From Leptolyngbyaceae cyanobacterium (GTDB lineage: Bacteria > Cyanobacteriota > Cyanobacteriia > Phormidesmidales > Phormidesmidaceae), in contig CBDHHL010000056.1 in the NCBI GenBank assembly GCA_965263355.1, positions 2,467,867 to 2,531,866 of the forward strand: DNA of 64,000 nucleotides, given 5' to 3'. The position numbers and the translations under genes were made by a program. Positions within the stretch are counted from its first letter, which is position 1. The number at the start of each line of letters is the position of its first letter. Below are positions 1-64,000 of this stretch, in pieces. The notes below the pieces were generated by a model. The model saw only the letters and a list, made by a program, of their open reading frames with translations. It did no database searches and had not been told where the DNA came from.

Positions 1-718
1 CTCGCATTTTGGCTGTTGCCTGGAGTGCAGGTTGGTCCCAGCGCAGAAACGGGTTTGTTTGCTTCTCGATGCCCAGTAGCGATGGGACGGTTGGTTCCTG
101 ACGTTTACGGGCAGCTTGTACTTGCTGGTAGCGACTCTGCAAATCAGGGTTTTGGCTGTCTACAGTGACAGCAAACTTTAGGTTGTTAAGGGTATATTCG
201 TGGGCACACCACACACGGGTATTATCTGGCAACTGACGTAATTTACTTAAAGAATCAACCATTTGAGCAGGAGTCCCTTCAAACAGACGTCCACACCCCC
301 CAGCAAATAGGGTGTCGCCACAGAAAAGTTCGCCGGGTTGATGCTCGTCAACTGGTGCGAAGTAGTAGGCGATGTGGCCACGGGTATGGCCAGGGACAAA
401 GAAAATTTGGGCGGTTTGGCCACCAAACATGACGATATCGCCTTCAGTCAGGAAAATTTGCTGACCAGGAATACGGCCTCGATCTGCTTCGCTGCCGTAC
501 ACGGTAGCACTAGGATACTTGGCAAGTAGCTGACGGTTGCCACCAACGTGATCGCTATGGTGATGGGTATTGAAAATCGCAATGAGTGCCGCTCCCAATT
601 TATTTAGCTGATTGAGGACAGGCTGAGCCTCAGTGGGATCAACGACGGCTGCATTAGTGCCATCCTGCAGCAGAAAAATATAGTTATCTGACCAGGCGTT
701 AAGGCGATGGATCTGCAT
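1..718 (-). CDS. gloB: hydroxyacylglutathione hydrolase (glyoxalase II); 3' end runs off the window
   Basis: Manual translation from ATG 718: [17 protein letters not shown]...VVDP...[10 protein letters not shown]...[18 protein letters not shown], the metallo-beta-lactamase GloB motifs. Not in the ORF track because it is truncated by the window edge. Confidence 0.93.
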
Positions 719-969
719 AACGTAATGGAAACGTGGATTACCTATAGTATGGAGGATCTATCGCATTCATGGATTTTATTGTGATCTAGGCTGCATATCT
801 AAATTGGCTCGCAGCTTAAAGTAAAAAACTTTCCCAAGGATACGAATCAGAGGTCAGGCATTAGGAATCATCCTTCAGCCTTCTACTAACTCCTGACCGC
901 CAGATGCTGAATTCTTCAGATGGGCAAGCCAAAGTCTGTAAAAATTTAGATGATAGACGCTCTGCTGCT

Positions 970-3006
970 ATGGCTTACTGTCTCAACTGCGATTATGCTC
1001 AAAATCCTGATCAGCATCGATATTGCATTCGGTGTGGGGCTTTGTTAGCCCTGAGGGGGCGTTTTGACATTGTGCGCCAGATTGGTCAGGGTGGGTTTGG
1101 TAAAACCTATTTGGCAGCAGATCTGGATAATCGCAAGAAGCCCTGCGTGGTTAAGCAGTTAGTCTATCAAGGGAACAGTACCCATGCTGTACAAGAAGCT
1201 CAGCGTTTATTTGAGCAAGAGGCAGAAAGATTAGATCAGCTGAGCAGTCATTCCCAAATTCCTCAATTGCTGGCGTACTTTGAGGATGATCGTTATTTAT
1301 ACCTGGTTCAGGAGTTTATCGAGGGGCAGGATCTACAGCAGGAATTGATGCAGCAGGGAGCCTTTAGTGAAGCTCAGATTTGGGAGATTCTGAAGGAGCT
1401 GTTACCGATTCTTGGGTTTATTCATGGACACCAGGTAATTCATCGGGACCTGAAGCCAGAAAATGTGATGCGGAGGGGGAGCGATCGCAAACTCTTCTTA
1501 ATCGATTTTGGTGTGGCCAAGCTATTGGCAGAACAGAATAATTGGGACAAAAGCAGTACCGTGGTCGGTACACCAGGCTATGCCGCTCCAGAGCAGATGA
1601 GAGGCAGAGTCCGTCCAGCCAGTGACCTGTTTAGTCTGGGTATGATTTGTTTTCATTTACTTACCCAAAAAGATATTTATCACTTGTTTCAGACATATGA
1701 TTACAGCTGGATAGAAAACTGGCAGCGGCATTTGAATGTCTCCATTAGTCAACGTTTAGAACATATCTTAGATAAACTCCTGCAACTTGATGAGAAAGAA
1801 CGTTATATCACTGCAGATGATGTCATCAAAGAGTTAGATGAGAATCACCCTGTTGGGCAAGGGTCTAAGGGACAATCACCGGGAATAAAACCCTTTTCAT
1901 GGACAGCAAGATCTACACGAACCTCGCTACAACGACAGGCTTCATTTTTTTCGCCGTCTGTTTATCAACGCTTAATTGTGCTGGGTGTTACATGCAGCTT
2001 AGCCACTGGTCTTTGGTTTTTACTTCGGCCTCAGCTTGATGTCGTATCTCCAGAGCTAGCGTTGCGTCAAGGTTTACCCAGCACTGCAGGTACAAGTTCT
2101 TCTCAGTCAGTTGTTGACAATTCTTCTCAGCCTGTTGCCGAAAGTTTTGCTCAAGTGCCCCAGGTACCTGCCGGAATCTTCAACTATGGCGGCAGTACCA
2201 CTTGGGCTCCCATTCGCGGTTCGGTGGATTTAGAGATCCAGACTGCGAGACCTGAGTTTCGTTTGCGGTATGTTCAGCCAGATGATGTGGAGCCCTCTAG
2301 CCAGGCAGGGTTAGACATGTTAGTAGAGGGTGAGGTTGCATTTTCCTTAGCGTCTCGTCTACCGACTAATGAGTTGATGGAAGAGCTTACAGCCAAGGGG
2401 ATACAAGTAAGACTAGTGCCTGTTGCAGAAAGCTTTGATGTGGCAGCAGTACACCAGGACTTACCAATCTCTCAATTAACCATTGACCAGCTCAATGCTA
2501 TTTTGGAAGGGAAAATTAGCAACTGGCGTACGGTAAATGGGCCTGATTTAGCCATCACACGGTTTGACCGCCAAGTAAATGAGGCGTTTGAAGATACGCG
2601 CCCCAACCTTGAAAGTGAAAATATACAAATTTTTTCGACTCCTTCTGAGGCAATCCGTCAATTAGCAAGCACGCCAGGAGGTATCTATGTGCATACGGCA
2701 GCGGTATTGATTCCCCAATGTTCAATTAAAACAGTGCCTTTGGTAAACGCAGCGGGACAAAAAATTGTTCCTTACCAAGAACCTGCTGTTCCAGTTTCGC
2801 AGTGTCCAGCCCAGAGAAATCAAGTCAATCTGGCTGAATTGGGTAGTGGTAATTACTCGCGACAGTTAAGCGATACGCTCTATGTGGTGATTAATCAGAA
2901 TGGTGGTATTGAGCAACAAGTGGGTGAAGCGTATGCCAATTTTTTACTCTCGGATGAAGGACAAAAGCTGTTGGAAAAAGCTGGATATTTGAGAATTCGG
3001 CGATGA
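970..3006 (+). CDS. Ser/Thr protein kinase with a TM helix and a C-terminal PstS-like periplasmic binding domain
   Basis: 4-Cys N-terminus, GQGGFGKT, HRDLKPEN, DFG, GTPGYAAPE; hydrophobic segment; GGSTTWAP PBP-like C-terminus. Confidence 0.9.
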   Translation: MAYCLNCDYAQNPDQHRYCIRCGALLALRGRFDIVRQIGQGGFGKTYLAADLDNRKKPCVVKQLVYQGNSTHAVQEAQRLFEQEAERLDQLSSHSQIPQLLAYFEDDRYLYLVQEFIEGQDLQQELMQQGAFSEAQIWEILKELLPILGFIHGHQVIHRDLKPENVMRRGSDRKLFLIDFGVAKLLAEQNNWDKSSTVVGTPGYAAPEQMRGRVRPASDLFSLGMICFHLLTQKDIYHLFQTYDYSWIENWQRHLNVSISQRLEHILDKLLQLDEKERYITADDVIKELDENHPVGQGSKGQSPGIKPFSWTARSTRTSLQRQASFFSPSVYQRLIVLGVTCSLATGLWFLLRPQLDVVSPELALRQGLPSTAGTSSSQSVVDNSSQPVAESFAQVPQVPAGIFNYGGSTTWAPIRGSVDLEIQTARPEFRLRYVQPDDVEPSSQAGLDMLVEGEVAFSLASRLPTNELMEELTAKGIQVRLVPVAESFDVAAVHQDLPISQLTIDQLNAILEGKISNWRTVNGPDLAITRFDRQVNEAFEDTRPNLESENIQIFSTPSEAIRQLASTPGGIYVHTAAVLIPQCSIKTVPLVNAAGQKIVPYQEPAVPVSQCPAQRNQVNLAELGSGNYSRQLSDTLYVVINQNGGIEQQVGEAYANFLLSDEGQKLLEKAGYLRIRR

Positions 3007-3017
3007 TTGAGACTGGT

Positions 3018-4202
3018 CTATGATGTTAACTCTTTGATACCTTGTACGAGTCTATCCACGCCTAACGATGCATTTTCTAGGGTGAGATTGCCATAGGAAA
3101 TTCTGAGATAACAACCATGGTGCATACCAAATGCTTGTCCAGGGATGACGGCGACCTTATACGTCTCTACTAGCTGTTTAACCAAATCTAAATCTGATAA
3201 ATCCGAATCGACCTTGATAAAGAAATAAAATGCGCCATCAGGAACAACTATCTGACAATTTCCAGGCAAATTCTCCAGCTGTTGAAGAATACGCTCTCTA
3301 ACTTTTGAGATTACTGACAAATGTTCAGAAAGATACGCAGCATCAACATTTAATGCGCCTAGGGCTGCGTATTGCGAAATAACTGGAGGACAAATTAAAT
3401 TAGTGTCTTGTATTTTCAAAATTGATGGCAACAACTTTTTAGGAATAACCATATACCCAATTCGCCAACTGGCAAATCCATAGGTTTTAGACAGGCTAAA
3501 TAGGGAAATTGTGTGGGCTACACTGTTAGGAAAAGAAGCAGGAGAGGTATGTTTTACGTTGTTATAAGTAAAATATTCATAGGCTTCATCACTAATATGA
3601 TAGATGCCTGCCTCTTGACAGATTTGACTAATTTCTCTCAGAGTAGACGCATCATAAACAACTCCAGTCGGATTATTCGGAGAAATAGTAACTATCGCTT
3701 TTGTTTTAGATGTAATTGATTTGCGCAATTCATCTATTTGCGGATAATAGTTTGTATCAGTTTGAACTGCTACAGGATGACAACTAATCATGCCAATTGC
3801 CATCTCATGATTAAAGTAATAAGGAGTGTTTAAGATAATTTCATCTCCGGCATGGGTAATGGCTAATATGGCATTTAAGAATCCCATATTGCTACCAGCA
3901 GTAACGACGATACAATTATCATTGCCGATATCAATTTGGTTATCTCGGTATAATTTTTGCTGGATGCTATTTAACAGTTTAGGGATACCAATAGTTGCCT
4001 GATATTTGTGCGCTTGGGGGTAAGCTAAAAAGTCTTGAATTGCTTTGATGGCATGATTAGGTGGAACATATGAAACCACACCTTGATCTAACGGGATAGT
4101 GCCGGGATTTTTTTGGATAAGTTCTTTAATTAATGGAATTATGGGAGTCTGTATACTTTCCATACGAGAGTATACGGTACTAGCAGTTGCAGCCATGTTC
4201 AT
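3018..4202 (-). CDS. class I/II PLP-dependent aminotransferase
   Basis: SPNNPTG, SDEAY, SLSKTYGFASWRIG (PLP lysine). Confidence 0.9.
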   Translation of the reverse strand: MNMAATASTVYSRMESIQTPIIPLIKELIQKNPGTIPLDQGVVSYVPPNHAIKAIQDFLAYPQAHKYQATIGIPKLLNSIQQKLYRDNQIDIGNDNCIVVTAGSNMGFLNAILAITHAGDEIILNTPYYFNHEMAIGMISCHPVAVQTDTNYYPQIDELRKSITSKTKAIVTISPNNPTGVVYDASTLREISQICQEAGIYHISDEAYEYFTYNNVKHTSPASFPNSVAHTISLFSLSKTYGFASWRIGYMVIPKKLLPSILKIQDTNLICPPVISQYAALGALNVDAAYLSEHLSVISKVRERILQQLENLPGNCQIVVPDGAFYFFIKVDSDLSDLDLVKQLVETYKVAVIPGQAFGMHHGCYLRISYGNLTLENASLGVDRLVQGIKELTS

Positions 4203-4296
4203 TGAATATTACTTTGCATATTCCTAATATCTCATAAGCAAGCGTTGACGTAAGGGGCCGTTGATCAAGCAACTGTCCAAGAGGCTCAATCGTCTT

Positions 4297-4365
4297 GAGC
4301 CCCCAACACCTTTAATTTTGGGGGCTTTGAGTATTGTCCCCCAGAATTGGGGGACGAGGGGGACC
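4297..4365. repeat. REP-like palindromic element
   Basis: GAGCCCCCAA..TTGGGGGCT and GTCCCCCAGAATTGGGGGAC hairpins, of a kind common in cyanobacterial intergenic DNA. Confidence 0.6.
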
Positions 4366-4544
4366 TAGATAACCGTTGATTTCCTTTACACAACTCTTAT
4401 TACTAGAATGTTCGGTAAAAGAATCAGCTCTACAGTATTAGCCTAAGGAGGCCTAGATAACTGATAGCTATTTGGCAACACCTTGAATGGCATCCCAAAC
4501 GCTCCGTCAACGGTCTAGTCAGACTCACACATGCTAAGCGTTGT

Positions 4545-6695
4545 TTACCCAGCCGTAGTAAAGTCTTCTGCGGTCAGAGTGCCATTAAAGTTGGTCAACT
4601 CAACTAAGACATCATTTCCGGTCGATAACCAGGTCTTATTATTTCTGCTGGCCTGCTCTAGGGCTCCAAAGCTCAGCCCGTCAGACAGTTCCAACATATC
4701 GGTGCCATGCTCAAAGTCTCTGATGATTAAAACACCACTACCCTGGTTCAATACAAAGGTATCACTGCCGCCTTTACCAAAGGCCACATCAAAGTCTTTA
4801 GCCGTACCTAAATCAAGACGATCATCACCAGAACCAGCGTGCACTTTGTCATTACCAGTGCCGGTGAGAATATCTTTATTGCCATCTGACACGCCATTGG
4901 AGGACTGAACATAGATTTTGTTGTTGCCATTGCCAGCATCAACGCTATTTTGGCCTTTACCAAGCTTAATAAAGTCATTTCCGTCTCCAGCAACGACATC
5001 GTAATCACTGGTTTTAGGACTATTAGGGCTAGTTTCGGCATCTACCGTAGGCCCTTCACTATCATTATCATTCTGATTTACATCATCAACAACATTGTTG
5101 TCAGCTTGTGGCTTATCAACATTCTTGGAGGTATCAGCCCCTGAGGTCACAAAGTCGTTTGCCGTTAAGGTACCAGTAAAGTTTGTCAATTCAACTAAGG
5201 TATCACCCCCTGCTGACAGCCAGGTTTTACCATTTTTGGTAGTCTGGTCTATATCTGCAAATGTCAGGCCCTTCAGCTTTAGTTTATCGGTACCCTGGGC
5301 AAAATCTCTAATGCTTAAGAAGCCCTTACCCTGGTTTACAACAAATGTATCACTGCCGCCTTTACCAAAGGCCACGTCATAGTTTGTCGCTGTACCTAGA
5401 TCCAGATAATCATCGCCAGATCCAGCGTGTGCTTTGTCATTACCTGTGCCTGCCAGAATAGTTTTAGGGCTATTGGAAGACTGGACATAGATCTTGTTAT
5501 TGCCATTGCCAGCATCGACGCTATCCTGGCCTTTACCCAATCTAATCACGTCATTCCCATTCCCAGAGATGACATCGTAGTCACCAGTGTTACCTTGATT
5601 AGAGTTATTACCACCACCGACATTAGAATTGGCGTTGTTATCACCATCTTGGGTGTTATCAACACTATCCTGACCGTTACCTGTGTCTAAACTGTCCTGG
5701 GGATCTGGTTTGGGTGTTTTAGTAGGCGCGTCCTGTAACCCTGCCAAAAGACCATTGACAGCTTGTTTAGGCCGATAGTTTTCATCAAAGGGCAGAGCAT
5801 CGTCATATCCCTTGAAGAAATCAGGGATCCAGGAGTAACGATCGGTAACTCCCCAGATGGTGACTGAATCGCAATTACCTGCGTCTGCACAGGTCTCGAC
5901 AATTGTCTGATAAATTTTTGCCTGGTTAGCTAGTTTTGCAGCCGTCGCAGGTTGTTTAACACGTACATCAGCCTCTGTAAACTCAACGTCTAAACCCAAC
6001 TTGCCAAGACGTTTCATATTTTCTGCAACACTCTTGAAGTTACGAGGATCGTCTTCAGACATGTGCATTTGAAAGCCCACACCATGAATAGGTACACCTT
6101 TGGCTTTTAAGTCAGATACTAATTGATAGACTCTGTTAGATTTTTTGTTGACTTCCTCAGCTCTATAGTCGTTGTACAGTAATTTAGCGTTGGGATCGGC
6201 TTCGTGGGCCCACTTGAAGGCAAGTTCTATGTATTCTGGACCAATCTTTTGTAGCCAAAATGAATTACGTAATTTGCCATCATCACCAACGGCTTCATTC
6301 ACTACATCCCACACTTTGATTTGTCCCTTATAGCGACCCACCACGGTCTTGATGTGGGTTTCTAGAATATCTAGGAGTTCTTGACGACTCCAGTTGCCGT
6401 TCTCGAGCCATTGTGGATTAGAAATATGCCAAACGAGCGCATGCCCCCTGAGATCCATATCGTTTTGATTAGCAAAACTCATTAAGGCATCCGAATCGCG
6501 AAAGTTAAACTTTCCCTTTTCAGGCTGCATAAACCGGAACTTCATTTCGTATTCAGCGGTAATGCTGTTAAACTCTCTCGCCACCGTCTCTCGGTACTGT
6601 TGATCGTCGCGAATACGATTGATTTTGACCGCTGCACCGATGGTCATATTTTTCTTATCGGCTGCGGAACGCAATGTGCTGTCAGTATTATTCAT
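4545..6695 (-). CDS. GH10 endo-1,4-beta-xylanase with C-terminal RTX-like Ca-binding repeats
   Basis: ITAEYEMK, RGHALVWH, WDVVNE, YNDY, GFQMH, FTEADV; duplicated G-G-D-rich C-terminal module. ORF track start is 6758; ATG 6695 preferred. Confidence 0.9.
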   Translation of the reverse strand: MNNTDSTLRSAADKKNMTIGAAVKINRIRDDQQYRETVAREFNSITAEYEMKFRFMQPEKGKFNFRDSDALMSFANQNDMDLRGHALVWHISNPQWLENGNWSRQELLDILETHIKTVVGRYKGQIKVWDVVNEAVGDDGKLRNSFWLQKIGPEYIELAFKWAHEADPNAKLLYNDYRAEEVNKKSNRVYQLVSDLKAKGVPIHGVGFQMHMSEDDPRNFKSVAENMKRLGKLGLDVEFTEADVRVKQPATAAKLANQAKIYQTIVETCADAGNCDSVTIWGVTDRYSWIPDFFKGYDDALPFDENYRPKQAVNGLLAGLQDAPTKTPKPDPQDSLDTGNGQDSVDNTQDGDNNANSNVGGGNNSNQGNTGDYDVISGNGNDVIRLGKGQDSVDAGNGNNKIYVQSSNSPKTILAGTGNDKAHAGSGDDYLDLGTATNYDVAFGKGGSDTFVVNQGKGFLSIRDFAQGTDKLKLKGLTFADIDQTTKNGKTWLSAGGDTLVELTNFTGTLTANDFVTSGADTSKNVDKPQADNNVVDDVNQNDNDSEGPTVDAETSPNSPKTSDYDVVAGDGNDFIKLGKGQNSVDAGNGNNKIYVQSSNGVSDGNKDILTGTGNDKVHAGSGDDRLDLGTAKDFDVAFGKGGSDTFVLNQGSGVLIIRDFEHGTDMLELSDGLSFGALEQASRNNKTWLSTGNDVLVELTNFNGTLTAEDFTTAG

Positions 6696-7705
6696 AATGA
6701 AGTGAGTTATCTCTTTGATTCTGTTTTTAGCCAAGCGTTTGCTACGATCCCATGGCACCGTCCCATCGTGAAAGCCTCACAACAGAAGATACTCTTGTGT
6801 CAAATGCAACCTGTAGCAGGAGACTTTGTATAAGCGCATCGAGATTCTAGAGCCGCTTTTCAGTTGCTCTCAACCCCAGACGGATAAAAGAAGCGCATCA
6901 TCAAAGGCCTCTTACATGCAGACAGGTAACAAATTAGTTAAATTATGAAGATCGATATGTTGCCAAATATTGAGCGTTGTCTTTAAGTGCGCAAAGCATC
7001 TCTTGTGCTTTGCAAGATGATTGTTAGAACACACTTCAAACAAGTTATCTCGAATGGGGCCTAATGGCAGCTGCTTAGAATGAAAAGATTATGAGCGTTT
7101 AATGAAGAAGCGCGTTTAATGGCGATTAAATTACTTTTTAATGAAATCCGGAAAAAGTACCGAGATCTTTTGTGATAGAGATGATGTCTAGCAACACTCT
7201 AAAGAGCACATCAGTCATACGTAGATTCAATGAAGAATATAGCCTGCCGTGATAGCTGAACCTTATTAATTATAATGATTTCAAGATACTAGATGCTGAT
7301 GAAAAATTTGTCGTAAAAAAACTTTCCTGTGATATCTAGCACTGTTTTTTGAATAACAGAACACCTAATTCTGTGGCAAGCCTGTTTTTTAGAGTGAGAA
7401 TATCAAATCACTGTTGCCTGACTAAGAGCCACTTTGCAAAGTGGCACATATTCGAGAGAGCGTTATCATTTATGTTGTGAAACTGTAAATCTTCTACCAA
7501 GTTAGTAGTGTTATAAAATCGACTATTTTCTCTTTTTAGACAAATAATTGGTCTCAGTTGACGATCTGAATCTGGGATTTTTTTGCGGATCTTGTTAAGA
7601 TACATCCCATCACGAATGTATCTATCCTCACCAGTCCTTTCGCTCCGAGTCTCAAGGAGGCACTTACCCTGATATCTTGTAAGCAGATGTGTCTTCTGGT
7701 GCAGC

Positions 7706-8428
7706 GTGGTCCCTATTCGCGACGAAAACCCGGTTCAGATTACGCCCTATGCAACTTACGGGCTAATCGTCCTTAACGTTTTAGTCTTCATCTATGAACT
7801 GACGCTGTCGTCGCCTATGGAGTTGACGGTGCTTTTCCACACTTGGGCGGTAGTGCCAGAGCAGCTGACAGAAAGTTTTTTTGGTGGTCGGTCCATTCCG
7901 TTCGATCTCTATGAATGGTCCACACTGTTTACCAGTCAGTTTCTCCATGCGGGTCCCCTGCATCTGGCTGGTAACATGCTGTACCTGTGGATTTTTGGTA
8001 ATAACGTCGAAGAACAGTTGGGTCGGGCTCGATATCTGTTGCTTTATCTGGGTTGTGGTGTCCTGGCTGCATTGACCCAGTGGTACTTTGGCATGTTTTC
8101 TGAAGTACCGTCATTGGGGGCCAGTGGCGCGATCGCAGGTGTCATGGGGGCCTACATCTTCAGATTTCCGACGGTGCGGATTCTGACCATTGTGCCATTA
8201 GGGTTTATATTCCTACCCTTTAGAATTCCAGCCATCTTCTACCTAGGCTTCTGGTTTCTACAGCAAGCCGCCTACAGCATTGCTAGCCTTAGCATCCCGA
8301 CCAATGTTGGGATGGCGGATGGGGGAATTGCCTATTGGGCCCATGCCGGCGGATTTGTATTTGGGGCGCTCTTAGGGCCAGCACTAGGCCTATTTGACGA
8401 CGCTGATGACGAGATTCAGCAAGTGTAG
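7706..8428 (+). CDS. rhomboid family intramembrane serine protease
   Basis: HLAGNM, GASGA, AHAGG motifs. Confidence 0.93.
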   Translation: MVPIRDENPVQITPYATYGLIVLNVLVFIYELTLSSPMELTVLFHTWAVVPEQLTESFFGGRSIPFDLYEWSTLFTSQFLHAGPLHLAGNMLYLWIFGNNVEEQLGRARYLLLYLGCGVLAALTQWYFGMFSEVPSLGASGAIAGVMGAYIFRFPTVRILTIVPLGFIFLPFRIPAIFYLGFWFLQQAAYSIASLSIPTNVGMADGGIAYWAHAGGFVFGALLGPALGLFDDADDEIQQV

Positions 8429-8446
8429 ATTCTGATTTTAATAACG

Positions 8447-9694
8447 ATGTTTCGAATCGATCGACGGCTGCTGCGAGCTAAAACTATTTGTCACTTGATG
8501 ACAATGGGAAGTGCGATCGCACTTTTCGGAACCCTGGGTTGCGCCACACCCCCCACATCATCACCTACTGATACATCGACCAAAACCACGGCTACTGCTA
8601 TTACGCAGGTATCACCGTCTGACGGTAACCCAGGCTTCCAGATGGTAACTATATTGGAAAACCTGGAACATCCATGGGGCCTGACCTGGCTACCAGACGG
8701 CAACCTGCTGATTACTGAGCGATCAGGGCGCTTGCGCATTGCCCGCGATGGTGTGCTAGATCCGACACCGATTTCTGGACTCCCTGCCGATATTTTTGCG
8801 GAGAACCAGGGGGGATTACTGGATATTGCCGTACATCCCCGCTTTAACGAAAACCGCCTGGTTTATTTTTCCTATTCCCACGGAACAACGTCAGCCAACC
8901 GCACCCGCATCGCCCGAGCTACCTTTGATGCCAATTCCCTAAGCAATTGGCAAGTCATTTTTGAAGTTTCCCAAACAAAAGATCGAGGACAGCACTTTGG
9001 ATCTCGTCTGGTCTGGTTGCCCGATGAGACCCTACTGGCCTCCATTGGAGACGGCGGCAATCCTCCCATTCAACTCGACGGTGAACTCATCCGCCAGCAG
9101 GCCCAGAACCTTGACAGCCACCTGGGTAAGGTGATCCGCATAAACGATGATGGGTCTATCCCAGAGGATAATCCCTTTGCCAACGATGCCGTCGCCGCAC
9201 CAGAAGTTTGGAGCTATGGGCACCGCAATATGCAAGGTCTCGCATTTGATCCAACTACAAACCAGGTATGGGCCACAGAGCATGGTGCTCGTGGCGGCGA
9301 TGAGGTAAATCGGCTTGAAGCTGGGGCCAACTATGGGTGGCCAGTGGCCACCCATAGCCGCGAATATTCAGGCGGACTGATTTCCCCAGAAACATCACTG
9401 CCAGGGATGATGGACCCTAAGGTAATCTGGACACCGTCAATCGCCCCCTCTGGACTAGCAGTCTACACAGGTGATTCTTTTCCCGCATGGCAAGGTGATT
9501 TGTTTGCGGGTGGCCTCGTCTCCCAAGATATTCGCCATCTAGAAGTAGATGATGCAGGCAACCTTGTGACGGAAACATCTATTGCCATTGGTCAGCGGGT
9601 GCGCGATGTGCAACAGGGGCCAGATGGCCTCTTATATGTTCTAACCGACGAGTCGAATGGGCAACTTATTCGGTTTGAGCCCGTAGAAGAATGA
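8447..9694 (+). CDS. PQQ-dependent sugar (glucose/sorbosone) dehydrogenase, probable lipoprotein
   Basis: LEHPW, QGGLLD, HFGSRL, SYGHRN, EHGARGGDE, NYGWP; LGC lipobox. Confidence 0.9.
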   Translation: MFRIDRRLLRAKTICHLMTMGSAIALFGTLGCATPPTSSPTDTSTKTTATAITQVSPSDGNPGFQMVTILENLEHPWGLTWLPDGNLLITERSGRLRIARDGVLDPTPISGLPADIFAENQGGLLDIAVHPRFNENRLVYFSYSHGTTSANRTRIARATFDANSLSNWQVIFEVSQTKDRGQHFGSRLVWLPDETLLASIGDGGNPPIQLDGELIRQQAQNLDSHLGKVIRINDDGSIPEDNPFANDAVAAPEVWSYGHRNMQGLAFDPTTNQVWATEHGARGGDEVNRLEAGANYGWPVATHSREYSGGLISPETSLPGMMDPKVIWTPSIAPSGLAVYTGDSFPAWQGDLFAGGLVSQDIRHLEVDDAGNLVTETSIAIGQRVRDVQQGPDGLLYVLTDESNGQLIRFEPVEE

Positions 9695-9712
9695 GTGAGC
9701 AGAATCCAAGCC

Positions 9713-10963
9713 TCAAGCGGCGGCACATCTATCCTTAGGTAAGTAGTTCACCCAGGGGGCATTTAAGGCGAGTGCCACATTCATATATTCAAACGACTGC
9801 ACAAGCCAGTCAATCGAATCGACTGACGATTGCTCCCACATGTGAAACAAGATTCCAAAGCGATCTTCAAACCAGGAACGTACCGTACGCTTGAATAAAA
9901 CGATCTTTAAAAGCACTGCCGTCAGTGCCTGGTGACCCACTGTTTTGATTAAATGTTTAAATTGACCAACGTCAGGGCGCTCTAATGTATTACACACCAA
10001 CATCTTTAACAACCGACTGCATATGTAGGTAATGGAAGCATCGGTAATGGGGGCTGTTTCTGCTCCCAAGCTCTCCACTAAGGCAGTTTTCACCGCACTA
10101 CTAAACCGATTCGTCTTAAATCGTGGGTTAGCCTCTACAAATGGCTCCATAACATAGTCATGGAAATGGGCAAGAAAATCCTCCCTTTTCTGACGAGAAC
10201 GGTAAAACTTATCCAACTCAGTTGCCTGCTTTACGTAACTTCCATTTCTACCAGGGTGAAATGCCCAAATCGCATCCTTGAGATGCTCATCAGATAATCG
10301 TGTAGGATTCACTGGCATTAAGCCCTGCTGATAATCATTCCAGTACTTATTAAGACGTTCGTTGAGATGCTGTGCCTGATGCCTTCGCTGTAGCTGAATA
10401 CTTTTACGTTGATGCAACGGAACATCGCGGGTAACGGCAGCTGACTCATAAATAAAGAAGTAATCTTTAAAACAACTGGCAAAGGATGAACAGTCTTCTT
10501 CCTGGGGGGTGTCCCAGAGCAAACGCATCTGGCGCTGTAGCGGTACATAAAGATTGTCATTGCTGACGTAGCCATCCATCGCATCTATCAGCTGCTTGAC
10601 CCGCCGATCCCTTGGACGTTTCTCAGGAATCTCGTTGGCTCTCAAAATTAATTCCCGCAACTGGGCATGGCGGCCAGTATCCAGACGCCAAATGTTACCA
10701 ATCGTGTAAAAGCAACGATTAATCACATAGGGCAAAATTTCATCAGCCTTAGGAGACTCCAAGATATGCAATAGTGCAGGGCGTACCGAGTTAGAATCCA
10801 ACTCTGGTAGAGTAACATTAGCTTTGAAAAGCAGACCATAAAATGCATCGATGGCTTGCTGAGCATCCTCTATCCTGGCAAGCTGCCGCACATAGCCATA
10901 AACTATACGCTCTGCTCGAGTAGCTGGTCGGTTAGCAAAAAATTCACCGTCGGTGGAGTACAT
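9713..10963 (-). CDS. hypothetical protein, 416 aa
   Basis: Long ORF resembling an uncharacterised helical family from filamentous cyanobacteria; no catalytic motif recognised. Confidence 0.7.
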   Translation of the reverse strand: MYSTDGEFFANRPATRAERIVYGYVRQLARIEDAQQAIDAFYGLLFKANVTLPELDSNSVRPALLHILESPKADEILPYVINRCFYTIGNIWRLDTGRHAQLRELILRANEIPEKRPRDRRVKQLIDAMDGYVSNDNLYVPLQRQMRLLWDTPQEEDCSSFASCFKDYFFIYESAAVTRDVPLHQRKSIQLQRRHQAQHLNERLNKYWNDYQQGLMPVNPTRLSDEHLKDAIWAFHPGRNGSYVKQATELDKFYRSRQKREDFLAHFHDYVMEPFVEANPRFKTNRFSSAVKTALVESLGAETAPITDASITYICSRLLKMLVCNTLERPDVGQFKHLIKTVGHQALTAVLLKIVLFKRTVRSWFEDRFGILFHMWEQSSVDSIDWLVQSFEYMNVALALNAPWVNYLPKDRCAAA

Positions 10964-11107
10964 TGAACGTCAGGTCCCTGTTAAACCTATTCTGATGAGA
11001 CTACGTATCTATATACTTAAGTGTTAGCGCAATTTATACGAAAATTCTAGTGTTTTTTCGTATGTCTTGCTGCATTGTTCAGGGTTCGTAACATCTCCAC
11101 GATTACT

Positions 11108-13849
11108 TCAGTCCACAACAATACCCTGAAGTCTTTGAACTGCATACAGTTCCTCGTTTGAAAAACCTTGTTTTGTATAAAACTTACAGTTCTGGTATTG
11201 ATCTAGATCACTGACAGTTTTCCAAGTCTGCAAAATCTCTTCGACCTGAAGGTCCCAAATGCTAACGGTAGATTTATTCTGGCATAGAAGCTGCTGACCG
11301 TCATTACTGATAAAAAATTGCTCTGGCAGCTCTGGCAACGTAATCAACGCTAGTAACGACATCATTTCATTCCAAACCCAAACCGTGTGATCTATGTCAC
11401 ACAGGGCTAGATATCTTCCATTGTTACTGAAGGTCGCCTGGTAAGGTTGTCGAAGATTAGTATTCAATTCTTTGACCTTAAAGCTGATTGAATCTTCTGC
11501 CAATATTGGGTCAGTGACTGTAAAGCACCGCATGATGGCCTTATATAAGTGTTGATTGGACGCATCATCGGCTACAGTTTCAACTACATTTAGCTGATCC
11601 CCAAACCATTGAAACACTAAAAAATCTCCATAGGGGTTTAAAGGCAATGGAGCCTCAGCAATTGTGTAATCATTAGTCGATGTATTGTGGTACCAAATGA
11701 GTATCGAACTGTTGTTGTCATAGCCTGCCAAGATGCTAGCGTCTGGATTAAAAGCCAAGTGTCTGACAATATCATTGGCCTCACACAGGGATTCACCGAT
11801 TTCTTCGCCTAGCATTAAGTTCCAAAGCTGAATTTCTCGATTCCCCAGACCAATGGCCAGCAAATCATCCGTCAGGTCAACACTACAAATAGTGGCAATG
11901 CCAGATATATCGCTGTAGCATTGCTCTTTATGGGTCAGTGAATCCCAAATCACAATGCTTTGATCGATGAGAATCACGATTAACGTATTGCTATCAGTAA
12001 CTACGATTTGTTGAATTGGGATTTCCAGCTCATCACACCAGGCTAAAATAAATCGATTGTTAACCCACTGATAGACCTGTAAGAAACCCTGGGAGTCGCC
12101 AATGGCCATGGCGGTTTTATCGGGGTGTAGTGCGATCGCACATGACTCATAGGTCCCCATCATCAAGACAGCCTCTCGAAATCGACATCCCTGAAAATCG
12201 AGTCCTTGCAATCTAGATACTCTCAGATCAGCATGCCATAGGGTGAGGTTAGCCCAACTCACATCGGCGAGGGACAGCCCTAAGTAGGTCGCTAAATTAA
12301 ATAGATTACCGGCTGCATAGCTACGGGAGGAGACAGGTAATGTATGAAGCTGACTGATGAGGCGGCTAAATTTAGCGGCTAAATCCTCCGATAGAAACCG
12401 GTATTTAAGCGTGTTGGCAATCGGCACCAAAAGGTAGTTTTTAAGAGTTTCTTGCTGTTTGACAGAGACTGTGGGTAAAGATAATGGGTATATGTGAAAC
12501 AGTGTTAGGGTTTCGTCAATTAGCTCCTTTAAAAATATCTCTTTCAACTGTTGGAGTAAATAAAGGCCCAAATATGGCGGTGTGATTTGGCAGATCCCAT
12601 GCGTTTCTGAAAAGTACTCTAAAAGATGCCGCCGATGTAGCATATCCCAGGCTTGCACCAGCTGCGTATTCTTCAGGGTACTCACGGGTAACCAGGCCTG
12701 CACATCTAGCCAAGAAAGGGGACGCAACGCAAATAGATAGAGTAATGCCTGCTCTGCATCCGATAGCTCATCTGTAAGCCGCTCCAGATGTCTATCAGAC
12801 AGGAGGGGTAATGATGACAGATTGGCCGTAAACTGCTGAATTTGATTAGCATAAAATGATTTTAGAGTCTCAATACTCTTATGCAAAAGTGCAGGATTGC
12901 CGCCACACAGTTTGACCAGCTGTTTCCAATGAATCTCATGTTGAGCAAGCGAATCCCTAAGATAGGGATATTCCTGTGGCAACAGAGCACTGGCCTCGTC
13001 AAATGAAAGCCCTTGCAGCTTTTCAGTGGGAATTCGCCGATCAATGTCAGTAGGCTGAATAGCGCTCACCCAAAGTAAACAACTTTGATGATCAAGCGTT
13101 GTAGCAATCTCTCCAAAAAAGGCTTTATAGTCAGGATTATCTATAAACTGTTCACCATGCTCAACGATGAGTAGATAGCGATTTTGATTCAGGGTTCTCA
13201 ATACTTGCTGACGCATTTGAGAAACTGCACCAGGCATATCCTTATCAGAACCATTGAGAAAATCAATCAATCCCAGAGAAGATAAGGTTTGATACCATGT
13301 TTTCCAAGTTGGGATCTCATTGAGGGGATGATAGATGATCTCAGTAAAATGACCGTTCAGCACTAGAGGCAAATTATCTAATAAGTAGCTTTTGCCAATG
13401 CCCTTAGCCCCCGTTAAAACGATTGCTTGACAACCTGATTGAAGGGCACTAACCAAACGTAATAATGGTGTTTCTTGGGGATTACTATCAAGCTCGTCCA
13501 ACCTACCTGGGTTAAGGTCTTGGGAAATCGACTCAGGTGGACGATCTTGTTGTGTCCCATTTATCAATACATCTTGTTCTTTTTTCCAAAGACGTTCTAC
13601 GGTGCTTAGAAAATTAGTCTTAGTGATATTTTCCCCTGGCCATACCTGTTTAAGGAATTTCCAAAGCTGATACCCATAGACAGCACGCACTGTATTTTGG
13701 CTGTAGCCCATCTGAACTGCCATCTCCTTATAAGAAAGGCCTTCATAGCTCCAACGGATAATGCCTTTCTCAATCTCAGTCAAATGGCGATTAGCATAAT
13801 CAAAAACACAACGGTCAACGTAGTCTAAAACATCCTCTAGCTCCAACAT
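11108..13849 (-). CDS. HTH + NB-ARC/STAND-like NTPase + pentapeptide + WD40 repeat protein (divergent)
   Basis: N-terminal LTEIE..GLSYKEMA..GYQLWKFL HTH; Walker A GAKGIGKS; CGGNP; YAAGNLFNL followed by a pentapeptide tract; WD40-like C-terminus. Confidence 0.8.
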   Translation of the reverse strand: MLELEDVLDYVDRCVFDYANRHLTEIEKGIIRWSYEGLSYKEMAVQMGYSQNTVRAVYGYQLWKFLKQVWPGENITKTNFLSTVERLWKKEQDVLINGTQQDRPPESISQDLNPGRLDELDSNPQETPLLRLVSALQSGCQAIVLTGAKGIGKSYLLDNLPLVLNGHFTEIIYHPLNEIPTWKTWYQTLSSLGLIDFLNGSDKDMPGAVSQMRQQVLRTLNQNRYLLIVEHGEQFIDNPDYKAFFGEIATTLDHQSCLLWVSAIQPTDIDRRIPTEKLQGLSFDEASALLPQEYPYLRDSLAQHEIHWKQLVKLCGGNPALLHKSIETLKSFYANQIQQFTANLSSLPLLSDRHLERLTDELSDAEQALLYLFALRPLSWLDVQAWLPVSTLKNTQLVQAWDMLHRRHLLEYFSETHGICQITPPYLGLYLLQQLKEIFLKELIDETLTLFHIYPLSLPTVSVKQQETLKNYLLVPIANTLKYRFLSEDLAAKFSRLISQLHTLPVSSRSYAAGNLFNLATYLGLSLADVSWANLTLWHADLRVSRLQGLDFQGCRFREAVLMMGTYESCAIALHPDKTAMAIGDSQGFLQVYQWVNNRFILAWCDELEIPIQQIVVTDSNTLIVILIDQSIVIWDSLTHKEQCYSDISGIATICSVDLTDDLLAIGLGNREIQLWNLMLGEEIGESLCEANDIVRHLAFNPDASILAGYDNNSSILIWYHNTSTNDYTIAEAPLPLNPYGDFLVFQWFGDQLNVVETVADDASNQHLYKAIMRCFTVTDPILAEDSISFKVKELNTNLRQPYQATFSNNGRYLALCDIDHTVWVWNEMMSLLALITLPELPEQFFISNDGQQLLCQNKSTVSIWDLQVEEILQTWKTVSDLDQYQNCKFYTKQGFSNEELYAVQRLQGIVVD

Positions 13850-13911
13850 GGACTCCTCAATTTAGATAGACACACACAACCCTTCTCTATTAAGGAGTCT
13901 AACGTAATTTA

Positions 13912-14035
13912 TATGACTTTTTAAATGCCTATTATGACTTTTTAATATGACATTATGACTTTTTACGAAAGCAACTGGGTTGATTGCCGTAGTACGCCAT
14001 AAAAAGTCATAATGATGAGAATGACTTTTTATGAC
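13912..14035. promoter_or_regulatory. phased TATGACTTTTT repeat cluster (putative operator)
   Basis: ATGACTTTTT starts at 13913, 13934 and 13955 (21-bp period); inverted AAAAAGTCATAA at 14001-14012; a further copy at 14021. Confidence 0.6.
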
Positions 14036-14172
14036 TAGTTATCTTCAGAGGTCCTAAAATACCTGACAACTCTCAATACTTTAGAGGTTTCGGCTTAGAC
14101 TTTTCCTTTGGCAAGATAAGGCTACAAGGCATCAAATGATGTAGGTGCCGACATTACGCGAGGGATTGCACC

Positions 14173-14355
14173 ATGCCACTAGAAATGTTGATCGGTCTAA
14201 GTTTAAGCGGATTTTTGATTGTACTATTTAACCCATCGCCGCAACCTAAACCCAGCAAACCAACTAGAAAAACGATTGCAACTGTAGTACTGTCTGGCTC
14301 CACCGGAGAAATTGAAATTATCAAGGACTCCCAAGGGGCTGGCGCTAAGTCTTAG
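14173..14355 (+). CDS. small hypothetical protein with an N-terminal hydrophobic helix
   Basis: 60-aa ORF with a GAGGGA RBS-like sequence, divergent from the NB-ARC gene. Confidence 0.5.
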   Translation: MPLEMLIGLSLSGFLIVLFNPSPQPKPSKPTRKTIATVVLSGSTGEIEIIKDSQGAGAKS

Positions 14356-14443
14356 ACATAGTTAGTGCTGCAGCGTTGACGTCGAGCAACTGCATGCCAC
14401 AGTTAGTGTGAAGCTACAGGGTGTCTTACGGGCTGGTTACCGT

Positions 14444-15370
14444 TTAATGACTGACTTGCCGATTAACCAGTAGGACACCACAAAAAACAATAATTCCGCC
14501 TGCAAGAGATACCAGGGCTGGTGTCTCTTGCAACCATACCCAAGCAAGGAATAAGGCTGCAACGGGAATTAATGATAGATAACTGCCTGCCTGTGAAGCT
14601 GGCAGCTTAGACAAGACATAGGACCAGGCAATATATGCGATCGCACCTGGAAACAGTCCCATATAAACAACGGATAGCGTAGGACCCAGAGGGGCATGGA
14701 GCGCTGAGATGACTGCACGGGGTGCAACGAGTATCAAAAATAGGGTACCTGCCCAGATGGCATAGGCTGTAAATTGAATGGCAGTATAGCGTTGTAGCAG
14801 TGGTTTTTGAATAACCGAGTAGACGCTAATGCACAGTGTGGCCATAAACACTAGCAATGCCCCAAAAGACAACTGCAACCCAGCGCTACTAGCAAAAGAA
14901 ATAACCGCCACACCAACGACACAGAGACCAATGCCAAACCATCCTGGCATCGATAGTTTTTCACCATTCAAGAGCCTTGCCAGCAGGGCAATAATGCCAA
15001 TTTCCGACGAAATAATAAAGCTAGCCATGCCGGCAGAAATTGTCAGTTCCCCTGCATTCAAAAATACGTTGTAGAGTGTAAACCCCGTCAAACCGCAGAT
15101 ACTAATCAATGGCCAGTCCTGCCGTCGTGGCAAAGGCATACGTTTAACTAGCGCATAAATTAAAAGCAGTATCGATGCGACAAGATAGCGCAGAGTAGCT
15201 ACCTCTACGGGACTATAGGCGTTTAAGGCAACCCGAATAGCAGGAAAGGCAGATGCCCAAAGCAAAATTGCGCTAAATAGGGCAACCATAACTAATGGTT
15301 TAGGTCGCTGTGCAGGCTGGTAGGCTTGGGGACGAGGGTTAGCGTGATAGAGCGGCTGGGATAACACCAT
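14444..15370 (-). CDS. DMT/EamA family transporter
   Basis: About 10 TM segments; LWASAFP, two EamA halves. Confidence 0.9.
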   Translation of the reverse strand: MVLSQPLYHANPRPQAYQPAQRPKPLVMVALFSAILLWASAFPAIRVALNAYSPVEVATLRYLVASILLLIYALVKRMPLPRRQDWPLISICGLTGFTLYNVFLNAGELTISAGMASFIISSEIGIIALLARLLNGEKLSMPGWFGIGLCVVGVAVISFASSAGLQLSFGALLVFMATLCISVYSVIQKPLLQRYTAIQFTAYAIWAGTLFLILVAPRAVISALHAPLGPTLSVVYMGLFPGAIAYIAWSYVLSKLPASQAGSYLSLIPVAALFLAWVWLQETPALVSLAGGIIVFCGVLLVNRQVSH

Positions 15371-15600
15371 AACGTTGCGTAGGCTGAATAGCAGTAGCTT
15401 AAAGGCAGGTTAACCTACGGAGCAATCTATAAAACTCATCACATCCTTATGACGTTTCGATTTACAAGATGTGATGTTAGTAAAATGCACGTCAATTTAA
15501 TTATTGATTTTATGAAGCTGGGTAAAATACATAATTGCGGCATTCTATTGTGAATCCGTAATCATCCAATATACCTAGCGTTAGCGTTTGGAATAGCAGC

Positions 15601-18600
15601 ATGCTTTTATCCAGGCTTAGCTCATCAGTATGCCCAGTAGTTCTAGCGGCTTTAGGGCTATTGCCCCTGCCAGCCCAAGCGCAAATTATTCCCGATCAGA
15701 CGCTTGGCGCAGAAGCCTCTAGCGTAGTTAATGATCAACAGATTCGCGGCGACAATGCTGAGCTGATTGAAGACGGTGCTACCCGTGGCGACAATTTATT
15801 TCATAGCTTTAGTGAGTTCAATGTCAACTCTGGCCAGCGGGTGTATTTTTTTAATCCGGTTGGCATTGAGTCTATTTTGAGTCGGGTAACGGGGGAGAAT
15901 CCGTCGGCAATCAATGGCACGTTGGGGGTAGATGGCCCTGCCAGTTTGTTTTTGATCAACCCGAATGGTCTGGTATTTGGTGAGGCTGCCGTATTAGATG
16001 TGACGGGTTCTTTTTATGGCACAACTGCAGAGGCGGTTACCATCGGCAATGGGGTATTTAGTGCAGTGGACCCAGGCCAGAGTCAATTGTTAGCGGTGAG
16101 TCCTAGCATATCGTTTTGGAATTATTTGACAGATACGTCAGGGGAGGTAGTCAATCGAGGGGCCTTAGCCATTGGGGGCGACCTGATTTTGGCTGGGAAT
16201 CGATTAGATTTGCAAGGTCAGGTAGCCGCTGCAGGTGACGTATCGTTGTTAGCAACTGATACAGTACAGATTCGCGATACGGCTGAAATTCCTTTTATCA
16301 GTTTTGCCGGAGACAACCTGTTGGTGCAGGGCAATCAGCAGGTTGATATTGTGGCGCTGAGTCATCCGGAGAGTGGATTGTTCTCAAATGGCAATATGGT
16401 ACTGCGCTCAGCCAGTCAGGTGGGTGGAGATGCCCATTATTTAAGCGGTGGAGACTTTCGGATAGAGCAGTTGGATGGAAGTGATGGGGAGTTATTTAGT
16501 CCCATTGATCCAATTATTCGAGCCCTGGGAGATGTCACAATTGGGACCTACGTGGGCTCATCATTACATATTTTAGCTGGTGGCGCTGTTTCTATCGGCA
16601 CTGCCTTAATTACTGCAGCAGAGGGCACAGACATTGGCATCGACTTTCTCCAAGAAACGATCACATTGTCAGATGGCACCATTGTTGAGATTGATGGAAA
16701 TGCTCAGCCTACGCTAGATGTTCGCGCTGGAGTACGACCAGATGCCCTGGGTACTCCTCCATTAGACCTCTTAACTGGATTTGATAACTTGATAGATTTT
16801 TTCTCCAATGATTCTGTTGCCGAGGAAACACCGACTAGTGCCAATATTACAATTGGTGATGCATCACTGGGGGTGGCAAATGGTGTGGTGCTGCTAACAA
16901 ATCAATATGAACCTAATCTAGAGTTACCTGGCGAAAATATAGTTGTTACAGGTAATGGCGCAATTGGTTTTGGTATTAATGCAACGAATTTTGGCGGTGT
17001 TGGTGGCGCTGTTTACTTAGATGCCCGTAACAATGTTGAGGTTCTCAATAGCGCCATTGCTGCAACAGCGTTAGAAGATATTAAAGATGTTGTGATTGTA
17101 GCTAGTGAAACAGTCACTTTTGATGGTCTGGATGGTACCCGTCTTACGGGAGCTTTTAGTGAACTTGGCCCTAACGGAACGGGTGACGGCGGTAATGTAC
17201 GTATTACTGCGCGCAATCTTGAGGTACTTGGGGGGGCACAGTTAGGTGCTAATACCTTTGGTGAGGGAAATGCTGGCAGCGTAATTTTAGATATCGCAGA
17301 AACTGCTCGGTTTGAAGGCAGTAATCCTATCGATGGGGTGAACAGTGGTGCCTTTAGTCGCGTAGCCTCTGATGGGATTGGTACCGGTGGTGATGTGCGT
17401 ATTACTGCTCGCAATCTTGAGGTGCTTGGGGGTGCTGAGTTGTCTACCAGTTCGTTGGGTGATGGCTCCGCAGGTAGCGTCATTCTAGATATCGCAGAAA
17501 CTGCTCGGTTTGAAGGTGTTGATCCAATAGACGAGTTGGCCAGTGGAGTATTTAGTAGCATTGAAGCTACTGGCACTGGTACCGGTGGTGATGTGCGTAT
17601 CATGGCACGTAATCTTGAGGTGCTTGACGGTGCCCAGCTAAATGCCGGTACCTTTGGTGAAGGCGATGCTGGCAATGTCATTCTTGTCATAGAAGAAACC
17701 GCTAAATTTGAGGGGCGTAACCCCCTAGACGGCAGCCCTAATGGAGCCTTTAGTAGTGTTGGCCTTACTGGTATTGGTACCGGTGGTGATGTACGTGTAA
17801 CTGCTCGCAATCTTGAGGTGCTTGAGGGTGCACGCCTGATTGCCGGTAGCTTTGGTATGGGCAATGCCGGCAATGTGACTTTAGTGATAGAAGAAGCTGC
17901 TCGATTTGCGGGAAGTAGTCCTATCAACGGAGTTTCTAGTGGAGCCTTTAGTAATGTTGAGCCTACTGGCATTGGTACCGGTGGTGATGTGCGTGTGACT
18001 GCCCGTAGTCTTCAGGTACTTGAAGGTGCCCAGATCGGTGCTAATACTTTTGGTGTAGGCAATGCGGGCAATGTCATTCTGAATATTGAAGAAACAGCTC
18101 GCTTGGATGGTGTAAATGCAGTAACTGATGTTGTTAGTGCGGTAGGAAGTAGCGTCCAGTCTGGCGGTGTAGGCCGTGGGGGTAATATTGAAGTAACCGC
18201 TAGAGATTTAGAGGTCACCAATGGAGCACAGTTGAATGCTGCTACTTTTGGTACAGGCGATGCGGGTAATGTCATTTTGGTGATAGAAGAAACTGCCAGG
18301 ATTGATGGAACGGATGCAGCCACTGAAAGTTTTAGTGCAGTAGGGAGTGGTGTTCAGCCCGGGGGGATAGGCCGTGGCGGTAATGTTGAAGTAACCGCTA
18401 GAAATTTAGAATTAGCGAATGGAGCACAAATCAGTTCAGAAACCTTTGGTGAAGGTAATGCGGGCAATGTGATTCTTGACATTGAAGAAACTGCTCGCTT
18501 GGATGGGAGAAATTCTGTAACAGGACTTCTCCCTACTGGTATACGCAGCAGTGTGACTGATGCAGGTAGAGGTCGCGGGGGAGATATTGAAATAAACACT

Positions 18601-19767
18601 CGAAATTTAGAAGTACTCAATGGCGCGCAAATCAGTGTGGAAACTTTTGGTGAAGGTGATGCAGGCAGTATTCGTCTCAATGTAGAAGAGACGGCTCGTT
18701 TTGATGGGGAGAATCTAGAGGGATTCAGTTCAGAAGTAGCGAGCAGTGTCAGTGTAGGAGGTATGGGTCGAGGTGGTGATATTGAAGTAACGGCTAGAAA
18801 TCTAGATGTAACTAACGGTGCAAGAATCAATGCTTCAACTTTGAGCGAAGGTGATGCAGGTAATATTCGTCTTAACGTAGAAGAAACTATTCGTTTTGAT
18901 GGGCTAGACTCTACAACCGGTTCAATTAATACTACTTTTGCGGGCAGTTTTGTAGCACCAGGCGCTACGGGTAATGGTGGTGATATTGAAGTGACGGCCA
19001 CCAATCTTCAACTTGCCAATGGCTCAGGATTTTTGACAGTGAGTGATGGTGATGGAAATGCAGGTAATGTAATACTTGCTATTCGCGATCGCATACAATT
19101 CCAAGATAGTTCCATTGCTACCAATTCAGAATTCAATGCGGGCGGACAAGTGCAAATTGAAGCAGGCAACATTTTTCTCTTTGGTGATAGCGATATCCAA
19201 ACCTTTGTTAACTCTGGTGCCAATAATGGTGGCAACATTACCATCAACGCCAATGCCCTTGTTGCCTTCGACGATAGTGATATTCTCGCCTTTGCGGCTG
19301 ACGGTCGCGGCGGCGATGTAGATCTCAGTCAAACTGCCTTCTTTGGCCAAGACTTTTCCTTTGCCCCCCCTGGCACCGATCCTCGTACTCTAGATGCTAA
19401 TGACCGGGTCGATATTAACGCTACAGGTCGTCTAGCCTCCGGCACAATCTCCCTGGCCGATGTTAGCTTTATCCAAGATAGCTTGACCGAATTACCCGAC
19501 AATCTGATCAATCCTGAAGCACTGGTCGCCAATAGCTGTATTGCTCGAAGGCGTAATACAGACAGTAATTTGATGATCACAGGCAGTGATGGTCTGCCTG
19601 TACAGCCCAATCGTCTGCAATCGTCCTATGAATTAGGTGAAATTCGCTCGTTTACAGAACCTAGCTCGGAAGAGGCTCATAGCCCAATCACTGAACCACA
19701 CAGTACCTATCGATTAGCAGATGGACGACTCGTACTAGGCCGTGAATGTGAGGCTGATCATGAGTAA
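15601..19767 (+). CDS. filamentous haemagglutinin N-terminal (TPS) domain protein, S-layer-like
   Basis: Signal peptide (AQAQIIPD), NLFHSFSEFN, NPNG, about 58-aa beta-helix repeats, YRLADGRLVLGREC C-terminus. Confidence 0.9.
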   Translation: MLLSRLSSSVCPVVLAALGLLPLPAQAQIIPDQTLGAEASSVVNDQQIRGDNAELIEDGATRGDNLFHSFSEFNVNSGQRVYFFNPVGIESILSRVTGENPSAINGTLGVDGPASLFLINPNGLVFGEAAVLDVTGSFYGTTAEAVTIGNGVFSAVDPGQSQLLAVSPSISFWNYLTDTSGEVVNRGALAIGGDLILAGNRLDLQGQVAAAGDVSLLATDTVQIRDTAEIPFISFAGDNLLVQGNQQVDIVALSHPESGLFSNGNMVLRSASQVGGDAHYLSGGDFRIEQLDGSDGELFSPIDPIIRALGDVTIGTYVGSSLHILAGGAVSIGTALITAAEGTDIGIDFLQETITLSDGTIVEIDGNAQPTLDVRAGVRPDALGTPPLDLLTGFDNLIDFFSNDSVAEETPTSANITIGDASLGVANGVVLLTNQYEPNLELPGENIVVTGNGAIGFGINATNFGGVGGAVYLDARNNVEVLNSAIAATALEDIKDVVIVASETVTFDGLDGTRLTGAFSELGPNGTGDGGNVRITARNLEVLGGAQLGANTFGEGNAGSVILDIAETARFEGSNPIDGVNSGAFSRVASDGIGTGGDVRITARNLEVLGGAELSTSSLGDGSAGSVILDIAETARFEGVDPIDELASGVFSSIEATGTGTGGDVRIMARNLEVLDGAQLNAGTFGEGDAGNVILVIEETAKFEGRNPLDGSPNGAFSSVGLTGIGTGGDVRVTARNLEVLEGARLIAGSFGMGNAGNVTLVIEEAARFAGSSPINGVSSGAFSNVEPTGIGTGGDVRVTARSLQVLEGAQIGANTFGVGNAGNVILNIEETARLDGVNAVTDVVSAVGSSVQSGGVGRGGNIEVTARDLEVTNGAQLNAATFGTGDAGNVILVIEETARIDGTDAATESFSAVGSGVQPGGIGRGGNVEVTARNLELANGAQISSETFGEGNAGNVILDIEETARLDGRNSVTGLLPTGIRSSVTDAGRGRGGDIEINTRNLEVLNGAQISVETFGEGDAGSIRLNVEETARFDGENLEGFSSEVASSVSVGGMGRGGDIEVTARNLDVTNGARINASTLSEGDAGNIRLNVEETIRFDGLDSTTGSINTTFAGSFVAPGATGNGGDIEVTATNLQLANGSGFLTVSDGDGNAGNVILAIRDRIQFQDSSIATNSEFNAGGQVQIEAGNIFLFGDSDIQTFVNSGANNGGNITINANALVAFDDSDILAFAADGRGGDVDLSQTAFFGQDFSFAPPGTDPRTLDANDRVDINATGRLASGTISLADVSFIQDSLTELPDNLINPEALVANSCIARRRNTDSNLMITGSDGLPVQPNRLQSSYELGEIRSFTEPSSEEAHSPITEPHSTYRLADGRLVLGRECEADHE

Positions 19768-19955
19768 TGTCCATTGCTAAACTATACCCACTAGTATGAC
19801 CATATGCATTTTTGATTAACAGTATGTAGCTTTAGGGCAACGTACGTCTATTCAATAACTGATGCTACAGGGCTGCTTAGAATTTATAGTTCCAAAATCC
19901 TACAGTGAACGTTTGATAATTAGAAATGTCTAGCATTAGCATTTGGCATAGCACC

Positions 19956-22900
19956 ATGCTTTTATCCAGGCTCAGCTCACAGATATGCACGATACTTTTA
20001 GTGCCTATAGGGCTTCTTCCCCTGTCAGCCCAAGCACAAATTATTCCAGATCAAACGCTGGGCTCAGAAACCTCTAATATAGTTAACGACCAGCTAATTC
20101 GAGGAGATCGTGCCGACTTAATTGAAGACGGTGCTACCCGTGGCGACAATTTATTTCATAGCTTTAGTGAGTTCAATGTCAACTCTGGCCAGCGGGTGTA
20201 TTTTTTTAATCCGGTTGGCATTGAGTCTATTTTGAGTCGGGTAACGGGGGAGAATCCGTCGGCAATCAATGGCACGTTGGGGGTAGATGGCCCTGCCAGT
20301 TTGTTTTTGATCAACCCGAATGGTCTGGTATTTGGTGAGGCTGCCGTATTAGATGTGACGGGTTCTTTTTATGGCACAACTGCAGAGGCGGTTACCATCG
20401 GCAATGGGGTATTTAGTGCAGTGGACCCAGGCCAGAGTCAATTGTTAGCGGTGAGTCCTAGCATATCGTTTTGGAATTATTTGACAGATACGTCAGGGGA
20501 GGTAGTCAATCGAGGGGCCTTAGCCATTGGGGGCGACCTGATTTTGGCTGGGAATCGATTAGATTTGCAAGGTCAGGTAGCCGCTGCAGGTGACGTATCG
20601 TTGTTAGCAACTGATACAGTACAGATTCGCGATACGGCTGAAGTTCCTTTTATCGGCTTTGCCGGGGGCGATCTGTTGGTGCAGGGCAATCAGCAGGTTG
20701 ATATTGTGGCGCTGAGTCATCCGGAGAGTGGATTGTTCTCAAATGGCAATATGGTACTGCGCTCAGCCAGTCAGGTGGGTGGAGATGCCCATTATTTAAG
20801 CGGTGGAGACTTTCGGATAGAGCAGTTGGATGGAAGTAATGGGGAGTTATTTAGTCCCATTGATCCAATTATTCGAGCCCTGGGAGATGTGACGATTGGA
20901 GCATACATCGGTGGCTCACTACATATTATTGCGGGAGGCTCTGTCAGGATTGATGCAGTCATTATTAATGCAGTGGATCCAGGTAGCCTTAGCATTGATT
21001 TTTTACAAGAGAATATTGAGTTGTCAGATGGCACAGTTGTGTCTATTGATGGAGGAACTCAGCCGACATTAGATGTGAGAGCAGGCGTTTTACCAGAAAG
21101 CATAGGTAATCCTCCACTGGAAATGGTAACGGGCTTGAATCCCTTGACAGATAGTCTTTTTATGTTGGATTTAACCGATAGTCCATCTAATGCCAATATT
21201 GAGATTGGTGATGTTTTTATAGATGCCTCTGATGGTCTAGTTCTTCTAACCAATCAGTATTCTCCAAACACTTTGCTAAACGGCGATATCTTAATTGAAA
21301 CTAGGCAACTAGATTTTGGAGGAGTCGTTGCAGGTGATCTCTCAACCGTTGGTGGCCAGATCATTTTTGATTCTCGAAATAACATCAATGTTGTTGATAG
21401 TTTAATTGCAACATCTTCAGTGAATTTAGACGGTGGTGGCATTACTCTGTTAGCTGAAAATGATATTGCTCTGGAGAGTCCTCAAAATAAAATAACAGGG
21501 TTATTAAGTACTATCCCCCCTGATGTAACTAGCATGGGGGGTAGCATACGGATTAATGCACAAAATTTAGAACTGCGAGATGGTTCCGCCATCTCCACAG
21601 AGATATTTGGCAATGGCCCAGCAGGGAATGTCATTCTCAATATTGAAGGAGCCGCCAGTTTTGATGGGGTGAATTTAGTAACTGGGGCTATTGGAGGTAT
21701 TTCCAGTGTCATCAGGCCAGGTAGTTCAGGTCTTGGAGGCAAGATTGAATTAACCGCTAGCAATTTGGAAGTAACGAATGGGGCACAACTAAATGCATCA
21801 ACCTTTGGTGAAGGTAATGCAGGGAATGTGATTCTGAATATTAGTGAAACCGCACGCTTTGATGGGGTGGATGCAGTCACTGGCATATTCAGTGGTGCAG
21901 GAAGCAGTGTTTTGCTTGGCGGTGTCGGTCGTGGCGGTAATGTTGAAGTAAACGCTAGAAATTTGGAAGTGGCTAATGGTGCACAGCTGATTGCATCAAC
22001 CTTTAACGAGGGCGATGCTGGTAGTGTGCTCCTCAATATTGAAGAAACGGCACGCTTTAGTGGAGTGGATGCAGTAACTGGAGCTGTTAGTGGTGCAGGG
22101 AGCGGTGTAGAGGCTGACGGCATTGGTCGTGGCGGTAATGTTGAAGTAAACGCTAGAGATTTACAAGTAACTGGTGGGGCATTGTTGTTTACATCAACTG
22201 CTGGCGAGGGTGATTCAGGCAACGTGATTCTTAATATTGAAGAGACTGCTCGTTTTGAGGGGGTGTCTTCAGTTACTGGAGTAGGAGGCGGAGTAAGAAG
22301 TAGTGTAGAGCCTAGTGGTATCGGTCGTGGAGGTAATATTGAAGTAACCGCTGGCAATTTGGATGTAACCAATGGAGCACAGTTGCTTGCATCAACCTTT
22401 GGTCAGGGAAACGCGGGCAATGTTGTACTTGATATTGAAGAAACAGCAAACTTTGATGGGATTAACCCTTTAACAGGTCTTAGCCCTACTGGTGTTGGGA
22501 GTAACATTGAGCTTGGCGGTATCGGACGTGGAGGCAATATTGAAGTAACCGCTGGCAATCTGAACGTAACCAATGGAGCACAGCTGCTTGCATCAACCTT
22601 TGGTCAGGGAAATGCGGGCAATGTTGTACTTGATATTAGAGAAACGGCTCGCTTTGATGGTGTAGATGCAGTAAACGGAATTGTGAGTGGTACAGGAAGT
22701 AGCGTTGAAGCTGAAGGGGTAGGTCGTGGCGGTGATATTGAATTAACTGCTAGAAATCTAGAAGTAAGCAATGGCGCACAACTCCTGGCATCGACTTTTG
22801 GAGAAGGCGATGCAGGTAATGTAATTCTGAATATTGAGGAGATTTCTCGTTTTGATGGGGTATCTCCAGTGACTGGTATTGGCAGTGGTGCAAGGAGTAG

Positions 22901-24923
22901 TGTTGAGATTGGAGGGGTAGGTCGTGGCGGTAATGTTGAAGTGACGACCAGGAATCTAGAAGTAAGCAATGGCGCACAGCTCCTGGCATCAACTTTTGGA
23001 GAAGGCGATGCAGGAATTGTGATGCTAGATATTGAAGAAACAGCACGCTTTGATGGGGTCAACCCTGCAACAGGGATTAATCCTACCAGTGCTGCCAGTA
23101 GTGTTGAACAGGGAGGGGTAGGTCGTGGCGGTAATGTTGAATTAGCCGCTAGAAATCTAGAAGTAACCAACGGAGCACAGATCTCTGCATCAACCTTGGG
23201 TGAGGGAGATGCAGGTAATGTAATTCTTGATATTGAAGAAACAGCTCGCTTTGATGGGGTCAACCCTGTAACAGGGATTAATCCTGCTGGTGCTGCAAGC
23301 ACTGTTGAACAGGGAGGGGTAGGTCGTGGCGGTAATGTTAAAGTGACGGCTAGAAATCTAGAAGTAACCAACGGAGCACAGCTCAGTTCAGAAACATCTG
23401 GAGAGGGTGATGCGGGCAATGTGATTCTTGAGATTGAAGAAACGGCTCATTTTGATGGAGTAAATCCGATAACAGGATTTTCTCCTAGTGCTGCAAGAAG
23501 CAGTGTTGCATCTGGAAGTGTAGGTCATGGCGGTAATATTGAAGTGGCGGCCAGGAATCTGAATGTAACCAATGGGGCTCTATTGCTAGCATCAACATTT
23601 GGAGAGGGTGATGCGGGTAATGTGATTCTTGAGATTGAAAGGATGGCCCGCGTTGATGGAGTGAATCTTATTACAGGCCTTAATGTTAGTACGGTGGGCA
23701 GTAGTGTTGAGACCGATGGGGTAGGGCGTGGCGGCGATGTTGAGCTAACAGCCAGGAATCTGGAGGTGACCAATGGGGCAATGCTGAGTGCAGCAACCTT
23801 TGGGGAGGGAGATGCAGGAAATATTATTCTTGATATTGAAGAAACAGCTCGCTTTGATGGAGTGAGTCCGATCACAGGTTCTAATTCTAGTGCTGTGGGC
23901 AGTAGTGTTGAGATAGGTGGAATAGGACGTGGCGGCAATGTTGAACTAACAGCCAGAAATCTGGAAGTGACCAATGGGGCACTGCTGACTGCGGCAACCT
24001 TTGGAGAGGGGGATGCAGGAAATATTATTCTTGATGTTGAAGAAACAGCTCGCTTTGATGGCATGAATCCGATCACAGGGGCTGTGAGTCCAACTTCTGC
24101 AACCAGCCTAGTTTTCCTAGGTGCTACAGGAAATGGTGGTGATATTGAAGTAACGGCTACTAATCTTGAACTTACTAATGGGGGAATATTAGCAACATCG
24201 AGTTTTGGTGAGGGGGATGCGGGCGATATAGTGTTGATTATTCGCGATCGCATTCAACTCCAAGATGGCATTATTGCAACTAATGCAGAGTTTAATGCTG
24301 GTGGACAAATTCAAATTGAAGCAGGCAACATTTTTCTGTTTGGTGATGGCGACATCCAAACCTTTGTTAACTCTGGTGCCAATAATGGTGGCAACATTAC
24401 CATCAACGCCAATGCCCTTGTTGCCTTCGACGATAGTGATATTCTCGCCTTTGCGGCTGACGGTCGCGGCGGCGATGTAGATCTCAGTCAAACTGCCTTC
24501 TTTGGCCAAGACTTTTCCTTTGCTCCCCCTGGCACTGACCCCCGTACCCTAGAAGGCAATGACCGGGTCGATATTAACGCTACAGGTCGCCTAGCCTCCG
24601 GAACAATCACCCTGGCCGATGTTAGTTTTATCCAAGACAGCTTGACCGAACTACCCGACAATCTGGTCAATCCTGAAGCACTGGTCGCCAATAGTTGTAT
24701 TGCTCGTAGGCGTGATACGGATAGCAATTTGGTCATCACAGGCAGTGATGGTCTGCCTGTACAGCCCAATCGCCTGCAAGCGTCCTATGAGCTAGGTGAA
24801 ATTCGCTCGTTTACAGAACCTAGCTCGGCAGAGGCTCATAGCCCAATCACTGAACCACACAGTACCTATCGATTAGCGGATGGTCGGCTTGTACTAGGGC
24901 GTGAGTGTGAGCCTGACCATTAA
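19956..24923 (+). CDS. filamentous haemagglutinin N-terminal (TPS) domain protein, tandem paralog
   Basis: Same architecture as 15601-19767 with more repeats; the start MLLSRLSS matches the paralog. Confidence 0.9.
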   Translation: MLLSRLSSQICTILLVPIGLLPLSAQAQIIPDQTLGSETSNIVNDQLIRGDRADLIEDGATRGDNLFHSFSEFNVNSGQRVYFFNPVGIESILSRVTGENPSAINGTLGVDGPASLFLINPNGLVFGEAAVLDVTGSFYGTTAEAVTIGNGVFSAVDPGQSQLLAVSPSISFWNYLTDTSGEVVNRGALAIGGDLILAGNRLDLQGQVAAAGDVSLLATDTVQIRDTAEVPFIGFAGGDLLVQGNQQVDIVALSHPESGLFSNGNMVLRSASQVGGDAHYLSGGDFRIEQLDGSNGELFSPIDPIIRALGDVTIGAYIGGSLHIIAGGSVRIDAVIINAVDPGSLSIDFLQENIELSDGTVVSIDGGTQPTLDVRAGVLPESIGNPPLEMVTGLNPLTDSLFMLDLTDSPSNANIEIGDVFIDASDGLVLLTNQYSPNTLLNGDILIETRQLDFGGVVAGDLSTVGGQIIFDSRNNINVVDSLIATSSVNLDGGGITLLAENDIALESPQNKITGLLSTIPPDVTSMGGSIRINAQNLELRDGSAISTEIFGNGPAGNVILNIEGAASFDGVNLVTGAIGGISSVIRPGSSGLGGKIELTASNLEVTNGAQLNASTFGEGNAGNVILNISETARFDGVDAVTGIFSGAGSSVLLGGVGRGGNVEVNARNLEVANGAQLIASTFNEGDAGSVLLNIEETARFSGVDAVTGAVSGAGSGVEADGIGRGGNVEVNARDLQVTGGALLFTSTAGEGDSGNVILNIEETARFEGVSSVTGVGGGVRSSVEPSGIGRGGNIEVTAGNLDVTNGAQLLASTFGQGNAGNVVLDIEETANFDGINPLTGLSPTGVGSNIELGGIGRGGNIEVTAGNLNVTNGAQLLASTFGQGNAGNVVLDIRETARFDGVDAVNGIVSGTGSSVEAEGVGRGGDIELTARNLEVSNGAQLLASTFGEGDAGNVILNIEEISRFDGVSPVTGIGSGARSSVEIGGVGRGGNVEVTTRNLEVSNGAQLLASTFGEGDAGIVMLDIEETARFDGVNPATGINPTSAASSVEQGGVGRGGNVELAARNLEVTNGAQISASTLGEGDAGNVILDIEETARFDGVNPVTGINPAGAASTVEQGGVGRGGNVKVTARNLEVTNGAQLSSETSGEGDAGNVILEIEETAHFDGVNPITGFSPSAARSSVASGSVGHGGNIEVAARNLNVTNGALLLASTFGEGDAGNVILEIERMARVDGVNLITGLNVSTVGSSVETDGVGRGGDVELTARNLEVTNGAMLSAATFGEGDAGNIILDIEETARFDGVSPITGSNSSAVGSSVEIGGIGRGGNVELTARNLEVTNGALLTAATFGEGDAGNIILDVEETARFDGMNPITGAVSPTSATSLVFLGATGNGGDIEVTATNLELTNGGILATSSFGEGDAGDIVLIIRDRIQLQDGIIATNAEFNAGGQIQIEAGNIFLFGDGDIQTFVNSGANNGGNITINANALVAFDDSDILAFAADGRGGDVDLSQTAFFGQDFSFAPPGTDPRTLEGNDRVDINATGRLASGTITLADVSFIQDSLTELPDNLVNPEALVANSCIARRRDTDSNLVITGSDGLPVQPNRLQASYELGEIRSFTEPSSAEAHSPITEPHSTYRLADGRLVLGRECEPDH

Positions 24924-25003
24924 TAAAGCTGATTGAGGAGTGCGTCATCCCCGCATCATCTCCCACTTACATCGCCTGTTGATAGCTCATACTTTGCGCT
25001 AAG

Positions 25004-25822
25004 TTATCCTGAAAAAAGTGCGCCGATCACGTCGGCCAAAACTTCGGCCATGCCCCCAGCGACTTCTCCAGTGACCTCCAGAATAACAGTGGCGGCTTCT
25101 GGCAACGACTCCAGGGCTGCCCCTGTCACCTCAGCTAAGGATTCCACAACATCTCCAGCAACTTCAGGAGTATTGGTTAAAACATTAACTGTCCCTTTCG
25201 CAGCATTACCAGCTGTCTCTGCCAGGGGCTGCACACCTGGTTCTAGAATATCAGCACCGTAGGTAAGACCGTCTACAGTTCCCTGGACAACAGCATCTCC
25301 CACCGCCTGGGTGACGACATTACCCTGATATTGCTGTGTAGTATAGGTTGATGTTGGTTGATGCTTAGAGGCGTTAGCAATCCCTATCAATGGGCCATTC
25401 CATAAAGCTAATAGCTCTACTTGATCAAACCAAACGCCCTGGCAACTACGACAGATATCTAAGATTAACTGTTTGTGCTGTTTTCTCTCAAGTTGTTTTT
25501 CACACACTGGGCAAGCAATGCGATTATGCCAACCACAGTCTGGACATTGGTCCAGATTACGATCCATCAAGGTGTTACAGCTATGGCAATAAATCTTTCT
25601 TGCTTGAGGCTGTTGTAAAATTCTCTGACGGATTTTTGGAGACTGAATCTGTTGAGCCAGTTTAACTTCATCCTTGTCAAACCAAACGCCACCACAGCGT
25701 TTGCAGTAATCAAGGGTGAGAAATACTCCACTATCTTTGCGAGTAATCTTGAGCTTTTGCATGGGTAGCCCTGTACATACAGGGCAGTGATATCGCGGTT
25801 CAAACCCAGTGGAGTTAAGCAT
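25004..25822 (-). CDS. zf-TFIIB-like multi zinc-ribbon protein
   Basis: CPVC..LDYCKRCGGVWFD and CPVC..LDICRSCQGVWFD plus an extra CxxC pair; acidic low-complexity tail. Confidence 0.8.
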   Translation of the reverse strand: MLNSTGFEPRYHCPVCTGLPMQKLKITRKDSGVFLTLDYCKRCGGVWFDKDEVKLAQQIQSPKIRQRILQQPQARKIYCHSCNTLMDRNLDQCPDCGWHNRIACPVCEKQLERKQHKQLILDICRSCQGVWFDQVELLALWNGPLIGIANASKHQPTSTYTTQQYQGNVVTQAVGDAVVQGTVDGLTYGADILEPGVQPLAETAGNAAKGTVNVLTNTPEVAGDVVESLAEVTGAALESLPEAATVILEVTGEVAGGMAEVLADVIGALFSG

Positions 25823-26270
25823 CGAGCAATCTGCGTGAGGTGTGTTTGTTAGGTAGCTGCTGGATGTCTGGGAACGAGTAGACTAGAAGTCCAGAGTCAG
25901 TCATTTCGATTTCGGCTAAGTCTTGATGACATAGATCTTTAAGGACTTCATGAGCTACAGCCTGTTCAATACCCAATTCGGAAATAATCTCAATTTCTGT
26001 GAGTTTTCCTTGGTTCGCCTGGGCTAACCTAAGAATTTCTGACCGGAGTGTAACCAGTCGGGAATTCATGCTACGGGTTTTGAGGAGGTTGCGATCGCGC
26101 CAATGACCATGCAGTAATCCAATACCAGCTGCCATGGGCAGCCCTACCCCTAAACCAAAGCTCATTACCTTAACGGTTTGAGACTGATCGTTGAGATCTG
26201 CTTTACTAAAACCCAGTAGCATAAAGGCCGAAAGACTTAATAACCCAATTCCACTAAAGAGTTTATTCAT
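25815..26270 (-). CDS. hypothetical membrane protein with a possible C-terminal wHTH
   Basis: Two TM segments; overlaps the downstream gene by 8 nt. Confidence 0.7.
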   Translation of the reverse strand: MNKLFSGIGLLSLSAFMLLGFSKADLNDQSQTVKVMSFGLGVGLPMAAGIGLLHGHWRDRNLLKTRSMNSRLVTLRSEILRLAQANQGKLTEIEIISELGIEQAVAHEVLKDLCHQDLAEIEMTDSGLLVYSFPDIQQLPNKHTSRRLLDA

Positions 26271-26378
26271 AGAAAATTAGCTAGAGACTTTACGCCTATC
26301 CTAGCCAAGGGGTCGTACTACTTGCCAGTTTCATTGCGGTGTGCAAGCTGGCCGTGAGTCGTAGTCAATATCGTAGGA

Positions 26379-27419
26379 TTAAATGCCTTTAAAGCTCACG
26401 GCTTCACTCATCTCTTTAGCTTTAGGACGTTGAGAAGGGCGTCTTAACTGATTTAAGCGCTGTACCCCAATTTGGTTTAAGACAATACCCCCTAGAATAA
26501 CAACGCCGCCAAGATATTGACCAAATGTCGGCACCTCACCCAATAATAAAAATGCCGATACAATTCCTACGATTGGGTTAAACGCAGTGGCAAATGAAAC
26601 TTCACTAGCAGTGCTTCGTTTTAAGCCGTTAAACCAAAATGACTGACCAGCCACAACAATCACAGCTGCATACAACACCATCCACTGCCACAAAAACGGA
26701 GCACTTACATCTATAAAATGTTCAGGGCCGTAAAGAACCACAGTGGCTCCAAAGAAGAAAACAGTTCCCACAAACATCCTAAAGACACTAAAAATTCCTA
26801 GCGGAATCTCACGCAAACTAATTTTGCTAATCAGGTTTGCCACAGCTTTGATAATCGCAGCAATCAATGTCAGCAAAGCCCCACGACCTATGGCCATACC
26901 CATACCCATGGAAACCATCTCAGTTCCAGGGGGCTGAATTAAAACTGTCAGCGCAACCCCAATAAATGAAACAATTGCCCCAGCCACGACCCACTTATTG
27001 ACCCGATCACCTAACACCCACACTGATAATGCCAACACCAGCGGCGTATCAATCTGGCTAATCAGCACTACATTGTTGACCGGAGTAATCGCCAGTGCTG
27101 TAAAGATTAGGGTGGGCACTACAGCAGCTCCCAAAACAGCTACTACAACCATAGAGAGCCAGTCTTGCCATTTAATTTGTCGCAGTGCTGGCCTACGCCA
27201 CTCCCGACCATAGATAACAGCTAACAGGATCAGGGCACACAAATTACCAATAAATAATACATTGCAAAATGAAATAGGGTTGCGCCCATCAATTAGATTC
27301 ATCTCCCCCAGATCAGTCAGCTTGCGAGTGACTGCATTGGCCGCACCAAATATAGCAATGGCCATTAAGAGATAGACCCTCCCTGAGGGTTGAAAACCTA
27401 ATTTACTCATAGTTTGCAT
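26379..27419 (-). CDS. DMT/EamA family transporter
   Basis: Multi-TM protein; GRNPISFCNVLF motif. Confidence 0.85.
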   Translation of the reverse strand: MQTMSKLGFQPSGRVYLLMAIAIFGAANAVTRKLTDLGEMNLIDGRNPISFCNVLFIGNLCALILLAVIYGREWRRPALRQIKWQDWLSMVVVAVLGAAVVPTLIFTALAITPVNNVVLISQIDTPLVLALSVWVLGDRVNKWVVAGAIVSFIGVALTVLIQPPGTEMVSMGMGMAIGRGALLTLIAAIIKAVANLISKISLREIPLGIFSVFRMFVGTVFFFGATVVLYGPEHFIDVSAPFLWQWMVLYAAVIVVAGQSFWFNGLKRSTASEVSFATAFNPIVGIVSAFLLLGEVPTFGQYLGGVVILGGIVLNQIGVQRLNQLRRPSQRPKAKEMSEAVSFKGI

Positions 27420-27720
27420 GGGAGAGGCTCCTAGTCATAGTGGGCCAGCAGTGCTGCTATGTCGAATCCTGACTAGTTAACCGGCAGGCTCAAATCAAGG
27501 CAGTTCCTTTAGGGGTTATGTATCAAGGCGTTATTAAAGCCTGATTAATAACGCACATAGTTTAGAACAGCGAGTAGTTTAGTGTGACGTTCATTTTATA
27601 AGACTGGCAGGATTTGGCAAGGGGCTAAGTTAGGGGATATCAGCAAACTGATACCATGCTCTAAACGTAAGCAATTTACCGATATACTGCTGCGGTCCAC
27701 TAGCGTATTGGAGATCATCG

Positions 27721-29373
27721 ATGTCAGTTCAGTTCTGGGGTAGGCATAGTTGGCGAAAACCATGGCGCTCACTAGGTTGCTACATCAGCCTTTTTAGTCT
27801 GTGCCTGGTCTTTGCAGTTGCCTGTGGCGGTGGCAGTGGCGATGGACAACAGGAAGCAGCTACCACACCAGATGGTCGCGTGGCCATGGGAACTACGCTG
27901 AGTGCCCGTACCCTGGATCCTGCCGATGCCTATGAAATTTTTCCTGGCATCTTGCTATATAACTTGGGAGATCGCCTCTACACCTATGCGCCGGGTTCAA
28001 CGACATTAGAACCCCAACTGGCCACAGAGATGCCCACCGTTAGTGAGGATGGTCTGATCTATGTCATTCCATTACGGGAAGGGGTGACGCTACACGATGG
28101 TTCAGCCTTTAATGCTGAGGTAATGGCGTTTTCCATTCAGCGGTTTATGGACAATGGCGGGCGTCCAGCCTTCTTGCTATCAGAAAAGATTGATGCCGTT
28201 GAGGCAACGGGTGAATACGAACTGACCATTACGCTTAAACAACCGTTTGCCGCATTTACATCCCTGCTGACATTCTGGGGAGTAACCCCAGTTCCACCTG
28301 ACGCCTACACCCTTGGCGAGGGTCAGTTTAAACCTGAGGAGTTTGTGGGATCTGGTCCATATAAGCTGGCTTCCTTCAGCAGCGATGTGATCAAACTGGA
28401 TGCTAATCCAGACTATTGGGGTGCAGCACCTACGAATGATGGCATCGATATCCAGATTTTTACTAGCCCTGCGAACCTGTACAACACATTCCGCTCTGGT
28501 GGTCTGGATGTGGCTTATCAGACTCTGGACCCCGATCAAATTGCGGCCCTGGAGCGGGAAGCTGATCAGGGGGGGTGGAATGTGATCGAAGCAGGCTCGA
28601 CTGTGGTTAACTACATGTCGCTCAACCAAAAGATTGCCCCTTTTGATGATTTGAATGTGCGCAAAGCGGTCGCAGCGATGATTGACCGCGATTTGATTAA
28701 TGAGCGCGCCTTTCAAGGTCAGGCAGAACCGCTGTATAGCCTGATTCCCAAGAGCTTTGACGTTTACGAACCAGTCTTCGAAACCGTTTATGGGGACGGT
28801 GACTATGAGAAAGCCAAGGGTTTTCTTAAAGACGCTGGGATTACAGCCGCCAAACCCCTAGAGTTTGAAATTTGGTACCCTACATCGTCAACCACCCGCA
28901 GCGTTGTCGCCAATACGCTCAAGGAAGCCATTGAGACAAATATGTCTGGGCTGGTGAATGTGCAAGTCAGCACAGCGGAATCAGCCACCCTTTGGGAGAA
29001 CGTTGAGAAGGGGATTTATCCGAGTGTCTTAGCGAATTGGTACCCAGATTACTTTGACCCTGATAACTTTGTACAACCGTTCCTCAGCTGTAATCAGGGG
29101 TCAGAGGAGACCCTCTGTGAGAAAGGGGCCACCCAGGGGAATGGGTCGTTCTACTATAGTGCCAAGACCAACGATTTGCTGACTCAACAAAGTGCGGAAT
29201 TGGATGAGGCAAAACGCAATGGTTTGTTTAAGGACCTGCAACAGACCATGGTTGATGATGTGCCTTATATTCCACTCTGGCAAAACAAGGATTATGTGTT
29301 TGCCACAGCGGAGATCGATGGAGTAGCCATTGAGCCAAACCAGCAATTTTTGCTATGGCAAATTGACAAATAG
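27721..29373 (+). CDS. peptide/nickel ABC transporter substrate-binding lipoprotein
   Basis: VAC lipobox; TLDPA, PQLA, GSGPY, WYPDYFDPD family-5 SBP motifs. Confidence 0.92.
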   Translation: MSVQFWGRHSWRKPWRSLGCYISLFSLCLVFAVACGGGSGDGQQEAATTPDGRVAMGTTLSARTLDPADAYEIFPGILLYNLGDRLYTYAPGSTTLEPQLATEMPTVSEDGLIYVIPLREGVTLHDGSAFNAEVMAFSIQRFMDNGGRPAFLLSEKIDAVEATGEYELTITLKQPFAAFTSLLTFWGVTPVPPDAYTLGEGQFKPEEFVGSGPYKLASFSSDVIKLDANPDYWGAAPTNDGIDIQIFTSPANLYNTFRSGGLDVAYQTLDPDQIAALEREADQGGWNVIEAGSTVVNYMSLNQKIAPFDDLNVRKAVAAMIDRDLINERAFQGQAEPLYSLIPKSFDVYEPVFETVYGDGDYEKAKGFLKDAGITAAKPLEFEIWYPTSSTTRSVVANTLKEAIETNMSGLVNVQVSTAESATLWENVEKGIYPSVLANWYPDYFDPDNFVQPFLSCNQGSEETLCEKGATQGNGSFYYSAKTNDLLTQQSAELDEAKRNGLFKDLQQTMVDDVPYIPLWQNKDYVFATAEIDGVAIEPNQQFLLWQIDK

Positions 29374-29424
29374 ACAATTGGTTCCCCTGTAGGGGATTGG
29401 TTTAGGTAAATATGGGGAAAATGA

Positions 29425-30453
29425 ATGGCGTCTCGGGCTAATGCACTACGGTATTACATATTGTCGCGGTTAATGCTGGCACCGTTGATGATCTGGACAA
29501 TCACAACGGTGGTGTTTTTATTGATGCGGGCAACGCCAGGAGATCCCGTGGATGCGCTGCTGGGTCCCAGGGCACCACTTGAGGCAAAGGAGGTTTTGCG
29601 ATCGCAACTCGGCCTCGACAAACCCCTATTCTTCCAATATCTGGATTACCTTGGGCACTTACTCCGACTTGACCTGGGCAGTTCTATTGCCAGCCAGGGT
29701 CAAACCGTCTGGGAAATCATCGGCGACCATTTTCCAGCCACAGTTGAGCTTACATTCTGTGGTTTAACCATAGCAGCCATCGTTGGTATTACCGTAGGCT
29801 CCATTGCCGCATCACGTCCCAACACCCCCATTGATGCAGGCGGACGATTGTTTGGCATTCTCACCTATGCCACCCCCATGTACTGGTTTGGCATGATTTT
29901 GCAGCTCGTATTTGCGGTGCAGCTACGCTGGTTTCCCATTGGCACCCGGTTTCCCCTCGTAGAGACACCGCCAGATGGACCAACCGGCCTTTATTTACTC
30001 GATAGTCTGCTCCATGGCAACGTATCTCAATTTGGCACCACCCTGTATCACCTGGCTTTACCTAGCCTGACGCTGGGCATTTTAATTAGCGGTGTTTTTG
30101 AACGCATGGTGCGGGTAAACCTCAAACAGACGCTACGGGCTGACTATATAGAGGCTGCTCGCGCTCGAGGCATTCCTGAATTTCGGATCATCACCGTCCA
30201 TGCCTTAAAAAACGCCCTAATTCCTGTGATTACCATCCTGGGACTGACGTTTGCCTCCCTATTAGGGGGAACCGTCTTAACCGAAGTTACATTTTCCTGG
30301 CCAGGGCTAGCTAATCGTTTCTTTGAAGCCATTTCTCAGCGAGACTATGAAGTCGTTCAGGGGCTGATGACCTTCTTTGGCACTATTGTCGCCCTTGTCA
30401 GTATTGCCATTGACATCCTGAATGCCTACATTGATCCCCGCATTCGCTACTGA
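29425..30453 (+). CDS. peptide ABC transporter permease (DppB/OppB-like)
   Basis: PGDP, LGLDKP, DYIEAARARG EAA loop, DPRIRY. Confidence 0.93.
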   Translation: MASRANALRYYILSRLMLAPLMIWTITTVVFLLMRATPGDPVDALLGPRAPLEAKEVLRSQLGLDKPLFFQYLDYLGHLLRLDLGSSIASQGQTVWEIIGDHFPATVELTFCGLTIAAIVGITVGSIAASRPNTPIDAGGRLFGILTYATPMYWFGMILQLVFAVQLRWFPIGTRFPLVETPPDGPTGLYLLDSLLHGNVSQFGTTLYHLALPSLTLGILISGVFERMVRVNLKQTLRADYIEAARARGIPEFRIITVHALKNALIPVITILGLTFASLLGGTVLTEVTFSWPGLANRFFEAISQRDYEVVQGLMTFFGTIVALVSIAIDILNAYIDPRIRY

Positions 30454-30603
30454 CGCCAATTTGGTAATGACAGCATCTAACTAACTTATAAAAATAAACA
30501 ATACACAATATTGCTTTTTGTAATACTGTTGTAAATACACCTCAGTTCCAGTCACTTATTTTTCCGTTAAAACGTACTTTTTTGAATATTTGCAATATCG
30601 TCT

Positions 30604-30972
30604 ATGTCTCCATCAGTAAACCATAGGGTTTCATTGCTAGACCTCGTTCGAAGTTTATGGATGGGCAAGTTTCTTCGCTCTGTTGCGACAGGGCTAATTG
30701 TCCTTATTTTTTTGGCTGCAAATATGGGTAGTGGGCTGACTCAAGCACCACCAGGGATGAAAACTAAGGCAAAAATCGCTGCTTCTGAGCATCATCAATC
30801 TGCTACTGCACCTTTACTGCTTCCCAAACCAGCAAAGGCCCTTTTCCATGGCCAATGGATGACCGAGGCAGCTATGACAAGTCATAATTTAACTGCCGCT
30901 CATTTTTTGGGACACCGTGTCAGCAAAAAGTTATTTGCCACAACCCAGCAATTAACTAAACAGGGTAGCTAA
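30604..30972 (+). CDS. hypothetical protein
   Basis: 122-aa ORF with a hydrophobic segment; coding status uncertain. Confidence 0.35.
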   Translation: MSPSVNHRVSLLDLVRSLWMGKFLRSVATGLIVLIFLAANMGSGLTQAPPGMKTKAKIAASEHHQSATAPLLLPKPAKALFHGQWMTEAAMTSHNLTAAHFLGHRVSKKLFATTQQLTKQGS

Positions 30973-31004
30973 TCCTAAAACGGATTCAATATATTGCAAT
31001 AAAT

Positions 31005-31046
31005 TGCAGTTGATGTAATGTCTAATGCAGTTGATGTAATGTCTAA
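31005..31046 (+). repeat. perfect 21-bp tandem duplication TGCAGTTGATGTAATGTCTAA x2
   Basis: Read directly from the sequence. Confidence 0.85.
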
Positions 31047-31103
31047 TATATGTGTGATTATTGCTGCTAAAGCCTACGATGACGGGGTATCGGTTTTAAT
31101 TAA

Positions 31104-31529
31104 GTGTCTCTTAGTATTGGTGATACAAACTTGAACGCTTTTCGCAAGTTCATTTGTTGTTTGACTACAGCGAGCGCTCTTATCCTGCTGCCGAGTGCCA
31201 GGAGCTTGGCGCAACCTGAGCAATCTCAAGCATGTAGATTCTTACTATCTCCTCAAGAATTTAATACCGTTGAAACCGATGACAAAATTGTCATTGGTCA
31301 AATTAGAAACCGTCCTTATACTGTTCTGCTAAATCACAGCCTACAGGAAAATTTGTCAACTATCCGCACCTGTGTGCCTGATGCTTTTTTAACGTCCTCA
31401 AGGTTGGGGCGTTATATTCACATCGCATCGTTTAGTAATTATCGAGATGCTAAGGAGTTAGCGGATCAAATTGCTCACTCCCTGGAGCTGGATGTGCGGA
31501 TAATTCATCGCTCTCGCTTGGGACAATAA
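31104..31529 (+). CDS. hypothetical secreted protein
   Basis: Signal-peptide-like N-terminus; PDAF..SRLGRYI..F..YRDA is loosely SPOR-like. Confidence 0.65.
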   Translation: MSLSIGDTNLNAFRKFICCLTTASALILLPSARSLAQPEQSQACRFLLSPQEFNTVETDDKIVIGQIRNRPYTVLLNHSLQENLSTIRTCVPDAFLTSSRLGRYIHIASFSNYRDAKELADQIAHSLELDVRIIHRSRLGQ

Positions 31530-31708
31530 GCGCTAATTTTTTGTGGCTGTTATTGCTATAAAAGGCCAAAACTTAGATGAACAGAGCTGTTCGGCCAAAT
31601 AGCTTGAATCCCCAAGCCATTGTTATGACCATAAAGACAATAGCCAGAAAGTAATGTCATGATTTAGTTGGTAATCTGTACACATTATGTGTAGAAGGAC
31701 CTGAAAGT

Positions 31709-32569
31709 ATGTTTGGGTTTAATCACAGCGCATTATCTCGTCATGCATATCCCCAGCGTCTAGCATTGCTAGCAGGTGTGATAATAATATCAGGGATTTC
31801 GCTTGAAACTAGTGCTCGTCCCCTCTCAGTGCGTCTGGAGCGATGGCTGGAACTACGCAACATCAGTGGCACAGTTGATGCTCGACAGGGTGGTCAGTGG
31901 CGTCCGGCTCAAACAGGTCAGCGCTTAGAAGTCATTGGTGATGGCATACGTACAGGGGCCGGATCGCTAGCACGACTCGTCGTTGATACTGACGTTGGTT
32001 TTGTTGGCGTTTCTGAAAATACGATCCTCAGCATTATAGATTTCTACATTACCCAACGCGGCGGCAGGGTAACTAAGCTAGATGTGAGTCGTGGTCAAGC
32101 CAGAGTATTTGTACGCCCTTTTACCAATCCAGATTCTCACCTAGAGATTCGCACACCAGCGGGAGTGAATGGGGTACGCGGTACAGACTTTGGGATTTCT
32201 ATTCAGCCCAGTGGTCGTTCATCCCTAGTTGTCTTGGAAGGGGGCGTGGCCTCCGAAGCTCAGGGGGTATCAGTTCCGGTGAATGCTGGATTCCAGAATT
32301 ATACAATTCCAGGTGAACCGCCCTCTGAACCCGTGCCGATTACTGAGGATCCATCCCTGAATATTCTCAGGCTAGAACGCCGTGGCTCCACCATCATCAT
32401 AGAAGGCAGTACGTCTACCGTTAATTTGTTAGTCATTGATGACGAAACGCAAGAAGTTGACCCAGACGGTAATTTTGTTTTAGAGTTGTCTGCCCCTGGA
32501 AATCAGATTGATGCAACTGTCGTTACCCCACTTGGCACAACGCAGGTTTATGAGTTGGTTGTTCCCTAA
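31709..32569 (+). CDS. FecR domain-containing protein
   Basis: GDGIRTG, EIRTPAGVNGVRGTDF, VLEGGV. Confidence 0.85.
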   Translation: MFGFNHSALSRHAYPQRLALLAGVIIISGISLETSARPLSVRLERWLELRNISGTVDARQGGQWRPAQTGQRLEVIGDGIRTGAGSLARLVVDTDVGFVGVSENTILSIIDFYITQRGGRVTKLDVSRGQARVFVRPFTNPDSHLEIRTPAGVNGVRGTDFGISIQPSGRSSLVVLEGGVASEAQGVSVPVNAGFQNYTIPGEPPSEPVPITEDPSLNILRLERRGSTIIIEGSTSTVNLLVIDDETQEVDPDGNFVLELSAPGNQIDATVVTPLGTTQVYELVVP

Positions 32570-35255
32570 CTGGAGTAAGTCATTACGACGATGTGAGCCC
32601 TTACTACCAGGATTACTGGTCAGTGGTATTGTTGTTGCGTTATCCTCACTGGGAACCTTTAAACATCTCGACAATCTTGCGGCTGATTCGTTGACCCGCC
32701 TACGGGGTCCACAGCCATGGAACGAAGATCTAGTTGTCATTGGCATTGACGATCTAACGTTGAGAACGCTAGGGCAGTTTCCCATATCCAGGCAACACTA
32801 TACCGAGCTTATTCAAAAATTAACTGAAGCAGACTCAACATTAATATCTTTTGATATTTTGATGCCTGAGCCAGGACCTGATGATCAGGCGTTGGCTGGA
32901 GCGATGCTAGACCATGGTGGGGTTGTTTTAGCTACAGCCAATGAAACCGATAACAAACCCCTAGAACCCACTGCTCAGTTACGGAAAAATGCGATCGCAA
33001 TCGGGCATATTCACCAAGAACCTGATATTGATGGTATTACTCGCAGCCATGCTCTCTATATTGCTAACAGTCGTTCTCTTGCATCGGCGACCGCCTACGC
33101 CTACAGCCTCACGGCAGATGTTCTGGATTTACCCTCAGAACAAGCACTCAACCTTAATTGGCCAGGTCCTGTCCAGGATGGTTCACTCACCTATGCAAGT
33201 CTTGTAGATGTGCTAGAGGGGAAAATTCCTAAGAGTACCTTTAAAGACAAAATTGTATTTGTTGGTGCTACAGGAACTGCAATTGATCAACAGTTGCGTA
33301 CCCCGTTTAATAGCAACGATCCGGTAGGCGGCGTTTATGTGCATGTAGCAGTCATGCATAATCTCCTAGAAGCGAATCAGCTCAAGGTACTGAAACAGCC
33401 ATGGGCTGTCTTAGGGCTACTAATATCAGCTCCTCTCATCAGTTGGGGGCTAAAGGGTCGCTCTTTTTTACAACAAGTGGGGCTGTGGGGCTGTGGTATT
33501 GTTCTCTGGCTAGCATTGTGTTTGGGTGCACGTTATCAAAACTATGTACTGCCCATAGCAACACCAATTGTACTATTGACCATGATCGAGGGCCTGATCG
33601 TTTTTACTGATCGCCTGCGTAGCAGTGCCATATTACAAGCACGAAATGAGTTTCTGGGTACCATGAGTCATGAATTACGTACTCCCCTGAATGCCATTAT
33701 TGGCATCTCGGAAATGATGCAAGAAACCCATCTTGATCCTAAGCAGAGAGAGTTTAGTGAGACTATTCAAAATAGTAGTCAGGCACTGCTAGCACTGATT
33801 AACGATGTGCTTGATTTTTCTAAAATTGAGGCGGGCAAGCTGGTACTAGAAGAGCATCCTGTCAATCTGCGACACTCCGTGGAGGAGAGTTTAGATATTG
33901 TTGCAACCCGCGCTACCAATAAACCTGTGGAGCTAGTTTATATGGTAGATCCGCATACACCGCCCGTGATTGTGAGCGATCCCATTCGATTACGTCAGAT
34001 TTTGCTTAATTTATTAAGCAATGCGGTGAAATTTACAGAGCAGGGCGAGGTTGCTGTCATTGTGCAGCCAGCTTCCAACGATGATATGGGGGCTCCCATG
34101 ACTCGCTGGAAGCACCCGGCGGAGGAATCTGTGTTGTTACTGTTTGCAGTTCGAGATACGGGCATCGGTATTCCAGAGGATCGCATTGCCCAAATTTTTG
34201 AGCCGTTTTGTCAAGCCAGCATATCAACGACTCGCAAATATGGTGGTACTGGTTTAGGCCTGACCATTAGCAAACGTTTAGCAGAAACTATGGGGGGGCG
34301 TCTGTGGGTTGAAAGTGAAGTGAATAAGGGCAGCATATTTTTCTTCACTATCCGAGCCCTGGTTGATCCAGTTACCGTTCAATCCGAGCAACCTGCTGCG
34401 TTAGCTGGGTGGGCTAATCAACGCATATTGATCATTGATAAAAATACAACTCGTCGTAAAAACCTATACTGGCAGTTAGAAGCCCTAGATATTAGTGTGG
34501 TATTTTGCCGCAGTGTTGCAGAAGCGTTGCTTTTAACCCAGCAAGGTCAACAGTTTGACGGCGTCATTTTAGATGCGGCCATTACCAAAATTGATAGTAT
34601 GAGCGCCATTGAATCGCTAAGGCAGGCAATGGATAAGCCTAAAATGCCCGTGATTTTGATGGCCGACCTTAAGGAAAAGCTAAGCCAAGATGCAAAGCCG
34701 CATATGGCAATTGTTTGGAAACCGATCAAACAAGCCGCTCTCTATCGGGCGCTGATGCAAGTGCATCTAGACTCAGGTCAGTCATCTGCAGCGATTCATA
34801 ATGGGACCTTAAACACTGCAGCAGTAGAGAACCGTCATGGGCTGGAACGAGCCTCTATTGGTTTAAAGGTACTGGTCGCCGATGACAATCCGGTCAACCA
34901 GCGAGTAGCACAGCACATGTTGCAATTACTAGGCCACCAGGCCGACACAGTAGCAACTGGTGGAGCTGCGATCGCAGCCATTGAGCAAAGCACCTATGAT
35001 GTCGTTTTAATGGATATGCGCATGCCACAGATGAGTGGTGTAGAAGCAACCCGTCGCATTCGTCAAATGGGGTCCAAAATCTTCCAACCATGGATTATTG
35101 CGATGACGGCTAATGCCAGTTCTGAAGACCGTGACCATTGCCTTAAAGCAGGGATGAATGACTATTTGAGTAAACCTATCCGTCGTGATAGCCTATCTCG
35201 CACATTGATGAATATCCAGCCTAGGAATTTACCAACTGACTCGAACGCTGTTTAA
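32550..35255 (+). CDS. CHASE2-domain hybrid sensor histidine kinase with two receiver domains
   Basis: CHASE2 (VIGIDD, DIDGITR, GVYVH), SHELRTPLN, NAVKFT, DTGIG, GGTGLGL, DVVLMD. Confidence 0.93.
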   Translation: MSWLFPNWSKSLRRCEPLLPGLLVSGIVVALSSLGTFKHLDNLAADSLTRLRGPQPWNEDLVVIGIDDLTLRTLGQFPISRQHYTELIQKLTEADSTLISFDILMPEPGPDDQALAGAMLDHGGVVLATANETDNKPLEPTAQLRKNAIAIGHIHQEPDIDGITRSHALYIANSRSLASATAYAYSLTADVLDLPSEQALNLNWPGPVQDGSLTYASLVDVLEGKIPKSTFKDKIVFVGATGTAIDQQLRTPFNSNDPVGGVYVHVAVMHNLLEANQLKVLKQPWAVLGLLISAPLISWGLKGRSFLQQVGLWGCGIVLWLALCLGARYQNYVLPIATPIVLLTMIEGLIVFTDRLRSSAILQARNEFLGTMSHELRTPLNAIIGISEMMQETHLDPKQREFSETIQNSSQALLALINDVLDFSKIEAGKLVLEEHPVNLRHSVEESLDIVATRATNKPVELVYMVDPHTPPVIVSDPIRLRQILLNLLSNAVKFTEQGEVAVIVQPASNDDMGAPMTRWKHPAEESVLLLFAVRDTGIGIPEDRIAQIFEPFCQASISTTRKYGGTGLGLTISKRLAETMGGRLWVESEVNKGSIFFFTIRALVDPVTVQSEQPAALAGWANQRILIIDKNTTRRKNLYWQLEALDISVVFCRSVAEALLLTQQGQQFDGVILDAAITKIDSMSAIESLRQAMDKPKMPVILMADLKEKLSQDAKPHMAIVWKPIKQAALYRALMQVHLDSGQSSAAIHNGTLNTAAVENRHGLERASIGLKVLVADDNPVNQRVAQHMLQLLGHQADTVATGGAAIAAIEQSTYDVVLMDMRMPQMSGVEATRRIRQMGSKIFQPWIIAMTANASSEDRDHCLKAGMNDYLSKPIRRDSLSRTLMNIQPRNLPTDSNAV

Positions 35256-35970
35256 TCTTGTGCTGCTCTACGACTGCCTCTGCCTCATTAGCCGGACGTA
35301 TTCGCAATATATTGTGAAAGACGTTGAACTGGTAGACCATGGCATTGTCTATGTCAAATGCCGTTAGCCAGCCACTTTTAGGATGGTAAGCTCCCGTATC
35401 AATATCCATCCAGCCGGGGCCTTTGGCAATTTCTCCGGGTTCAATGCCAGGAAGCGTAAATGTGATGGTATGTCCAGTAATAATCAGCTTATCGGAAAAA
35501 TAAGGTTGTTGGTGACTATGGAAAATATCGCGGATCCAGCAATATTCATGGCTAGTTTGCTCTTCAATAGTGCGCTGCGGATTTAAGCCCGCATGGACCA
35601 GCCAGATATCTCCCAGGTCAAGATATAGCGGTAGATTCTTAATCCAATTAATGTGGTCAAACAGAGTATCAACGCTGGTGTAGCTAGATAACGTCGACTG
35701 CCCACCGCTGTAGAGCCATCCTTGGAAGGCCGGCATGTGGGCCTCACCGTTGGGAAACGCTTCAAGCAATAGCTGTTCATGATTTCCCATCACACATTGA
35801 TAGGCGTTTTTACGAACATAATCTACAACTTGACGACTTTGGGGACCCCGATCAATCAAGTCACCAACAAAGTAAACATCATCTTGGCGATCGAGATCTA
35901 CTGCTTCCAGTAGCTGCATTAGACCGTCATAATGGCCATGAATATCACCAATAAAAATGCGACGGGTCAT
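35221..35970 (-). CDS. metallophosphoesterase (PPP-family Ser/Thr phosphatase)
   Basis: GDIHG, GDLIDRG, GNHE, HAG, GHT, DTG. Confidence 0.92.
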   Translation of the reverse strand: MTRRIFIGDIHGHYDGLMQLLEAVDLDRQDDVYFVGDLIDRGPQSRQVVDYVRKNAYQCVMGNHEQLLLEAFPNGEAHMPAFQGWLYSGGQSTLSSYTSVDTLFDHINWIKNLPLYLDLGDIWLVHAGLNPQRTIEEQTSHEYCWIRDIFHSHQQPYFSDKLIITGHTITFTLPGIEPGEIAKGPGWMDIDTGAYHPKSGWLTAFDIDNAMVYQFNVFHNILRIRPANEAEAVVEQHKIKQRSSQLVNS

Positions 35971-36337
35971 AACAGTTGTTTGCTCGTGATGTGAATAGTA
36001 TTCCTACTGCTCTAGTACGAAAAGGAAATCTATAGCGCAAAAGCAGCGCTATGAACTGACTACCAGATTATGTATTGCTCTAGTATGCCTTTTCCATAGG
36101 TATAGACAACACTTTAATCAGTAGGATTTTCCAATGCTTTAAGTAAGGTTTATAGCAGCAACAGACGCGAATCAATAAAGACAGTTATGTCAAAAAACAG
36201 TGACGAACTTTGGAACGTTTTGAGATGGATACATTAACTGCTAGTCCGTGGGCTAAGTCAATTACCCAACTTAAGGCAGTGTAGTTTCGGATACACTATT
36301 CTAACTGTGATTACTAATTTACAGCAATCGGTGTTGA

Positions 36338-37360
36338 TCAAACATTGACAGGAAGTGGTTTGCCATCAGGAGATTCCAGACTAAAGCCTGCGTCTTGGAC
36401 CATAGCATAGTCCTGGGTAGCACTTTGTCCAGCAGTGGTGAGGTAATCACCGACAAAGATTGAGTTAGCTGGATATAGGGCCAGGGGCTGCTGCGATCGC
36501 AAATGAACCTCCCGACCACCTGCAATCCGAATTTCCTGAGATGGCAATAAAAACCGAAACAGACATAGAATCCTGAGGCAACGTTGGGGGGTAAGTTCGC
36601 TACGGTCTGCAAAGGGAGTCCCCTCAATCGGAATCAAAAAATTCACCGGCACACTGGTCACATTCAGCTCTCGTAAGGATTGCGCCAGGTTAACAATATC
36701 GTCGTCTGATTCCCCCATCCCTAAGATGCCACCAGAGCAGGTAGTCAGACCAGCCGCTTGGACTGCTTTGACAGTAGCCAAGCGATCCTGATATCCATGG
36801 GTCGTACAAATTTCATCGTGGTGGGTTTCAGCCGTATTAAGATTATGATTCACGCGATCCACACCGGCTGCCTTGAGCTGACACGCTTGCTCTTCATTTA
36901 GCAACCCTAGGGTGGTGCACACTCGCATAGGATAATCAGCCTTGACCGCTCGTACGGCCTCTAAAATTTGTTCAAATGTTTGGGTAGATGGCGTCCGGCC
37001 AGAAATTGCCATGCAAAACGTCCCTGCCTTAAGCTGGTGGGCACGGTTAGCTGCAGCCAGAATCCGATCTTTTGCCATCAGTGGATATTTTTCAATCTCT
37101 GCTGACGAAATTTTGGACTGTGAACAGTAGTGACAATCTTCAGGACAGAGACCGCTTTGAGCATTGAGCAAAAAATGTAGCCGGACACGATTACCCCAGT
37201 AGTGATGACGCACCCGATAGGCAGCTGCCAACTGTGCCAAAAGCTCAGTGTCGTCAGCCTGCAGCACTCTCAGGGCATCTTGATGGTCAATGATATGACC
37301 GGCGAGGGCCTGCTCAGCCAGCAGGTTCCAATCAACTGAGGTACGTACAGCTTGAATCAT
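36338..37360 (-). CDS. bioB: biotin synthase
   Basis: [50 protein letters not shown] upstream of ATG 37360. Confidence 0.96.
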
Positions 37361-37473
37361 CCTAAGGGCTCCTTTTGACACTGAGCAGAGATTTACCGTC
37401 CTCTACGGTAATACGATATGGGACGTAGAAGGGAGTCCAGATTGGAAGACAATTCAGACAAAGGTTGTTAACC

Positions 37474-38049
37474 TTAGGCAACTAATTTGTTCGCGATAGT
37501 CACTAAACGTTGACCATAGAGATTAGCTGACTCTAAATCACCCGGCTCTACCTTGGCAGGCGCACCACTCATGTCTAAATCACTTTGCCCCATGGGTCCC
37601 ATAAAAGACCCCAATCGATTGATACCGGTTTCAGGGTTGGGCATCTCTGCACTACCGACCCAGATCATGCCATGTTGAGCAGCATTAATCGCCAAATATA
37701 GTAAAGTCCCTTGTTTGTCGCCGCTAGGGGAACCAGAATGGGTAAAGCCGCCTGCGATCTTATCTTTCCAACCTTGTTGAAACCAGGTAGCGCTAGCCGC
37801 ATCAATAAAGCACTTAAACTGACCAGCGATACCGCCCATATAGGTAGGAGAGCCAAATACGATGCCATCCGCAGCCATTAAGGTCGCTAACATAGCATCA
37901 TCCTGCCAACGACCATTGACGATTTGCTCACCAGTAATACGTAGCAAATGAGGCGTGCCACCAGCGGTCTCGATACCCTTAGCAAGCGCTTCGGCCATTT
38001 GATGTGTGTGACCTTGGCCAGAGAAGTAGACTATTGCAATAGCAACCAT
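37474..38049 (-). CDS. WrbA-like flavodoxin family NAD(P)H oxidoreductase
   Basis: YFSGQGHT, GSPTYMG, KIAGGF..SGDK, QHGMIWVG. Confidence 0.88.
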   Translation of the reverse strand: MVAIAIVYFSGQGHTHQMAEALAKGIETAGGTPHLLRITGEQIVNGRWQDDAMLATLMAADGIVFGSPTYMGGIAGQFKCFIDAASATWFQQGWKDKIAGGFTHSGSPSGDKQGTLLYLAINAAQHGMIWVGSAEMPNPETGINRLGSFMGPMGQSDLDMSGAPAKVEPGDLESANLYGQRLVTIANKLVA

Positions 38050-38163
38050 AATCAGAGCAGAAAAGTAACTATTTCAAATTCTAAGTTCAAAAAAACCGAA
38101 CTACATTTTTTTGATATTAAATTATTCTGATCAAAGTGTTAGTTCAACAACCGCTAAATAATG

Positions 38164-38991
38164 CTAAATAATACGAACATGATCGGCATAGGCTTTACCC
38201 TCGGTAATGTGGGCTGTCACTTCCACAGCCATGCCGCGCTCTAATTGGCAGAACACCTCATGGCCAATGTATTTTTTGTGAAAAATAATATCTTTCGAAC
38301 CATCATCGGGCGCAATATAACCGTGATGGTTGTTCTTCTTAAATTTAAATAATAGTTTCACCACCCCTGTTTTCGTAATTACCTGAGTACTTTCATTTAT
38401 GGTCGCCGGAATTGGCATCGCAATGCGGTTGATCGATGTAATGTTGTCAGGAGAGTTTATAAACGGTAGAGATAACGATATCTTTGTCTGGAGAGGAGGG
38501 ATCTCTCGGCTACGTAGAGTTGTTGCGCATGGGCCAGAATGCTTTAAATCTCTCTCATGGTTTAGAGGAGTAATCTGTTCGTCTTTTGTCTGGGTTGAAC
38601 AACATGCCTCTTGGATGCCAGCAGATCGTAACTGGTTAGGGTTGGCCAACTGATGACTTAGACCTTGTACTGCCGAGCTGGGAGCATACTGATAATTACT
38701 CAACACTACTTGAAAAGTAGAGGGGTTTGCAGCCCGATTAGCCGCTGGATTAGGGGGGCGTTTTTGTAAAGCCGCTCTCTCAGTAGACAGGTCTTCCGAT
38801 TGTTGTTGAATAGGCACAGAAGAGGACGGCAACCGTGTTTGAGGGTGAACGACCGCTCGCTGTTGAGGGGGCGGTGATAGGTTTGGTGGCAATGCTGAAT
38901 GGTGACGGTTCTCTTTATCTGCTTTCAGCCAAGCAAGTTGTTGGCTCAGCCAGTTTAAAGAGTGCTGTATACGTTGCCGGACCATGGGCAT
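38164..38991 (-). CDS. protein with a C-terminal cold-shock (OB-fold) domain
   Basis: TGVVK..HGYIAPDDGSKDIIFH; long low-complexity N-terminus. Confidence 0.75.
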   Translation of the reverse strand: MPMVRQRIQHSLNWLSQQLAWLKADKENRHHSALPPNLSPPPQQRAVVHPQTRLPSSSVPIQQQSEDLSTERAALQKRPPNPAANRAANPSTFQVVLSNYQYAPSSAVQGLSHQLANPNQLRSAGIQEACCSTQTKDEQITPLNHERDLKHSGPCATTLRSREIPPLQTKISLSLPFINSPDNITSINRIAMPIPATINESTQVITKTGVVKLLFKFKKNNHHGYIAPDDGSKDIIFHKKYIGHEVFCQLERGMAVEVTAHITEGKAYADHVRII

Positions 38992-39021
38992 TCAAACAAT
39001 GATTGACAAATCATTCTATCA

Positions 39022-40107
39022 CTAAACTTCTCCCCAACCCGGTTGTAGCGATTTCATAATAGGGTTATAAACTTTAAAGTAGGCAACGGATCCCACCTGT
39101 CGCAATAGCGCTTTTTTGGATGTGTCAGCCCCCATGCAACGTTGACAGATGGGGTTGGTCACTTGCAAACGGTTAAATCCTTGACGGAGACCGCAGGCTG
39201 GCTGCTGGTGATCCAAGATGTCTGTGAGGGAGTGGGTATGCAGGCTGCCTAGGGGAATCTGGCCATCGTAGTCTTTGCAACAGGGGACAACGGTGCCATC
39301 ATACAAAATGCCTGCCTGGTCAGATGTGCCATTGCAGTAGCCAAATTTTGCAGGGATGACCGTCGTGTTTTCCACATTGCCCCAACTATCGAGGGGAAAT
39401 GTCTCTAGGGCCAGCTTTGGGGTTAGTTCAATCACTTGCCAACGACCGGGTTTATGGCGAGCAATCCGTTGACGCAATTCTGCATCACTGGGCCGTTCTG
39501 CACAGCCCTCTAAGAGGCGATCAGCCCAGGCGGTCAGCTCTTGCTGCATCTGGGCTTTACCCTCGACCACATGCATTTGTTTATGGGGGACTAAAAACGG
39601 GTGGGGAGTAGTATCTAAAAATTTAAGATGTACCCGTGTTTTGGATTGGGAAGCGGCCAGGTTAGATTTAACGTATTGAGTAATCCCATCAAAATATTGT
39701 TCAGGTTTAAGCTTTGGGGGAGCACCCCGAATAATAAAGGTAGTAGGATCCGGGGTTTGCAATGAAATGGTCACTTTAGGAATGCCAGAGTCAATCAGCC
39801 GTTGCCGATGGCTGGGACTGATGTGAAAGGTGCTGCCGTTGGTGGTGAGATGTAAGTTCAGCCCTCGTTCTAAGGCCATATCAATGGCTTGAAAGATATG
39901 GGGATAGATTAAGGGCTCTCCCATCAGATGAAAGGCGACGATCTTCGCTAAATTACGCTCGGCGATTTGATCAAGGGCATTTTCCAACAGTGCTAGCTCC
40001 ATATGGCCACGCTTACGTTCCATAATGGCGTCTGGGCAAAAATCGCACTTGAAGTTACAAACATTGGTGACTTCGAGGTGGATACGCTCAAGACGGTAGC
40101 TGACCAT
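39022..40107 (-). CDS. radical SAM/SPASM-domain protein
   Basis: CNFKCDFC, GEP, TTNG, DGTVVPCC, CQRC. Confidence 0.9.
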   Translation of the reverse strand: MVSYRLERIHLEVTNVCNFKCDFCPDAIMERKRGHMELALLENALDQIAERNLAKIVAFHLMGEPLIYPHIFQAIDMALERGLNLHLTTNGSTFHISPSHRQRLIDSGIPKVTISLQTPDPTTFIIRGAPPKLKPEQYFDGITQYVKSNLAASQSKTRVHLKFLDTTPHPFLVPHKQMHVVEGKAQMQQELTAWADRLLEGCAERPSDAELRQRIARHKPGRWQVIELTPKLALETFPLDSWGNVENTTVIPAKFGYCNGTSDQAGILYDGTVVPCCKDYDGQIPLGSLHTHSLTDILDHQQPACGLRQGFNRLQVTNPICQRCMGADTSKKALLRQVGSVAYFKVYNPIMKSLQPGWGEV

Positions 40108-40412
40108 TGTAATCTCAGTAACTATAAGGTCGTTTCAGCTTAGCAAGGGCGGGTGAATGCCAGCTGAGAATTTTGTCGGGATATAAACCAGGTTGCCCTC
40201 AGTCCGGGTATCAACTTAAACCGGGAAATCTCGACTAGTGCTCTGTCAAGACTAAAAATTAGGGTAGGTGATCTCTGAAAGTCTTACACAGGAGCATTTT
40301 CAAAAGGGGTTTACCCTAAAATTAAGCTTTGACGCTGCACTAGGACTGAATTCAAAAGTCAGAATAAGTCCTCTGGACGACCTAACAGTACGGAAGTCAG
40401 AAGGGGGTGCGT

Positions 40413-40447
40413 TCCAAACTCCGAACTCCGAACTCCGCATTCCGAAC
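40413..40447 (+). repeat. STRR-type heptamer tandem repeat (TCCGAAC)x5, degenerate
   Basis: tccaaac tccgaac tccgaac tccgcat tccgaac. Confidence 0.8.
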
Positions 40448-40544
40448 TCATATCCCTAGAGATTAAGCTTTTTAGGAGAGTACTCCACCTGCTTGAAAGT
40501 TGGTTCTAGCCTGAGAAGTAATCTTTCTACGCTCAGGTAAAATT

Positions 40545-40763
40545 ATGACCGTATCGACATCTATTGACGAGTTGCATGCACTTTCAGAAGCAGATCGGAT
40601 TGATTTGCTTAAGGGCTATGCGGAGCAAGATGCTATTTTTGGTAGCCCTAATCCTCGCTATAAGCAATGTAAGGTGTATTGCGATCGCTACCTAGATATT
40701 CGCATCCAGCTAGTCGGTACCGATGGCTTAAACGACGCCGACTGGGATTTAACCATTTTCTAG
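40545..40763 (+). CDS. small conserved hypothetical protein
   Basis: 72-aa ORF with ATG and an RBS-like AGGT. Confidence 0.65.
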   Translation: MTVSTSIDELHALSEADRIDLLKGYAEQDAIFGSPNPRYKQCKVYCDRYLDIRIQLVGTDGLNDADWDLTIF

Positions 40764-40773
40764 AAATAACACT

Positions 40774-41325
40774 ATGAACACAAGTACGGCGGTTTTAGAA
40801 CGGGCAACTCAGCGTGATGGACGACCCAATGCCAACGATCTGGTGACAGCGTTACAAGCTGTTGAAAAAAGTCCTAAAACCGCGTACACATTTAACAATC
40901 TCATAGGTACCTGGCGTCTGTGCTTTATTACAGGCACCAAAAAAACGCGCCAAAAAGCAGGCGTGGCCCTAGGTGCGGGGCGATATTTGCCGAAGATCAT
41001 CAACATTCAACTGACGTATCAGACCGTTGACGATCATGGCTCGGTCGAAAATTCCGTGGCGTTGGGAGCGCTGAAACTTGCCTTAACAGGCCCTGTCAAA
41101 TTTTGGCCTAAAACCAGGTGTTTAGCCTTTGATTTTACGCAAATGCACATCACCCTAGGGCGGCTGACTCTTTACCGAGGACGCATAAAGCCAGAGGTAG
41201 CGGAGCAAGACTTTTACCAGCAGCCCCTCAAGGAGCAGGCGTTTTTCAAATACTTTTGGGTAACGAATCAGGGCATTGCTGCCCGTGGACGAGGCGGTGG
41301 CTTAGCCCTGTGGTATCGGGACTAA
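40774..41325 (+). CDS. PAP/fibrillin-like hypothetical protein
   Basis: LIGTWRLCF, FDF and ARGRGGGLALW motifs. Confidence 0.7.
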   Translation: MNTSTAVLERATQRDGRPNANDLVTALQAVEKSPKTAYTFNNLIGTWRLCFITGTKKTRQKAGVALGAGRYLPKIINIQLTYQTVDDHGSVENSVALGALKLALTGPVKFWPKTRCLAFDFTQMHITLGRLTLYRGRIKPEVAEQDFYQQPLKEQAFFKYFWVTNQGIAARGRGGGLALWYRD

Positions 41326-41332
41326 ACAAAAA

Positions 41333-41364
41333 AGAAACCGGACTTTTCAAAAAGCCCGGTTTCT
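41333..41364. terminator. hairpin between convergent genes (bidirectional terminator or REP-like)
   Basis: AGAAACCGGACTTTT-CA-AAAAGCCCGGTTTCT inverted repeat. Confidence 0.65.
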
Positions 41365-41402
41365 GTGGTTTCTTTAGCAAGCTTTTTCAAAAAGCTCAGT
41401 TT

Positions 41403-42491
41403 CTAGCGAACAACTCCACGAGCTGCTGCCATATCGATGGGCTTCATAAAGTACAGCTGCACCATTTTCACACCAATTGTGGCAATGTGAGGTAGCTGAC
41501 GCAGTAGCTTCAGAGGCTTAGGCTGATCGCTCTTACCAATGGCAGAAACCTGCAAGCTCGCATCAGAGGCCGTATCCATATGCTTAAAGAAGTCAGGATG
41601 CTCCACATTCAGCTTCACAGGAAATACCTTAGCCGCCGAGTCGTTGGTTTTCTTGATGACATGAATGTCATACTCACGGGCATCTAACCCAATAGACGCA
41701 TAGAAACCACTGCGCTGAATGTCATTCAGGAACATCGTGGCAAATACCGACAGTAGAAAGAAACGGCACCAAAGCTTAGCCTTCCAGTCATTGAGGAACT
41801 GAGGCTGAGACTTCATGATGGCGGAGAAAAAGTCACCGTGACGATTCTCATCCTGACACCAGTTCTCAAAAAACTGGAAAATAGGATAAATCCGGTTTTC
41901 TGGATGGGAATCAAGGTGACGGAAAATAGTGATATAGCGCCAGTAGCCAATCTTCTCAGACAGATAGGTGGCGTAGAAGATGAATTTGGGCTTAAAGAAG
42001 GTGTAGCTCTTGCTCTTAGTCAAAAAGCCAAGGTCCAACTGTAGGTTAAAGTCAGACATGGCCTTATTCAAAAAGCCTGCATGACGGGCTTCGTCACGGG
42101 ACATCAGGGTAAAACCTTCAGCTAGAAGGGGGTTTGTGTCCTTGAGGCGACGACCAAGTTCTTTATAAAGCAAGAATCCAGAAAATTCAGCGGTGCAAGA
42201 ACGCTCTAGAAACTCAATAAACAGTTCTCGGGTTTTACCATCAATGTGATCCCAAGACTGGTCAAACACATCGGTCCGTACGAAGTGGTGGCGGTTATAG
42301 TCAGCACGAAACTCTTCGATGATGGCGCGTACCTCATCTTCATTGACGGACATGTCCATCGCGGCCATTTCGTCAAAGTCAGTGGTATAGAAGCGGGGGG
42401 TGAGGAGCGTATCCTTCGAAGGTGCCTTAACCCCAGGCCGTAGCTCGTCAAATTGAGTATTTTCCTGAGGTTTCTTTAGGGAATCTACCAT
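41403..42491 (-). CDS. acsF: Mg-protoporphyrin IX monomethyl ester oxidative cyclase
   Basis: [41 protein letters not shown] di-iron motifs. Confidence 0.97.
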
Positions 42492-42668
42492 GAGTCCTCT
42501 ATCAAGATATTTATGGTCAACGCGCTATGAAACCGCATTAATAGTTCGTGCTACTAGTAAATCTACAGACCACTAGCAACATACGTGGCTCTTAGTTTAC
42601 CAAGGTCATTGACTTCGAGCAGCCTGAAGGTAACGAATAGGTTACATTTCGCAATATTTTCGCCAGCC

Positions 42669-43826
42669 CTACAGCCGCTCCCATGGATATGGCGTTCCAG
42701 ATCTAGCGCGCTGCCACAGAGGGCTCAAAATCCAAATTAAGATAAACGGCAGTAGGGCAAACCACAGCGTTTGATAGTTAAACAGGTCAAATAGGCCAAA
42801 GAGCTGTCGGGGAATCGGAGTGGTATTCCAGAATGCACCAACAGCTATGGCTAAGCCCATGGAACCTGTACTCAAGCCCATGGAAGACAGTTTTTTCAAC
42901 CCCGTGAGTCTTAAAAATTTGGGATAAAACCGCTCATAGAGAGTTTGCCAATCGGGAAACGCAGCATATAGGCTCAGCACCGATATAAAGGGAATGCCCA
43001 ACAGCAGCGTGTTAGCACTGTGAAAGATGGGGGTTATCCTTAAAATTATGGCTTGGGCCATACGGCTAAAAAGGGTTAGAACAAATACCCCTTCAAACAG
43101 TAAAACGCCATACTGGGTTGGAATCGCTAAGAGATCAGTGCGACCTAGCTGAGGACCAAGGGAATGGATCGGAAACCCATTTTTGAGATGACTCTCTACT
43201 CCTTTAGTGAGAACAAAATCACCCACAAAGTGAGGATTGGCTAGCCAATCTACCTGAATACACTTTGTTATGGTTGCCGATAAAAACAAGAGAGAGATAA
43301 TCACCAACAGCCCCCGAGCGGGCCAAATGTAACGCCAGGAAGACACTTTAGGATCAACAGTAGGCCTGCCTTGTTTTTGTCTCAGTAATGCATCGATTGA
43401 ATAGGTGGCCCCCCAGTTAGACAACAGCATAAACAAGGGGACATAAAATGTTGTGACTAGTATGGTGCGTTCTTGGGTAAGCAGTCCGGTACGGAAAATA
43501 GCTAACCCAAATCCCATAAGCAATGTGGTCAGGGTTGCTAGCCGAGTTTTGTACCCTATCAGTAACAAGACTAATGCCATTACCAAGAGAATTTCCATGG
43601 TGGGGTAGGCAATACTGGGCAGGGGTGATACGCCTCTAAATAGTATGGTTGGCTCCCACAGACTAGTTGGCACCATACTCAGTTCACTAAACTGCATATG
43701 ACTGAGAAACCACAGATAGAAAAGACTGTACACAATGCGATAAAGCCCCATGCGACCGGCAGCATTTTGGGCCGGTCTTGTCAGCCAATGAACATAGCAG
43801 TGCTCAACACGCTGAAAAAAGTTCAT
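42669..43826 (-). CDS. HTTM-like multi-TM membrane protein (copy A)
   Basis: GLYRI, LLIGYKTR, YSIDA; paralog of 55418-56578. Confidence 0.75.
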   Translation of the reverse strand: MNFFQRVEHCYVHWLTRPAQNAAGRMGLYRIVYSLFYLWFLSHMQFSELSMVPTSLWEPTILFRGVSPLPSIAYPTMEILLVMALVLLLIGYKTRLATLTTLLMGFGLAIFRTGLLTQERTILVTTFYVPLFMLLSNWGATYSIDALLRQKQGRPTVDPKVSSWRYIWPARGLLVIISLLFLSATITKCIQVDWLANPHFVGDFVLTKGVESHLKNGFPIHSLGPQLGRTDLLAIPTQYGVLLFEGVFVLTLFSRMAQAIILRITPIFHSANTLLLGIPFISVLSLYAAFPDWQTLYERFYPKFLRLTGLKKLSSMGLSTGSMGLAIAVGAFWNTTPIPRQLFGLFDLFNYQTLWFALLPFILIWILSPLWQRARSGTPYPWERL

Positions 43827-43832
43827 AGGCGG

Positions 43833-44318
43833 TTATTGCGAGAGCATGGAGTTAATGGCATCAGCGTTGAAACTGTCTACCAGAATGGTTTGCGTTGGCT
43901 GACCCATATCAATGGGGGGATCTTGGTCAAAGTCAACTTTCCAGACGTACTGCCAGGCGTCGATCTGTTTAATTTCAGTATCGAGGACAAAGTCAACTTG
44001 ACGGATCAGGTAGGGCTGGTAAATAGCTTTTTGCTCATCGGTACCGGTGATGGCGCGGTAAATCAGCTGGTGCCCAGCGGCCTGTCTGGATGAATCGTCA
44101 TCAATGGTGTAAAGGTCCATAGGACGTAGGATGTGTTGCTGACCATCACTGGCCTGGACATGCAGTTCAAGGCGACTGGTTTCGGTCGGTGGATCATAGT
44201 TACCGCTGGAGTACATTTCCCACCAGATAAACGGCCATACACCTCCTCCCAAGGCCATCAAGAGGAAAGAGATACCGAATGTGAAATATTTGGCTACCCG
44301 TAGATCCTGATCATCCAT
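43833..44318 (-). CDS. hypothetical partner protein (WPFxWWxMY motif), copy A
   Basis: Paralog of 56599-57072; 6 bp upstream of the HTTM-like gene. Confidence 0.75.
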   Translation of the reverse strand: MDDQDLRVAKYFTFGISFLLMALGGGVWPFIWWEMYSSGNYDPPTETSRLELHVQASDGQQHILRPMDLYTIDDDSSRQAAGHQLIYRAITGTDEQKAIYQPYLIRQVDFVLDTEIKQIDAWQYVWKVDFDQDPPIDMGQPTQTILVDSFNADAINSMLSQ

Positions 44319-44531
44319 GGGATTTAGTTTATCTCATGACTGCTCACTAATTTGGGATAAATGTGTACAAGACTTTGCAGGAGTCTCAAAATTATGAGGC
44401 ATTTCAAAGAACAGTTAAGCTCTGTCAAATCAGAAGCAATACATTGATTAGTGAGACATGAGAATTACATCAGAGACCGCACTCTCAAGCAAGCTTGAGT
44501 AGATGCCAGCAGCGCAACTAGACAAATTGCA

Positions 44532-44615
44532 TCGTAACGAGGAGCTGAGCGGTGGCCAGAATTTTAGATCTACACCTAGAGTATTCATTCCGCCCACTCC
44601 TGCGTAGGGTTAGGC
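44532..44615 (-). other. attC-like recombination site 1 (84 bp, degenerate)
   Basis: Minus strand GCCTAAC-cctac-gcaggagtgg...ccgctcagc-tcctc-GTTACGA, starting 3 nt after the retropepsin stop codon. Confidence 0.7.
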
Positions 44616-44618
44616 GAC

Positions 44619-45026
44619 TCATTCAGCGTTTGGATTGACGTCAAACTCCATTTTGGAGCGATAGAAGCACACGTCAAATTCCATAAAAAAGTTGGTTTGA
44701 CCAAGAATAACTGGGATATTTTCAGCTCTCGCCCAGGCAAAGGCTAGCCGTGCAGAACCGCAACCTTCGACATCTGCCATGGTAAACAGAGGCATGGCTG
44801 GTTGGCCTCCTAGGTTACCTGCCAGTTGAATTACAGCTTTTTTATCATCCCAAGTCGCTCCCAGCTCAAGTCCGACTTCATAAGGCAAGACGTTTACTGT
44901 AGCGCCACTGTCTACTAATCCAACTACCTCTACGCTGCGGTTTTGATAATTGAGGAATAATGGAATGCGAGGCAGGCTATCAAACTCATTTTGGGACGAG
45001 TCAGTCGTTGAATATCTGAAGCGCAT
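44619..45026 (-). CDS. retropepsin-like aspartic protease
   Basis: GLVDSGA active-site motif; ILGQTNFF. Confidence 0.85.
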   Translation of the reverse strand: MRFRYSTTDSSQNEFDSLPRIPLFLNYQNRSVEVVGLVDSGATVNVLPYEVGLELGATWDDKKAVIQLAGNLGGQPAMPLFTMADVEGCGSARLAFAWARAENIPVILGQTNFFMEFDVCFYRSKMEFDVNPNAE

Positions 45027-45042
45027 ATCTGAGCCACCCTAA

Positions 45043-45246
45043 TCAATCAGCTGCTGGCATGGCTTGCATCAGAATAGCGCCTGCACCAAAAGCATTGTAA
45101 GGCGTTGGCAAAAAGTAAGTCTTGAAAGGCTCGAATGGTGAAATATTCATATCACTACAGAGATCAGCTGCTAGAAGCCTTACCAGTTCTAGTTTTTCTG
45201 ACTCTGGCAATTGCCTAAGTGTAGGTAAAAGATCCGCTAAAGTCAT
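45043..45246 (-). CDS. small hypothetical protein upstream of the retropepsin gene
   Basis: MTLADLLPTLRQLPESEKLELVRLL, an antitoxin-like small helical protein. Confidence 0.65.
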   Translation of the reverse strand: MTLADLLPTLRQLPESEKLELVRLLAADLCSDMNISPFEPFKTYFLPTPYNAFGAGAILMQAMPAAD

Positions 45247-45352
45247 ACACAAGCCTCGATGGATTAGCCTATACCTCTAGCATAGTGTAGCTGAAGGAAG
45301 TCAGCGTTGCTCTAGCTATTGGGCCACCTGATTTTTGGAGTGCTCGCCTTCA

Positions 45353-45991
45353 TTAACGAAGTTTTGGCAGAACTGTTTTTTCCAATTTATCTGCAATGCG
45401 AACGTATGCTAGCAAGGGATTACCTAATCCGAAGGGTAGTGCCTTAATAATATCTCTATCAATTCGATAAACTCTAGAACCAATTCGGAAAATAACATCT
45501 CGATCCTCACGTGCTTTTACACGTTCTCTTAATCGTCTAATCTCTTCACTGATTGAACTTTCACCAACTTGCTCATTTAGCAAAACTAATTCTCTATCGA
45601 GATTCTCAAGTTCATCTAAAATTCTTGTAGCATCTCGTTCTAAGCTATTTATCTTATCTAAAGCAGCTTATCGCTGTGACTCAAGTTTTATACTTTCTGA
45701 AAGTCTTAATCGCTCTGCTTCCAAAATTTGAATCTTCTCTTCCTGAGTTTTTGCTTGCTCTATCAACCTTTCAATTTCTGGAACTTTAGCAAGCTGTTGA
45801 ATAATTTCGCCATCAGAACGACTAATTGCATATCCCAGCAAGGCTAAGCCAGTAGGAGCCGCAGTAGCTGAGGCGATACCAAACCAAACGACAAAACGAT
45901 TATCTTTTCCAGAACGAATCCCAAGGTAAACGGTTCCAGTAATAAGGCCAGTTGCGATTAATGCTGCAAGAATTTGCTTTATCGAAATCAT
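45353..45991 (-). pseudogene. membrane-anchored coiled-coil protein with an in-frame nonsense codon
   Basis: ORFs 45668-46024 and 45353-45583 share one frame; a single TAA at 45668-45670 separates ...ESQR from AALDKINSLERD... Confidence 0.75.
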
Positions 45992-46027
45992 TGAGGTTAA
46001 GTGCAACTTCAGGCAGTGATGCAAGCC

Positions 46028-46114
46028 GACTAACGTTCTCGCTTAACGGACGTAGATCACCTTTGCATCTCAACTCTATCTTGGATTCGTTCCGGTGCAG
46101 CGGGTTTGTTAGAG
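46028..46114 (-). other. attC recombination site 2 (87 bp); R'' box interrupted by an IS
   Basis: Minus strand CTCTAAC-aaacc-cgctgcaccggaac...gtccgttaagcg-agaac-GTTAGTC. Confidence 0.82.
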
Positions 46115-47436
46115 CAGCCCAAGGAAAAAAGCATCCAATGGTTACCTGATAGCTATGTTGTTGCGGTGACGGGAATTTCAACGAACCATTTTTCTAATCC
46201 TGGCAGTCGTTGCCACTGTTTTTCCAGCTCATCCATAGCACTCGCCGACAAGCTAACCCCGGTCTCGTATATCTGAGTGATCAATTTCACCACCGGGTGA
46301 TTGCCCTTAAAAGTTAACGTGGCCGCAAAGTTCAGTACCGTCTCAACGCTGTCTAGCAGATCCCCATTCCAATGTTGTTCTAACCAACCAAAGGTGCGCT
46401 CAACGGGATTGTATTTACTGTGATAGGGGGGATAATAGGCTAACTGCAAGGGAATGTGTTCTCGATTCACCCACTGCACCAATCGAAACATAAATTGAGT
46501 GCGTCGTGACTGGTTTTCGGGACCGTTGTCGAGATTAATCACCCACTTTTGAATCTGGGGAAACTCAACTTTAATGTCGTTCCACCACTGTTCAAGTAGG
46601 TCAACGAGGCAGTCTGCGGTGACCTTGGAGGTCACAAAGAACAAAGATAAACGGTCGTATTGAGGCAAATAAATCCCCACAGGTGTCAGCGTCTGAGTGG
46701 GCTTAAAATCATGGTCTGCTGCCAGGGTGGGAACCCGATTTTTTTCCCCCTCGGTCATAGTCGCCGATATTAATGGTCGCCTTAGCATCGATGGAAATGC
46801 GCAAGGTCGATTCATCGGCATCCGCCTCCGCATTGACCCGACCCACTTGGTCAAAAATGGCGTCAGTTTCGGGAATTTTCTTTTGGGGTTTGGCTTTGAT
46901 CACTCGTCTTAAACAATAGTTCATCTCATTGAGCCGTTGACGAATCACTTCTGAGGTCGGTAACTCGTCGTCACGATACCCCGTTTGCTCGATCAATTGA
47001 CGACGTACCTCGGGAGCACTGATACGGGTATACAACCGCTCACTGCGTAAACTCGGATCTGCTTGGGTGAAGGGATCGACTATTGCACGAATATCGTCTT
47101 GTAACTTGGGCAACCTCGACTCCACTCGTTTACGTCCTCGACGGCCAAAGGCATCTTCAATCGGAGTCCCACTGGTTAACTCCTGCATCCCTTTACGAAT
47201 CGTGCCACGGTTCCATCCCAACGTCTGTTCGGCACGGGTTTGGCCTCCTATCCCCAACTCCTTGACCACCTTGGCCATAAACTGACGACGATGGGTGCCC
47301 TTTAGCTGGTTGGCGGTTTCTATAAATAGGGCTTTGAGAGAATCAGTTAATTCAAGAGACGTGGATGCCACAGAGCTGATTTAGAAATAGTCGACTGCTC
47401 TGACTATTATAGGATGATTTATTTATTTGGCAGCTC
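46112..47436 (-). mobile_element. ISAzo13-family insertion sequence
   Basis: Imperfect TIRs GAGCAGCCCAAGGAAAAAAGCATCC and (reverse complement) GAGCTGCCAAATAAATAAATCATCC; TA on both flanks; split transposase. Confidence 0.85.
46153..47371 (-). CDS. ISAzo13-family DDE transposase, two ORFs joined by a probable -1 frameshift
   Basis: PQKKIPETDAIF, ISIDAKA, DHDF, DNGPEN, YYPPYHSKYNPVER; GGGGGAAAAAAA slippery tract at 46739-46750. Confidence 0.88.
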
Positions 47437-47534
47437 TAAAGTTAGCAGTGGTGCAATCTAGCTGCAATATTCCCTTCATTACAACTCCTCATGTTGCTTG
47501 CTAGCACATGGAGCTTATTCTATTGAAACTCTAT

Positions 47535-49127
47535 TTATAATCGGCAAACCTCTAATCGAGTAAATAGGCTTGGCACCACTTTGACCCATCCCCCAGGTCG
47601 AGGTAAGTGTCCTAACGGAGCAGATAACCCAAAGGTCAAGTCATAGTAGGGTATCCAAATACCTTTTGATCGCCACCCAACAAGGTCTCCAAACCTTTTA
47701 TAGGCATTATCATCGTAATCATCATCAAACCTACCACCACATTCTAGATAAATTTGTTTCTGAATACTGAAACCAAATCTACCTTCACTATATTTCACCC
47801 ATAACTGGTCAAGCGTGCGGAGATCTACACAAGAAAATTGCTTAATCTCCTCTTCCCTAATCGAGTCACCTTCTCGCCGACCAACTTGCTTAAGTATGGT
47901 TATATATGTTTCATAATTAGCTGCTTTCCAGTTTTGAGATCTCAGTAGATCCCGTAACTGACTGTAGTCTAGCCCTCGATCAGAACTGAGATCATCATAA
48001 GAGGCTTTAACACTTGAAGATACTGAATTGGTGTGAATAGATAGATCAGAAATTACCTGTTCTTCGATTTCTGTAATGTCTTCTTCTCTCAACCCCAGAA
48101 GTTGCTGAAAATCCTTTAAATCAGATATCGTATCTGTATCCAAAGGATAACCAGAATCGTTTACAACTTCAATAAAAGTATTCTTATATTCTTCTAATCT
48201 ATTCTGCAACTCTCGGTGGGGTTTCAAGATTTCTTCTTCAATCTGTCCTGCTTCTGCTTCAGAAATCCCCAACCTTCCGCGAATAACGTGCAATCTTCGT
48301 CTGGCAACTGGCGATAGGTCGACCTTGTTCCTTTCCAAGGTTAAGTTCGTTACTTCTTTACGATATAGTAACTTTGGATTATCTTGTGGAGATCTTGCTA
48401 GAATAATTTTGTAGCCTTCCCTAGCAACATAGATTTCTGGCTGCATTGAGGGAACAACTTCTAGAACTCTTTGACGGGCGTATTGATACAACTCATCAGC
48501 TGTAATTAATCCATCCATATCCTGATCAGCTACCCCTGTTGCAATACCTTCAACCAAGAAACGGGTAAAGATTGAAAGATTAGATTCTTTTTGTTCAAAA
48601 GAGTATTCTACAGACGAGGAAGAAGTAAGGATAACTCTTCCACTACCACCTAACTGTGAAGCAACATCAATGCTATCGTTGCCTTTTACAGCTACAGTCG
48701 ACATGTCTCGAGCAAAAGCCCCACTGAAACTACAATCTAGGATAATAACTTGTCTTCTAGAGCGGCTAATGCTCATTACCTCTTGAATGAAATTAGCAGA
48801 AACAGCGGTAGATCTGACAAGCCTTTGATTACTCTTTCGAGTATTAGTGGTAGTCAGGTAAAGTCTGCGCATTTCATCTTTAACAGCGTGACCTGAGAAA
48901 TATAACAATACCAAGTCATCTTTATGAGAAGCAGAAAATAAAATTTCTATCTCTTGCTCCATCTGCTGCCTACTTGGGTCAAGCAATACAGATACTTGAT
49001 CAAAACCTCCTAACTCCGGATCCCTTAAAACGCGAGACATTGCTTCAGTGTCTGCCCTTGCAGCAGGAAGTGGAGAAAAATCTGATTCATACTCACTTAC
49101 TCCAATTAACAGTGCGGCTTTATTCAT
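47535..49127 (-). CDS. caspase-like (C14) peptidase domain + helical linker + GUN4-like domain
   Basis: KAALLIGVSEY, LLYFSGH, IILDCSFSG; GUN4-like DYSQLRDLL..WKAANYET..DLRTLDQLWVKYSEGRFGFSIQK..APLGHLP. Confidence 0.9.
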   Translation of the reverse strand: MNKAALLIGVSEYESDFSPLPAARADTEAMSRVLRDPELGGFDQVSVLLDPSRQQMEQEIEILFSASHKDDLVLLYFSGHAVKDEMRRLYLTTTNTRKSNQRLVRSTAVSANFIQEVMSISRSRRQVIILDCSFSGAFARDMSTVAVKGNDSIDVASQLGGSGRVILTSSSSVEYSFEQKESNLSIFTRFLVEGIATGVADQDMDGLITADELYQYARQRVLEVVPSMQPEIYVAREGYKIILARSPQDNPKLLYRKEVTNLTLERNKVDLSPVARRRLHVIRGRLGISEAEAGQIEEEILKPHRELQNRLEEYKNTFIEVVNDSGYPLDTDTISDLKDFQQLLGLREEDITEIEEQVISDLSIHTNSVSSSVKASYDDLSSDRGLDYSQLRDLLRSQNWKAANYETYITILKQVGRREGDSIREEEIKQFSCVDLRTLDQLWVKYSEGRFGFSIQKQIYLECGGRFDDDYDDNAYKRFGDLVGWRSKGIWIPYYDLTFGLSAPLGHLPRPGGWVKVVPSLFTRLEVCRL

Positions 49128-51033
49128 GGTCTATTTCATGCGTAACGAATGCTAGTAAACTATGAATCTCATCGTTATCTGACTCTATATCTAATGCTTT
49201 TCTAAGTTGCTCTTTGGCTAGCTTAAACTCTTTTTGTAATCTTAAGTCTCGACCATATCCCAAAAGTGCTTGAACATAATTTTCCTCGGTTTTTAATGGA
49301 TCAATCTGAAAAGCCCTTGTATAGAGTGCTGAGGCTCTACCAAAATCCTCAACCTCTAAGTACGCTGCTGCCATATCAAATAGAGCACTAAAATGATTGG
49401 AATTTAAATCTAGTACCTGGTTATATAAATCAATTACAATTGTTATGTCACCTTTTCGATGCAAATTAGTCGCTCTTTGATAGATACGCTCAGCTTTTGG
49501 ATCTAGTTTCTCCAGTTCCCTTATTTCCTGGTAAAGTGGGTATCGATTGACTAACCAATGACGGACAAGTTCAATTTTGACTTTATACGTCGAAGCTTTG
49601 TAATCCTTTACAGAGTCTAGAAAATTCCATTCAACAAGACGTTTTTCAGCATCAACTAATGGTTTAGTCAAAACAACTCCATACTCCTTTAATAACTCTC
49701 CTGGAAGAGCTAATTTAGACTCTACATTGGGTAATCCAAGTGTTAGAATCTGTCCAATATGAATTTGCTGTAATTCTGTACTGACTACAATTGCTCCTAA
49801 TCTTGGATCATAAGAGGCGATCCAGCTTACCGAAGGCAACTTACGCATGAGATAGCTATATATCCAGACTGGGGCAGGACCAGTAATAACTATTCCAGTA
49901 TTCGTATTAATTTCTTCAGGCAGCTCTAATTTAGAGAGAACTTTCGGCTCAATACGTCTGTCCTCAGAGAGGATCTCTATGGTCAACCATTGATAAGTTA
50001 AGCCTTTGTAATCCTGTGGTTCACTCAGCTTTAAACGAACTGAGACATTAGATGTTTGACTAATATTACTTTGAATATCTAAAGCATTGAATTCTTTATT
50101 AGCGTTTTTTTGCGCTTCTGCCACAGCAGAAAAGATAACTCTTTCAGGAATTGGCAATCCGTCTCGAAACCATGCTAATCCTGCTTCACCAATCTCAATT
50201 GCCCTATCTATAATTTTCCTTACATCTCCACGAATGATTCTCCAATTTTGTCGATCTCGTGCATACCCAAACAGTGCAAAGCATATTAATTGCGTAAAGT
50301 AAGGATGTCTCGCTGAGAGATCAAGAATTTCTTGTATAGCTGCTGAATCATATTTCAGGATCCCTTCAGCAGGTTCAACAATTAACTGCTTAGCACTTGT
50401 TTCATCAAGTAAACCAATCTCTCGACTAGGTGCTTCTTTAAATAAACTAAGTAACTTGGGCATATCATCCAGCCGTCGCCCGACTACTGGAATGAGAATT
50501 AATTGCTTTTGTCGATAAATAATTGACTGTAAATAGGGGAAGAAATTTTCAACTGCTACGTCTGACTTATCACTATTTAAGACATCAAACTCATCCATTA
50601 AGAAGACCAAGTGTCTGCCTGATAATACTCTATAAATCTTAGGCAGAAAAACACTATGAAAAATACTTGAGTCTGTCTTCAATTCCTCTACAGAAGGTGA
50701 TGTTACGTCTTTTAATTGCAATTCAAGTTGATCGACAATCTCCACAGCAATATAGTGCAAAATATCACTAAGATGTGCTTGGCTTCTATCCTGAAGATCA
50801 AGCAAGACAAAAGCAAATTCATCTAATCCAACACAAGCTGGAATTTGAGAGAGTACTGAGGACTTGCCAATGCGCCGTTGGCCATGTAGCAAAATAACCT
50901 TCGCGCCTGACTTCAAATTGTCCTCAACAAATTGAAATAGACGTTCTCGCCCGAAGAAAAGCTCTGGCTTATCGATTGGGCTACCAATGTCGTAAGGATT
51001 TCTTCGAGATTGTGAAGACAACATGAGCATCAA
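49120..51033 (-). CDS. STAND-like AAA+ ATPase with an inserted Csx3/Crn3-like domain and C-terminal TPRs
   Basis: NPY..FFGRE, GQRRIGKS, FLMDEFD, RHPYFTQ; Csx3-like GIVITGPAPVWIYSYL..WIASYDPRLGAIVVST (about 49735-50040); TPR-like helices. Confidence 0.85.
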   Translation of the reverse strand: MMLMLSSQSRRNPYDIGSPIDKPELFFGRERLFQFVEDNLKSGAKVILLHGQRRIGKSSVLSQIPACVGLDEFAFVLLDLQDRSQAHLSDILHYIAVEIVDQLELQLKDVTSPSVEELKTDSSIFHSVFLPKIYRVLSGRHLVFLMDEFDVLNSDKSDVAVENFFPYLQSIIYRQKQLILIPVVGRRLDDMPKLLSLFKEAPSREIGLLDETSAKQLIVEPAEGILKYDSAAIQEILDLSARHPYFTQLICFALFGYARDRQNWRIIRGDVRKIIDRAIEIGEAGLAWFRDGLPIPERVIFSAVAEAQKNANKEFNALDIQSNISQTSNVSVRLKLSEPQDYKGLTYQWLTIEILSEDRRIEPKVLSKLELPEEINTNTGIVITGPAPVWIYSYLMRKLPSVSWIASYDPRLGAIVVSTELQQIHIGQILTLGLPNVESKLALPGELLKEYGVVLTKPLVDAEKRLVEWNFLDSVKDYKASTYKVKIELVRHWLVNRYPLYQEIRELEKLDPKAERIYQRATNLHRKGDITIVIDLYNQVLDLNSNHFSALFDMAAAYLEVEDFGRASALYTRAFQIDPLKTEENYVQALLGYGRDLRLQKEFKLAKEQLRKALDIESDNDEIHSLLAFVTHEIDHE

Positions 51034-51099
51034 CCCTTAGCCATGAACTTGAGGAGTAAGACTATACATAAAGCACGCATTGAAATAATAAACAAAAAT

Positions 51100-52401
51100 C
51101 TAGCCTGATACAAACCCTTTCGGAACAGCACTAACTAGCTTACTAGTCCATTCAATGATAGATGGTACTTCATCTTTGTGCTGCCATAAATAACGTATCC
51201 CACCCCTAATCTGCTCTGCTTGCTTAGTGCTCATCAAATTAAGAAAAACCTTTTGACGTTGTTGAAGCTCTTCCTCATTACTATTTTCAATTTCTTTAAT
51301 AACCCACCATTCCATCAACGATGAGGCAAATGTGTAGTTATGTCTACCCTCCTGGGAAATTCGGATGATGACTCCTCGTTGTTCTAAATCCGTCAGTTCA
51401 CGCTCCCGTTGACTAAGGATGATGCTGATATCACCCAAATCATAAATTTTCCCCTTTATTCGACCCTTCAAATTAGATAAAGCAATTAACATCAAAAGCA
51501 TTTGTTCTTCTTGGTTTGACATTTCCCACATCTGTTGAAAAAATTGCTCAACCGAACTTAGGAAGTCTCGTGCAAATGCTTCGGGATCGGGTATTTCTCC
51601 AGTCTGAAGTTTGTCATATAAAAGATACCCTGCATGTTGAATTAATGCAGGATGTCCATCAGTCATTTCTCTAATCCCATCTCGTAGTTCTGCTGTCATA
51701 GGCATGCAGCCTAGCAGTACATCAATTTCGCTATCAGTAAATGGCTTTAAAGGTTGGAATAAATAGTGGTTATACCATGGAGACTTATCTGGAGAAAGCT
51801 TTGGACCAAGCTCGTTAAGACGCCGAAATGAAGTGACAATAATTGAAAGACAGCCTTTACTCTGAACCGCTAAGTTGCGAGTTTCGCTTAGGAAAATTTC
51901 TATGCTGCTTTCTTCATATTGGTCATGTGAACGGAAAGCAGCATCATAGTTATCTAGCAATAGCACTAAAAACTTCTTCTGTTTTCCTACCCGCTTCAAG
52001 AGCTGGCGTAACTCATCCTTGGTTACTTCAGCCTTTTCTAGAGATTGATCGATCCAGGCTTGTAATGCACTACTACCGTCAGCAACCTCATCCTTGATCA
52101 GGATTAGAATTTCCCTCCAAAAGGCAGCTGGCAGGAAAGGATATATGCTCAAGCAATCTAGATATACAACAATAGACTCAGAACGTTGGCATCCATAATG
52201 TTGCCAAATTTGAGGAGAAAGCAACAACTCCAAAAAAGATGATTTCCCCATTCCCGAACCACCCCATATTGCCAGACAGCTACGACTAGCGATTCGATCA
52301 AACGCAACACCAAGTTCAGATTTCCATCCAACGAAGCTTTCTGGTGAAACTAGCTTTCCAGGAGAAAAAGGATTTTTTGTCATGGCTTTTTTTGGGTCCA
52401 A
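51100..52401 (-). CDS. STAND-like AAA ATPase (partner)
   Basis: NPF..FVGW, GGSGMGKS, LLLDNYD, GHPALIQ. Confidence 0.85.
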   Translation of the reverse strand: MDPKKAMTKNPFSPGKLVSPESFVGWKSELGVAFDRIASRSCLAIWGGSGMGKSSFLELLLSPQIWQHYGCQRSESIVVYLDCLSIYPFLPAAFWREILILIKDEVADGSSALQAWIDQSLEKAEVTKDELRQLLKRVGKQKKFLVLLLDNYDAAFRSHDQYEESSIEIFLSETRNLAVQSKGCLSIIVTSFRRLNELGPKLSPDKSPWYNHYLFQPLKPFTDSEIDVLLGCMPMTAELRDGIREMTDGHPALIQHAGYLLYDKLQTGEIPDPEAFARDFLSSVEQFFQQMWEMSNQEEQMLLMLIALSNLKGRIKGKIYDLGDISIILSQRERELTDLEQRGVIIRISQEGRHNYTFASSLMEWWVIKEIENSNEEELQQRQKVFLNLMSTKQAEQIRGGIRYLWQHKDEVPSIIEWTSKLVSAVPKGFVSG

Positions 52402-52492
52402 AGGTCCAAAGGTCTCGATGAAAATTTTTCCTTTAACTAGCTTAGTGCCACAGTCAGTTTTTGGGCACTACCTCTATACAGAACGAGAAGCA

Positions 52493-52579
52493 GCCCAACG
52501 ACTAAGCTCACCGGACACAGATCCTCTTGGCCACTCGACCGATTACCTTTCACCGTTCCGGTGCGGCGACTTGTTAGCC
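52493..52579 (-). other. attC recombination site 3 (87 bp)
   Basis: Minus strand GGCTAAC-aagtc-gccgcaccggaac...gtccggtgagc-ttagtc-GTTGGGC; similar to site 2; begins 13 nt after a stop codon. Confidence 0.85.
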
Positions 52580-52592
52580 CTCAGCAAAAGCC

Positions 52593-52766
52593 TTATCTTT
52601 CAATTCGTTCAAGTTCCTCACGAACTACTTTCCGCAACGTTTCCTCAAGCGGTTGTCGAGTGGCCTGAACGTGTTAGCGTAAAGCTTCGTGAATTAAGGT
52701 TTGGTAGTTTCCACCACCTGCACTATGCACTTGTTCACGAAACCATGCCAGAACATCATCATCTAG
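52593..52766 (-). pseudogene. BrnA-type antitoxin remnant (5'-truncated, internal stop)
   Basis: Manual translation LDDDVLAWFREQVHSAGGGNYQTLIHEALR*HVQATRQPLEETLRKVVREELERIER*; TAA at 52674-52676. Confidence 0.75.
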
Positions 52767-53012
52767 CCAGTTTGTGGCTCGATTGATGACGATCACCACC
52801 TCCCTCAAGGCTCAGAGTAGGAATATTCTTGATTTCCTGACCCAGACTTACTCGGCTGCGCGTACCGGAAAAGAACCGCCTTCTTTGATCCTACAAAACC
52901 AACGGTAGGGACAGTTACGTTTTTATTTAAGCAATATCCTGAAAATCTAAGCCTTACTGATGAAAATGAGAGAGTCTTTATCAAAGCTTTTCTTGATTGA
53001 TTATTATTATGA

Positions 53013-53460
53013 TCATGGTCCCCAAACCGATACGACATTATCGTCTTGTGTCACATCTCGTTTAGATCCTTTAACATACCAGTTATGATAGCCTCGTCTT
53101 TCAGGATCGTTATTTGTAATTGTTCCTATATTTAGTCCATATACGACATATCCCCAGCCTCCAATCTCTGCTGTTCCCAACCTAACTGCTGAATTACTGA
53201 TTGAGTAATCTAAGTTCGTAACTAAAACAGCAACAGCTTTGATTTTATGCTTCTTAGCTTTGTCAAATACATCCGTTCCATACTTCACAACTAAGCTGCC
53301 CCTGCGCGAATCTGCTTCCTCACGTTTTCTATGTGCTTCTTCAAAAGCTAACGCTGTATTGGCAATACCAGTGGCAGCACTGATCATTGCAGCTGTGGCA
53401 CTTTGCGCACCTGCGGCAGCACTTATCAAGCCTGCTATGGCTGCTATTTGAAGGGGCATG
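53013..53460 (-). CDS. hypothetical protein in the first cassette; weak resemblance to Bacillus YvgO-type proteins
   Basis: Ala-rich N-terminus, then GTITNND..GYHNW..G; approximate start at MPLQ (ORF track start 53567). Confidence 0.55.
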
Positions 53461-53623
53461 ACAAAAGACCTCGTAAAAGAAAAAGAAAGTGAACCTTGTT
53501 TTCTAACTATAGGGCATCTCGATCGATTAAATATCAGCGTTGTATGGAATGCCGAGTCAGTTTGCACATCATTGCTCCTTCACAGATGATCTAGGCAAAC
53601 TGCTCAGGTTCGGGAACAAAGCC

Positions 53624-54391
53624 GTCGGGTAAGGAAGCAGGTTTTAAATATATCCCGCTTCCTCCCCTCAGAACCGTACGTACAACTTTCACTGTATACG
53701 GCTCAAGCAATGTCTTGAAATTCAGTTTTTCCGATTCTTAACAACCTTTTCAGATTGTCCTGATGGTTACGTTTACAAGCCGAAGCTTGCACCTAACTTT
53801 TCCCAATCAGTTAAGTTTCATCTCACCTTCATTCAAGTCCATCACCTATCCCACGTCAGCCCCCTTTCAGGTTGGGCAAATGCCCTATCTGCCCCGTTAT
53901 GAATTCCGGTTGCCTTTCGGCTGGCAGCTTTCGCTTCTTGGGATATCCTGTGCCCGCTAGAGAGTTCAGCTTTGGTTGCCCTCCGCTTACCTGGAAAATA
54001 AAGTATTTTCAGGACTCTATCGGGGTTTCCTCGTTCCGCACGGGGTGGAGATATGATTGCTTTAGGATTCCTCTTTACTCCGAGAGCGGGATGTTCTTGA
54101 TTGGCATTTAGACGCTACCAACCCCCATATGCTCCAATATTCTCGTATCAGCCATTTCGAGAACTCACATTAACGAAGCCTCATCAAGGATTCACTTGCG
54201 TTATCCTTAGCAATCTTGCCCTAGCCTGCACCCTCTTGTTGGCTCAGAAGATACTGCGACATTTAACCTCGTCTGCTGATGCTGCCCTCCCATTACTGGT
54301 CGAACATTCCGAGGCGGACATCCGCCTGAACACTGGCGGGGAGAGTCATTTGGGAGTCTCTCCAACTCCCCCGAACGACTTCGAGTCGCGC
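53624..54391 (-). mobile_element. ORF-less group II intron (IIB-like ribozyme, 768 nt)
   Basis: 5' end GCGCGAC (GUGYG variant); 34-nt domain V GAGCCGTATACAGTGAAAGTTGTACGTACGGTTC; domain VI ending CCCGAC; candidate EBS1/EBS2 pair with the upstream exon; no RT ORF. Confidence 0.88.
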
Positions 54392-54410
54392 GCATAACTA
54401 TGAGTTATCC
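54392..54410 (-). other. attI-like simple site
   Basis: Minus strand GGATAAC-TCATA-GTTATGC (L box, 5-bp spacer, R box) at the head of the attC array, in the same orientation. Confidence 0.65.
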
Positions 54411-54540
54411 AGACTAAGTCTGGATAACTACCTTCCAGCCGGAGTTATCCAGAAACTTTCTGGATAAACACCTTATAAGCAATTAACCCAGAAACTTTCT
54501 GGATAATACCCCCAGAGTCGGAGTTATCCAGAAAGCTTTA
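54403..54540. repeat. four palindromes of about 27 bp (AGTTATCCAGA-N5-TCTGGATAA) at about 40-bp period
   Basis: Copies start at 54403, 54443, 54482 and 54522; the last is a half site. Confidence 0.85.
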
Positions 54541-54749
54541 ACCTCGCTTTAATAGTTCAAATAAACTATTGAGCCATCTACCAAGACTTATCGTGAGTGT
54601 GATGTTTTAGGGGGTCGCTAAGACTATCCTTGTTCGATGGGGTCAATATCTACCGTTTTTGACGGTTAAACCAGTGAAATGAGCATTTTTCCGGCCAGAA
54701 GCATCTCCTCAGTGCCTTGATAACAGCGTGATACAGCCCATTTGCTAGC

Positions 54750-54863
54750 TTGACGAAAGCCTAACCCCCGGTCTAAAGTAACCCAATGCTGCAAGTGCAG
54801 CTGTTCTACTAGAACCTAATAACTTGGCACCATCGGCAGGTGCTCGCAACACCTAACCGATGG
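54750..54863 (+). promoter_or_regulatory. putative sigma70 promoter followed by a leader hairpin
   Basis: TTGACG-N18-TAAAGT; CCATCGG..CCGATGG stem at 54830-54863. Confidence 0.4.
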
Positions 54864-54995
54864 CTGACCCGCGGATTACCGTGCAATCCTTGGGATGGGC
54901 TTATTATGCCTCAGCCCCTGCGATTTGCCATGCATCGCGGGGGCTGAGCCGTTAGGTTCTGGCTTTCCTTGTTGTTTCTCTGGAGAACCAGAACC

Positions 54996-55235
54996 ATGTT
55001 TCAAGACCCAACCCAGGGCGCATCAGCGCTCACCCGTCGCCCTGACCCGCTACCAGAATCTTCCTACGAAATGGGACGACATCTGCTGCTGGGCAGTTTG
55101 ACCTTTGTGCAGACCACCATCAAACTACTGCATAAGCTCAACTACACTGAGCCCAACGACTGGAGCCGTCCGCTACCCACCGGACGCCCCAATGAGGTGA
55201 TGGCGATTTTGACTAAAAAAGTGAAGATTAGCTAG
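54996..55235 (+). CDS. small cyanobacterial hypothetical protein
   Basis: RHLLLGS..VQTTIKLLHKLNY.EPNDWS.P.PTGRPNEVMAIL, a pattern recalled from a multicopy cyanobacterial family. Confidence 0.7.
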   Translation: MFQDPTQGASALTRRPDPLPESSYEMGRHLLLGSLTFVQTTIKLLHKLNYTEPNDWSRPLPTGRPNEVMAILTKKVKIS

Positions 55236-55417
55236 GGCGATGCGATCGCATCCTTATCTAAAGGTGCGATCGCAGCCTTATTTAACGGACTAATCCTATG
55301 CTCTATCAAGACTAAAGTTGCGGGTAAACAACATGGTCTGAAACATGATTCTCGTCAGTACTTTATACTTTTCTTTACCCCCATTAGCCTGCCCTCAGAT
55401 AGAAAGTATTTCAGAGG

Positions 55418-56578
55418 TTAGAGGCGTTCCTGGTTGGATAAAGACTGATGGTGCTGCCTACGTTGCCAAAGTGGACTGACAATCCACAGAACTATAAACG
55501 GCAGGAGTGCAAACCATAGGGTTTGATAGCTAAGTACGCCAAAGAGGCCAAAGAGTTGACGCGGGATGGCTGTGGTATTCCAAAGCAGGCCAATGAGTAC
55601 TGCCAAACCGACGGAGCCAGTCACTAACAGTGAGGGAGATAGTTTGTCTAAGCCCTTTACTCGTAATAGCTTGGGATAAAACCGTTCATAGAGCATTTGC
55701 CAATCTGGAAAGGCAGCATAGATGCTTAAAACTGTTGTAAATGGAATGCCCAACAGTAGTGTATTGAAGCTGTGAAAAATAGGAGCTAAGCGCAAGATGA
55801 TGGCCTGGGCAACCCGATTAAAGAGAACCAAAATAAACGCTGTTTCAAACAGTAGTACCGCATATTGGGCTGGAATGGCTAAGGCAGCGGTGCGACCCAG
55901 CTGAGGCCCCAGGGGATAAATGGGAAACCCATTACTGAGATGACTTTTAACCCCTTTTGCCAGGATAAAATCCCCCACCAATTGCGGTTCAACCAGCCAG
56001 GAGACTTCCAAAAATTTGACGATGGCGGCTGATAAAAACAAGATTGCTAAGATCACCAACAGTCCCCGTGCTGGCCAGATATAACGCCAGGAAGACTCTC
56101 GGGGAGATGGAACTAGCTGTCCTTGCTTTTGTTTGAGTACAGCATCGATGGAATAGGTCGCCCCCCATTTAGAAAACAACATAAATAAGGGAACATAGAA
56201 CACAATCAGTACGATGGTTCGCTCTTGAATTAAAAAGCCAGTGCGAAACCCAGCTAACCCAAACCCGACAATTAAAACAACCAGATTGGCCAGACGGGTT
56301 TTATAGCCCAGCAATAGCAAGATCAATGCCATCACCAAAAGCATTTCTAGGGTTGCATAGCCAACATCTGGCAGTGGCGATAACACTTTTAGCAAAATGG
56401 TAGGTTTCCATTGGTTAGTGGGCACCAGGCCAAGTTCCGCAAATCTGAGAGGACTGAGAAACCATAGATAGAAGACGCTATATATGATGCGATAGAGACC
56501 CATGCGGCCAGCTGCATTTTTCGCAGGGCGTGTGAGCCATTGACCATAGCGACGCTCAAGCTGCTGGAAAAATTTCAT
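55418..56578 (-). CDS. HTTM-like multi-TM membrane protein (copy B)
   Basis: Paralog of 42669-43826. Confidence 0.75.
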   Translation of the reverse strand: MKFFQQLERRYGQWLTRPAKNAAGRMGLYRIIYSVFYLWFLSPLRFAELGLVPTNQWKPTILLKVLSPLPDVGYATLEMLLVMALILLLLGYKTRLANLVVLIVGFGLAGFRTGFLIQERTIVLIVFYVPLFMLFSKWGATYSIDAVLKQKQGQLVPSPRESSWRYIWPARGLLVILAILFLSAAIVKFLEVSWLVEPQLVGDFILAKGVKSHLSNGFPIYPLGPQLGRTAALAIPAQYAVLLFETAFILVLFNRVAQAIILRLAPIFHSFNTLLLGIPFTTVLSIYAAFPDWQMLYERFYPKLLRVKGLDKLSPSLLVTGSVGLAVLIGLLWNTTAIPRQLFGLFGVLSYQTLWFALLPFIVLWIVSPLWQRRQHHQSLSNQERL

Positions 56579-56598
56579 AGGGGCTATCTAGACAACAC

Positions 56599-57072
56599 TT
56601 AGTTTGTAGTATGAGCAGTAAAGCGATCAATAAAAACGCTTTGGGTTGGCTGTTGAATATCTAGCGGCGGGTGTTGCTCAAAGTCAACATGCCAAACGTG
56701 ACGCCAGGCCTCCACCTGCTCGATTTTGGTGTCGAGCAGAAATTCCAGTTGTTGAATCAAGTAAGGGCGAGAAATTGCTTGCTGTTCTGCATTGCCTTCT
56801 ACGGCGGCTTGCATCAGTCTATGCCCTGGTGTTTGGTTAGAGGTATCGTTATCTAGGGTGTAGAGGTCCATCGGACGTAATACATGCTGATGGCCAGCAC
56901 TATCTAAAACATGGAGTTCGAGACGACTTACTTTAGTCGGTGGCGTGTAACCATCGCTGGTGGAGTACATGTCCCACCAGGTAAATGGCCATAGGCTACC
57001 ACCCAGCACTAACAGCACAAAGGCCATGCCTGCAGTGAAATATTTAGCGAACCGCAACTCCTGAGTTTCCAT
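56599..57072 (-). CDS. hypothetical partner protein, copy B
   Basis: Paralog of 43833-44318 (LRPMDLYT shared). Confidence 0.75.
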   Translation of the reverse strand: METQELRFAKYFTAGMAFVLLVLGGSLWPFTWWDMYSTSDGYTPPTKVSRLELHVLDSAGHQHVLRPMDLYTLDNDTSNQTPGHRLMQAAVEGNAEQQAISRPYLIQQLEFLLDTKIEQVEAWRHVWHVDFEQHPPLDIQQPTQSVFIDRFTAHTTN

Positions 57073-57136
57073 GAACGCAGTTTATCTCATTGCTGATAGC
57101 AATATGACATAAACGCAACTCTGACAATTGTCAAAT

Positions 57137-58894
57137 TTATTCCTCAGAAATACTCTCTGGTGCAGACTCTGCTGCCTCATCAATAGCGTCTTCCTGTTCT
57201 TGTTGGACGTCTTCGACAGCTTCTTCAATGTCTTCATCGTTAGCAACAGGTTCATCCTCAACGGTTTCGCTATTGTCGGCGTCATGGAGGGCGAGTTCTG
57301 CTTCGGCTCGTCGTTGCATGGCTTCGTGCCCCAGGACTCCCTCATAGGCATATCGGTTATAGCCACCATTTTCGACAATGGCTTGTAAATAATCGACGCG
57401 TTCTTGAGGGGCGGGGTGAGACGATAACCAGGGTACAACCTGACGATCGCCATAGCGGTCATCTAGGGCCAGCATTAGGCCGTGCATACCGTCGGCAGCA
57501 TAACCGCTGGAGGCAAGAATTTGGGTGCCGACGATATCGGCTTGTCGCTCCATTTGGCGGGAATAGTCAGAGACGATGGCGTTAGTCACTATCCCAGCCA
57601 ACGGTAAATATTGAGTCAAGCTGGCGGTGAGATTGCCTCGGGTAACTAGCTGAAAGCCATGGGATAAAACGGCATGGGATATTTCGTGACCCAGGAGACC
57701 GGCTAATTCGGCTTCGGAGTCGGTGGCGAGAACGGCACCGGAATTAACGAACACTTTACCTCCGGGTAGGGCAAAGGCATTGAGTTCAGGATCGATGACG
57801 ACATCAAAGGTGTAGTCAAAGTCATCTCGACCGGCGGCAGCAGCGAGTTTATTACCAATGCCACGCACATAGGCCAGCAGTTCTTCATCTTGAGACATGG
57901 GCAGTTGGTCGCGGGCAGAGGCGGCCACGGACTCACCCAAGGATTTTTCGCCCTGAAGCAGGATAAAACTGGTGTTGAGGGCGGTAAACGGCCCGTATAA
58001 ACCACCGGTTAGGATATAGCCAGCGGCTCCGGTGATAATGTTTGCGATCGCATTCTCACGAATTCTGGCATTGGTGGACGACTTAAACCGCCGCAAATTT
58101 TCATCGGCCAGGGCAGCATAGCCGTCTGCCTCAGGATGGTCAGGATTGAGCAAGGCAAACTGACGCGCGGCAATGGAGGCTTCAATCCACTGTTTTTGAC
58201 TCATCATCAGCTCAATCTGAGCACTGAGCAAATTAGGCTCATAGGGATAAAGCGTCAGAGCCTTTTCTAAGACCATTTCGGCCTCCTCTGGACGCTCGTA
58301 CGTTTGGAGGACCTCGGCGTATAGTAGATGGCCAGGAATAAAGGCCGGGATTTCTGTCGTCAGTAAGTCCAGGGGAACCAGGGTTTGGGATTCGCGGCCC
58401 GCTTCTAGCCCACGGGCAGATTCACGCCAATAAACCGCTCCACCGGGGGAGAGCTGGGCTGGATCATTAAAAGGTTCGGCAGGAACATCTTCTAAATCGT
58501 CCTCATTTCTCCAACCAAAGGTTTTCGCCTCACGGTAAAGCGCTTCAGCCGCCGCAATATCCCCAGCTAAGTAAAGCCTATCTGCCTCAATAATCAGCTC
58601 TCGTTGGAACCAGGTTTCCTGCTCCAGGGCCGCCGCTTCTGGATCGTATTCAGGCTCTGCGGGCACCTCTTCTGCGGGCACCTCTTCTGAGGTATCGCCT
58701 GCAGGATCCGTCGGGTTGCTTTCTTCCTCAATGGGATCCACCGTTGGCTCTGAAGAGTCCTCAGCATTGCGCATTTGCACAATGTGCTCAGGGCGTTCGG
58801 GTGAAGCGGCACGACCTGGCAAGACAGGGCTAAGCAGTAGTGTCAGACTAAAGCCTACTGCTAGGAGCAGGGCAAAACGTTGATTGACCTTCAT
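57137..58894 (-). CDS. M48 family metallopeptidase with a TPR-like region
   Basis: Signal peptide from ATG 58894; NAFALPGG, HEISH, ERQAD, SHP. Confidence 0.9.
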   Translation of the reverse strand: MKVNQRFALLLAVGFSLTLLLSPVLPGRAASPERPEHIVQMRNAEDSSEPTVDPIEEESNPTDPAGDTSEEVPAEEVPAEPEYDPEAAALEQETWFQRELIIEADRLYLAGDIAAAEALYREAKTFGWRNEDDLEDVPAEPFNDPAQLSPGGAVYWRESARGLEAGRESQTLVPLDLLTTEIPAFIPGHLLYAEVLQTYERPEEAEMVLEKALTLYPYEPNLLSAQIELMMSQKQWIEASIAARQFALLNPDHPEADGYAALADENLRRFKSSTNARIRENAIANIITGAAGYILTGGLYGPFTALNTSFILLQGEKSLGESVAASARDQLPMSQDEELLAYVRGIGNKLAAAAGRDDFDYTFDVVIDPELNAFALPGGKVFVNSGAVLATDSEAELAGLLGHEISHAVLSHGFQLVTRGNLTASLTQYLPLAGIVTNAIVSDYSRQMERQADIVGTQILASSGYAADGMHGLMLALDDRYGDRQVVPWLSSHPAPQERVDYLQAIVENGGYNRYAYEGVLGHEAMQRRAEAELALHDADNSETVEDEPVANDEDIEEAVEDVQQEQEDAIDEAAESAPESISEE

Positions 58895-59163
58895 GGTGGA
58901 TAGGAAGAACGAAGCGGTTAGGGCACGAAATAGGAATGGTTCTGAGCAGATGCTCCACTTTAAAAGTATGAACGTTGAGGGTTGACGTTCTATTGGATTA
59001 TTCTGACAAATCTTGCTCGGAATAACCTGAACTAGGACGCTGTTGTAGGTGTTATCTCTGGAATTAGCCAGGTTATCTGCTGGTGAAAGGTGCTCAAATA
59101 CGACGGCAGAATGGAAGGAAGCAGAATATACTAAGTTTTGTAACGCGTTGATAATCACCCACT

Positions 59164-59649
59164 ATGAGCCCTGAAACCATTGAGGCGATTAAGCCATATT
59201 TGAACTTTTTCCATCCGATTATGATGTGGGCCCTGTTTGGCCTGACGCTCTATGCCATGTATCTAGGCATTCAAAGCCGTAAGGTGCGCTTTGCTAGCGG
59301 TGACGAAAAGAAGGAACTGATCAAAGGCAAATTTGCTGTTAAACACCACCAGATGGGATCGATTATTTTGGCGCTTATGGTGCTCGGTACCATCGGTGGT
59401 ATGGCTGTGACCTATATCAATAATGGCAAACTGTTTGTCGGGCCTCACCTGTTGGCAGGTTTATCAATGACGGGTTTGATTGCGATCGCAGTCTCCCTTG
59501 TACCTCTGATGCAGCGGGGCAACGAAACTGCCCGTCTAACTCACATTAGTATCAATGTTGTGATTGTGGGTCTGTTTGGCTGGCAGGCAGTGACCGGTAT
59601 GCAGATCGTGCAGCGCATTCTAGAAAGTGCATTTGGGATTACGTTTTAG
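59164..59649 (+). CDS. DUF4079-like membrane protein
   Basis: FHPIMMW, KHHQMG, GPHLLAG. Confidence 0.8.
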   Translation: MSPETIEAIKPYLNFFHPIMMWALFGLTLYAMYLGIQSRKVRFASGDEKKELIKGKFAVKHHQMGSIILALMVLGTIGGMAVTYINNGKLFVGPHLLAGLSMTGLIAIAVSLVPLMQRGNETARLTHISINVVIVGLFGWQAVTGMQIVQRILESAFGITF

Positions 59650-59683
59650 GATACTGGCATTACCCCAACCTTGAATCTGACGG

Positions 59684-59715
59684 AAAGGGAGCTGGCTATG
59701 GGTCGGCTCCTTTTT
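59684..59715 (+). terminator. intrinsic terminator
   Basis: GGAGCTGGC-TATGG-GTCGGCTCC followed by TTTTT. Confidence 0.7.
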
Positions 59716-59779
59716 AAATGTTGTTTTGCATCGGGATGCCGTTGCGTTTTACCCTGAGCGCTAGTGTCTAACAACTGCT

Positions 59780-61600
59780 ATGGCTGATGTGAAAACGATT
59801 CAAGCAACTCCCTGGCTAACTCAGTTGGCGATGGCACTGAGTGGGCTGGTGGCCTATGGCTATACGTTTTCACGGGAAAATATATTCAATCAGATGCCTG
59901 CGGTAATGGCACTGTTGGATCCAGGGCTGTATCGCCAGGATTTTTATGTGCAGGCGATGACCCAGTTTACGCCCAGGTCGTATTACTACTATGGGCTGGC
60001 GTTGCCGGTAAAGCTGGGCTTGAGTCTGCCACTGGTATGTTTTATTTACTTTGCGATCGCATTTATGGCCTTTAGTCTGGGCCTCTATGCCATTGGTCGT
60101 CATTTGGGGGGCTCAAAACTGTCAGCGGCGGGCTTAGCATTTTTAGGATTGGCCGTTGCCGATGGCACCGTCGGGTTTACCGATCTCTTTCGCCGCACTC
60201 CATTGCCCAGTGTCTATGCCATGGGCATTGCGGTATGGGGCATTTACTTTTGTCTACAGCATCGCTGGCTACGGGGCTATGTACTGTTGGGCATCAGCTG
60301 TCTGCTGCAGTTTTTGATTGGTGTCCTACCAGGACTGTTATTTACCCCCGCACTGATCGTCCACAGTGTCAGAGCCAAACGTCTCCAGCAAGTATTATGG
60401 GCTTGGGGAGCGCTGCTACTGTTGGCCGGGTTAGTTTACAGCCCTATGGTACTGACCGGGAATACGGGCAGTGATTTGCTCAGTAATGCCGATTTTGTCT
60501 GGCTTTATGGCTATGTGCGCCATCCCCACCATATTATTTTGTCCATATTTCCCGTCAGTAGCTGGCGACGGTTCACATATTTCTTGCTAACAGGATTTGC
60601 CTGTCTCTATGGGTCTCAACGCCTGGGTCTCGATCAAAAAATTACCCTGGGCTTAACGATGGTCACTGGCTGTGGTCTGTTAGCGGTGGGATATGGTCTG
60701 GTGGAGCTGTATCCAGTGGCGACGGTGGCCAAGTTGCAATTTGCTAGAACGACGCCGTTTATTTTGCTGCTGGTGTTGGCTGCGATCTCTACATATGCCA
60801 GTGAGCTATACCATCAGAGCAATCGGGCCTTGGCACTGCTGTTAATCGCCACGCCAGTAATTGATAATGCGGGCGGTCTGATCACCCTGATTGCTGTTGG
60901 CTTGAGTTTGTTGAAACCAGGACCAAAACAGTTTTGGCAGCGCTTTAACCCAAATCGCAGATTGTGGTTACTATACACCGTCTTTTTAATTGTCTTGGGG
61001 GTGACCTATGCCTACCATGTGGCCTTATTTCTAAGTTTTGCCTATCCGTTTTTAACCGATGAATTTCCTGGGTTATTTAAACGATTACGACCGGCTGCAT
61101 ATGCCGTAATCGCCGGGTGTAGTTTGTTTGTGTTACTGCATCTGGGTGGTGTGGTGGCCCATCGCAGTCTGAGTCCTTTACATCGGGCGATTAAGCTGGC
61201 CCCTGTGGTGGACAAACCGGTGAAAACCCTGGCGGTCAATTTTCGCAATAATTCGCCGCTAGATGCGTTAGTGATTGTCCCCCCATCGGATCGGCTGTTC
61301 CGGTTTTACAGCCAGCGCTCAGTGGTGGTGAACTTTAAAGGATTTCCCTTTACCGATGCGGGCATGGTCACCTGGCAGCAACGGATGGAGGCGTTACTGG
61401 GGAAACTGCCTGGGTCTGTAGAGGCGGTGTTAGACCAGCGCTTTAGTCAGCTGACGGGGGCAGAGCTGGGTGCGATCGCAGCCGACTTTAAGGCCACCCA
61501 TATTTTGACCCGCCAATCCTGGCATCCCGATATTCCAGGCAAAGTGGTTGCTCAACAAGAGGATTGGGTCCTTTGGGCAGTTATACGAAATCCTGGTTAG
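59780..61600 (+). CDS. polytopic membrane protein (DUF6798-like)
   Basis: Many TM segments; RHPHH, FRFYSQRSVVVNFK, WQQR. Confidence 0.7.
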   Translation: MADVKTIQATPWLTQLAMALSGLVAYGYTFSRENIFNQMPAVMALLDPGLYRQDFYVQAMTQFTPRSYYYYGLALPVKLGLSLPLVCFIYFAIAFMAFSLGLYAIGRHLGGSKLSAAGLAFLGLAVADGTVGFTDLFRRTPLPSVYAMGIAVWGIYFCLQHRWLRGYVLLGISCLLQFLIGVLPGLLFTPALIVHSVRAKRLQQVLWAWGALLLLAGLVYSPMVLTGNTGSDLLSNADFVWLYGYVRHPHHIILSIFPVSSWRRFTYFLLTGFACLYGSQRLGLDQKITLGLTMVTGCGLLAVGYGLVELYPVATVAKLQFARTTPFILLLVLAAISTYASELYHQSNRALALLLIATPVIDNAGGLITLIAVGLSLLKPGPKQFWQRFNPNRRLWLLYTVFLIVLGVTYAYHVALFLSFAYPFLTDEFPGLFKRLRPAAYAVIAGCSLFVLLHLGGVVAHRSLSPLHRAIKLAPVVDKPVKTLAVNFRNNSPLDALVIVPPSDRLFRFYSQRSVVVNFKGFPFTDAGMVTWQQRMEALLGKLPGSVEAVLDQRFSQLTGAELGAIAADFKATHILTRQSWHPDIPGKVVAQQEDWVLWAVIRNPG

Positions 61601-61613
61601 TAGCGTCGATATC

Positions 61614-61643
61614 GCAGGGCATCCACAAGGGAGTGCCCCTACA
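61614..61643. repeat. REP-like hairpin
   Basis: GCAGGGCA..TGCCCCTACA, resembling cyanobacterial GTAGGGGC...GCCCCTAC palindromes. Confidence 0.55.
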
Positions 61644-61688
61644 GAATCCTCACCCATCCCCCTAGGTGAGTCTTTACGCCGATATAGC

Positions 61689-62219
61689 CTATTTCAAGGC
61701 TAAAAGTCCCTGTTCCTTTAGCTTGGGGTTGAACTTAATGGAAATTTGGGCTCCTCGGGCTTCGACTTGGGCCTTAACATCGGCTTCAACGCGGCGCGCT
61801 AACTGCTTGAGGAGTTTGTTGGTTTGAGAGGGTTCGGCGTTTGCGATCGCATCCCGTTCCGCCTCCGTCATAAAGGTTTTAGCATCAATCGGTTTTTCCC
61901 ACACCAGTTGTTGATCACCATTACCCGCAGGCACCGTGCCATATTCCGCCAGCCATGCAGTTCGAATCTCTTCCAATAGGGTGCGACTGGGACGAGCGAC
62001 CGTGTAGACCTTAAACCAGTGACACTGATGAGGGCAGCGCACCAGATGCTGCGTCAGACCCACATTGATATCCCGTGAATAGCCCACATACTGTAGCGTT
62101 TGAGCCTGATCAAAAATGGCATAAATACCTACCTTGCCCGCCAAACCCGGCGGTAATTCCCCCTCCACTAGATAGGGGTGCATTTCTAAACTGGCCAAGG
62201 TAGGTAGGGAGTCTGACAT
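61689..62219 (-). CDS. GIY-YIG nuclease family protein
   Basis: GIYAIFD..QYVGYSR. Confidence 0.85.
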   Translation of the reverse strand: MSDSLPTLASLEMHPYLVEGELPPGLAGKVGIYAIFDQAQTLQYVGYSRDINVGLTQHLVRCPHQCHWFKVYTVARPSRTLLEEIRTAWLAEYGTVPAGNGDQQLVWEKPIDAKTFMTEAERDAIANAEPSQTNKLLKQLARRVEADVKAQVEARGAQISIKFNPKLKEQGLLALK

Positions 62220-62537
62220 GGCTGGACCGGATAAACGATAGGTTTGCGCAATACGTTCCCCATCCTAAGGTCGCCGGACTGCAAATCTAGATTCTTTCAA
62301 AGAAAATCAACGATTCTACCCTGTGAAAAATACAGTCTAAAAAGAAATACTATAGTGAAGGAAAATCATATTGCGCTGCCATGGATTCTCCTAAAGACAT
62401 TACAAATCGGATTGTTTTTGTGCTGCTGCTTTGCTTTATTGGCTGGCAATTATTTCGTGTCGGTTTAGTTGTGGGTGTCGCTAACGGCTGGCTATAAGCA
62501 GTGCGATAATGCTGATTGCTGTTTTTGACGGTAATCT

Positions 62538-64000
62538 ATGCCCACTTCCCAAATTCCTGCTGTTGCTTGGACCTGGCCCATAGGCGCAACCTGGGAGACG
62601 CCCTACATTGTGCGCTATGCCAGCAATTTAGACGACGGTCCCGAGCATGGCATCCCGCTAGGGGGACTGGGAGCTGGGTGTATCGGTCGAGCCCCAAACG
62701 GCACGTTTAATCTCTGGCATTTAGATGGCGGAGAGCATATATTTGACCAGTTTCCAGCCTGTCAGTTTGCGGTGTACGAGCAAACAGCTGAGGCAACACA
62801 GGCCTATGCCATGGCCACCACAGGCAAAGGCTTAAGCAGCTGGCAATGGTACCCCACCAACCGTAAGGTGAGCACCGCCCGCCATTCAGAGCAAACGCCA
62901 GATCCCGAACCACAATTACCCAATGGCGGCACCTACCACGCCCTTTATCCTCGAAGCTGGTATTCCTATAGGGACGTCTTTACGACAGAGCTAACCTGTG
63001 AGCAGTTTTCGCCCATTTGGCCAGATAATTACCAGGAAAGCAGCTATCCAGTCGCCATATTTGTATGGACCGCCCATAACTCCACAGAGCAGCCCATCAC
63101 CCTCAGTATTTTGCTGAGCTGGCAGAATATGGTGGGTTGGTTTACCAATGCTGAGGCATCGTCAGACATTCAGCAGCGGGAGGATGGTAGCCCATTTTAT
63201 GACTATGTCCCCCCCCTGCGGCAGAGTGCCGGTCATTTTAATCAGCTGGTAACGGCTGAGAATGCGACGGGCACGGCAACGGGCATTGTCATGGATGGAG
63301 CCTGGAGCGGCAGCCCCAGGGAAGGAAAGGGGCAGTTTTGTATTGCGATCGCAACCGACGCAGCAGTAACGTATCACACACGCTGGAATCCCGATGGCGA
63401 TGGCAGTGACCTATGGACCGACTTTGCTACCCATGGAAGTTTAAGTAATGTTGCAGATACAACATCTGCGGTGGGGGAGGAACAGGTGGGGGGTGCGATC
63501 GCAGTAAAGTTTACCCTGGCTCCCGGTGAAACTAAAGACATCCCCTTCGTGCTCAGCTGGGATTTGCCCGTCACCGAGTTTGCACCGGGCAAGCTAGCCT
63601 ATCGACGCTATACGGACTTTTGCGATCGCGGCGGGCGCAATGCCTGGAAACTGGCCCAGGATGCCCTGACCCATTACCAAACCTGGCAACAACACATCAT
63701 CGATTGGCAGCAACCGATTTTAGACCAGGCAGATCTGCCCGATTGGTTCAAAATGGCCCTGTTTAACGAACTCTACGACATGGCCAGCGGCGGTACCCTC
63801 TGGTCTGCCGCCAGCGATACCGATCCGGTCGGCCAATTTGGCGTGTTGGAATGCCTGGACTATCGCTGGTATGAAAGTCTCGATGTGCGGCTATACGGCG
63901 GTTTTTCTACACTGATGCTATGGCCTGAGTTAGAGAAAGCCATTATCCGGGCCTTTGCTCGGGCTATTCCCACCGAGGACCCCACACAGCGAATTATTGG
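62538..64000 (+). CDS. GH116 glycosyl hydrolase (glucosylceramidase-like); runs off the window
   Basis: Manual translation from ATG 62538: YASNLDDGP.HGIPLGGLGAG.IGR, YHALYPRSW, LFNELY, LECLDY.WYESLDV. Confidence 0.92.
   Translation, partial: MPTSQIPAVAWTWPIGATWETPYIVRYASNLDDGPEHGIPLGGLGAGCIGRAPNGTFNLWHLDGGEHIFDQFPACQFAVYEQTAEATQAYAMATTGKGLSSWQWYPTNRKVSTARHSEQTPDPEPQLPNGGTYHALYPRSWYSYRDVFTTELTCEQFSPIWPDNYQESSYPVAIFVWTAHNSTEQPITLSILLSWQNMVGWFTNAEASSDIQQREDGSPFYDYVPPLRQSAGHFNQLVTAENATGTATGIVMDGAWSGSPREGKGQFCIAIATDAAVTYHTRWNPDGDGSDLWTDFATHGSLSNVADTTSAVGEEQVGGAIAVKFTLAPGETKDIPFVLSWDLPVTEFAPGKLAYRRYTDFCDRGGRNAWKLAQDALTHYQTWQQHIIDWQQPILDQADLPDWFKMALFNELYDMASGGTLWSAASDTDPVGQFGVLECLDYRWYESLDVRLYGGFSTLMLWPELEKAIIRAFARAIPTEDPTQRII

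Follow-up and report, generated by a model that had tools for sequence, protein, structure and literature searches.

Positions 44532..54540 of the window, the whole 64,000-nt stretch of DNA that was analysed, are a genuine integron cassette array (a gene-capture array) of a cyanobacterium. Its head is a conserved platform without an integrase gene, made up of attI, a spacer, the small gene orfX and a HIP1 hairpin. We think it probable that the array is a satellite integron, an integrase-less platform found at many chromosomal sites and served in trans, and comparison of its copies suggests that gene capture likely continues at such platforms, by means of an integrase encoded elsewhere in the genome. 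It has stayed an open question whether arrays without an integrase gene still work as capture sites or are dead relics, because for most integrons attI is unknown and no search with it is possible. In the present case the cognate attI has been identified; the majority of its copies have no intI but do hold differing first cassettes, which makes service in trans directly testable with a named integrase, its site and a candidate accessory factor, orfX. If this reading is true, active capture points in these cyanobacteria are undercounted by integron finders.

The attC sites, the attI and the platform head

The array and its surroundings comprise the following features (window coordinates).

42669..44318, minus: host gene pair, copy a (385-aa membrane protein and 161-aa partner), 70% identical to copy b
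44532-44615, minus: attC3, the array's distal end, 84 bp (46.4 bits, E 7.6e-9)
44619..45252, minus: small protein and aspartyl-protease-like protein, candidate defence pair PDC-M52A/B
45353..46024, minus: two ORFs (118 and 76 aa) without a family, probably one split gene
46028-46114, minus: attC2, 87 bp (54.0 bits, E 1.1e-10)
46109..47439, minus: ISAzo13-family IS (PF07592), transposase in two overlapping ORFs, 31-nt imperfect terminal inverted repeats
47535..49127, minus: caspase (EACC1-associated type)-GUN4 protein (NF047832 over cut-off, PF00656, PF05419)
49120..51033, minus: STAND ATPase-Csx3 (ring-nuclease-like)-TPR fusion
51100..52401, minus: STAND/AAA ATPase (AAA_16, nSTAND1), gene 1 of the 5-kb cassette
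52493-52579, minus: attC1, 87 bp (51.5 bits, E 4.6e-10)
52593..52811, minus: broken BrnA-type antitoxin gene with an in-frame stop (PF14384, E 5.8e-5, below the family cut-off)
53013..53459, minus: first-cassette ORF, 148 aa (184 aa from an upstream GTG)
53624..54391, minus: ORF-less group II intron, 768 nt (RF00029, 66.4 bits; gathering score 40)
54392..54573, minus: attI, consisting of a simple site, three dyads and a half-site
54410-54404 and 54398-54392, minus: L box and R box (GTTATGC) of the attI simple site, with a 5-bp spacer
54405-54427, 54445-54467 and 54484-54506, minus: attI dyads, with a half-site at 54524-54532
54574..54995, no strand: conserved non-coding spacer in place of intI, including a promoter-like site and the orfX leader
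54750-54779, plus: promoter-like site, a consensus match at chance level
54996..55235, plus: orfX, 79-aa protein, companion of cyanobacterial intI
55242..55273, no strand: hairpin with HIP1 octamers as both arms (at 55242 and 55266), the platform's outer boundary
55418..57072, minus: host gene pair, copy b, at the island's other flank

A first-pass annotation, made from the letters alone, had described three minus-strand attC-like sites. A covariance model trained on 21 attC sites, all from other genomes, returned exactly these three as strong matches over the 64-kb window, each with TAAC...GTT ends and paired inner boxes; the next-best match, at 15 bits, is attC1 read antisense. This model was used in place of a strict grammar scan, which missed attC3 and gave several false matches. 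Minimum-energy DNA folding produced the attC hairpin for attC2 and attC3, not for attC1. Covariation in alignment A1 is partly circular and was not counted as evidence, because its sites had been chosen by pairing. Degenerate attC sites had also been suspected near 45270-45325 and 52850-52900, and the covariance model detected neither.

Two details of the earlier description needed amendment. The sites of 84, 87 and 87 bp are real, but the IS abuts the R'' box of attC2, so that the first 3 bases of this '87-bp' site belong to the IS end. Likewise, the orientation of every attC relative to its genes was right, but the IS separates attC2 from the caspase gene that it was said to follow. Spacing is 1.4 kb between attC2 and attC3 and 6.4 kb between attC1 and attC2, above the 4-kb default cited in PMC4889954. 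The array has three clustered sites where a CALIN has at least two, and tblastn places no intI nearby in the 64-kb window; of the marks of a complete integron, it has co-oriented cassettes ending in attC and an attI simple site with a G|TT crossover, and lacks an intI adjacent to attI. Rejection of the attC sites by the model, together with a fixed gene order, had been named as grounds for giving up the array; this combination was checked and not found. Base composition is as first described, with an AT-rich cargo (42.5% GC inside the array vs 46.9% outside, and 39.4% in the 5-kb operon) and an island free of HIP1 octamers (0 copies in 44330-55240 vs 23 elsewhere in the window; 4.7 expected, Poisson P about 0.009). 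The array also looks worn: besides the broken BrnA gene, the split gene and the IS at attC2, its R'/R'' boxes complement each other imperfectly.

The attI simple site reads GGATAAC-TCATA-GTTATGC (54410-54392), and three dyads, spaced at a period of 39-40 bp, come before it (none of 100 shuffles gave as many as 3 matches). In three complete integrons, L002, L006 and L036, the site immediately preceding intI shares about 85% identity with the window attI, and the same attI type directly precedes a full-length integron integrase gene there and in the frameshifted L054; homology between attI copies stops at the G|TT crossover. Judged by this comparison, the attI-like site earlier placed at the head of the array is a real integron attI, since the same site directly precedes intI in relatives. 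The absence of a tyrosine recombinase gene beside it was also borne out: tblastn with four cyanobacterial IntIs found no intI or remnant in the 64-kb window (best E 0.33). Two minus-strand consensus matches to a cassette promoter Pc are at chance level, and the attI region had no match in plasmids.

In place of intI lies the spacer, which is 77-91% identical in 8 other platform loci of the attI motif scan and whose orfX-proximal part resembles sequence downstream of intI in L068. The orfX product has no family match in Pfam, NCBIfam or PADLOC. Named ones among its homologues (n=224) are cyanobacterial hypotheticals, and at 9 of 33 intI loci (29 of which have 1.5 kb of downstream DNA) orfX follows intI on its strand at a distance of 240-370 bp. 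Its predicted fold is beta-alpha-beta (pLDDT 73.6) without a clear match (Foldseek best E 0.052; VIA best Z 4.4, rmsd 2.9, 63 aligned), and its matches in Atlas are < 0.9 and unnamed. In the orfX tree, the window, 7 other attI-bearing platforms, 2 partial platforms and 2 solo copies form one clade (100/99), which stands apart from intI-adjacent orfX. Many orfX modules occur without an intact attI. A HIP1 pair similar to that of the window ends 9 other platform-type copies (one arm imperfect in three), beyond which the sequences mostly diverge.

Cargo, intron and insertion site

The first-cassette ORF belongs to no Pfam, NCBIfam or PADLOC family, and the toxin-antitoxin relic noted earlier is the BrnA fragment. 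At the distal end, PADLOC matches PDC-M52B at E 1.4e-42 and PDC-M52A weakly, at E 0.0066. The STAND/AAA ATPase has an 84% identical protein in G210, a distant cyanobacterium, where the whole STAND/Csx3/caspase operon is 76% identical over 4994 bp and begins at the same GTT, after a different attC; the 3' attC of the operon cassette was not found in G210. The STAND gene has no match at 1e-60 in 172 genomes of the order, and among 19 loci with homologues at phylum level only the closest has an adjacent attC. If the satellite reading is true, large (5-kb) defence-like operons move between distant cyanobacteria as cassettes.

The group II intron sits between attI and the first cassette, 7 nt after the attI crossover G. 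RF00029 identifies its catalytic domain V and domain VI, its longest stop-free frame is 98 aa, and its EBS layout points to the IIB type. GTT lies at -7 in 21 of 23 intron relatives with a flank. With EBS1 placed from the intron's predicted fold, EBS1-IBS1 pairing averages 5.6 of 6 at the junction (offset 0, 15 sites) vs 1.3-3.5 at offsets 1-11. Pairing of EBS2 with IBS2 is 6/6 in the window; the family mean of 3.3 is within background, and targeting of the attI spacer by EBS2, which suits the window intron, was rejected for its family. Group IIC-attC introns, as described in PMC7923331, also lodge at an integron recombination site, but enter the attC bottom strand in the orientation opposite to the cassettes, whereas the window intron is ORF-less, on the top strand, co-oriented and behind attI. 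The IIB intron UHB.I2 (PMC8876359) is likewise co-oriented with cassettes, but is reported just downstream of an attC. For the IS at attC2, the flank sequences gave no clear resolution of a target duplication.

The island was inserted into a site that is otherwise syntenic. It is absent there in 10 of 10 relatives, nine of which have one copy of the host gene pair and one of which has three tandem copies; copy a is contiguous with acsF in relatives.

Platform copies in other genomes

The platform head was found in several genomes at 75–91% identity, with differing flanks and first cassettes. Scanning for the attI motif yielded 66 loci, of which 45 are cyanobacterial, with several often present in one genome. 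The attI core is matched at 41 loci, 29 of which have at least one attC, and all 48 attC matches near those cores lie on the cassette side and the cassette strand. Among the 33 loci with enough upstream DNA, 27 lack intI, two (L049 and L053) keep a 22-codon stub and four have a full-length intI, frameshifted in one case; in L126, a truncated intI joined to an orfX module adds to the stubs as an independent deletion. Near-full platforms number at least 8 copies, spread over 6 of the 120 family genomes; because only 4 candidates were scored per genome, the true number may be higher. Scanning metagenomes yielded 4 loci: two equal L010 over 400 bp after GTT and are not independent, one is without attI and one has an altered crossover.

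Seven platform copies have nothing in common within up to 1.5 kb after GTT. When the first cassettes of the window and of 28 genome loci with a located GTT (probably misplaced in one, L022) are compared, only L049 and L056 share one, which is gene-less and 140 bp long. L021 and L052 have a common outer flank over the first 79 bp and different first cassettes. Looking for further copies of attI and comparing cassettes among relatives, as the first-pass annotation had proposed, thus revealed many integrase-less copies and little sharing of first cassettes. Platform attI sites remain 83-94% identical and retain an intact simple site, and their cores are of two types rather than one clade, so attI regions may have moved by homologous recombination, and arrays with them.

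Integrases occur in some of the same genomes. In G003, the same attI occurs in one complete integron and in two copies with an intI stub; G005 has one complete integron and one platform. Among the six full-platform genomes, which are drafts, only G005 has an IntI with the window's attI type; in G002 and G079 the IntI is full but of a different type (65% and 72% identity to the cognate one), G075 and G063 have a partial IntI only, and none was found in G087.

Probable service in trans and competing explanations

CALINs and their service in trans have been published (PMC4889954, PMC9668308), and mobilisation of CALINs in trans is stated in PMC9668308 and 10.1101/2025.06.18.660453. As in the window, a CALIN has at least two co-oriented attC sites and no intI nearby (Cury et al. 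2016, PMC4889954), and its origins and fates are given there as intI loss, rearrangement or service by an integrase elsewhere. CALINs are, however, defined regardless of attI (IntegronFinder matches attI of classes 1-3 only; PMC4889954), whereas in the window the cognate attI is retained, within a conserved platform that exists in multiple copies and includes orfX and a HIP1 hairpin. The sedentary chromosomal integrons of Xanthomonas (10.1101/2025.06.18.660453) and pseudo-integrons (PMC2426708) resemble the window as chromosomal arrays that have lost their integrase. In the Xanthomonas account, intI belongs to one locus (ilvD) and activity is lost progressively, unlike the present case, in which intI-less attI outnumber intI-linked ones at many loci with different first cassettes. 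The complete cyanobacterial integrons L002, L006 and L036 (TIGR02249) share the attC type and attI of the window, and L006 has an orfX homologue on the intI side; they differ in that the window has a short conserved spacer for intI and an orfX of a separate clade.

Under the satellite reading, the platform lineage would have lost intI long ago, or never carried it, while retaining orfX. An IntI from another locus would bind the dyad-rich attI, and circular cassettes would be inserted at G|TT, pushing older ones away. The intron, presumably with a borrowed reverse transcriptase, would home 7 nt past the crossover, as proposed from the match of EBS1 to the R-box consensus. The first-pass annotation had offered loss of intI and service in trans as an either/or; the two more probably apply together, given that the platform lineage has long been without intI and yet its copies carry different first cassettes. 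Counted against service in trans are the recognition of attI only by its cognate integrase, as reported in PMC2095811, with G005 alone having a matching IntI among platform genomes, as well as the two types of attI core, the worn look of the array and the many orfX modules that lack an intact attI. A broader version is possible, and we put it forward tentatively: a distributed integron, in which one or a few integrases serve many satellite platforms that spread as a unit to new chromosomal sites, with orfX as an accessory factor of recombination and the ORF-less intron family re-colonising each attI after every capture.

That the dyad array is the site of another recombinase or regulator, with the attC-like hairpins coincidental, is highly improbable and largely refuted. 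Class 1 attI1 consists of L/R plus DR1 and DR2, and the dyad-rich layout is unlike it; yet the site directly precedes TIGR02249 integrases, the attC matches downstream are without exception co-oriented and the breakpoint falls at G|TT. Frozen relics are a more serious alternative, though a doubtful one. Arrays would have been built beside intI, after which the orfX module repeatedly replaced intI through homologous recombination or deletion; equally doubtful is its corollary that the first-cassette differences are older than intI loss and the platform is now inert. The non-monophyletic attI cores, the independent intI deletions, the decay of the cargo and the commonness of intI pseudogenes reported in PMC2426708 favour such a history, but the platform orfX forms its own clade with one common spacer, attI is conserved with its simple site intact, and L021 and L052 combine one outer flank with different first cassettes. 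Platform and array could also be a non-autonomous mobile element moved whole, by IntI at a secondary site or by HIP1-linked recombination; this is unlikely, as is the accompanying proposal that cassette diversity reflects imported whole arrays and not capture in place. The empty syntenic site in all ten relatives, the several unrelated outer flanks of platform copies that end at the HIP1 hairpin, the GTTAAAT directly outside that hairpin in the window and a link of HIP1 to site-specific recombination described in PMC4390886 would fit. Against it, of 511 inverted pairs, the 25 longest include none that joins the island ends (the only IS lies inside the island), no HIP1 was found at the distal end and no GTT was seen at the same outer position in other platform copies. 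Movement of this kind is compatible with the satellite reading.

The window's DNA is present in three runs, X1 and X2 from one sample and X3 from the same study, and contigs of these runs tile an intI with about 85% identity to the cognate gene; the main contigs list no indel, attI is connected to the start of intI in one X3 contig, and each run has one contig that links the end of intI with orfX. Since these are mixed samples, in which the window's source is probably included, this intI, which may belong to another strain and may hold stop codons, was not assigned to the window's strain. Contig depth in X1 is 24 and 21 on the flanks, 11.7 on the distal cassettes, 3.9 on the operon and 2 on the first cassette, and X3 covers the operon in patches only. 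The drop would fit cassette variation among near-identical strains, but was not used as evidence because its step coincides with the IS and contig depth is no share of cells. An X1 joint between 44565 and 54395 is unreliable, with 25 nt on one side. In X3, an identical intron is followed by a different 3' flank and may be a second genomic copy.

Composition and setting of the array

To describe the attC sites, we used a covariance model built from other cyanobacterial genomes, in which a generic grammar picked 22 sites; one 130-bp outlier was left out and the remaining 21 were aligned. An unfiltered scan of both strands of the whole 64 kb with this model accepted all three minus-strand attC-like sites of the first-pass annotation (54.0, 51.5 and 46.4 bits), the next-best match in the window scoring 15 bits. 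The annotation's parts list of attI, attC and cargo also stands, but it had omitted an insertion element and an intron.

Features of the array
44532-44615, minus strand: attC3, 46.4 bits
46028-46114, minus strand: attC2, 54.0 bits
46109-47439: ISAzo13-family element, adjoining attC2
52493-52579, minus strand: attC1, 51.5 bits
53624-54391: ORF-less group II intron

The cargo is as AT-rich as had been proposed (GC 42.5% in the island vs 46.9% outside), and HIP1 is indeed missing, with no copies in 44330-55240 where 4.7 are expected (P about 0.009). The reported toxin-antitoxin relic is a BrnA relic, and the defence-like operon carries STAND, STAND-Csx3-TPR and caspase-GUN4 genes. A search with four cyanobacterial IntI proteins gave no match in the window (best E 0.33), in agreement with the missing integrase gene. 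The transposase of the ISAzo13-family element is encoded by two ORFs, and the element's flanks form no clean target duplication; its contig depth, ~10x that of its flanks in three sequencing runs (X1-X3), hints at many copies. In the same runs, contig depth falls in steps over 44903-53178, from the flanks towards the cassettes nearest attI, which weakly hints that near-identical strains differ in their cassettes.

At the syntenic site, M48, partner, membrane protein and acsF are contiguous in nine of ten relatives, and the tenth has three tandem pairs and no island. The island is thus an insertion between the two flanking pairs of the window, which are paralogous and 70% identical. The single pair of the relatives is nearer to the copy at 42669-44318 (L202, 82%) or to that at 55418-57072 (L194, 78%); G056 has three in tandem.

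A homologue of the 5-kb operon was found in G210, a genome beyond the order that had been searched, at 76% identity over 4994 bp. Because the homology starts exactly at GTT, behind a different attC, the operon entered as a cassette, although no attC was detected 3′ of it in G210. The attC preceding the homologue (L278:13297-13440) has lost its R″ end, and the sequence there seems to be the 5′ end of an oppositely oriented group IIC intron. In the window operon, a Csx3/Crn3 ring-nuclease-like domain is inserted in the product of 49120-51033, separating the STAND ATPase from the TPR repeats; alignments with the homologues in G465 and G420 cover the parts on both sides of it but leave it out. Csx3, GUN4 and caspase domains occur in cyanobacterial conflict systems (PMC7159879); we matched the exact operon to no named system.

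An attI type usually found without intI

At the head of the array, the simple site GGATAAC-N5-GTTATGC is accompanied by three dyads at 39-40 bp spacing. A dyad scan of species-representative genomes gave 66 loci, often several per genome, 45 of them cyanobacterial (Leptothoe, Adonisia and Leptolyngbya-like), and likeness to the window stops at G|TT, the crossover point. The attI call was upheld: the equivalent site directly precedes an integron integrase gene in four loci (L002, L006, L036 and the frameshifted L054), and the intact attI-adjacent integrases exceed the TIGR02249 cut-off. At the 41 of 45 cyanobacterial loci that match the attI core, all 48 attC matches share the side and strand of the cassettes; 21 of these 48 are the model's training set, yet they were picked on both strands irrespective of orientation. 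The model had no match at any of the 21 non-cyanobacterial loci. As a rule, this attI type occurs without intI: for 33 loci there was either an intI match or no less than 1.5 kb of upstream DNA (8 further loci were too short to assess), and intI is absent from 27 of the 33, a 22-codon stub in 2 and full-length in 4.

The window head, from 54392 to ~55273, is 75-91% identical to matching segments in other genomes. This platform consists, in order, of attI, a ~420 bp non-coding spacer, orfX (79 aa; 54996-55235, plus strand) and a hairpin of two HIP1 octamers, beyond which the copies mostly diverge; at least 8 near-full-length copies occur in 6 of 120 family genomes. orfX also lies 240-370 bp past intI in 9 of 33 intI loci, and is an integron companion gene. 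Pfam, NCBIfam and PADLOC searches gave it no family assignment, and fold searches with its predicted structure gave no clear match. In the orfX DNA tree, a platform clade with 100/99 support stands apart from intI-adjacent orfX, with the orfX of L066 outside it. The clade unites the window and seven further attI-bearing platforms with two partial ones and two solo copies. Platform attI cores are of two types in a poorly resolved attI tree, leaving room for exchange of attI regions.

An orfX module (54750-55273; L203-L217), comprising a conserved promoter-like site, a hairpin-rich leader, orfX and often the HIP1 hairpin, is present in many copies per genome without intact attI. Decayed dyad-like sequence lies behind several of these copies, which may represent former integron sites. 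Other cyanobacteria carry a second intI-less layout, at 2-4 copies per genome, in which a distant orfX homologue faces attI rather than away from it (L024, L034, L039, L062).

Cassette variation and the possible source of integrase

Sequence comparison leads us to think that the window probably holds a satellite integron: an old platform lineage, long without intI, would have kept a functional attI on which IntI encoded at another locus would act in trans. Beyond GTT, seven platform copies compared over as much as 1.5 kb have no sequence in common. The comparison of cassette content that had been proposed, across the window and 28 genome loci, found different first cassettes in all but one pair, L049 (2777-2917) and L056 (9854-9994), which have a gene-less 140-bp cassette in common (92% identical). 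L021 and L052 differ in first cassette, though 79 bp of outer flank is common to them. Alternatively, intI may have been replaced repeatedly, leaving frozen relics whose arrays are now inert, which we consider unlikely. That whole arrays move as units also seems unlikely, but is compatible with a satellite integron. The 140-bp cassette heads an intI-stub integron in one genome and an intI-less platform in the other.

For the satellite integron, IntI would have to come from elsewhere. G003 and G005 each have a complete integron with this attI alongside intI-less or stub copies. Full IntI is present in 3 of the 6 full-platform genomes (of cognate type in G005 only) and partial IntI in 2; none was found in the sixth. 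The window's DNA is present in three runs from one study and two samples (X1-X3), whose contigs tile an intI with ~85% identity to the cognate gene at L068. A junction between attI and the start of this intI is present in X3, and one between its end and orfX in every run. These samples are mixed, probably including the window's source, so integrase availability is shown for the sample rather than the strain. At L069:1-140, one end of a different group II intron sits just past an intI, at the hairpin that elsewhere opens the orfX leader.

CALINs and their possible mobilisation in trans are already described (PMC4889954, 10.1101/2025.06.18.660453, PMC9668308), as are intI pseudogenes (PMC2426708), integron-linked group II introns (PMC7923331, PMC8876359), attI specificity (PMC2095811) and a possible part for HIP1 in recombination (PMC4390886). 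Among the top-ranked literature matches, no published cyanobacterial attI, conserved intI-less platform or attI-homing intron appeared; the supplements of PMC4889954 may list cyanobacterial arrays. The orfX/HIP1 platform, orfX clade, empty site and 5-kb cassette are added by the present analysis.

A group II intron next to the crossover

The window intron starts 7 nt past the crossover G. For 23 of 24 other distinct insertion sites flanking sequence was available, and GTT lies at -7 in 21 of these; by eye, the sites are mostly behind attI-like dyads, with about three behind attC. EBS1 pairs at 5.6 of 6 positions at the junction vs 1.3-3.5 at other offsets (15 sites), and EBS2 gave no family-wide signal. 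With the intron positioned within the first cassette, any further capture would be expected to displace it downstream. An RT-bearing relative occupies the same attI type in L091.

Follow-up and report, generated by a model that had tools for sequence, protein, structure and literature searches.

A low-GC three-gene operon combining a Csx3-bearing STAND-type ATPase pair with an orthocaspase in a Leptolyngbyaceae cyanobacterium

Could a sensor for the messenger of type III CRISPR systems work apart from any CRISPR locus and govern a caspase-type protease? This question is raised by an operon, A-B-C, on the minus strand (52401-47535) of a 64,000-nucleotide stretch of a Leptolyngbyaceae cyanobacterium genome (the window), in which two ATPase genes, one with an embedded Csx3 domain, precede an orthocaspase gene. 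Here we document the gene order, domain content, residue pattern, block conservation and rarity of this operon, and our analysis raises the possibility that a cell-death protease is turned on by a CRISPR alarm molecule at a distance from any CRISPR locus.

Locus, boundaries and a second copy

The original prediction described three co-oriented AT-rich genes, the last two overlapping by 8 nt, in a window devoid of cas genes and CRISPR arrays, and each of these statements was borne out. The minus-strand ORFs of gene A (51100..52401, 433 aa), gene B (49120..51033, 637 aa) and gene C (47535..49127, 530 aa) were recovered with exactly matching coordinates, the overlap of B and C spans 49120-49127, and the GC content was 0.38-0.39 over 48-52 kb compared with about 0.44-0.48 in the flanks. 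Apart from the Csx3 domain of B, no Cas family was revealed by Pfam in 59 window ORFs and four stop-to-stop frames at 54.6-55.4 kb, and a search of the entire window for short-range direct repeats gave no CRISPR-like array; within the 64 kb, the operon adjoins no cas gene or type III CRISPR-cas locus. The region also holds an IS and a group II intron, besides small orphan ORFs.

The genes had further been said to occupy the whole interval between two attC sites. The operon is indeed flanked by two homologous attC-like elements on the minus strand, in the same orientation, which is that expected for minus-strand cassettes; both start with GCTAAC, end in a GTTRRRY-like core and contain GCYGCACCGGAACG, which has two exact matches in the window. 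The upstream element (52493..52579, read 52579->52493) runs from GGCTAAC to GTTGGGC. The downstream element is interrupted by a minus-strand ISAzo13-family IS (46109..47439) of 1.33 kb with 31-nt terminal inverted repeats and a transposase split in two frames (46153-46854 and 46709-47371), which lies outside the system. The IS cuts off a 5′ stub of TGCTAAC plus one nucleotide (47440..47447, read 47447->47440) from the 3′ part (46028..46108, read 46108->46028), which ends in GTTAGTC (46034->46028). The upstream element folded no better than shuffled sequence (z 0.32), with a weak hairpin, a simple R″/R′ hairpin scan detected neither element, and Pfam found no integrase family among the window ORFs and frames of the 64 kb. 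An attI-like cluster of TGGATAAC repeats is present at 54402-54534. The claim was confirmed in part, in that two flanking elements are present, and it is plausible that the operon is an integron-type cassette.

The three genes are linked in one other genome as well: the whole block recurs in G043 (window 47536-52508 aligned by blastn with 7349-12307 of contig L104 at 76% nucleotide identity). The homology begins exactly at the GTTGGGC core and takes in a common leader (52402..52498, minus strand; blastn and alignment); the flanks are unrelated to those of the window, so that the unit occupies different genomic contexts with its boundary at the core site, and B and C likewise overlap by 8 nt. 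G043 does encode an intact IntI (443.8 bits, cut-off 265), but at a distance of 59 kb and in a geometry that does not fit. Between the two copies, dN/dS ranged from 0.07 to 0.24 across segments, with 0.07 for gene A (83.6% identity) and 0.23 for the Csx3 insert, which is under purifying selection, as are all parts of A-B-C.

The A-B pair and its Csx3 insert

A STAND-like ATPase and a second ATPase with a Csx3-like domain and TPRs had been predicted, and these domain calls held in Pfam. Gene A, with a likely start at the ATG at 52383, encodes a P-loop NTPase with Walker A (GGSGMGKS, residue 47) and Walker B (LVLLLDNYD, residue 145) motifs, which matched AAA_16 with 35 bits and nSTAND1 below the cut-off. 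Gene B, whose database form of 634 aa places the start at the ATG at 51024, comprises a STAND-type NTPase module, a Csx3 insert, a winged-helix-like domain and TPRs, all on the minus strand. The NTPase module (50104..50967, residues 23-310) matched AAA_16 and nSTAND2, the latter with 28.4 bits (cut-off 24), and carries Walker A GQRRIGKS (residue 51) and Walker B LVFLMDEFD (residue 142); in either genome, A and B alike have these motifs intact. The winged-helix-like domain and TPR arm (49123..49704, residues 444-637) were modelled with pLDDT 85-97, and the Pfam TPR matches fall at about residues 500-635.

A-B is a widespread cyanobacterial gene pair. A homologue of A stood directly upstream of the B homologue in 67 of 72 loci, as its constant partner, and nine listed loci carried B-like and A-like parts in one ORF; on this basis, A and B are in all likelihood partners. 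Many cyanobacterial proteins whose C-termini vary share 55-63% identity with the NTPase module of B. A comparable design is the nSTAND2 two-gene operon (Kaur, Iyer, Burroughs, and Aravind 2021, PMC8195603), which, in the accessible part of that article, is likewise mobile and consists of adjacent STAND-type NTPase genes with a predicted hetero-multimer as product; B exceeds the nSTAND2 cut-off. The published operon, however, has a partner with eroded NTP-binding motifs and GT4/HEPN effectors, whereas the P-loops of A and B are both intact, A gave no nSTAND2 match, Pfam found no GT4 or HEPN domain in the operon proteins, and the putative effector is a separate caspase gene.

The insert of B (49729..50046, minus strand, residues 330-435) was examined against the Csx3 fold by profiles, phmmer and a domain model searched with Foldseek, and it matched throughout. 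It hit Cas_csx3 PF09620 at residues 356-430 (E 5.4e-23), TIGR02579 with 72.3 bits (cut-off 55.4) and, in a phmmer search of the PDB, AF_1864 (E 1.9e-13). In the model of whole B, the NTPase and TPR parts were confident and the insert had a pLDDT below 55; modelled as a separate domain, the insert reached 86.8 and matched AfCsx3 (3WZG/6YUD; Foldseek E 2.3e-9, TMt 0.73-0.85) as well as the cA4-bound filament former Cat1 (entry 9mud; E 2.7e-4). The insert of B is a true Csx3 by sequence and fold.

The residue pattern separates this domain from the ring nuclease Crn3/Csx3 (AfCsx3, PDB 3WZI/6YUD). According to the available portion of the Crn3 paper (PMC7371418), the D69 face of AfCsx3 supplies most cA4 contacts and the catalytic face is Mn-dependent; H57, H60 and H80 are termed absolutely conserved; cleavage requires H60, the H60A mutant being inactive as a ring nuclease and forming fibres with cA4; and H80 hydrogen-bonds cA4 from a second dimer. 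In the window copy, positions S44, G45, R46, D69 and R71 of the D69 face correspond to T384, G385, P386, D409 and R411, so that G45, D69 and R71 are kept and a proline replaces R46, a cA4-contacting position; H57, H60 and H80 are replaced by R397, P400 and E420, and the domain is embedded in a 637-aa ATPase with no adjacent type III locus. Among five ATPase-embedded Csx3 domains, the three histidines are absent and G45 and D69 kept in all five, position 71 is R in four and K in one, and R46 is R in all but the window copy; among 180 aligned Csx3 domains, positions 57, 60 and 80 are His in 94, 97 and 93, respectively. With none of the three histidines of the catalytic face left, the insert is a candidate ligand binder rather than a ring nuclease and should bind without cleaving, while the loss of H80 may prevent ligand sandwiching. 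The Csx3-like domain of the original prediction was upheld in its fold, with the histidines for cleavage absent.

Fusions of Csx3 with P-loop ATPases have been described as Csx3-AAA/AAA-Csx3 accessory proteins, which are mainly cyanobacterial and for which allosteric control of the ATPase by cOA was proposed (clusters 35 and 67, Shah et al., PMC6546367); Slr7080 of Synechocystis is an example in the available text of PMC9676260. B shares this combination but differs in several respects: cluster 35 has an N-terminal Csx3 followed by AAA, the reverse of the order in B; those families, which are linked to CRISPR, lack a TPR arm, a partner ATPase and a caspase; and the PADLOC profile PDLC01045 matched B at residues 334-432 only, over profile positions 13-100 of 286. 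An AAA_16-Csx3-Csx3 protein (P0227) likewise resembles B in the Csx3 part only. PADLOC contained no model for the whole system: gene A was unmatched, B was matched only by its Csx3 and TPR parts, C matched PD-T4-6 only by GUN4, and no Avs or NLR model was matched.

A Csx3 insert in a B-type ATPase is rare: outside the window, it turned up in genome G043 and in three metagenomic clusters. The two most divergent of these proteins end in a CHAT domain, which has a caspase fold (E 3e-5 and 8e-4); Csx3-ATPase-TPR-CHAT fusions thus exist. The second-best match of the insert among 1.84 billion representatives was a caspase-Csx3-Csx3 protein with Tyr at the catalytic His position of its caspase, and tandem Csx3 domains without the histidines are fused elsewhere, too, to a caspase or a kinase. 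No caspase lay beside the Csx3-less B paralogues (0 of 72 loci).

It is conceivable, if unlikely, that the module is an NLR-like STAND sensor of the Avs type that recognizes a phage protein by the TPR arm of B; the dead Csx3 would then be a dimerization or scaffold module, or bait for phage factors directed against ring nucleases, and the caspase would still be the effector. B carries an NTPase and C-terminal TPR repeats, and hundreds of Csx3-less B paralogues join the same NTPase to TPR, WD40 or other variable C-termini. The R46-to-P change and the three lost histidines of the window insert also fit, as does the wide occurrence of STAND ATPases fused or linked to proteases that is reported in the accessible part of 10.1101/2025.11.14.688446. 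The putative effector is a separate gene and not an N-terminal fusion. The conserved binding positions (G45, D69 and R71 or K) in all five embedded domains and the purifying selection on the insert argue against a mere scaffold, and the His-less tandem Csx3 of the caspase and kinase fusions looks like a reusable ligand sensor.

In a quite improbable reading, B regulates type III CRISPR signalling or acts as its non-cleaving sponge, sequestering cA4 to damp or time the response, with the caspase as an unrelated or regulatory passenger. Csx3 family proteins do regulate cOA levels, the insert has kept the binding face and lost the catalytic one, and deletion of slr7080, the csx3 homologue of Synechocystis, was without effect on plasmid interference as stated in the available text of PMC9676260 (citing Shah 2019). 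Titration, however, would need neither two intact NTPases nor a TPR arm nor a translationally coupled protease; moreover, no cas gene adjoins the locus, and the fusions with CHAT and caspase suggest that the module has an output.

The orthocaspase and its predicted contact with B

Gene C was predicted to encode a caspase-GUN4 protein, in agreement with its Pfam matches to Peptidase_C14 (48465..49121, minus strand, residues 3-221, E 2.8e-17) and, C-terminal to a repeat-like middle region, to GUN4 (47598..47984, minus strand, residues 382-510, E 1.2e-35). The dyad His80/Cys132 is intact, and both residues are invariant in six of six aligned homologues. With 166.9 bits (cut-off 140) on NCBIfam NF047832, ‘caspase, EACC1-associated type', C is assigned by profile to the EACC1-associated orthocaspase family. 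Conservation of the caspase and middle region extends to 53 of 401 genomes, where the open frames measure 162-1242 aa.

The accessible part of the description of the EACC1-caspase two-gene system (Kaur et al. 2020, PMC7159879) agrees with C in caspase type and variable C-terminal domain and places a small single-TM EACC1 gene 5′ of the caspase gene. At 12 of the 20 loci with the best matches to C (residues 1-375) elsewhere, the caspase gene lies 3′ of a small conserved gene; the encoded proteins had no Pfam or NCBIfam match and can be called EACC1 only by their fit to the published description. Neither the window nor L104, which holds the G043 block, yielded an EACC1-like gene (best tblastn E 0.8-0.9). 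In contrast to the published system, A-B stands where the small membrane-protein gene normally precedes the EACC1-associated caspase. No A or B was found near the relatives of C (0 of 20 loci); given this and the 0 of 72 loci above, the link between A-B and the caspase rests on one other genome plus the fusions.

A model of B residues 300-637 with C scored 0.68 (runs 0.71, 0.62 and 0.68), whereas the controls gave 0.00 as the best of three; of 157 solved complexes, 116 attained that mark, as did 2 of 215 mismatched pairs, counts that apply only roughly with our own alignments. The runs agreed in at least 80% of contacts, with a partner pLDDT of at least 74. The last helix of B (607-632) was the predicted docking surface for C, in whose GUN4 region residues 405-423, 489-495 and 512-517 are predicted to touch the tail of B. 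The model supports binding but is not proof of it, with the C-terminal helix of B predicted to dock on the GUN4 domain of C, and recall of a solved complex seems unlikely, since the PDB-matched GUN4 sequences are named only as GUN4 or tetrapyrrole-binding. The helix is partly conserved in the consensus of the Csx3-less paralogues too, so the modelled contact may not be specific.

GUN4 binds tetrapyrroles and is proposed, in the accessible part of PMC7159879, as an allosteric regulator of fused cyanobacterial enzymes, and it accompanies 29 of 473 orthocaspases in 132 strains (PMC8283722). These observations would also suit a regulator of normal physiology that couples cell death or proteolysis to tetrapyrrole or photosynthetic status, in which GUN4 senses porphyrins and gates the caspase, A-B is accessory and phage plays no part. 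We give this reading little credence: low GC, a mobile-element setting, occurrence in two genomes only and in unrelated contexts, and attC-like flanks are not a housekeeping pattern, and Csx3 and STAND parts typify conflict systems. That the three genes are chance neighbours brought together by mobile-element traffic is very improbable: A-B and the caspase family usually lie apart and the region is littered with mobile elements and orphan ORFs, but G043 has the same three genes, overlap and block boundaries, all parts are under purifying selection, Csx3-ATPase-TPR-CHAT and caspase-Csx3-Csx3 arose as independent fusions, and the B-C model passed its controls.

A proposed signalling module

Our leading reading, which we hold tentatively and with not quite an even chance, is that A-B-C is a mobile conflict module, most likely anti-phage, with A-B as switch, a dead Csx3 as sensor and a caspase as output. 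We infer a chain of ligand binding, oligomerization, protease activation and cell damage. A and B would form a hetero-oligomeric STAND-type NTPase switch of the common cyanobacterial kind, in which B would, in this rare variant, have gained a Csx3 without catalytic activity between the NTPase module and the TPR arm. On its D69 face, this Csx3 would bind cyclic tetra-adenylate or a close relative without cleaving it. The ligand could come, for example, from Cas10 of a type III CRISPR system; in G043, two Cmr loci more than 1 Mb from the operon encode Cas10 homologues that keep the GGDD motif and are a possible signal source in that sister genome. Ligand-bridged Csx3 dimers would drive A-B multimerization, and orthocaspase C, held by its GUN4 domain on the C-terminal helix of B as the model predicts, would be activated by induced proximity and cut cellular targets, leading to growth arrest or death of the infected cell.

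This proposal retains the NLR-like nucleotide sensor with a caspase-fold effector of the original prediction, which fits block conservation, fusions and the B-C model, with the corrections that the Csx3 insert should not cleave and that the parts are known. The three-gene architecture as a whole appears undescribed, whereas its parts (nSTAND pairs, the EACC1 caspase, Csx3-AAA and orthocaspase-GUN4) are published; the system is a variation on known cOA-to-protease and STAND defence themes. One of its closest parallels is the type III-B system of Haliangium ochraceum, in which, according to the available text of Steens et al. (10.1101/2023.06.23.546230), cA3 induces SAVED-CHAT filaments that activate PCaspase, with an abortive phenotype. 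Both couple a cyclic-oligoadenylate sensor domain to caspase-fold proteases, a coupling predicted for the operon from its genes; however, the sensor in the operon is a Csx3 inside a two-subunit STAND NTPase instead of SAVED, the protease is an EACC1-type orthocaspase with GUN4, and no cas or CBASS gene is nearby.

A bolder version, which we consider doubtful, is an NLR-like machine gated directly by a CRISPR messenger. The His-less Csx3 would polymerize on cA4 as AfCsx3 H60A does, nucleating an inflammasome-like A-B platform that activates the orthocaspase; GUN4 would have been repurposed from tetrapyrrole binding to a docking adaptor for the STAND tail, and a 5.1-kb integron-type cassette would give any type III host a caspase death arm.

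The leading model predicts that the Csx3 domain binds cA4 without cleavage and that GUN4 serves as a protein-docking adaptor. The locus further suggests that cyanobacterial integron-like cassettes can carry a complete three-gene putative immune unit. Even if the model is wrong, the locus cleanly exemplifies how the cyanobacterial paired-ATPase family swaps sensor inserts and effectors. If it is true, cyclic-oligoadenylate signalling would extend past the accessory genes beside CRISPR loci to mobile NLR-like modules that stand alone and have a caspase output, joining type III CRISPR messengers, STAND/NLR oligomerization and caspase-type proteolysis, which have been described separately.

Gene content and domains of the operon

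The operon occupies 52401-47535 on the minus strand and comprises three ORFs, namely A, encoding a P-loop ATPase (52401..51100, 433 aa), B, encoding a second ATPase with an inserted Csx3 domain and TPRs (51033..49120, 637 aa), and C, encoding a caspase-GUN4 protein (49127..47535, 530 aa). The ORF call reproduced exactly the coordinates in the original prediction as well as the 8-nt overlap between B and C. In this mechanical call, TTG is the first codon of both A and B; since A contains an ATG at 52383, seven codons in, and the database form of B is 634 aa long, this suggests that the real A and B products are slightly shorter. The GC content of the operon is 0.38 to 0.39, versus about 0.44 to 0.48 in its flanks, and a consensus scan found neither a sigma-70-like promoter upstream of A on the minus strand nor a terminator after C.

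Matches to Pfam and NCBIfam bore out the predicted domains of the three products (ATPase; ATPase-Csx3-TPR; caspase-GUN4). A is a P-loop NTPase, which matched AAA_16 with 35 bits, while nSTAND1 stayed under its cut-off. B starts with a STAND-type NTPase (nSTAND2, 28.4 bits; cut-off, 24), continues with Cas_csx3 (residues 356-430, E 5.4e-23), and ends in TPRs (about residues 500-635); it also scored above the cut-off of the NCBIfam Crn3/Csx3 model. C combines Peptidase_C14 and GUN4 domains and reached 166.9 bits (cut-off, 140) with the NCBIfam model "caspase, EACC1-associated type". The Walker A and Walker B motifs are intact in both A and B, as is the His80/Cys132 dyad in C. PADLOC gave no system-level match and recognized only pieces, i.e., Csx3, TPR, caspase, and GUN4. 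The window had been described as lacking cas genes and CRISPR arrays, and the scans agreed, as no Cas family other than the Csx3 domain was found in the window ORFs scanned and no CRISPR-like array was found within the 64 kb. Elsewhere in the window, two adjacent genes (15601-24923) encode two-partner-secretion exoproteins, very large proteins (1388 and 1665 aa) that each carry a TPS secretion domain at the N terminus.

Fold and residues of the Csx3 insert

The Csx3 fold expected for the insert of B was recovered both by sequence and by model. phmmer aligned the insert with the Archaeoglobus Csx3 protein AfCsx3 (AF_1864) with an E value of 1.9e-13. Because a model of the whole B protein, with good NTPase and TPR parts, left the insert at low confidence, the insert was modelled alone with a deeper alignment (40 Csx3 rows), yielding a pLDDT of 86.8. 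This model matched the AfCsx3 chains (E about 2e-9, TMt 0.73 to 0.85) and also Cat1, a cA4-bound filament former (E 2.7e-4).

In the Crn3 paper, the D69 face is described as making most of the cA4 contacts, and the histidines of the other face are described as "absolutely conserved" (PMC7371418). The D69 face is mostly retained in B, where S44/G45/D69/R71 of AfCsx3 correspond to T384/G385/D409/R411; the R46 position is a Pro in the window copy alone among the ATPase-embedded domains. The histidines H57/H60/H80 on the opposite face are replaced by R397/P400/E420, and all three are lost in each of the five ATPase-embedded Csx3 domains known to us. Among 180 aligned Csx3 domains, His is found at these positions in 94, 97, and 93, respectively. 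With the histidine triad absent, we rejected B as an active ring nuclease, and on this catalytic triad it falls outside the Crn3/Csx3 ring nucleases. The AfCsx3 H60A mutant is reported to form fibres with cA4, which it is unable to cleave (PMC7371418). Ligand-driven polymerisation would then be a natural reading for a His-less domain carried by an oligomerising ATPase.

Conservation of the block and its predicted interactions

The predicted linkage of the three genes is conserved in the sister genome G043, which holds the same A-B-C block between unrelated flanks. Positions 47536-52508 of the window are 76% identical to the G043 block at the nucleotide level, with the same 8-nt overlap, and the A, B, and C proteins are 84%, 78%, and 61% identical to their G043 copies. 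The dN/dS values of 0.07 to 0.24 in every operon segment indicated purifying selection, although they are rough because the synonymous sites of A and C are near saturation. When 47535-52401 was compared with 7348-12208 of the G043 locus (L104), dS differed by gene (B, about 0.7; A, about 1.4; C, about 1.6 to 2.1), which hints at recombination inside the block or at differing codon constraints.

Embedded Csx3 domains are rare. The NTPase part of B is 55 to 63% identical to many cyanobacterial proteins (887 matches), which vary at the C terminus, with TPR, WD40, kinase, periplasmic-binding, or CHAT domains; Csx3 was present in 5 of the 120 matches listed. Of 72 genome loci holding relatives of B, 67 have an A homologue that is encoded on the same strand and ends no more than 600 nt upstream; neither Csx3 nor the caspase of C was found at any of the 72. 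Tandem B copies also occur, as do single ORFs of about 630 to 965 aa that combine B-like and A-like parts and arrays of the type A-B-B or A-BA-B (L001, L002, L022, L028, L031-L033, L041, and L065); the paired-ATPase family looks like one that is rapidly diversifying in cyanobacteria. The A-B pairing is reminiscent of the nSTAND2 NTPase system described as a "mobile two-gene operon" (Kaur et al. 2021, PMC8195603), which differs in that one P-loop is eroded and the effectors are GT4 or HEPN. In overlapping genome samples, the insert occurred in an open frame of >500 aa only in G043, which was the one positive genome among 401 from across the phylum and among 8 from its own order; 401 genomes sampled from the order of genome G004 gave no such frame. 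In metagenomes, Csx3 matches were obtained at 24 loci, none of which was accompanied by A, a B-type ATPase, or C, and the database proteins P0006, P0007, and P0008 are singleton clusters from ENA.

Fusions of Csx3 with caspase-fold domains were also found. The two most divergent B-type proteins with Csx3 (47% identity; 843 and 830 aa) have a C-terminal CHAT domain (E 8e-4 and 3e-5, respectively), that of the 830-aa protein scoring 24.0 bits, at the cut-off. The second-best match of the insert in 1.84 billion representatives is a 547-aa caspase-Csx3-Csx3 protein (P0125), in which Peptidase_C14 precedes two His-poor Csx3 domains; it has a Tyr at the catalytic His position and comes from one 2.8-kb contig. 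Other Csx3 fusions are of the kinase-Csx3 and Csx3-TPR-WD40 forms.

Modelled as a complex, C and residues 300-637 of B scored 0.68 (0.71, 0.62, and 0.68 in the individual runs), while the best of three controls scored 0.00. Of 157 solved complexes, 116 reach this mark, as do 2 of 215 mismatched pairs, figures that apply only approximately to our own alignments. At least 80% of contacts agreed among the runs, and partner pLDDT was at least 74; by the grading of the modelling tool, this supports, but does not show, B-C binding. The modelled interface pairs the last helix of B (607-632) with GUN4 stretches of C (405-423, 489-495, and 512-517). The B tail is strongly conserved in three short B-type proteins with Csx3, and the GUN4 stretches IWIPYY and PRPGGWV are common to the window and G043 copies and absent from four other aligned caspase-GUN4 proteins. 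PDB matches of the GUN4 domain bear only the names GUN4 or tetrapyrrole-binding.

Boundaries, derivation, and possible role of the operon

The original prediction placed the operon between two attC sites, and this held in part. Homology with G043 begins exactly at GTTGGGC (52499->52493), the end of an upstream attC-like element of 87 nt that starts at GGCTAAC (52579->52573) on the minus strand. A homologous minus-strand element lies downstream, from TGCTAAC (47447->47441) to GTTAGTC (46034->46028), split one base after TGCTAAC by an ISAzo13-family IS (46109-47439, 1,331 bp, 31-nt inverted repeats); without the IS, the unit would be about 5.1 kb long. The IS transposase lies in two overlapping frames (46709-47371 and 46153-46854), perhaps a frameshift, programmed or inactivating. 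Both elements contain GCYGCACCGGAACG, which matches the window exactly at two sites only, each of them on the minus strand. However, the hairpin of the upstream attC-like element is no more stable than those of shuffled sequences, a simple search for R''/R' hairpins across the window detected neither flanking element and no array, and no integrase was found in the window, nor a Pfam integrase remnant at 54.6-55.4 kb. G043 has an intact integron integrase (443.8 bits; cut-off, 265) at C1:948656-949594, 59 kb from the operon; at least four other sites of this genome carry degraded fragments of intI. The 20 kb on each side of the intact integrase contained nothing resembling the two elements, and Rfam gave no match in the G043 locus. 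An integron-type cassette in an integrase-less array is plausible but unproven.

Other features of this region were recorded. A group II intron domain V/VI (Rfam, 66.4 bits) lies at 53624-53706 on the minus strand, with no reverse-transcriptase ORF seen nearby, and direct and inverted TGGATAAC/GTTATCCA repeats cluster just upstream of it (54402-54534), with the appearance of an attI-type site. Small ORFs of 69-184 aa on the minus strand, none with a Pfam match, form runs at 43833-46024 and 52805-53567, as would be expected if cassettes were arrayed there; a third attC-like site (GCCTAAC...GTTACGA) may follow a 135-aa ORF at about 44520-44614, and a 107-nt near-perfect palindrome with attC-like core ends (ACCTAAC...GTTAGGT, DNA fold about -26 kcal/mol) lies at 54851-54957. 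Two paralogous two-gene blocks (42669-44318 and 55418-57072; 385/161 and 386/157 aa), about 70% identical in nucleotides and 12,752 nt apart, with one weak DoxD match, bracket the mobile-element-rich island that holds the operon.

In 53 of 401 genomes, the caspase and middle region of C have multi-copy counterparts (about 45 to 58% identity), whose open frames differ widely in length. Neither A nor B was found within about 7 kb at the 20 loci with the best matches to residues 1-375 of C elsewhere, and in 12 of them (L136-L139, L142-L145, L147, L150, L152, and L153) the caspase gene is preceded, at a distance of 6 to 57 nt, by the gene for a conserved protein of about 125 to 143 aa that contains a Gly-rich hydrophobic stretch. 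These small proteins matched no Pfam or NCBIfam model and fit the published description of EACC1, for which they are candidates; the same paper places GUN4 in cyanobacterial conflict systems (PMC7159879). Since relatives of C stand apart from A and B and often follow an EACC1-like gene, and no such gene was found in the window or the G043 block, the operon is a hybrid in which the paired-ATPase switch has taken the place of EACC1 beside an EACC1-type caspase. For want of an EACC1 gene, the operon also falls outside the EACC1-caspase system.

Cas10 was sought as a companion of the operon in G043, which proved to have two Cmr loci at a distance of >1 Mb from the A-B-C block. Genes for Cmr2_N plus palm2, Cmr3, and RAMP proteins are present at both. 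The GGDD motif is kept in both Cas10 homologues; the Cmr loci are a possible signal source.

Csx3-AAA and AAA-Csx3 fusions (PMC6546367), paired nSTAND operons (PMC8195603), EACC1-caspases (PMC7159879), orthocaspase-GUN4 proteins (PMC8283722), and cascades from a cOA sensor through CHAT to a caspase (10.1101/2023.06.23.546230) have all been published. The original prediction recognized no described system in the three-gene architecture, and the titles and passages found for Csx3 in the literature describe none, although members may be listed in the supplements to Kaur 2020/2021 and Shah 2019. With all of the parts in print, what may be new is their combination: a His-less Csx3 domain in what would be a two-subunit STAND switch, joined to an EACC1-type caspase via a predicted GUN4 contact, in a portable block off CRISPR. 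The operon may function like a cOA-gated protease system.

What the first reader, a model, noticed from the sequence alone, without database searches (positions are those of the whole stretch)
53624..54410. Group II intron that appears to target the integron attI core
Seen: the intron starts immediately after GTTATGC, the R box. A stem-loop about 280 nt into the intron (plus strand 54099-54123) exposes GUCUAA. This pairs 5 of 6 with exon TTATGC and would pair fully with TTAGAC or TTAGGC, the consensus GTTRRRY core. A second segment, UGUGAGUU (54162-54169), pairs 8 of 8 (one G-U) with exon AACTCATA (54399-54406), which is the end of the L box plus the spacer. Known: integron-associated introns are usually class IIC, target attC, and have a short domain V with a CGC triad; this one has a 34-nt domain V with AGC. 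Inference: a IIB-type lineage homing to attI. It inserts 6 nt past the G/TT crossover, so each newly integrated cassette would carry the old intron down the array and recreate an empty target.
Basis: partly seen in the sequence, partly recalled or inferred. Interest (0 to 1): 0.85.

Follow-up and report, generated by a model that had tools for sequence, protein, structure and literature searches.

The report
Intron homing to integron capture site
A self-splicing mobile intron that has lost its own enzyme gene sits just past the point where a cyanobacterial integron captures new genes, and its relatives appear to aim at that same point and then get carried down the gene array, a little-described partnership between two kinds of mobile DNA.

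Summary
A 768-nt ORF-less group IIB intron (54391-53624, minus strand) starts 6 nt past the G/TT crossover of an attI site. The site lacks a neighbouring intI, but is 85-86% identical to attI sites ~230 bp from intact intI in congeners. Of 89 family junctions found with intron-only queries, 87 have TT at -6/-5 and 78 match GTT-R-D-N-Y; about half are attI-like, 35 follow attC. EBS1 fits both kinds; EBS2/EBS2a fits attI spacers (4.2 of 6 pairs, n=24) but not attC (1.2, n=5), as expected if introns enter at attI and are pushed down by new cassettes. One intron-stub-bearing cassette occurs behind three different sites in three genomes. In print I found only single IIB/CL1 cases in integrons, no target rule. 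The scan noted this family before, on another piece of this genome and in another genome. Verdict: new variant of a known kind.

The parts
53624..54391 (-). ORF-less group IIB intron, 768 nt, GCGCG...AC, six domains
   Evidence: Rfam hit; 82-86% identical to 16 other complete ORF-less copies, 59 consensus pairs with compensatory changes
54099..54123 (-). ID3 hairpin with EBS1 (54113-54108) in the loop
   Evidence: pairing table
54166..54172 (-). EBS2 (54170-54166) and EBS2a (54172), canonical register
   Evidence: register scan peaks at -9; rule from PMC8643678 passages; outgroups L007/L010 show the same register (read)
54146..54153 (-). alpha-prime loop, complementary to alpha at 54281-54274
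   Evidence: seen in sequence; coordinates; both conserved in alignment
53765..53792 (-). remnant of the IEP start region in a shortened domain IV
   Evidence: aligns with the first codons of IEP-bearing relatives L077, L095, L251
53671..53704 (-). domain V, 34 nt, AGC triad
53624..53668 (-). domain VI with bulged A seven bases from the 3' end
54392..54398 (-). R box GTTATGC; crossover inferred between 54398 and 54397; IBS1 = 54397-54392
   Evidence: sequence; homologous sites diverge after this heptamer
54399..54410 (-). L box (54410-54404) and 5-bp spacer (54403-54399); holds IBS2 (54404-54400) and IBS2a (54405)
54399..54573 (-). attI-type platform of palindromic repeats with about 40-bp period, no adjacent intI
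   Evidence: repeats; 85-86% identity to intI-adjacent sites L166, L175; same architecture at other cyanobacterial intI genes; no intI match in the window
54748..55235 (+). multi-copy module with a small hypothetical gene (ATG 54996, 79 aa); lies downstream of intI in complete integrons of congeners
53013..53459 (-). first gene after the intron, 148 aa, no family; presumed cassette gene
   Evidence: no Pfam hit; Atlas lead only at 0.85
52595..52811 (-). broken BrnA-type antitoxin gene (internal stop, N-terminus missing)
   Evidence: PF14384 E 5.8e-5, below cut-off; sequence
52493..52579 (-). attC site, 87 bp
   Evidence: bottom strand pairs AAC with GTT in a long hairpin with RNA parameters; not recovered as minimum-energy fold with DNA parameters

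Best explanation
The element is a non-autonomous member of a cyanobacterial group IIB (chloroplast-like RT lineage) intron clade that homes to integron attI sites. Shown by sequence comparison: the clade inserts on the top strand, in cassette orientation, 6 nt past the G/TT crossover; EBS1 reads the six bases after the G (which belong to the first cassette) and EBS2/EBS2a read the attI spacer and L box, with little constraint on the 3' exon. Inferred: the RNA is spliced and reverse-spliced with an En-plus RT supplied in trans by an ORF-bearing clade member; because the insertion leaves the core heptamer intact, the site stays recombinogenic and the intron becomes the head of cassette 1; when IntI (here acting in trans or before local intI was lost) integrates a new cassette, the intron moves down with its cassette and its IBS1, now behind an attC, while attI plus the new cassette's six bases form a fresh target.
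For: 87 of 89 junctions have TT at -6/-5 and 78 of 89 match GTT-R-D-N-Y against 0.33% background. intI or a fragment points away within 600 bp at 10 of 89. All 6 GGCUAA-type EBS1 face C at -2, whereas 18 of 24 GUCUAA-type face a purine. EBS2+EBS2a: 4.17 of 6 Watson-Crick pairs at attI (n=24), 1.2 at attC (n=5); cognate beats shuffled partners in 20000 of 20000 shuffles; best register -9. With classes set by intI adjacency (10) and hairpin fold (22) alone, p=5e-5. 28 of 28 3' exons differ. A 43-nt intron stub plus MlaE-type gene, 96-98% identical, begins at the crossover and ends in an attC in three genomes, each behind different upstream DNA; two lie downstream of an empty attI. Two introns one cassette apart in L079 and L087. 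Four family IEPs form a clade (100/100) whose outgroups sit at non-integron sites; RT, maturase and HNH domains present.
Against: No mobility, splicing or recombination experiment. Only 5 attC-borne copies have a readable EBS2, and rows are related by descent and partly from the same habitats, so p values overstate. The 43/35/11 split was made by eye, partly on the spacer itself. EBS1 of this copy has a mismatch and the inferred EBS3-IBS3 pair mismatches here and in 7 of 15 complete copies. L283 sits next to intI with 1 of 6 EBS2 pairs; 11 of 89 sites fit neither class. The moving-cassette case is one cassette with a dead stub, not an intact intron. No IEP gene and no intI in the window; the genome is not held. 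Only 1 of 23 window-type attI copies carries the intron (the pattern missed a second, L288).
Confidence: 0.74

Rival explanations
1. The clade recognises only the core heptamer (EBS1 plus protein contacts or a folded single strand) and inserts directly into both attI and attC; displacement is a minor route.
For: 35 of 89 junctions follow attC and their EBS1 pairing is as good as at attI; the 3' exon is nearly free; PMC7923331 reports a IIB1 intron directly after an attC and suggests a role for upstream hairpins.
Against: EBS2/EBS2a tracks attI spacers and not attC; EBS1-perfect hexamers occur 114 times in this window alone, yet at most 11 of 89 insertions fall outside the two site classes; a stub-bearing cassette demonstrably changed position.
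Confidence: 0.2
2. A few ancient insertions were spread passively by cassette shuffling, duplication of attI modules and horizontal transfer; there is no continuing homing.
For: Most complete copies are ORF-less and many are truncated; attI modules are multi-copy in this genus; cassettes do carry intron remnants.
Against: 28 of 28 different 3' exons need many separate insertions, since passive carriage keeps the 3' exon; EBS1 and EBS2 vary with their targets; intact En-plus IEP copies exist; structure is under compensatory selection.
Confidence: 0.05
3. The upstream palindromes are an unrelated repeat or operator and the match to an integron core is chance.
For: No intI in the 64-kb window; no clear attC directly after the first gene.
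Against: The same array lies about 230 bp from intact intI genes in congeners and is followed by different DNA at each of 23 copies; an attC lies 1.1 kb downstream.
Confidence: 0.01

Closest known systems
Group IIC-attC introns (S.ma.I2 type), as summarised in PMC7923331 and PMC4424553 (passages)
   Same: Group II introns specialised on integron recombination sites, found in cassette arrays.
   Different: IIC-attC insert into the attC bottom strand at R'' (TTGT/T), opposite to cassette transcription, lack EBS2 and have CGC; this clade is IIB with AGC and EBS2, inserts on the top strand in cassette orientation after the R/R' heptamer, leaves the site whole, and appears to aim at attI.
UHB.I2, a IIB1/CL1 intron directly after an attC in a soda-lake metagenome (PMC7923331, parts 1-4 of 7 read); also CL1 and class E introns noted in Shewanella integrons (PMC9229058, passages)
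   Same: IIB-type intron, same orientation as cassettes, immediately after an attC.
   Different: Single cases, no family or target rule given, attI not implicated. UHB.I2 is described as En-minus with UUGCG..GU ends and Shewanella/Legionella relatives; this clade is En-plus, GYGCG..AC, cyanobacterial. Sequences could not be compared (supplement file 1 unreadable).
Retrohoming IIB1/IIB2 introns EcI5 and T.el4h with ORF-less Thermosynechococcus copies mobilised in trans (PMC8643678, passages)
   Same: EBS1, EBS2 (-9..-13) and EBS2a (-14) geometry; En-plus chloroplast-like RT (best solved relative 6ME0, E 5e-126); ORF-less copies beside ORF-bearing ones.
   Different: Their targets are fixed alleles; here the target is a composite of attI and whichever cassette is first, with 28 different 3' exons.
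Integron attI (attI1 with L/R core and DR1/DR2; legend passage in 10.1101/2022.02.06.479319) and CALIN/In0 elements
   Same: Core of two inverted boxes 5 bp apart ending in GTT, heading a cassette array.
   Different: Long palindromic platform with about 40-bp period, and many copies without adjacent intI.

Membership tests
Group II intron | Domains V and VI with catalytic triad and bulged A; six-domain fold | tested here: met
Group II intron | Self-splicing or maturase-assisted splicing | not testable with these tools
   Only a hint from a relative in one RNA run
Group IIB, chloroplast-like RT lineage | EBS1 and EBS2 both present, EBS2a, 34-nt DV with AGC | tested here: met
Group IIB, chloroplast-like RT lineage | EBS3-IBS3 pair with first 3' exon base | tested here: inconclusive
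   7 Watson-Crick, 1 G-U, 7 mismatches of 15, this copy mismatched; EBS3 position inferred
Group IIB, chloroplast-like RT lineage | IEP of relatives is a CL-type RT with En domain | tested here: met
IIB1/CL1 versus IIB2/CL2 | IEP groups with reference members of the subclass | tested here: inconclusive
   Clade falls outside both the EcI5 pair and the N.sp.I4/A. variabilis IIB2 group; only 3 labelled references in a 19-row tree, pREB6 reference dropped by the ORF filter
Group IIC-attC introns | Class C RNA (CGC triad, no EBS2) and class C IEP | tested here: not met
   AGC, EBS2 present, CL-type IEP
Group IIC-attC introns | Insertion in attC bottom strand at R'', opposite orientation | tested here: not met
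   Top strand, after R/R' heptamer in 87 of 89 junctions
Integron attI | L and R boxes 5 bp apart with GTT crossover | tested here: met
Integron attI | Adjacent divergent intI | tested here: not met
   None in the window; met for 3 of 20 homologous sites with at least 900 bp upstream
Integron attI | Variable DNA after the core, cassette array downstream | tested here: met
   Majority-base fraction 0.39 after the heptamer in 23 copies; attC at 52579-52493
Integron attI | Recombined by IntI | not testable with these tools
   needs a recombination assay

The most novel reading that the evidence does not exclude
A self-renewing retroelement niche: a cyanobacterial intron clade reads a composite target that the integron integrase rebuilds at every cassette capture, never damages the site, and turns itself into cassette cargo, so that mostly ORF-less ribozymes spread by two borrowed enzymes (an RT in trans and IntI) across a dispersed network of integrase-less attI sites; intact introns, not only stubs, would then travel between arrays and cells inside cassettes and mark the order of past captures.
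Probability: 0.5. Interest if true: 0.82.

Novelty: new variant of a known kind. Interest (0 to 1): 0.68.

Why it matters
Reviews list three target strategies for bacterial group II introns (homing alleles, terminators, attC bottom strands; PMC4424553 passages). This would add a fourth: a recombination site whose sequence is regenerated by another mobile system. It predicts that intron position records cassette history, gives a sequence marker for attI sites, which are otherwise hard to find, shows a large, structurally conserved ORF-less family where such introns are described as rare, and offers a natural 5'-exon-only targeting ribozyme that can be tested with existing mobility and IntI assays.

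Tried and rejected
Own genome: not held, so a trans-acting IEP or intI in this strain was not tested. Phage collection: no match. Plasmids: only distant relatives, 54.5% IEP identity at best. The first collection pattern gave 10 loci, 5 of them outgroups. The three viral-contig matches are not family members: they did not pass the 5'-end alignment and their exons are not integron cores. A 40-bp periodicity score separated attI poorly. DNA-parameter folding did not return the attC hairpin. A first motif for counting attI copies was too strict (2 hits) and was redone. Promoter scan: 3 sites against 2.1 expected, no evidence. My recalled idea that the upstream module holds a C4-like RNA found no Rfam support. 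Atlas hits for the two small proteins scored under 0.9. UHB.I2 sequence could not be read. No intact intron was found with the same 3' exon behind two different sites.

Full report
Observation. The minus strand carries a group II intron from 54391 (GCGCG) to 53624 (AC), 768 nt, with an Rfam domain V-VI match of 66.4 bits and an AGC triad in a 34-nt domain V. It has no RT frame; domain IV keeps only the first codons of one, by alignment with ORF-bearing relatives. It starts right after GTTATGC. The hairpin at 54123-54099 exposes GUCUAA, unpaired with probability 0.83-1.0. Seventeen complete ORF-less copies, 82-86% identical to this one, give a consensus fold with 59 pairs showing compensatory change; EBS1 lies in a loop and the EBS2 segment is single-stranded. 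The host looks like a filamentous cyanobacterium (inference from gene content); its genome is not held.

Is the site an attI? The window has no intI (tblastn). Upstream of the intron lie palindromic repeats about 40 bp apart ending in GGATAAC, 5 bp, GTTATGC. A genus of close relatives was found through a housekeeping protein (91-96% identity); 11 of its 21 genomes have an integron integrase over the cut-off and 17 of 21 match the repeat array. The array is 85-86% identical to sites 228-229 bp from intact, divergent intI genes (L175, L166). Twenty-three copies including the window's agree up to the core and differ after it (majority base 0.97 at GTTA, 0.39 beyond the heptamer; the upstream agreement is partly built into the pattern). 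Of the 20 with at least 900 bp upstream, 3 have intI, 10 have the same small hypothetical gene as the window and no intI, 7 have neither. In complete integrons that gene lies downstream of intI, so local loss of intI is the simple reading (inference). Similar repeat platforms precede the core at many other cyanobacterial intI genes. An 87-bp attC lies at 52579-52493, after a 148-aa unknown gene and a broken BrnA-type gene.

Where do relatives insert? Intron-only queries were used: a pattern over genome contigs (10 loci), metagenome contigs (52) and viral contigs (3), and DNA searches that hit 7 of 401 phylum genomes and 30 of 172 genomes of the order, fragments included. This gave 94 distinct 5' rows. 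Five were dropped: two without exon, one not a true 5' end, one tandem copy, one internal duplication. Of 89, 87 have TT at -6/-5, 42 are strict GTTRRRY and 78 match GTT-R-D-N-Y, against 0.33% per position in the window. By eye 43 are attI-like, 35 follow attC and 11 are neither; 10 have intI or a fragment pointing away within 600 bp. All 28 distinct 3' exons differ. Rows are related by descent and partly share habitats, so they are not independent.

How is the target read? EBS1 varies with the target: 6 of 6 GGCUAA copies face C at -2, 18 of 24 GUCUAA copies face a purine. PMC8643678 (passages) places EBS2 against -9..-13 and EBS2a against -14; two outgroup introns fit that exactly (read). 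In that register attI-borne copies make 4.17 of 6 Watson-Crick pairs (n=24), attC-borne copies 1.2 (n=5), others 3.5 (n=4); the register scan peaks at -9; cognate pairs score 4.27 against 3.64 for shuffled partners, reached in 0 of 20000 shuffles. Because my classes used the spacer itself, I repeated the test with classes set by intI adjacency (10) and hairpin folding (22, one of them attI-like by eye): 3.4 against 1.5 pairs to the pooled EBS2 set, p=5e-5. Against the model: L283 pairs 1 of 6 beside intI, and the inferred EBS3-IBS3 pair mismatches in 7 of 15 complete copies, this one included.

Displacement. By established integron mechanics the six bases after the G belong to the first cassette. 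IBS1 and the intron therefore travel with that cassette while IBS2 stays in attI, which predicts what is seen at attC: EBS1 kept, EBS2 lost. Direct sign of carriage: a unit of 43-nt intron stub plus an MlaE-type gene (label by resemblance, not from a family search) is 96-98% identical in three congeners; shared sequence starts 5-7 bases before the stub, at the crossover, and in two of them runs to an attC whose R'' complements the head. It lies behind three unrelated upstream sequences: the first attC after an empty attI (L307), at least the third attC of a complete integron with empty attI (L308), and a degenerate site (L306). Empty attI-like sites lie upstream of attC-borne introns in 3 of 34 loci examined, most too short to tell. 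L079 and L087 hold two introns about one cassette apart, and L077 a head-to-tail tandem. This is one cassette with a dead stub; no intact intron was seen with the same cassette at two sites.

Enzyme. Four family members encode full RT-maturase-HNH proteins, nearest solved relative T.el4h RT. They form a clade (100/100) whose sampled outgroups insert at non-integron sequences; the CL subclass is unresolved. Mobilisation of ORF-less copies in trans is established for Thermosynechococcus introns (PMC8643678 passages) and is inferred here.

Reads. Four of 22 runs were laid, all as contigs. In X2 a contig identical to 53624-54045 continues into a different 3' exon and another reads GTTAGAC at the 5' junction; in X1 ten contigs read GTTAG at the core. 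This hints at repeated insertion in front of different cassettes, but pieces are unlinked and these runs may be the source organism. In RNA run X22 one contig of a relative joins the intron's 3' end to its 5' end with one changed base, compatible with a circle (PMC4770220 passages describe circles with an extra base), but DNA run X4 has an exact head-to-tail join, so a tandem copy could also explain it.

Literature. Searches were made, in an open-access library only. PMC7923331 (parts 1-4 of 7, one supplement table searched, sequence supplement unreadable) reports one IIB1/CL1 En-minus intron directly after an attC in cassette orientation, without a target rule. PMC9229058 (passages) notes CL1 and class E introns in two Shewanella integrons. 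PMC4424553, PMC8876359, PMC8919778 and PMC12584367 (passages) name only IIC-attC introns, or none, for integrons. PMC8643678 supplement part 1 of 2 lists no such family. I found no description of an attI-homing clade in these searches; subscription papers and the intron database were not visible. Earlier notes of this scan describe the same family on another piece of this genome and in another genome, and multi-repeat and solo attI sites; I tested those claims here and do not count them as support.

Verdict. It works like an integron-specialised group II intron but is not a IIC-attC member. It is a IIB/CL clade aimed at the attI crossover. Integron-core targeting is near certain (about 0.97), attI as the primary target about 0.8, the whole cycle about 0.74. 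New variant of a known kind; interest 0.68.

Noticed in passing
window 54399-55274 and L133-L162, L220-L246: Congeners carry many attI copies without intI (up to 10 matches per genome, palindromic double hits included), each followed by different DNA, often preceded by the same small hypothetical gene: a dispersed integron served in trans.
   Followed up: partly
window 54748-55216: A 470-bp module (structured-looking leader plus 79-aa gene) is multi-copy in most congeners at 67-91% identity; no Rfam or Pfam family.
   Followed up: partly
L103-L132, regions upstream of intI: Cyanobacterial attI regions are arrays of two to six repeats with about 40-bp period; the high-GC picocyanobacterial-type intI loci lack them.
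   Followed up: partly
L305 (G444) and L306-L308: The same 43-nt intron stub length occurs in front of two unrelated cassettes (a TetR-like/short-chain dehydrogenase cluster and an MlaE-type gene, labels by resemblance), suggesting a preferred truncation point in domain IA.
   Followed up: partly
L073 and L275 (alpha-prime loop), L073 and L270 (domain III region): Identical 49-50-nt and 24-nt hairpin insertions in the loops of otherwise distinct intron copies, like miniature repeats.
   Followed up: no
L077; runs X4 and X22: Head-to-tail tandem introns in DNA, and an RNA contig joining intron 3' end to 5' end with one changed base.
   Followed up: partly
window 47535-52401: Cluster downstream of the attC: STAND-type ATPase (433 aa), ATPase-Csx3-TPR protein (637 aa) and caspase-GUN4 protein (530 aa), possibly a signalling or defence module.
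   Followed up: no
window 46153-47371: ISAzo13-family transposase split over two frames.
   Followed up: no
window 42669-44318 and 55418-57072: A two-gene pair (DoxD-like membrane protein plus about 160-aa protein) occurs twice, flanking the variable region.
   Followed up: no
window 15601-24923: Two tandem large filamentous-haemagglutinin-like repeat proteins (label by resemblance) with near-identical ends.
   Followed up: no
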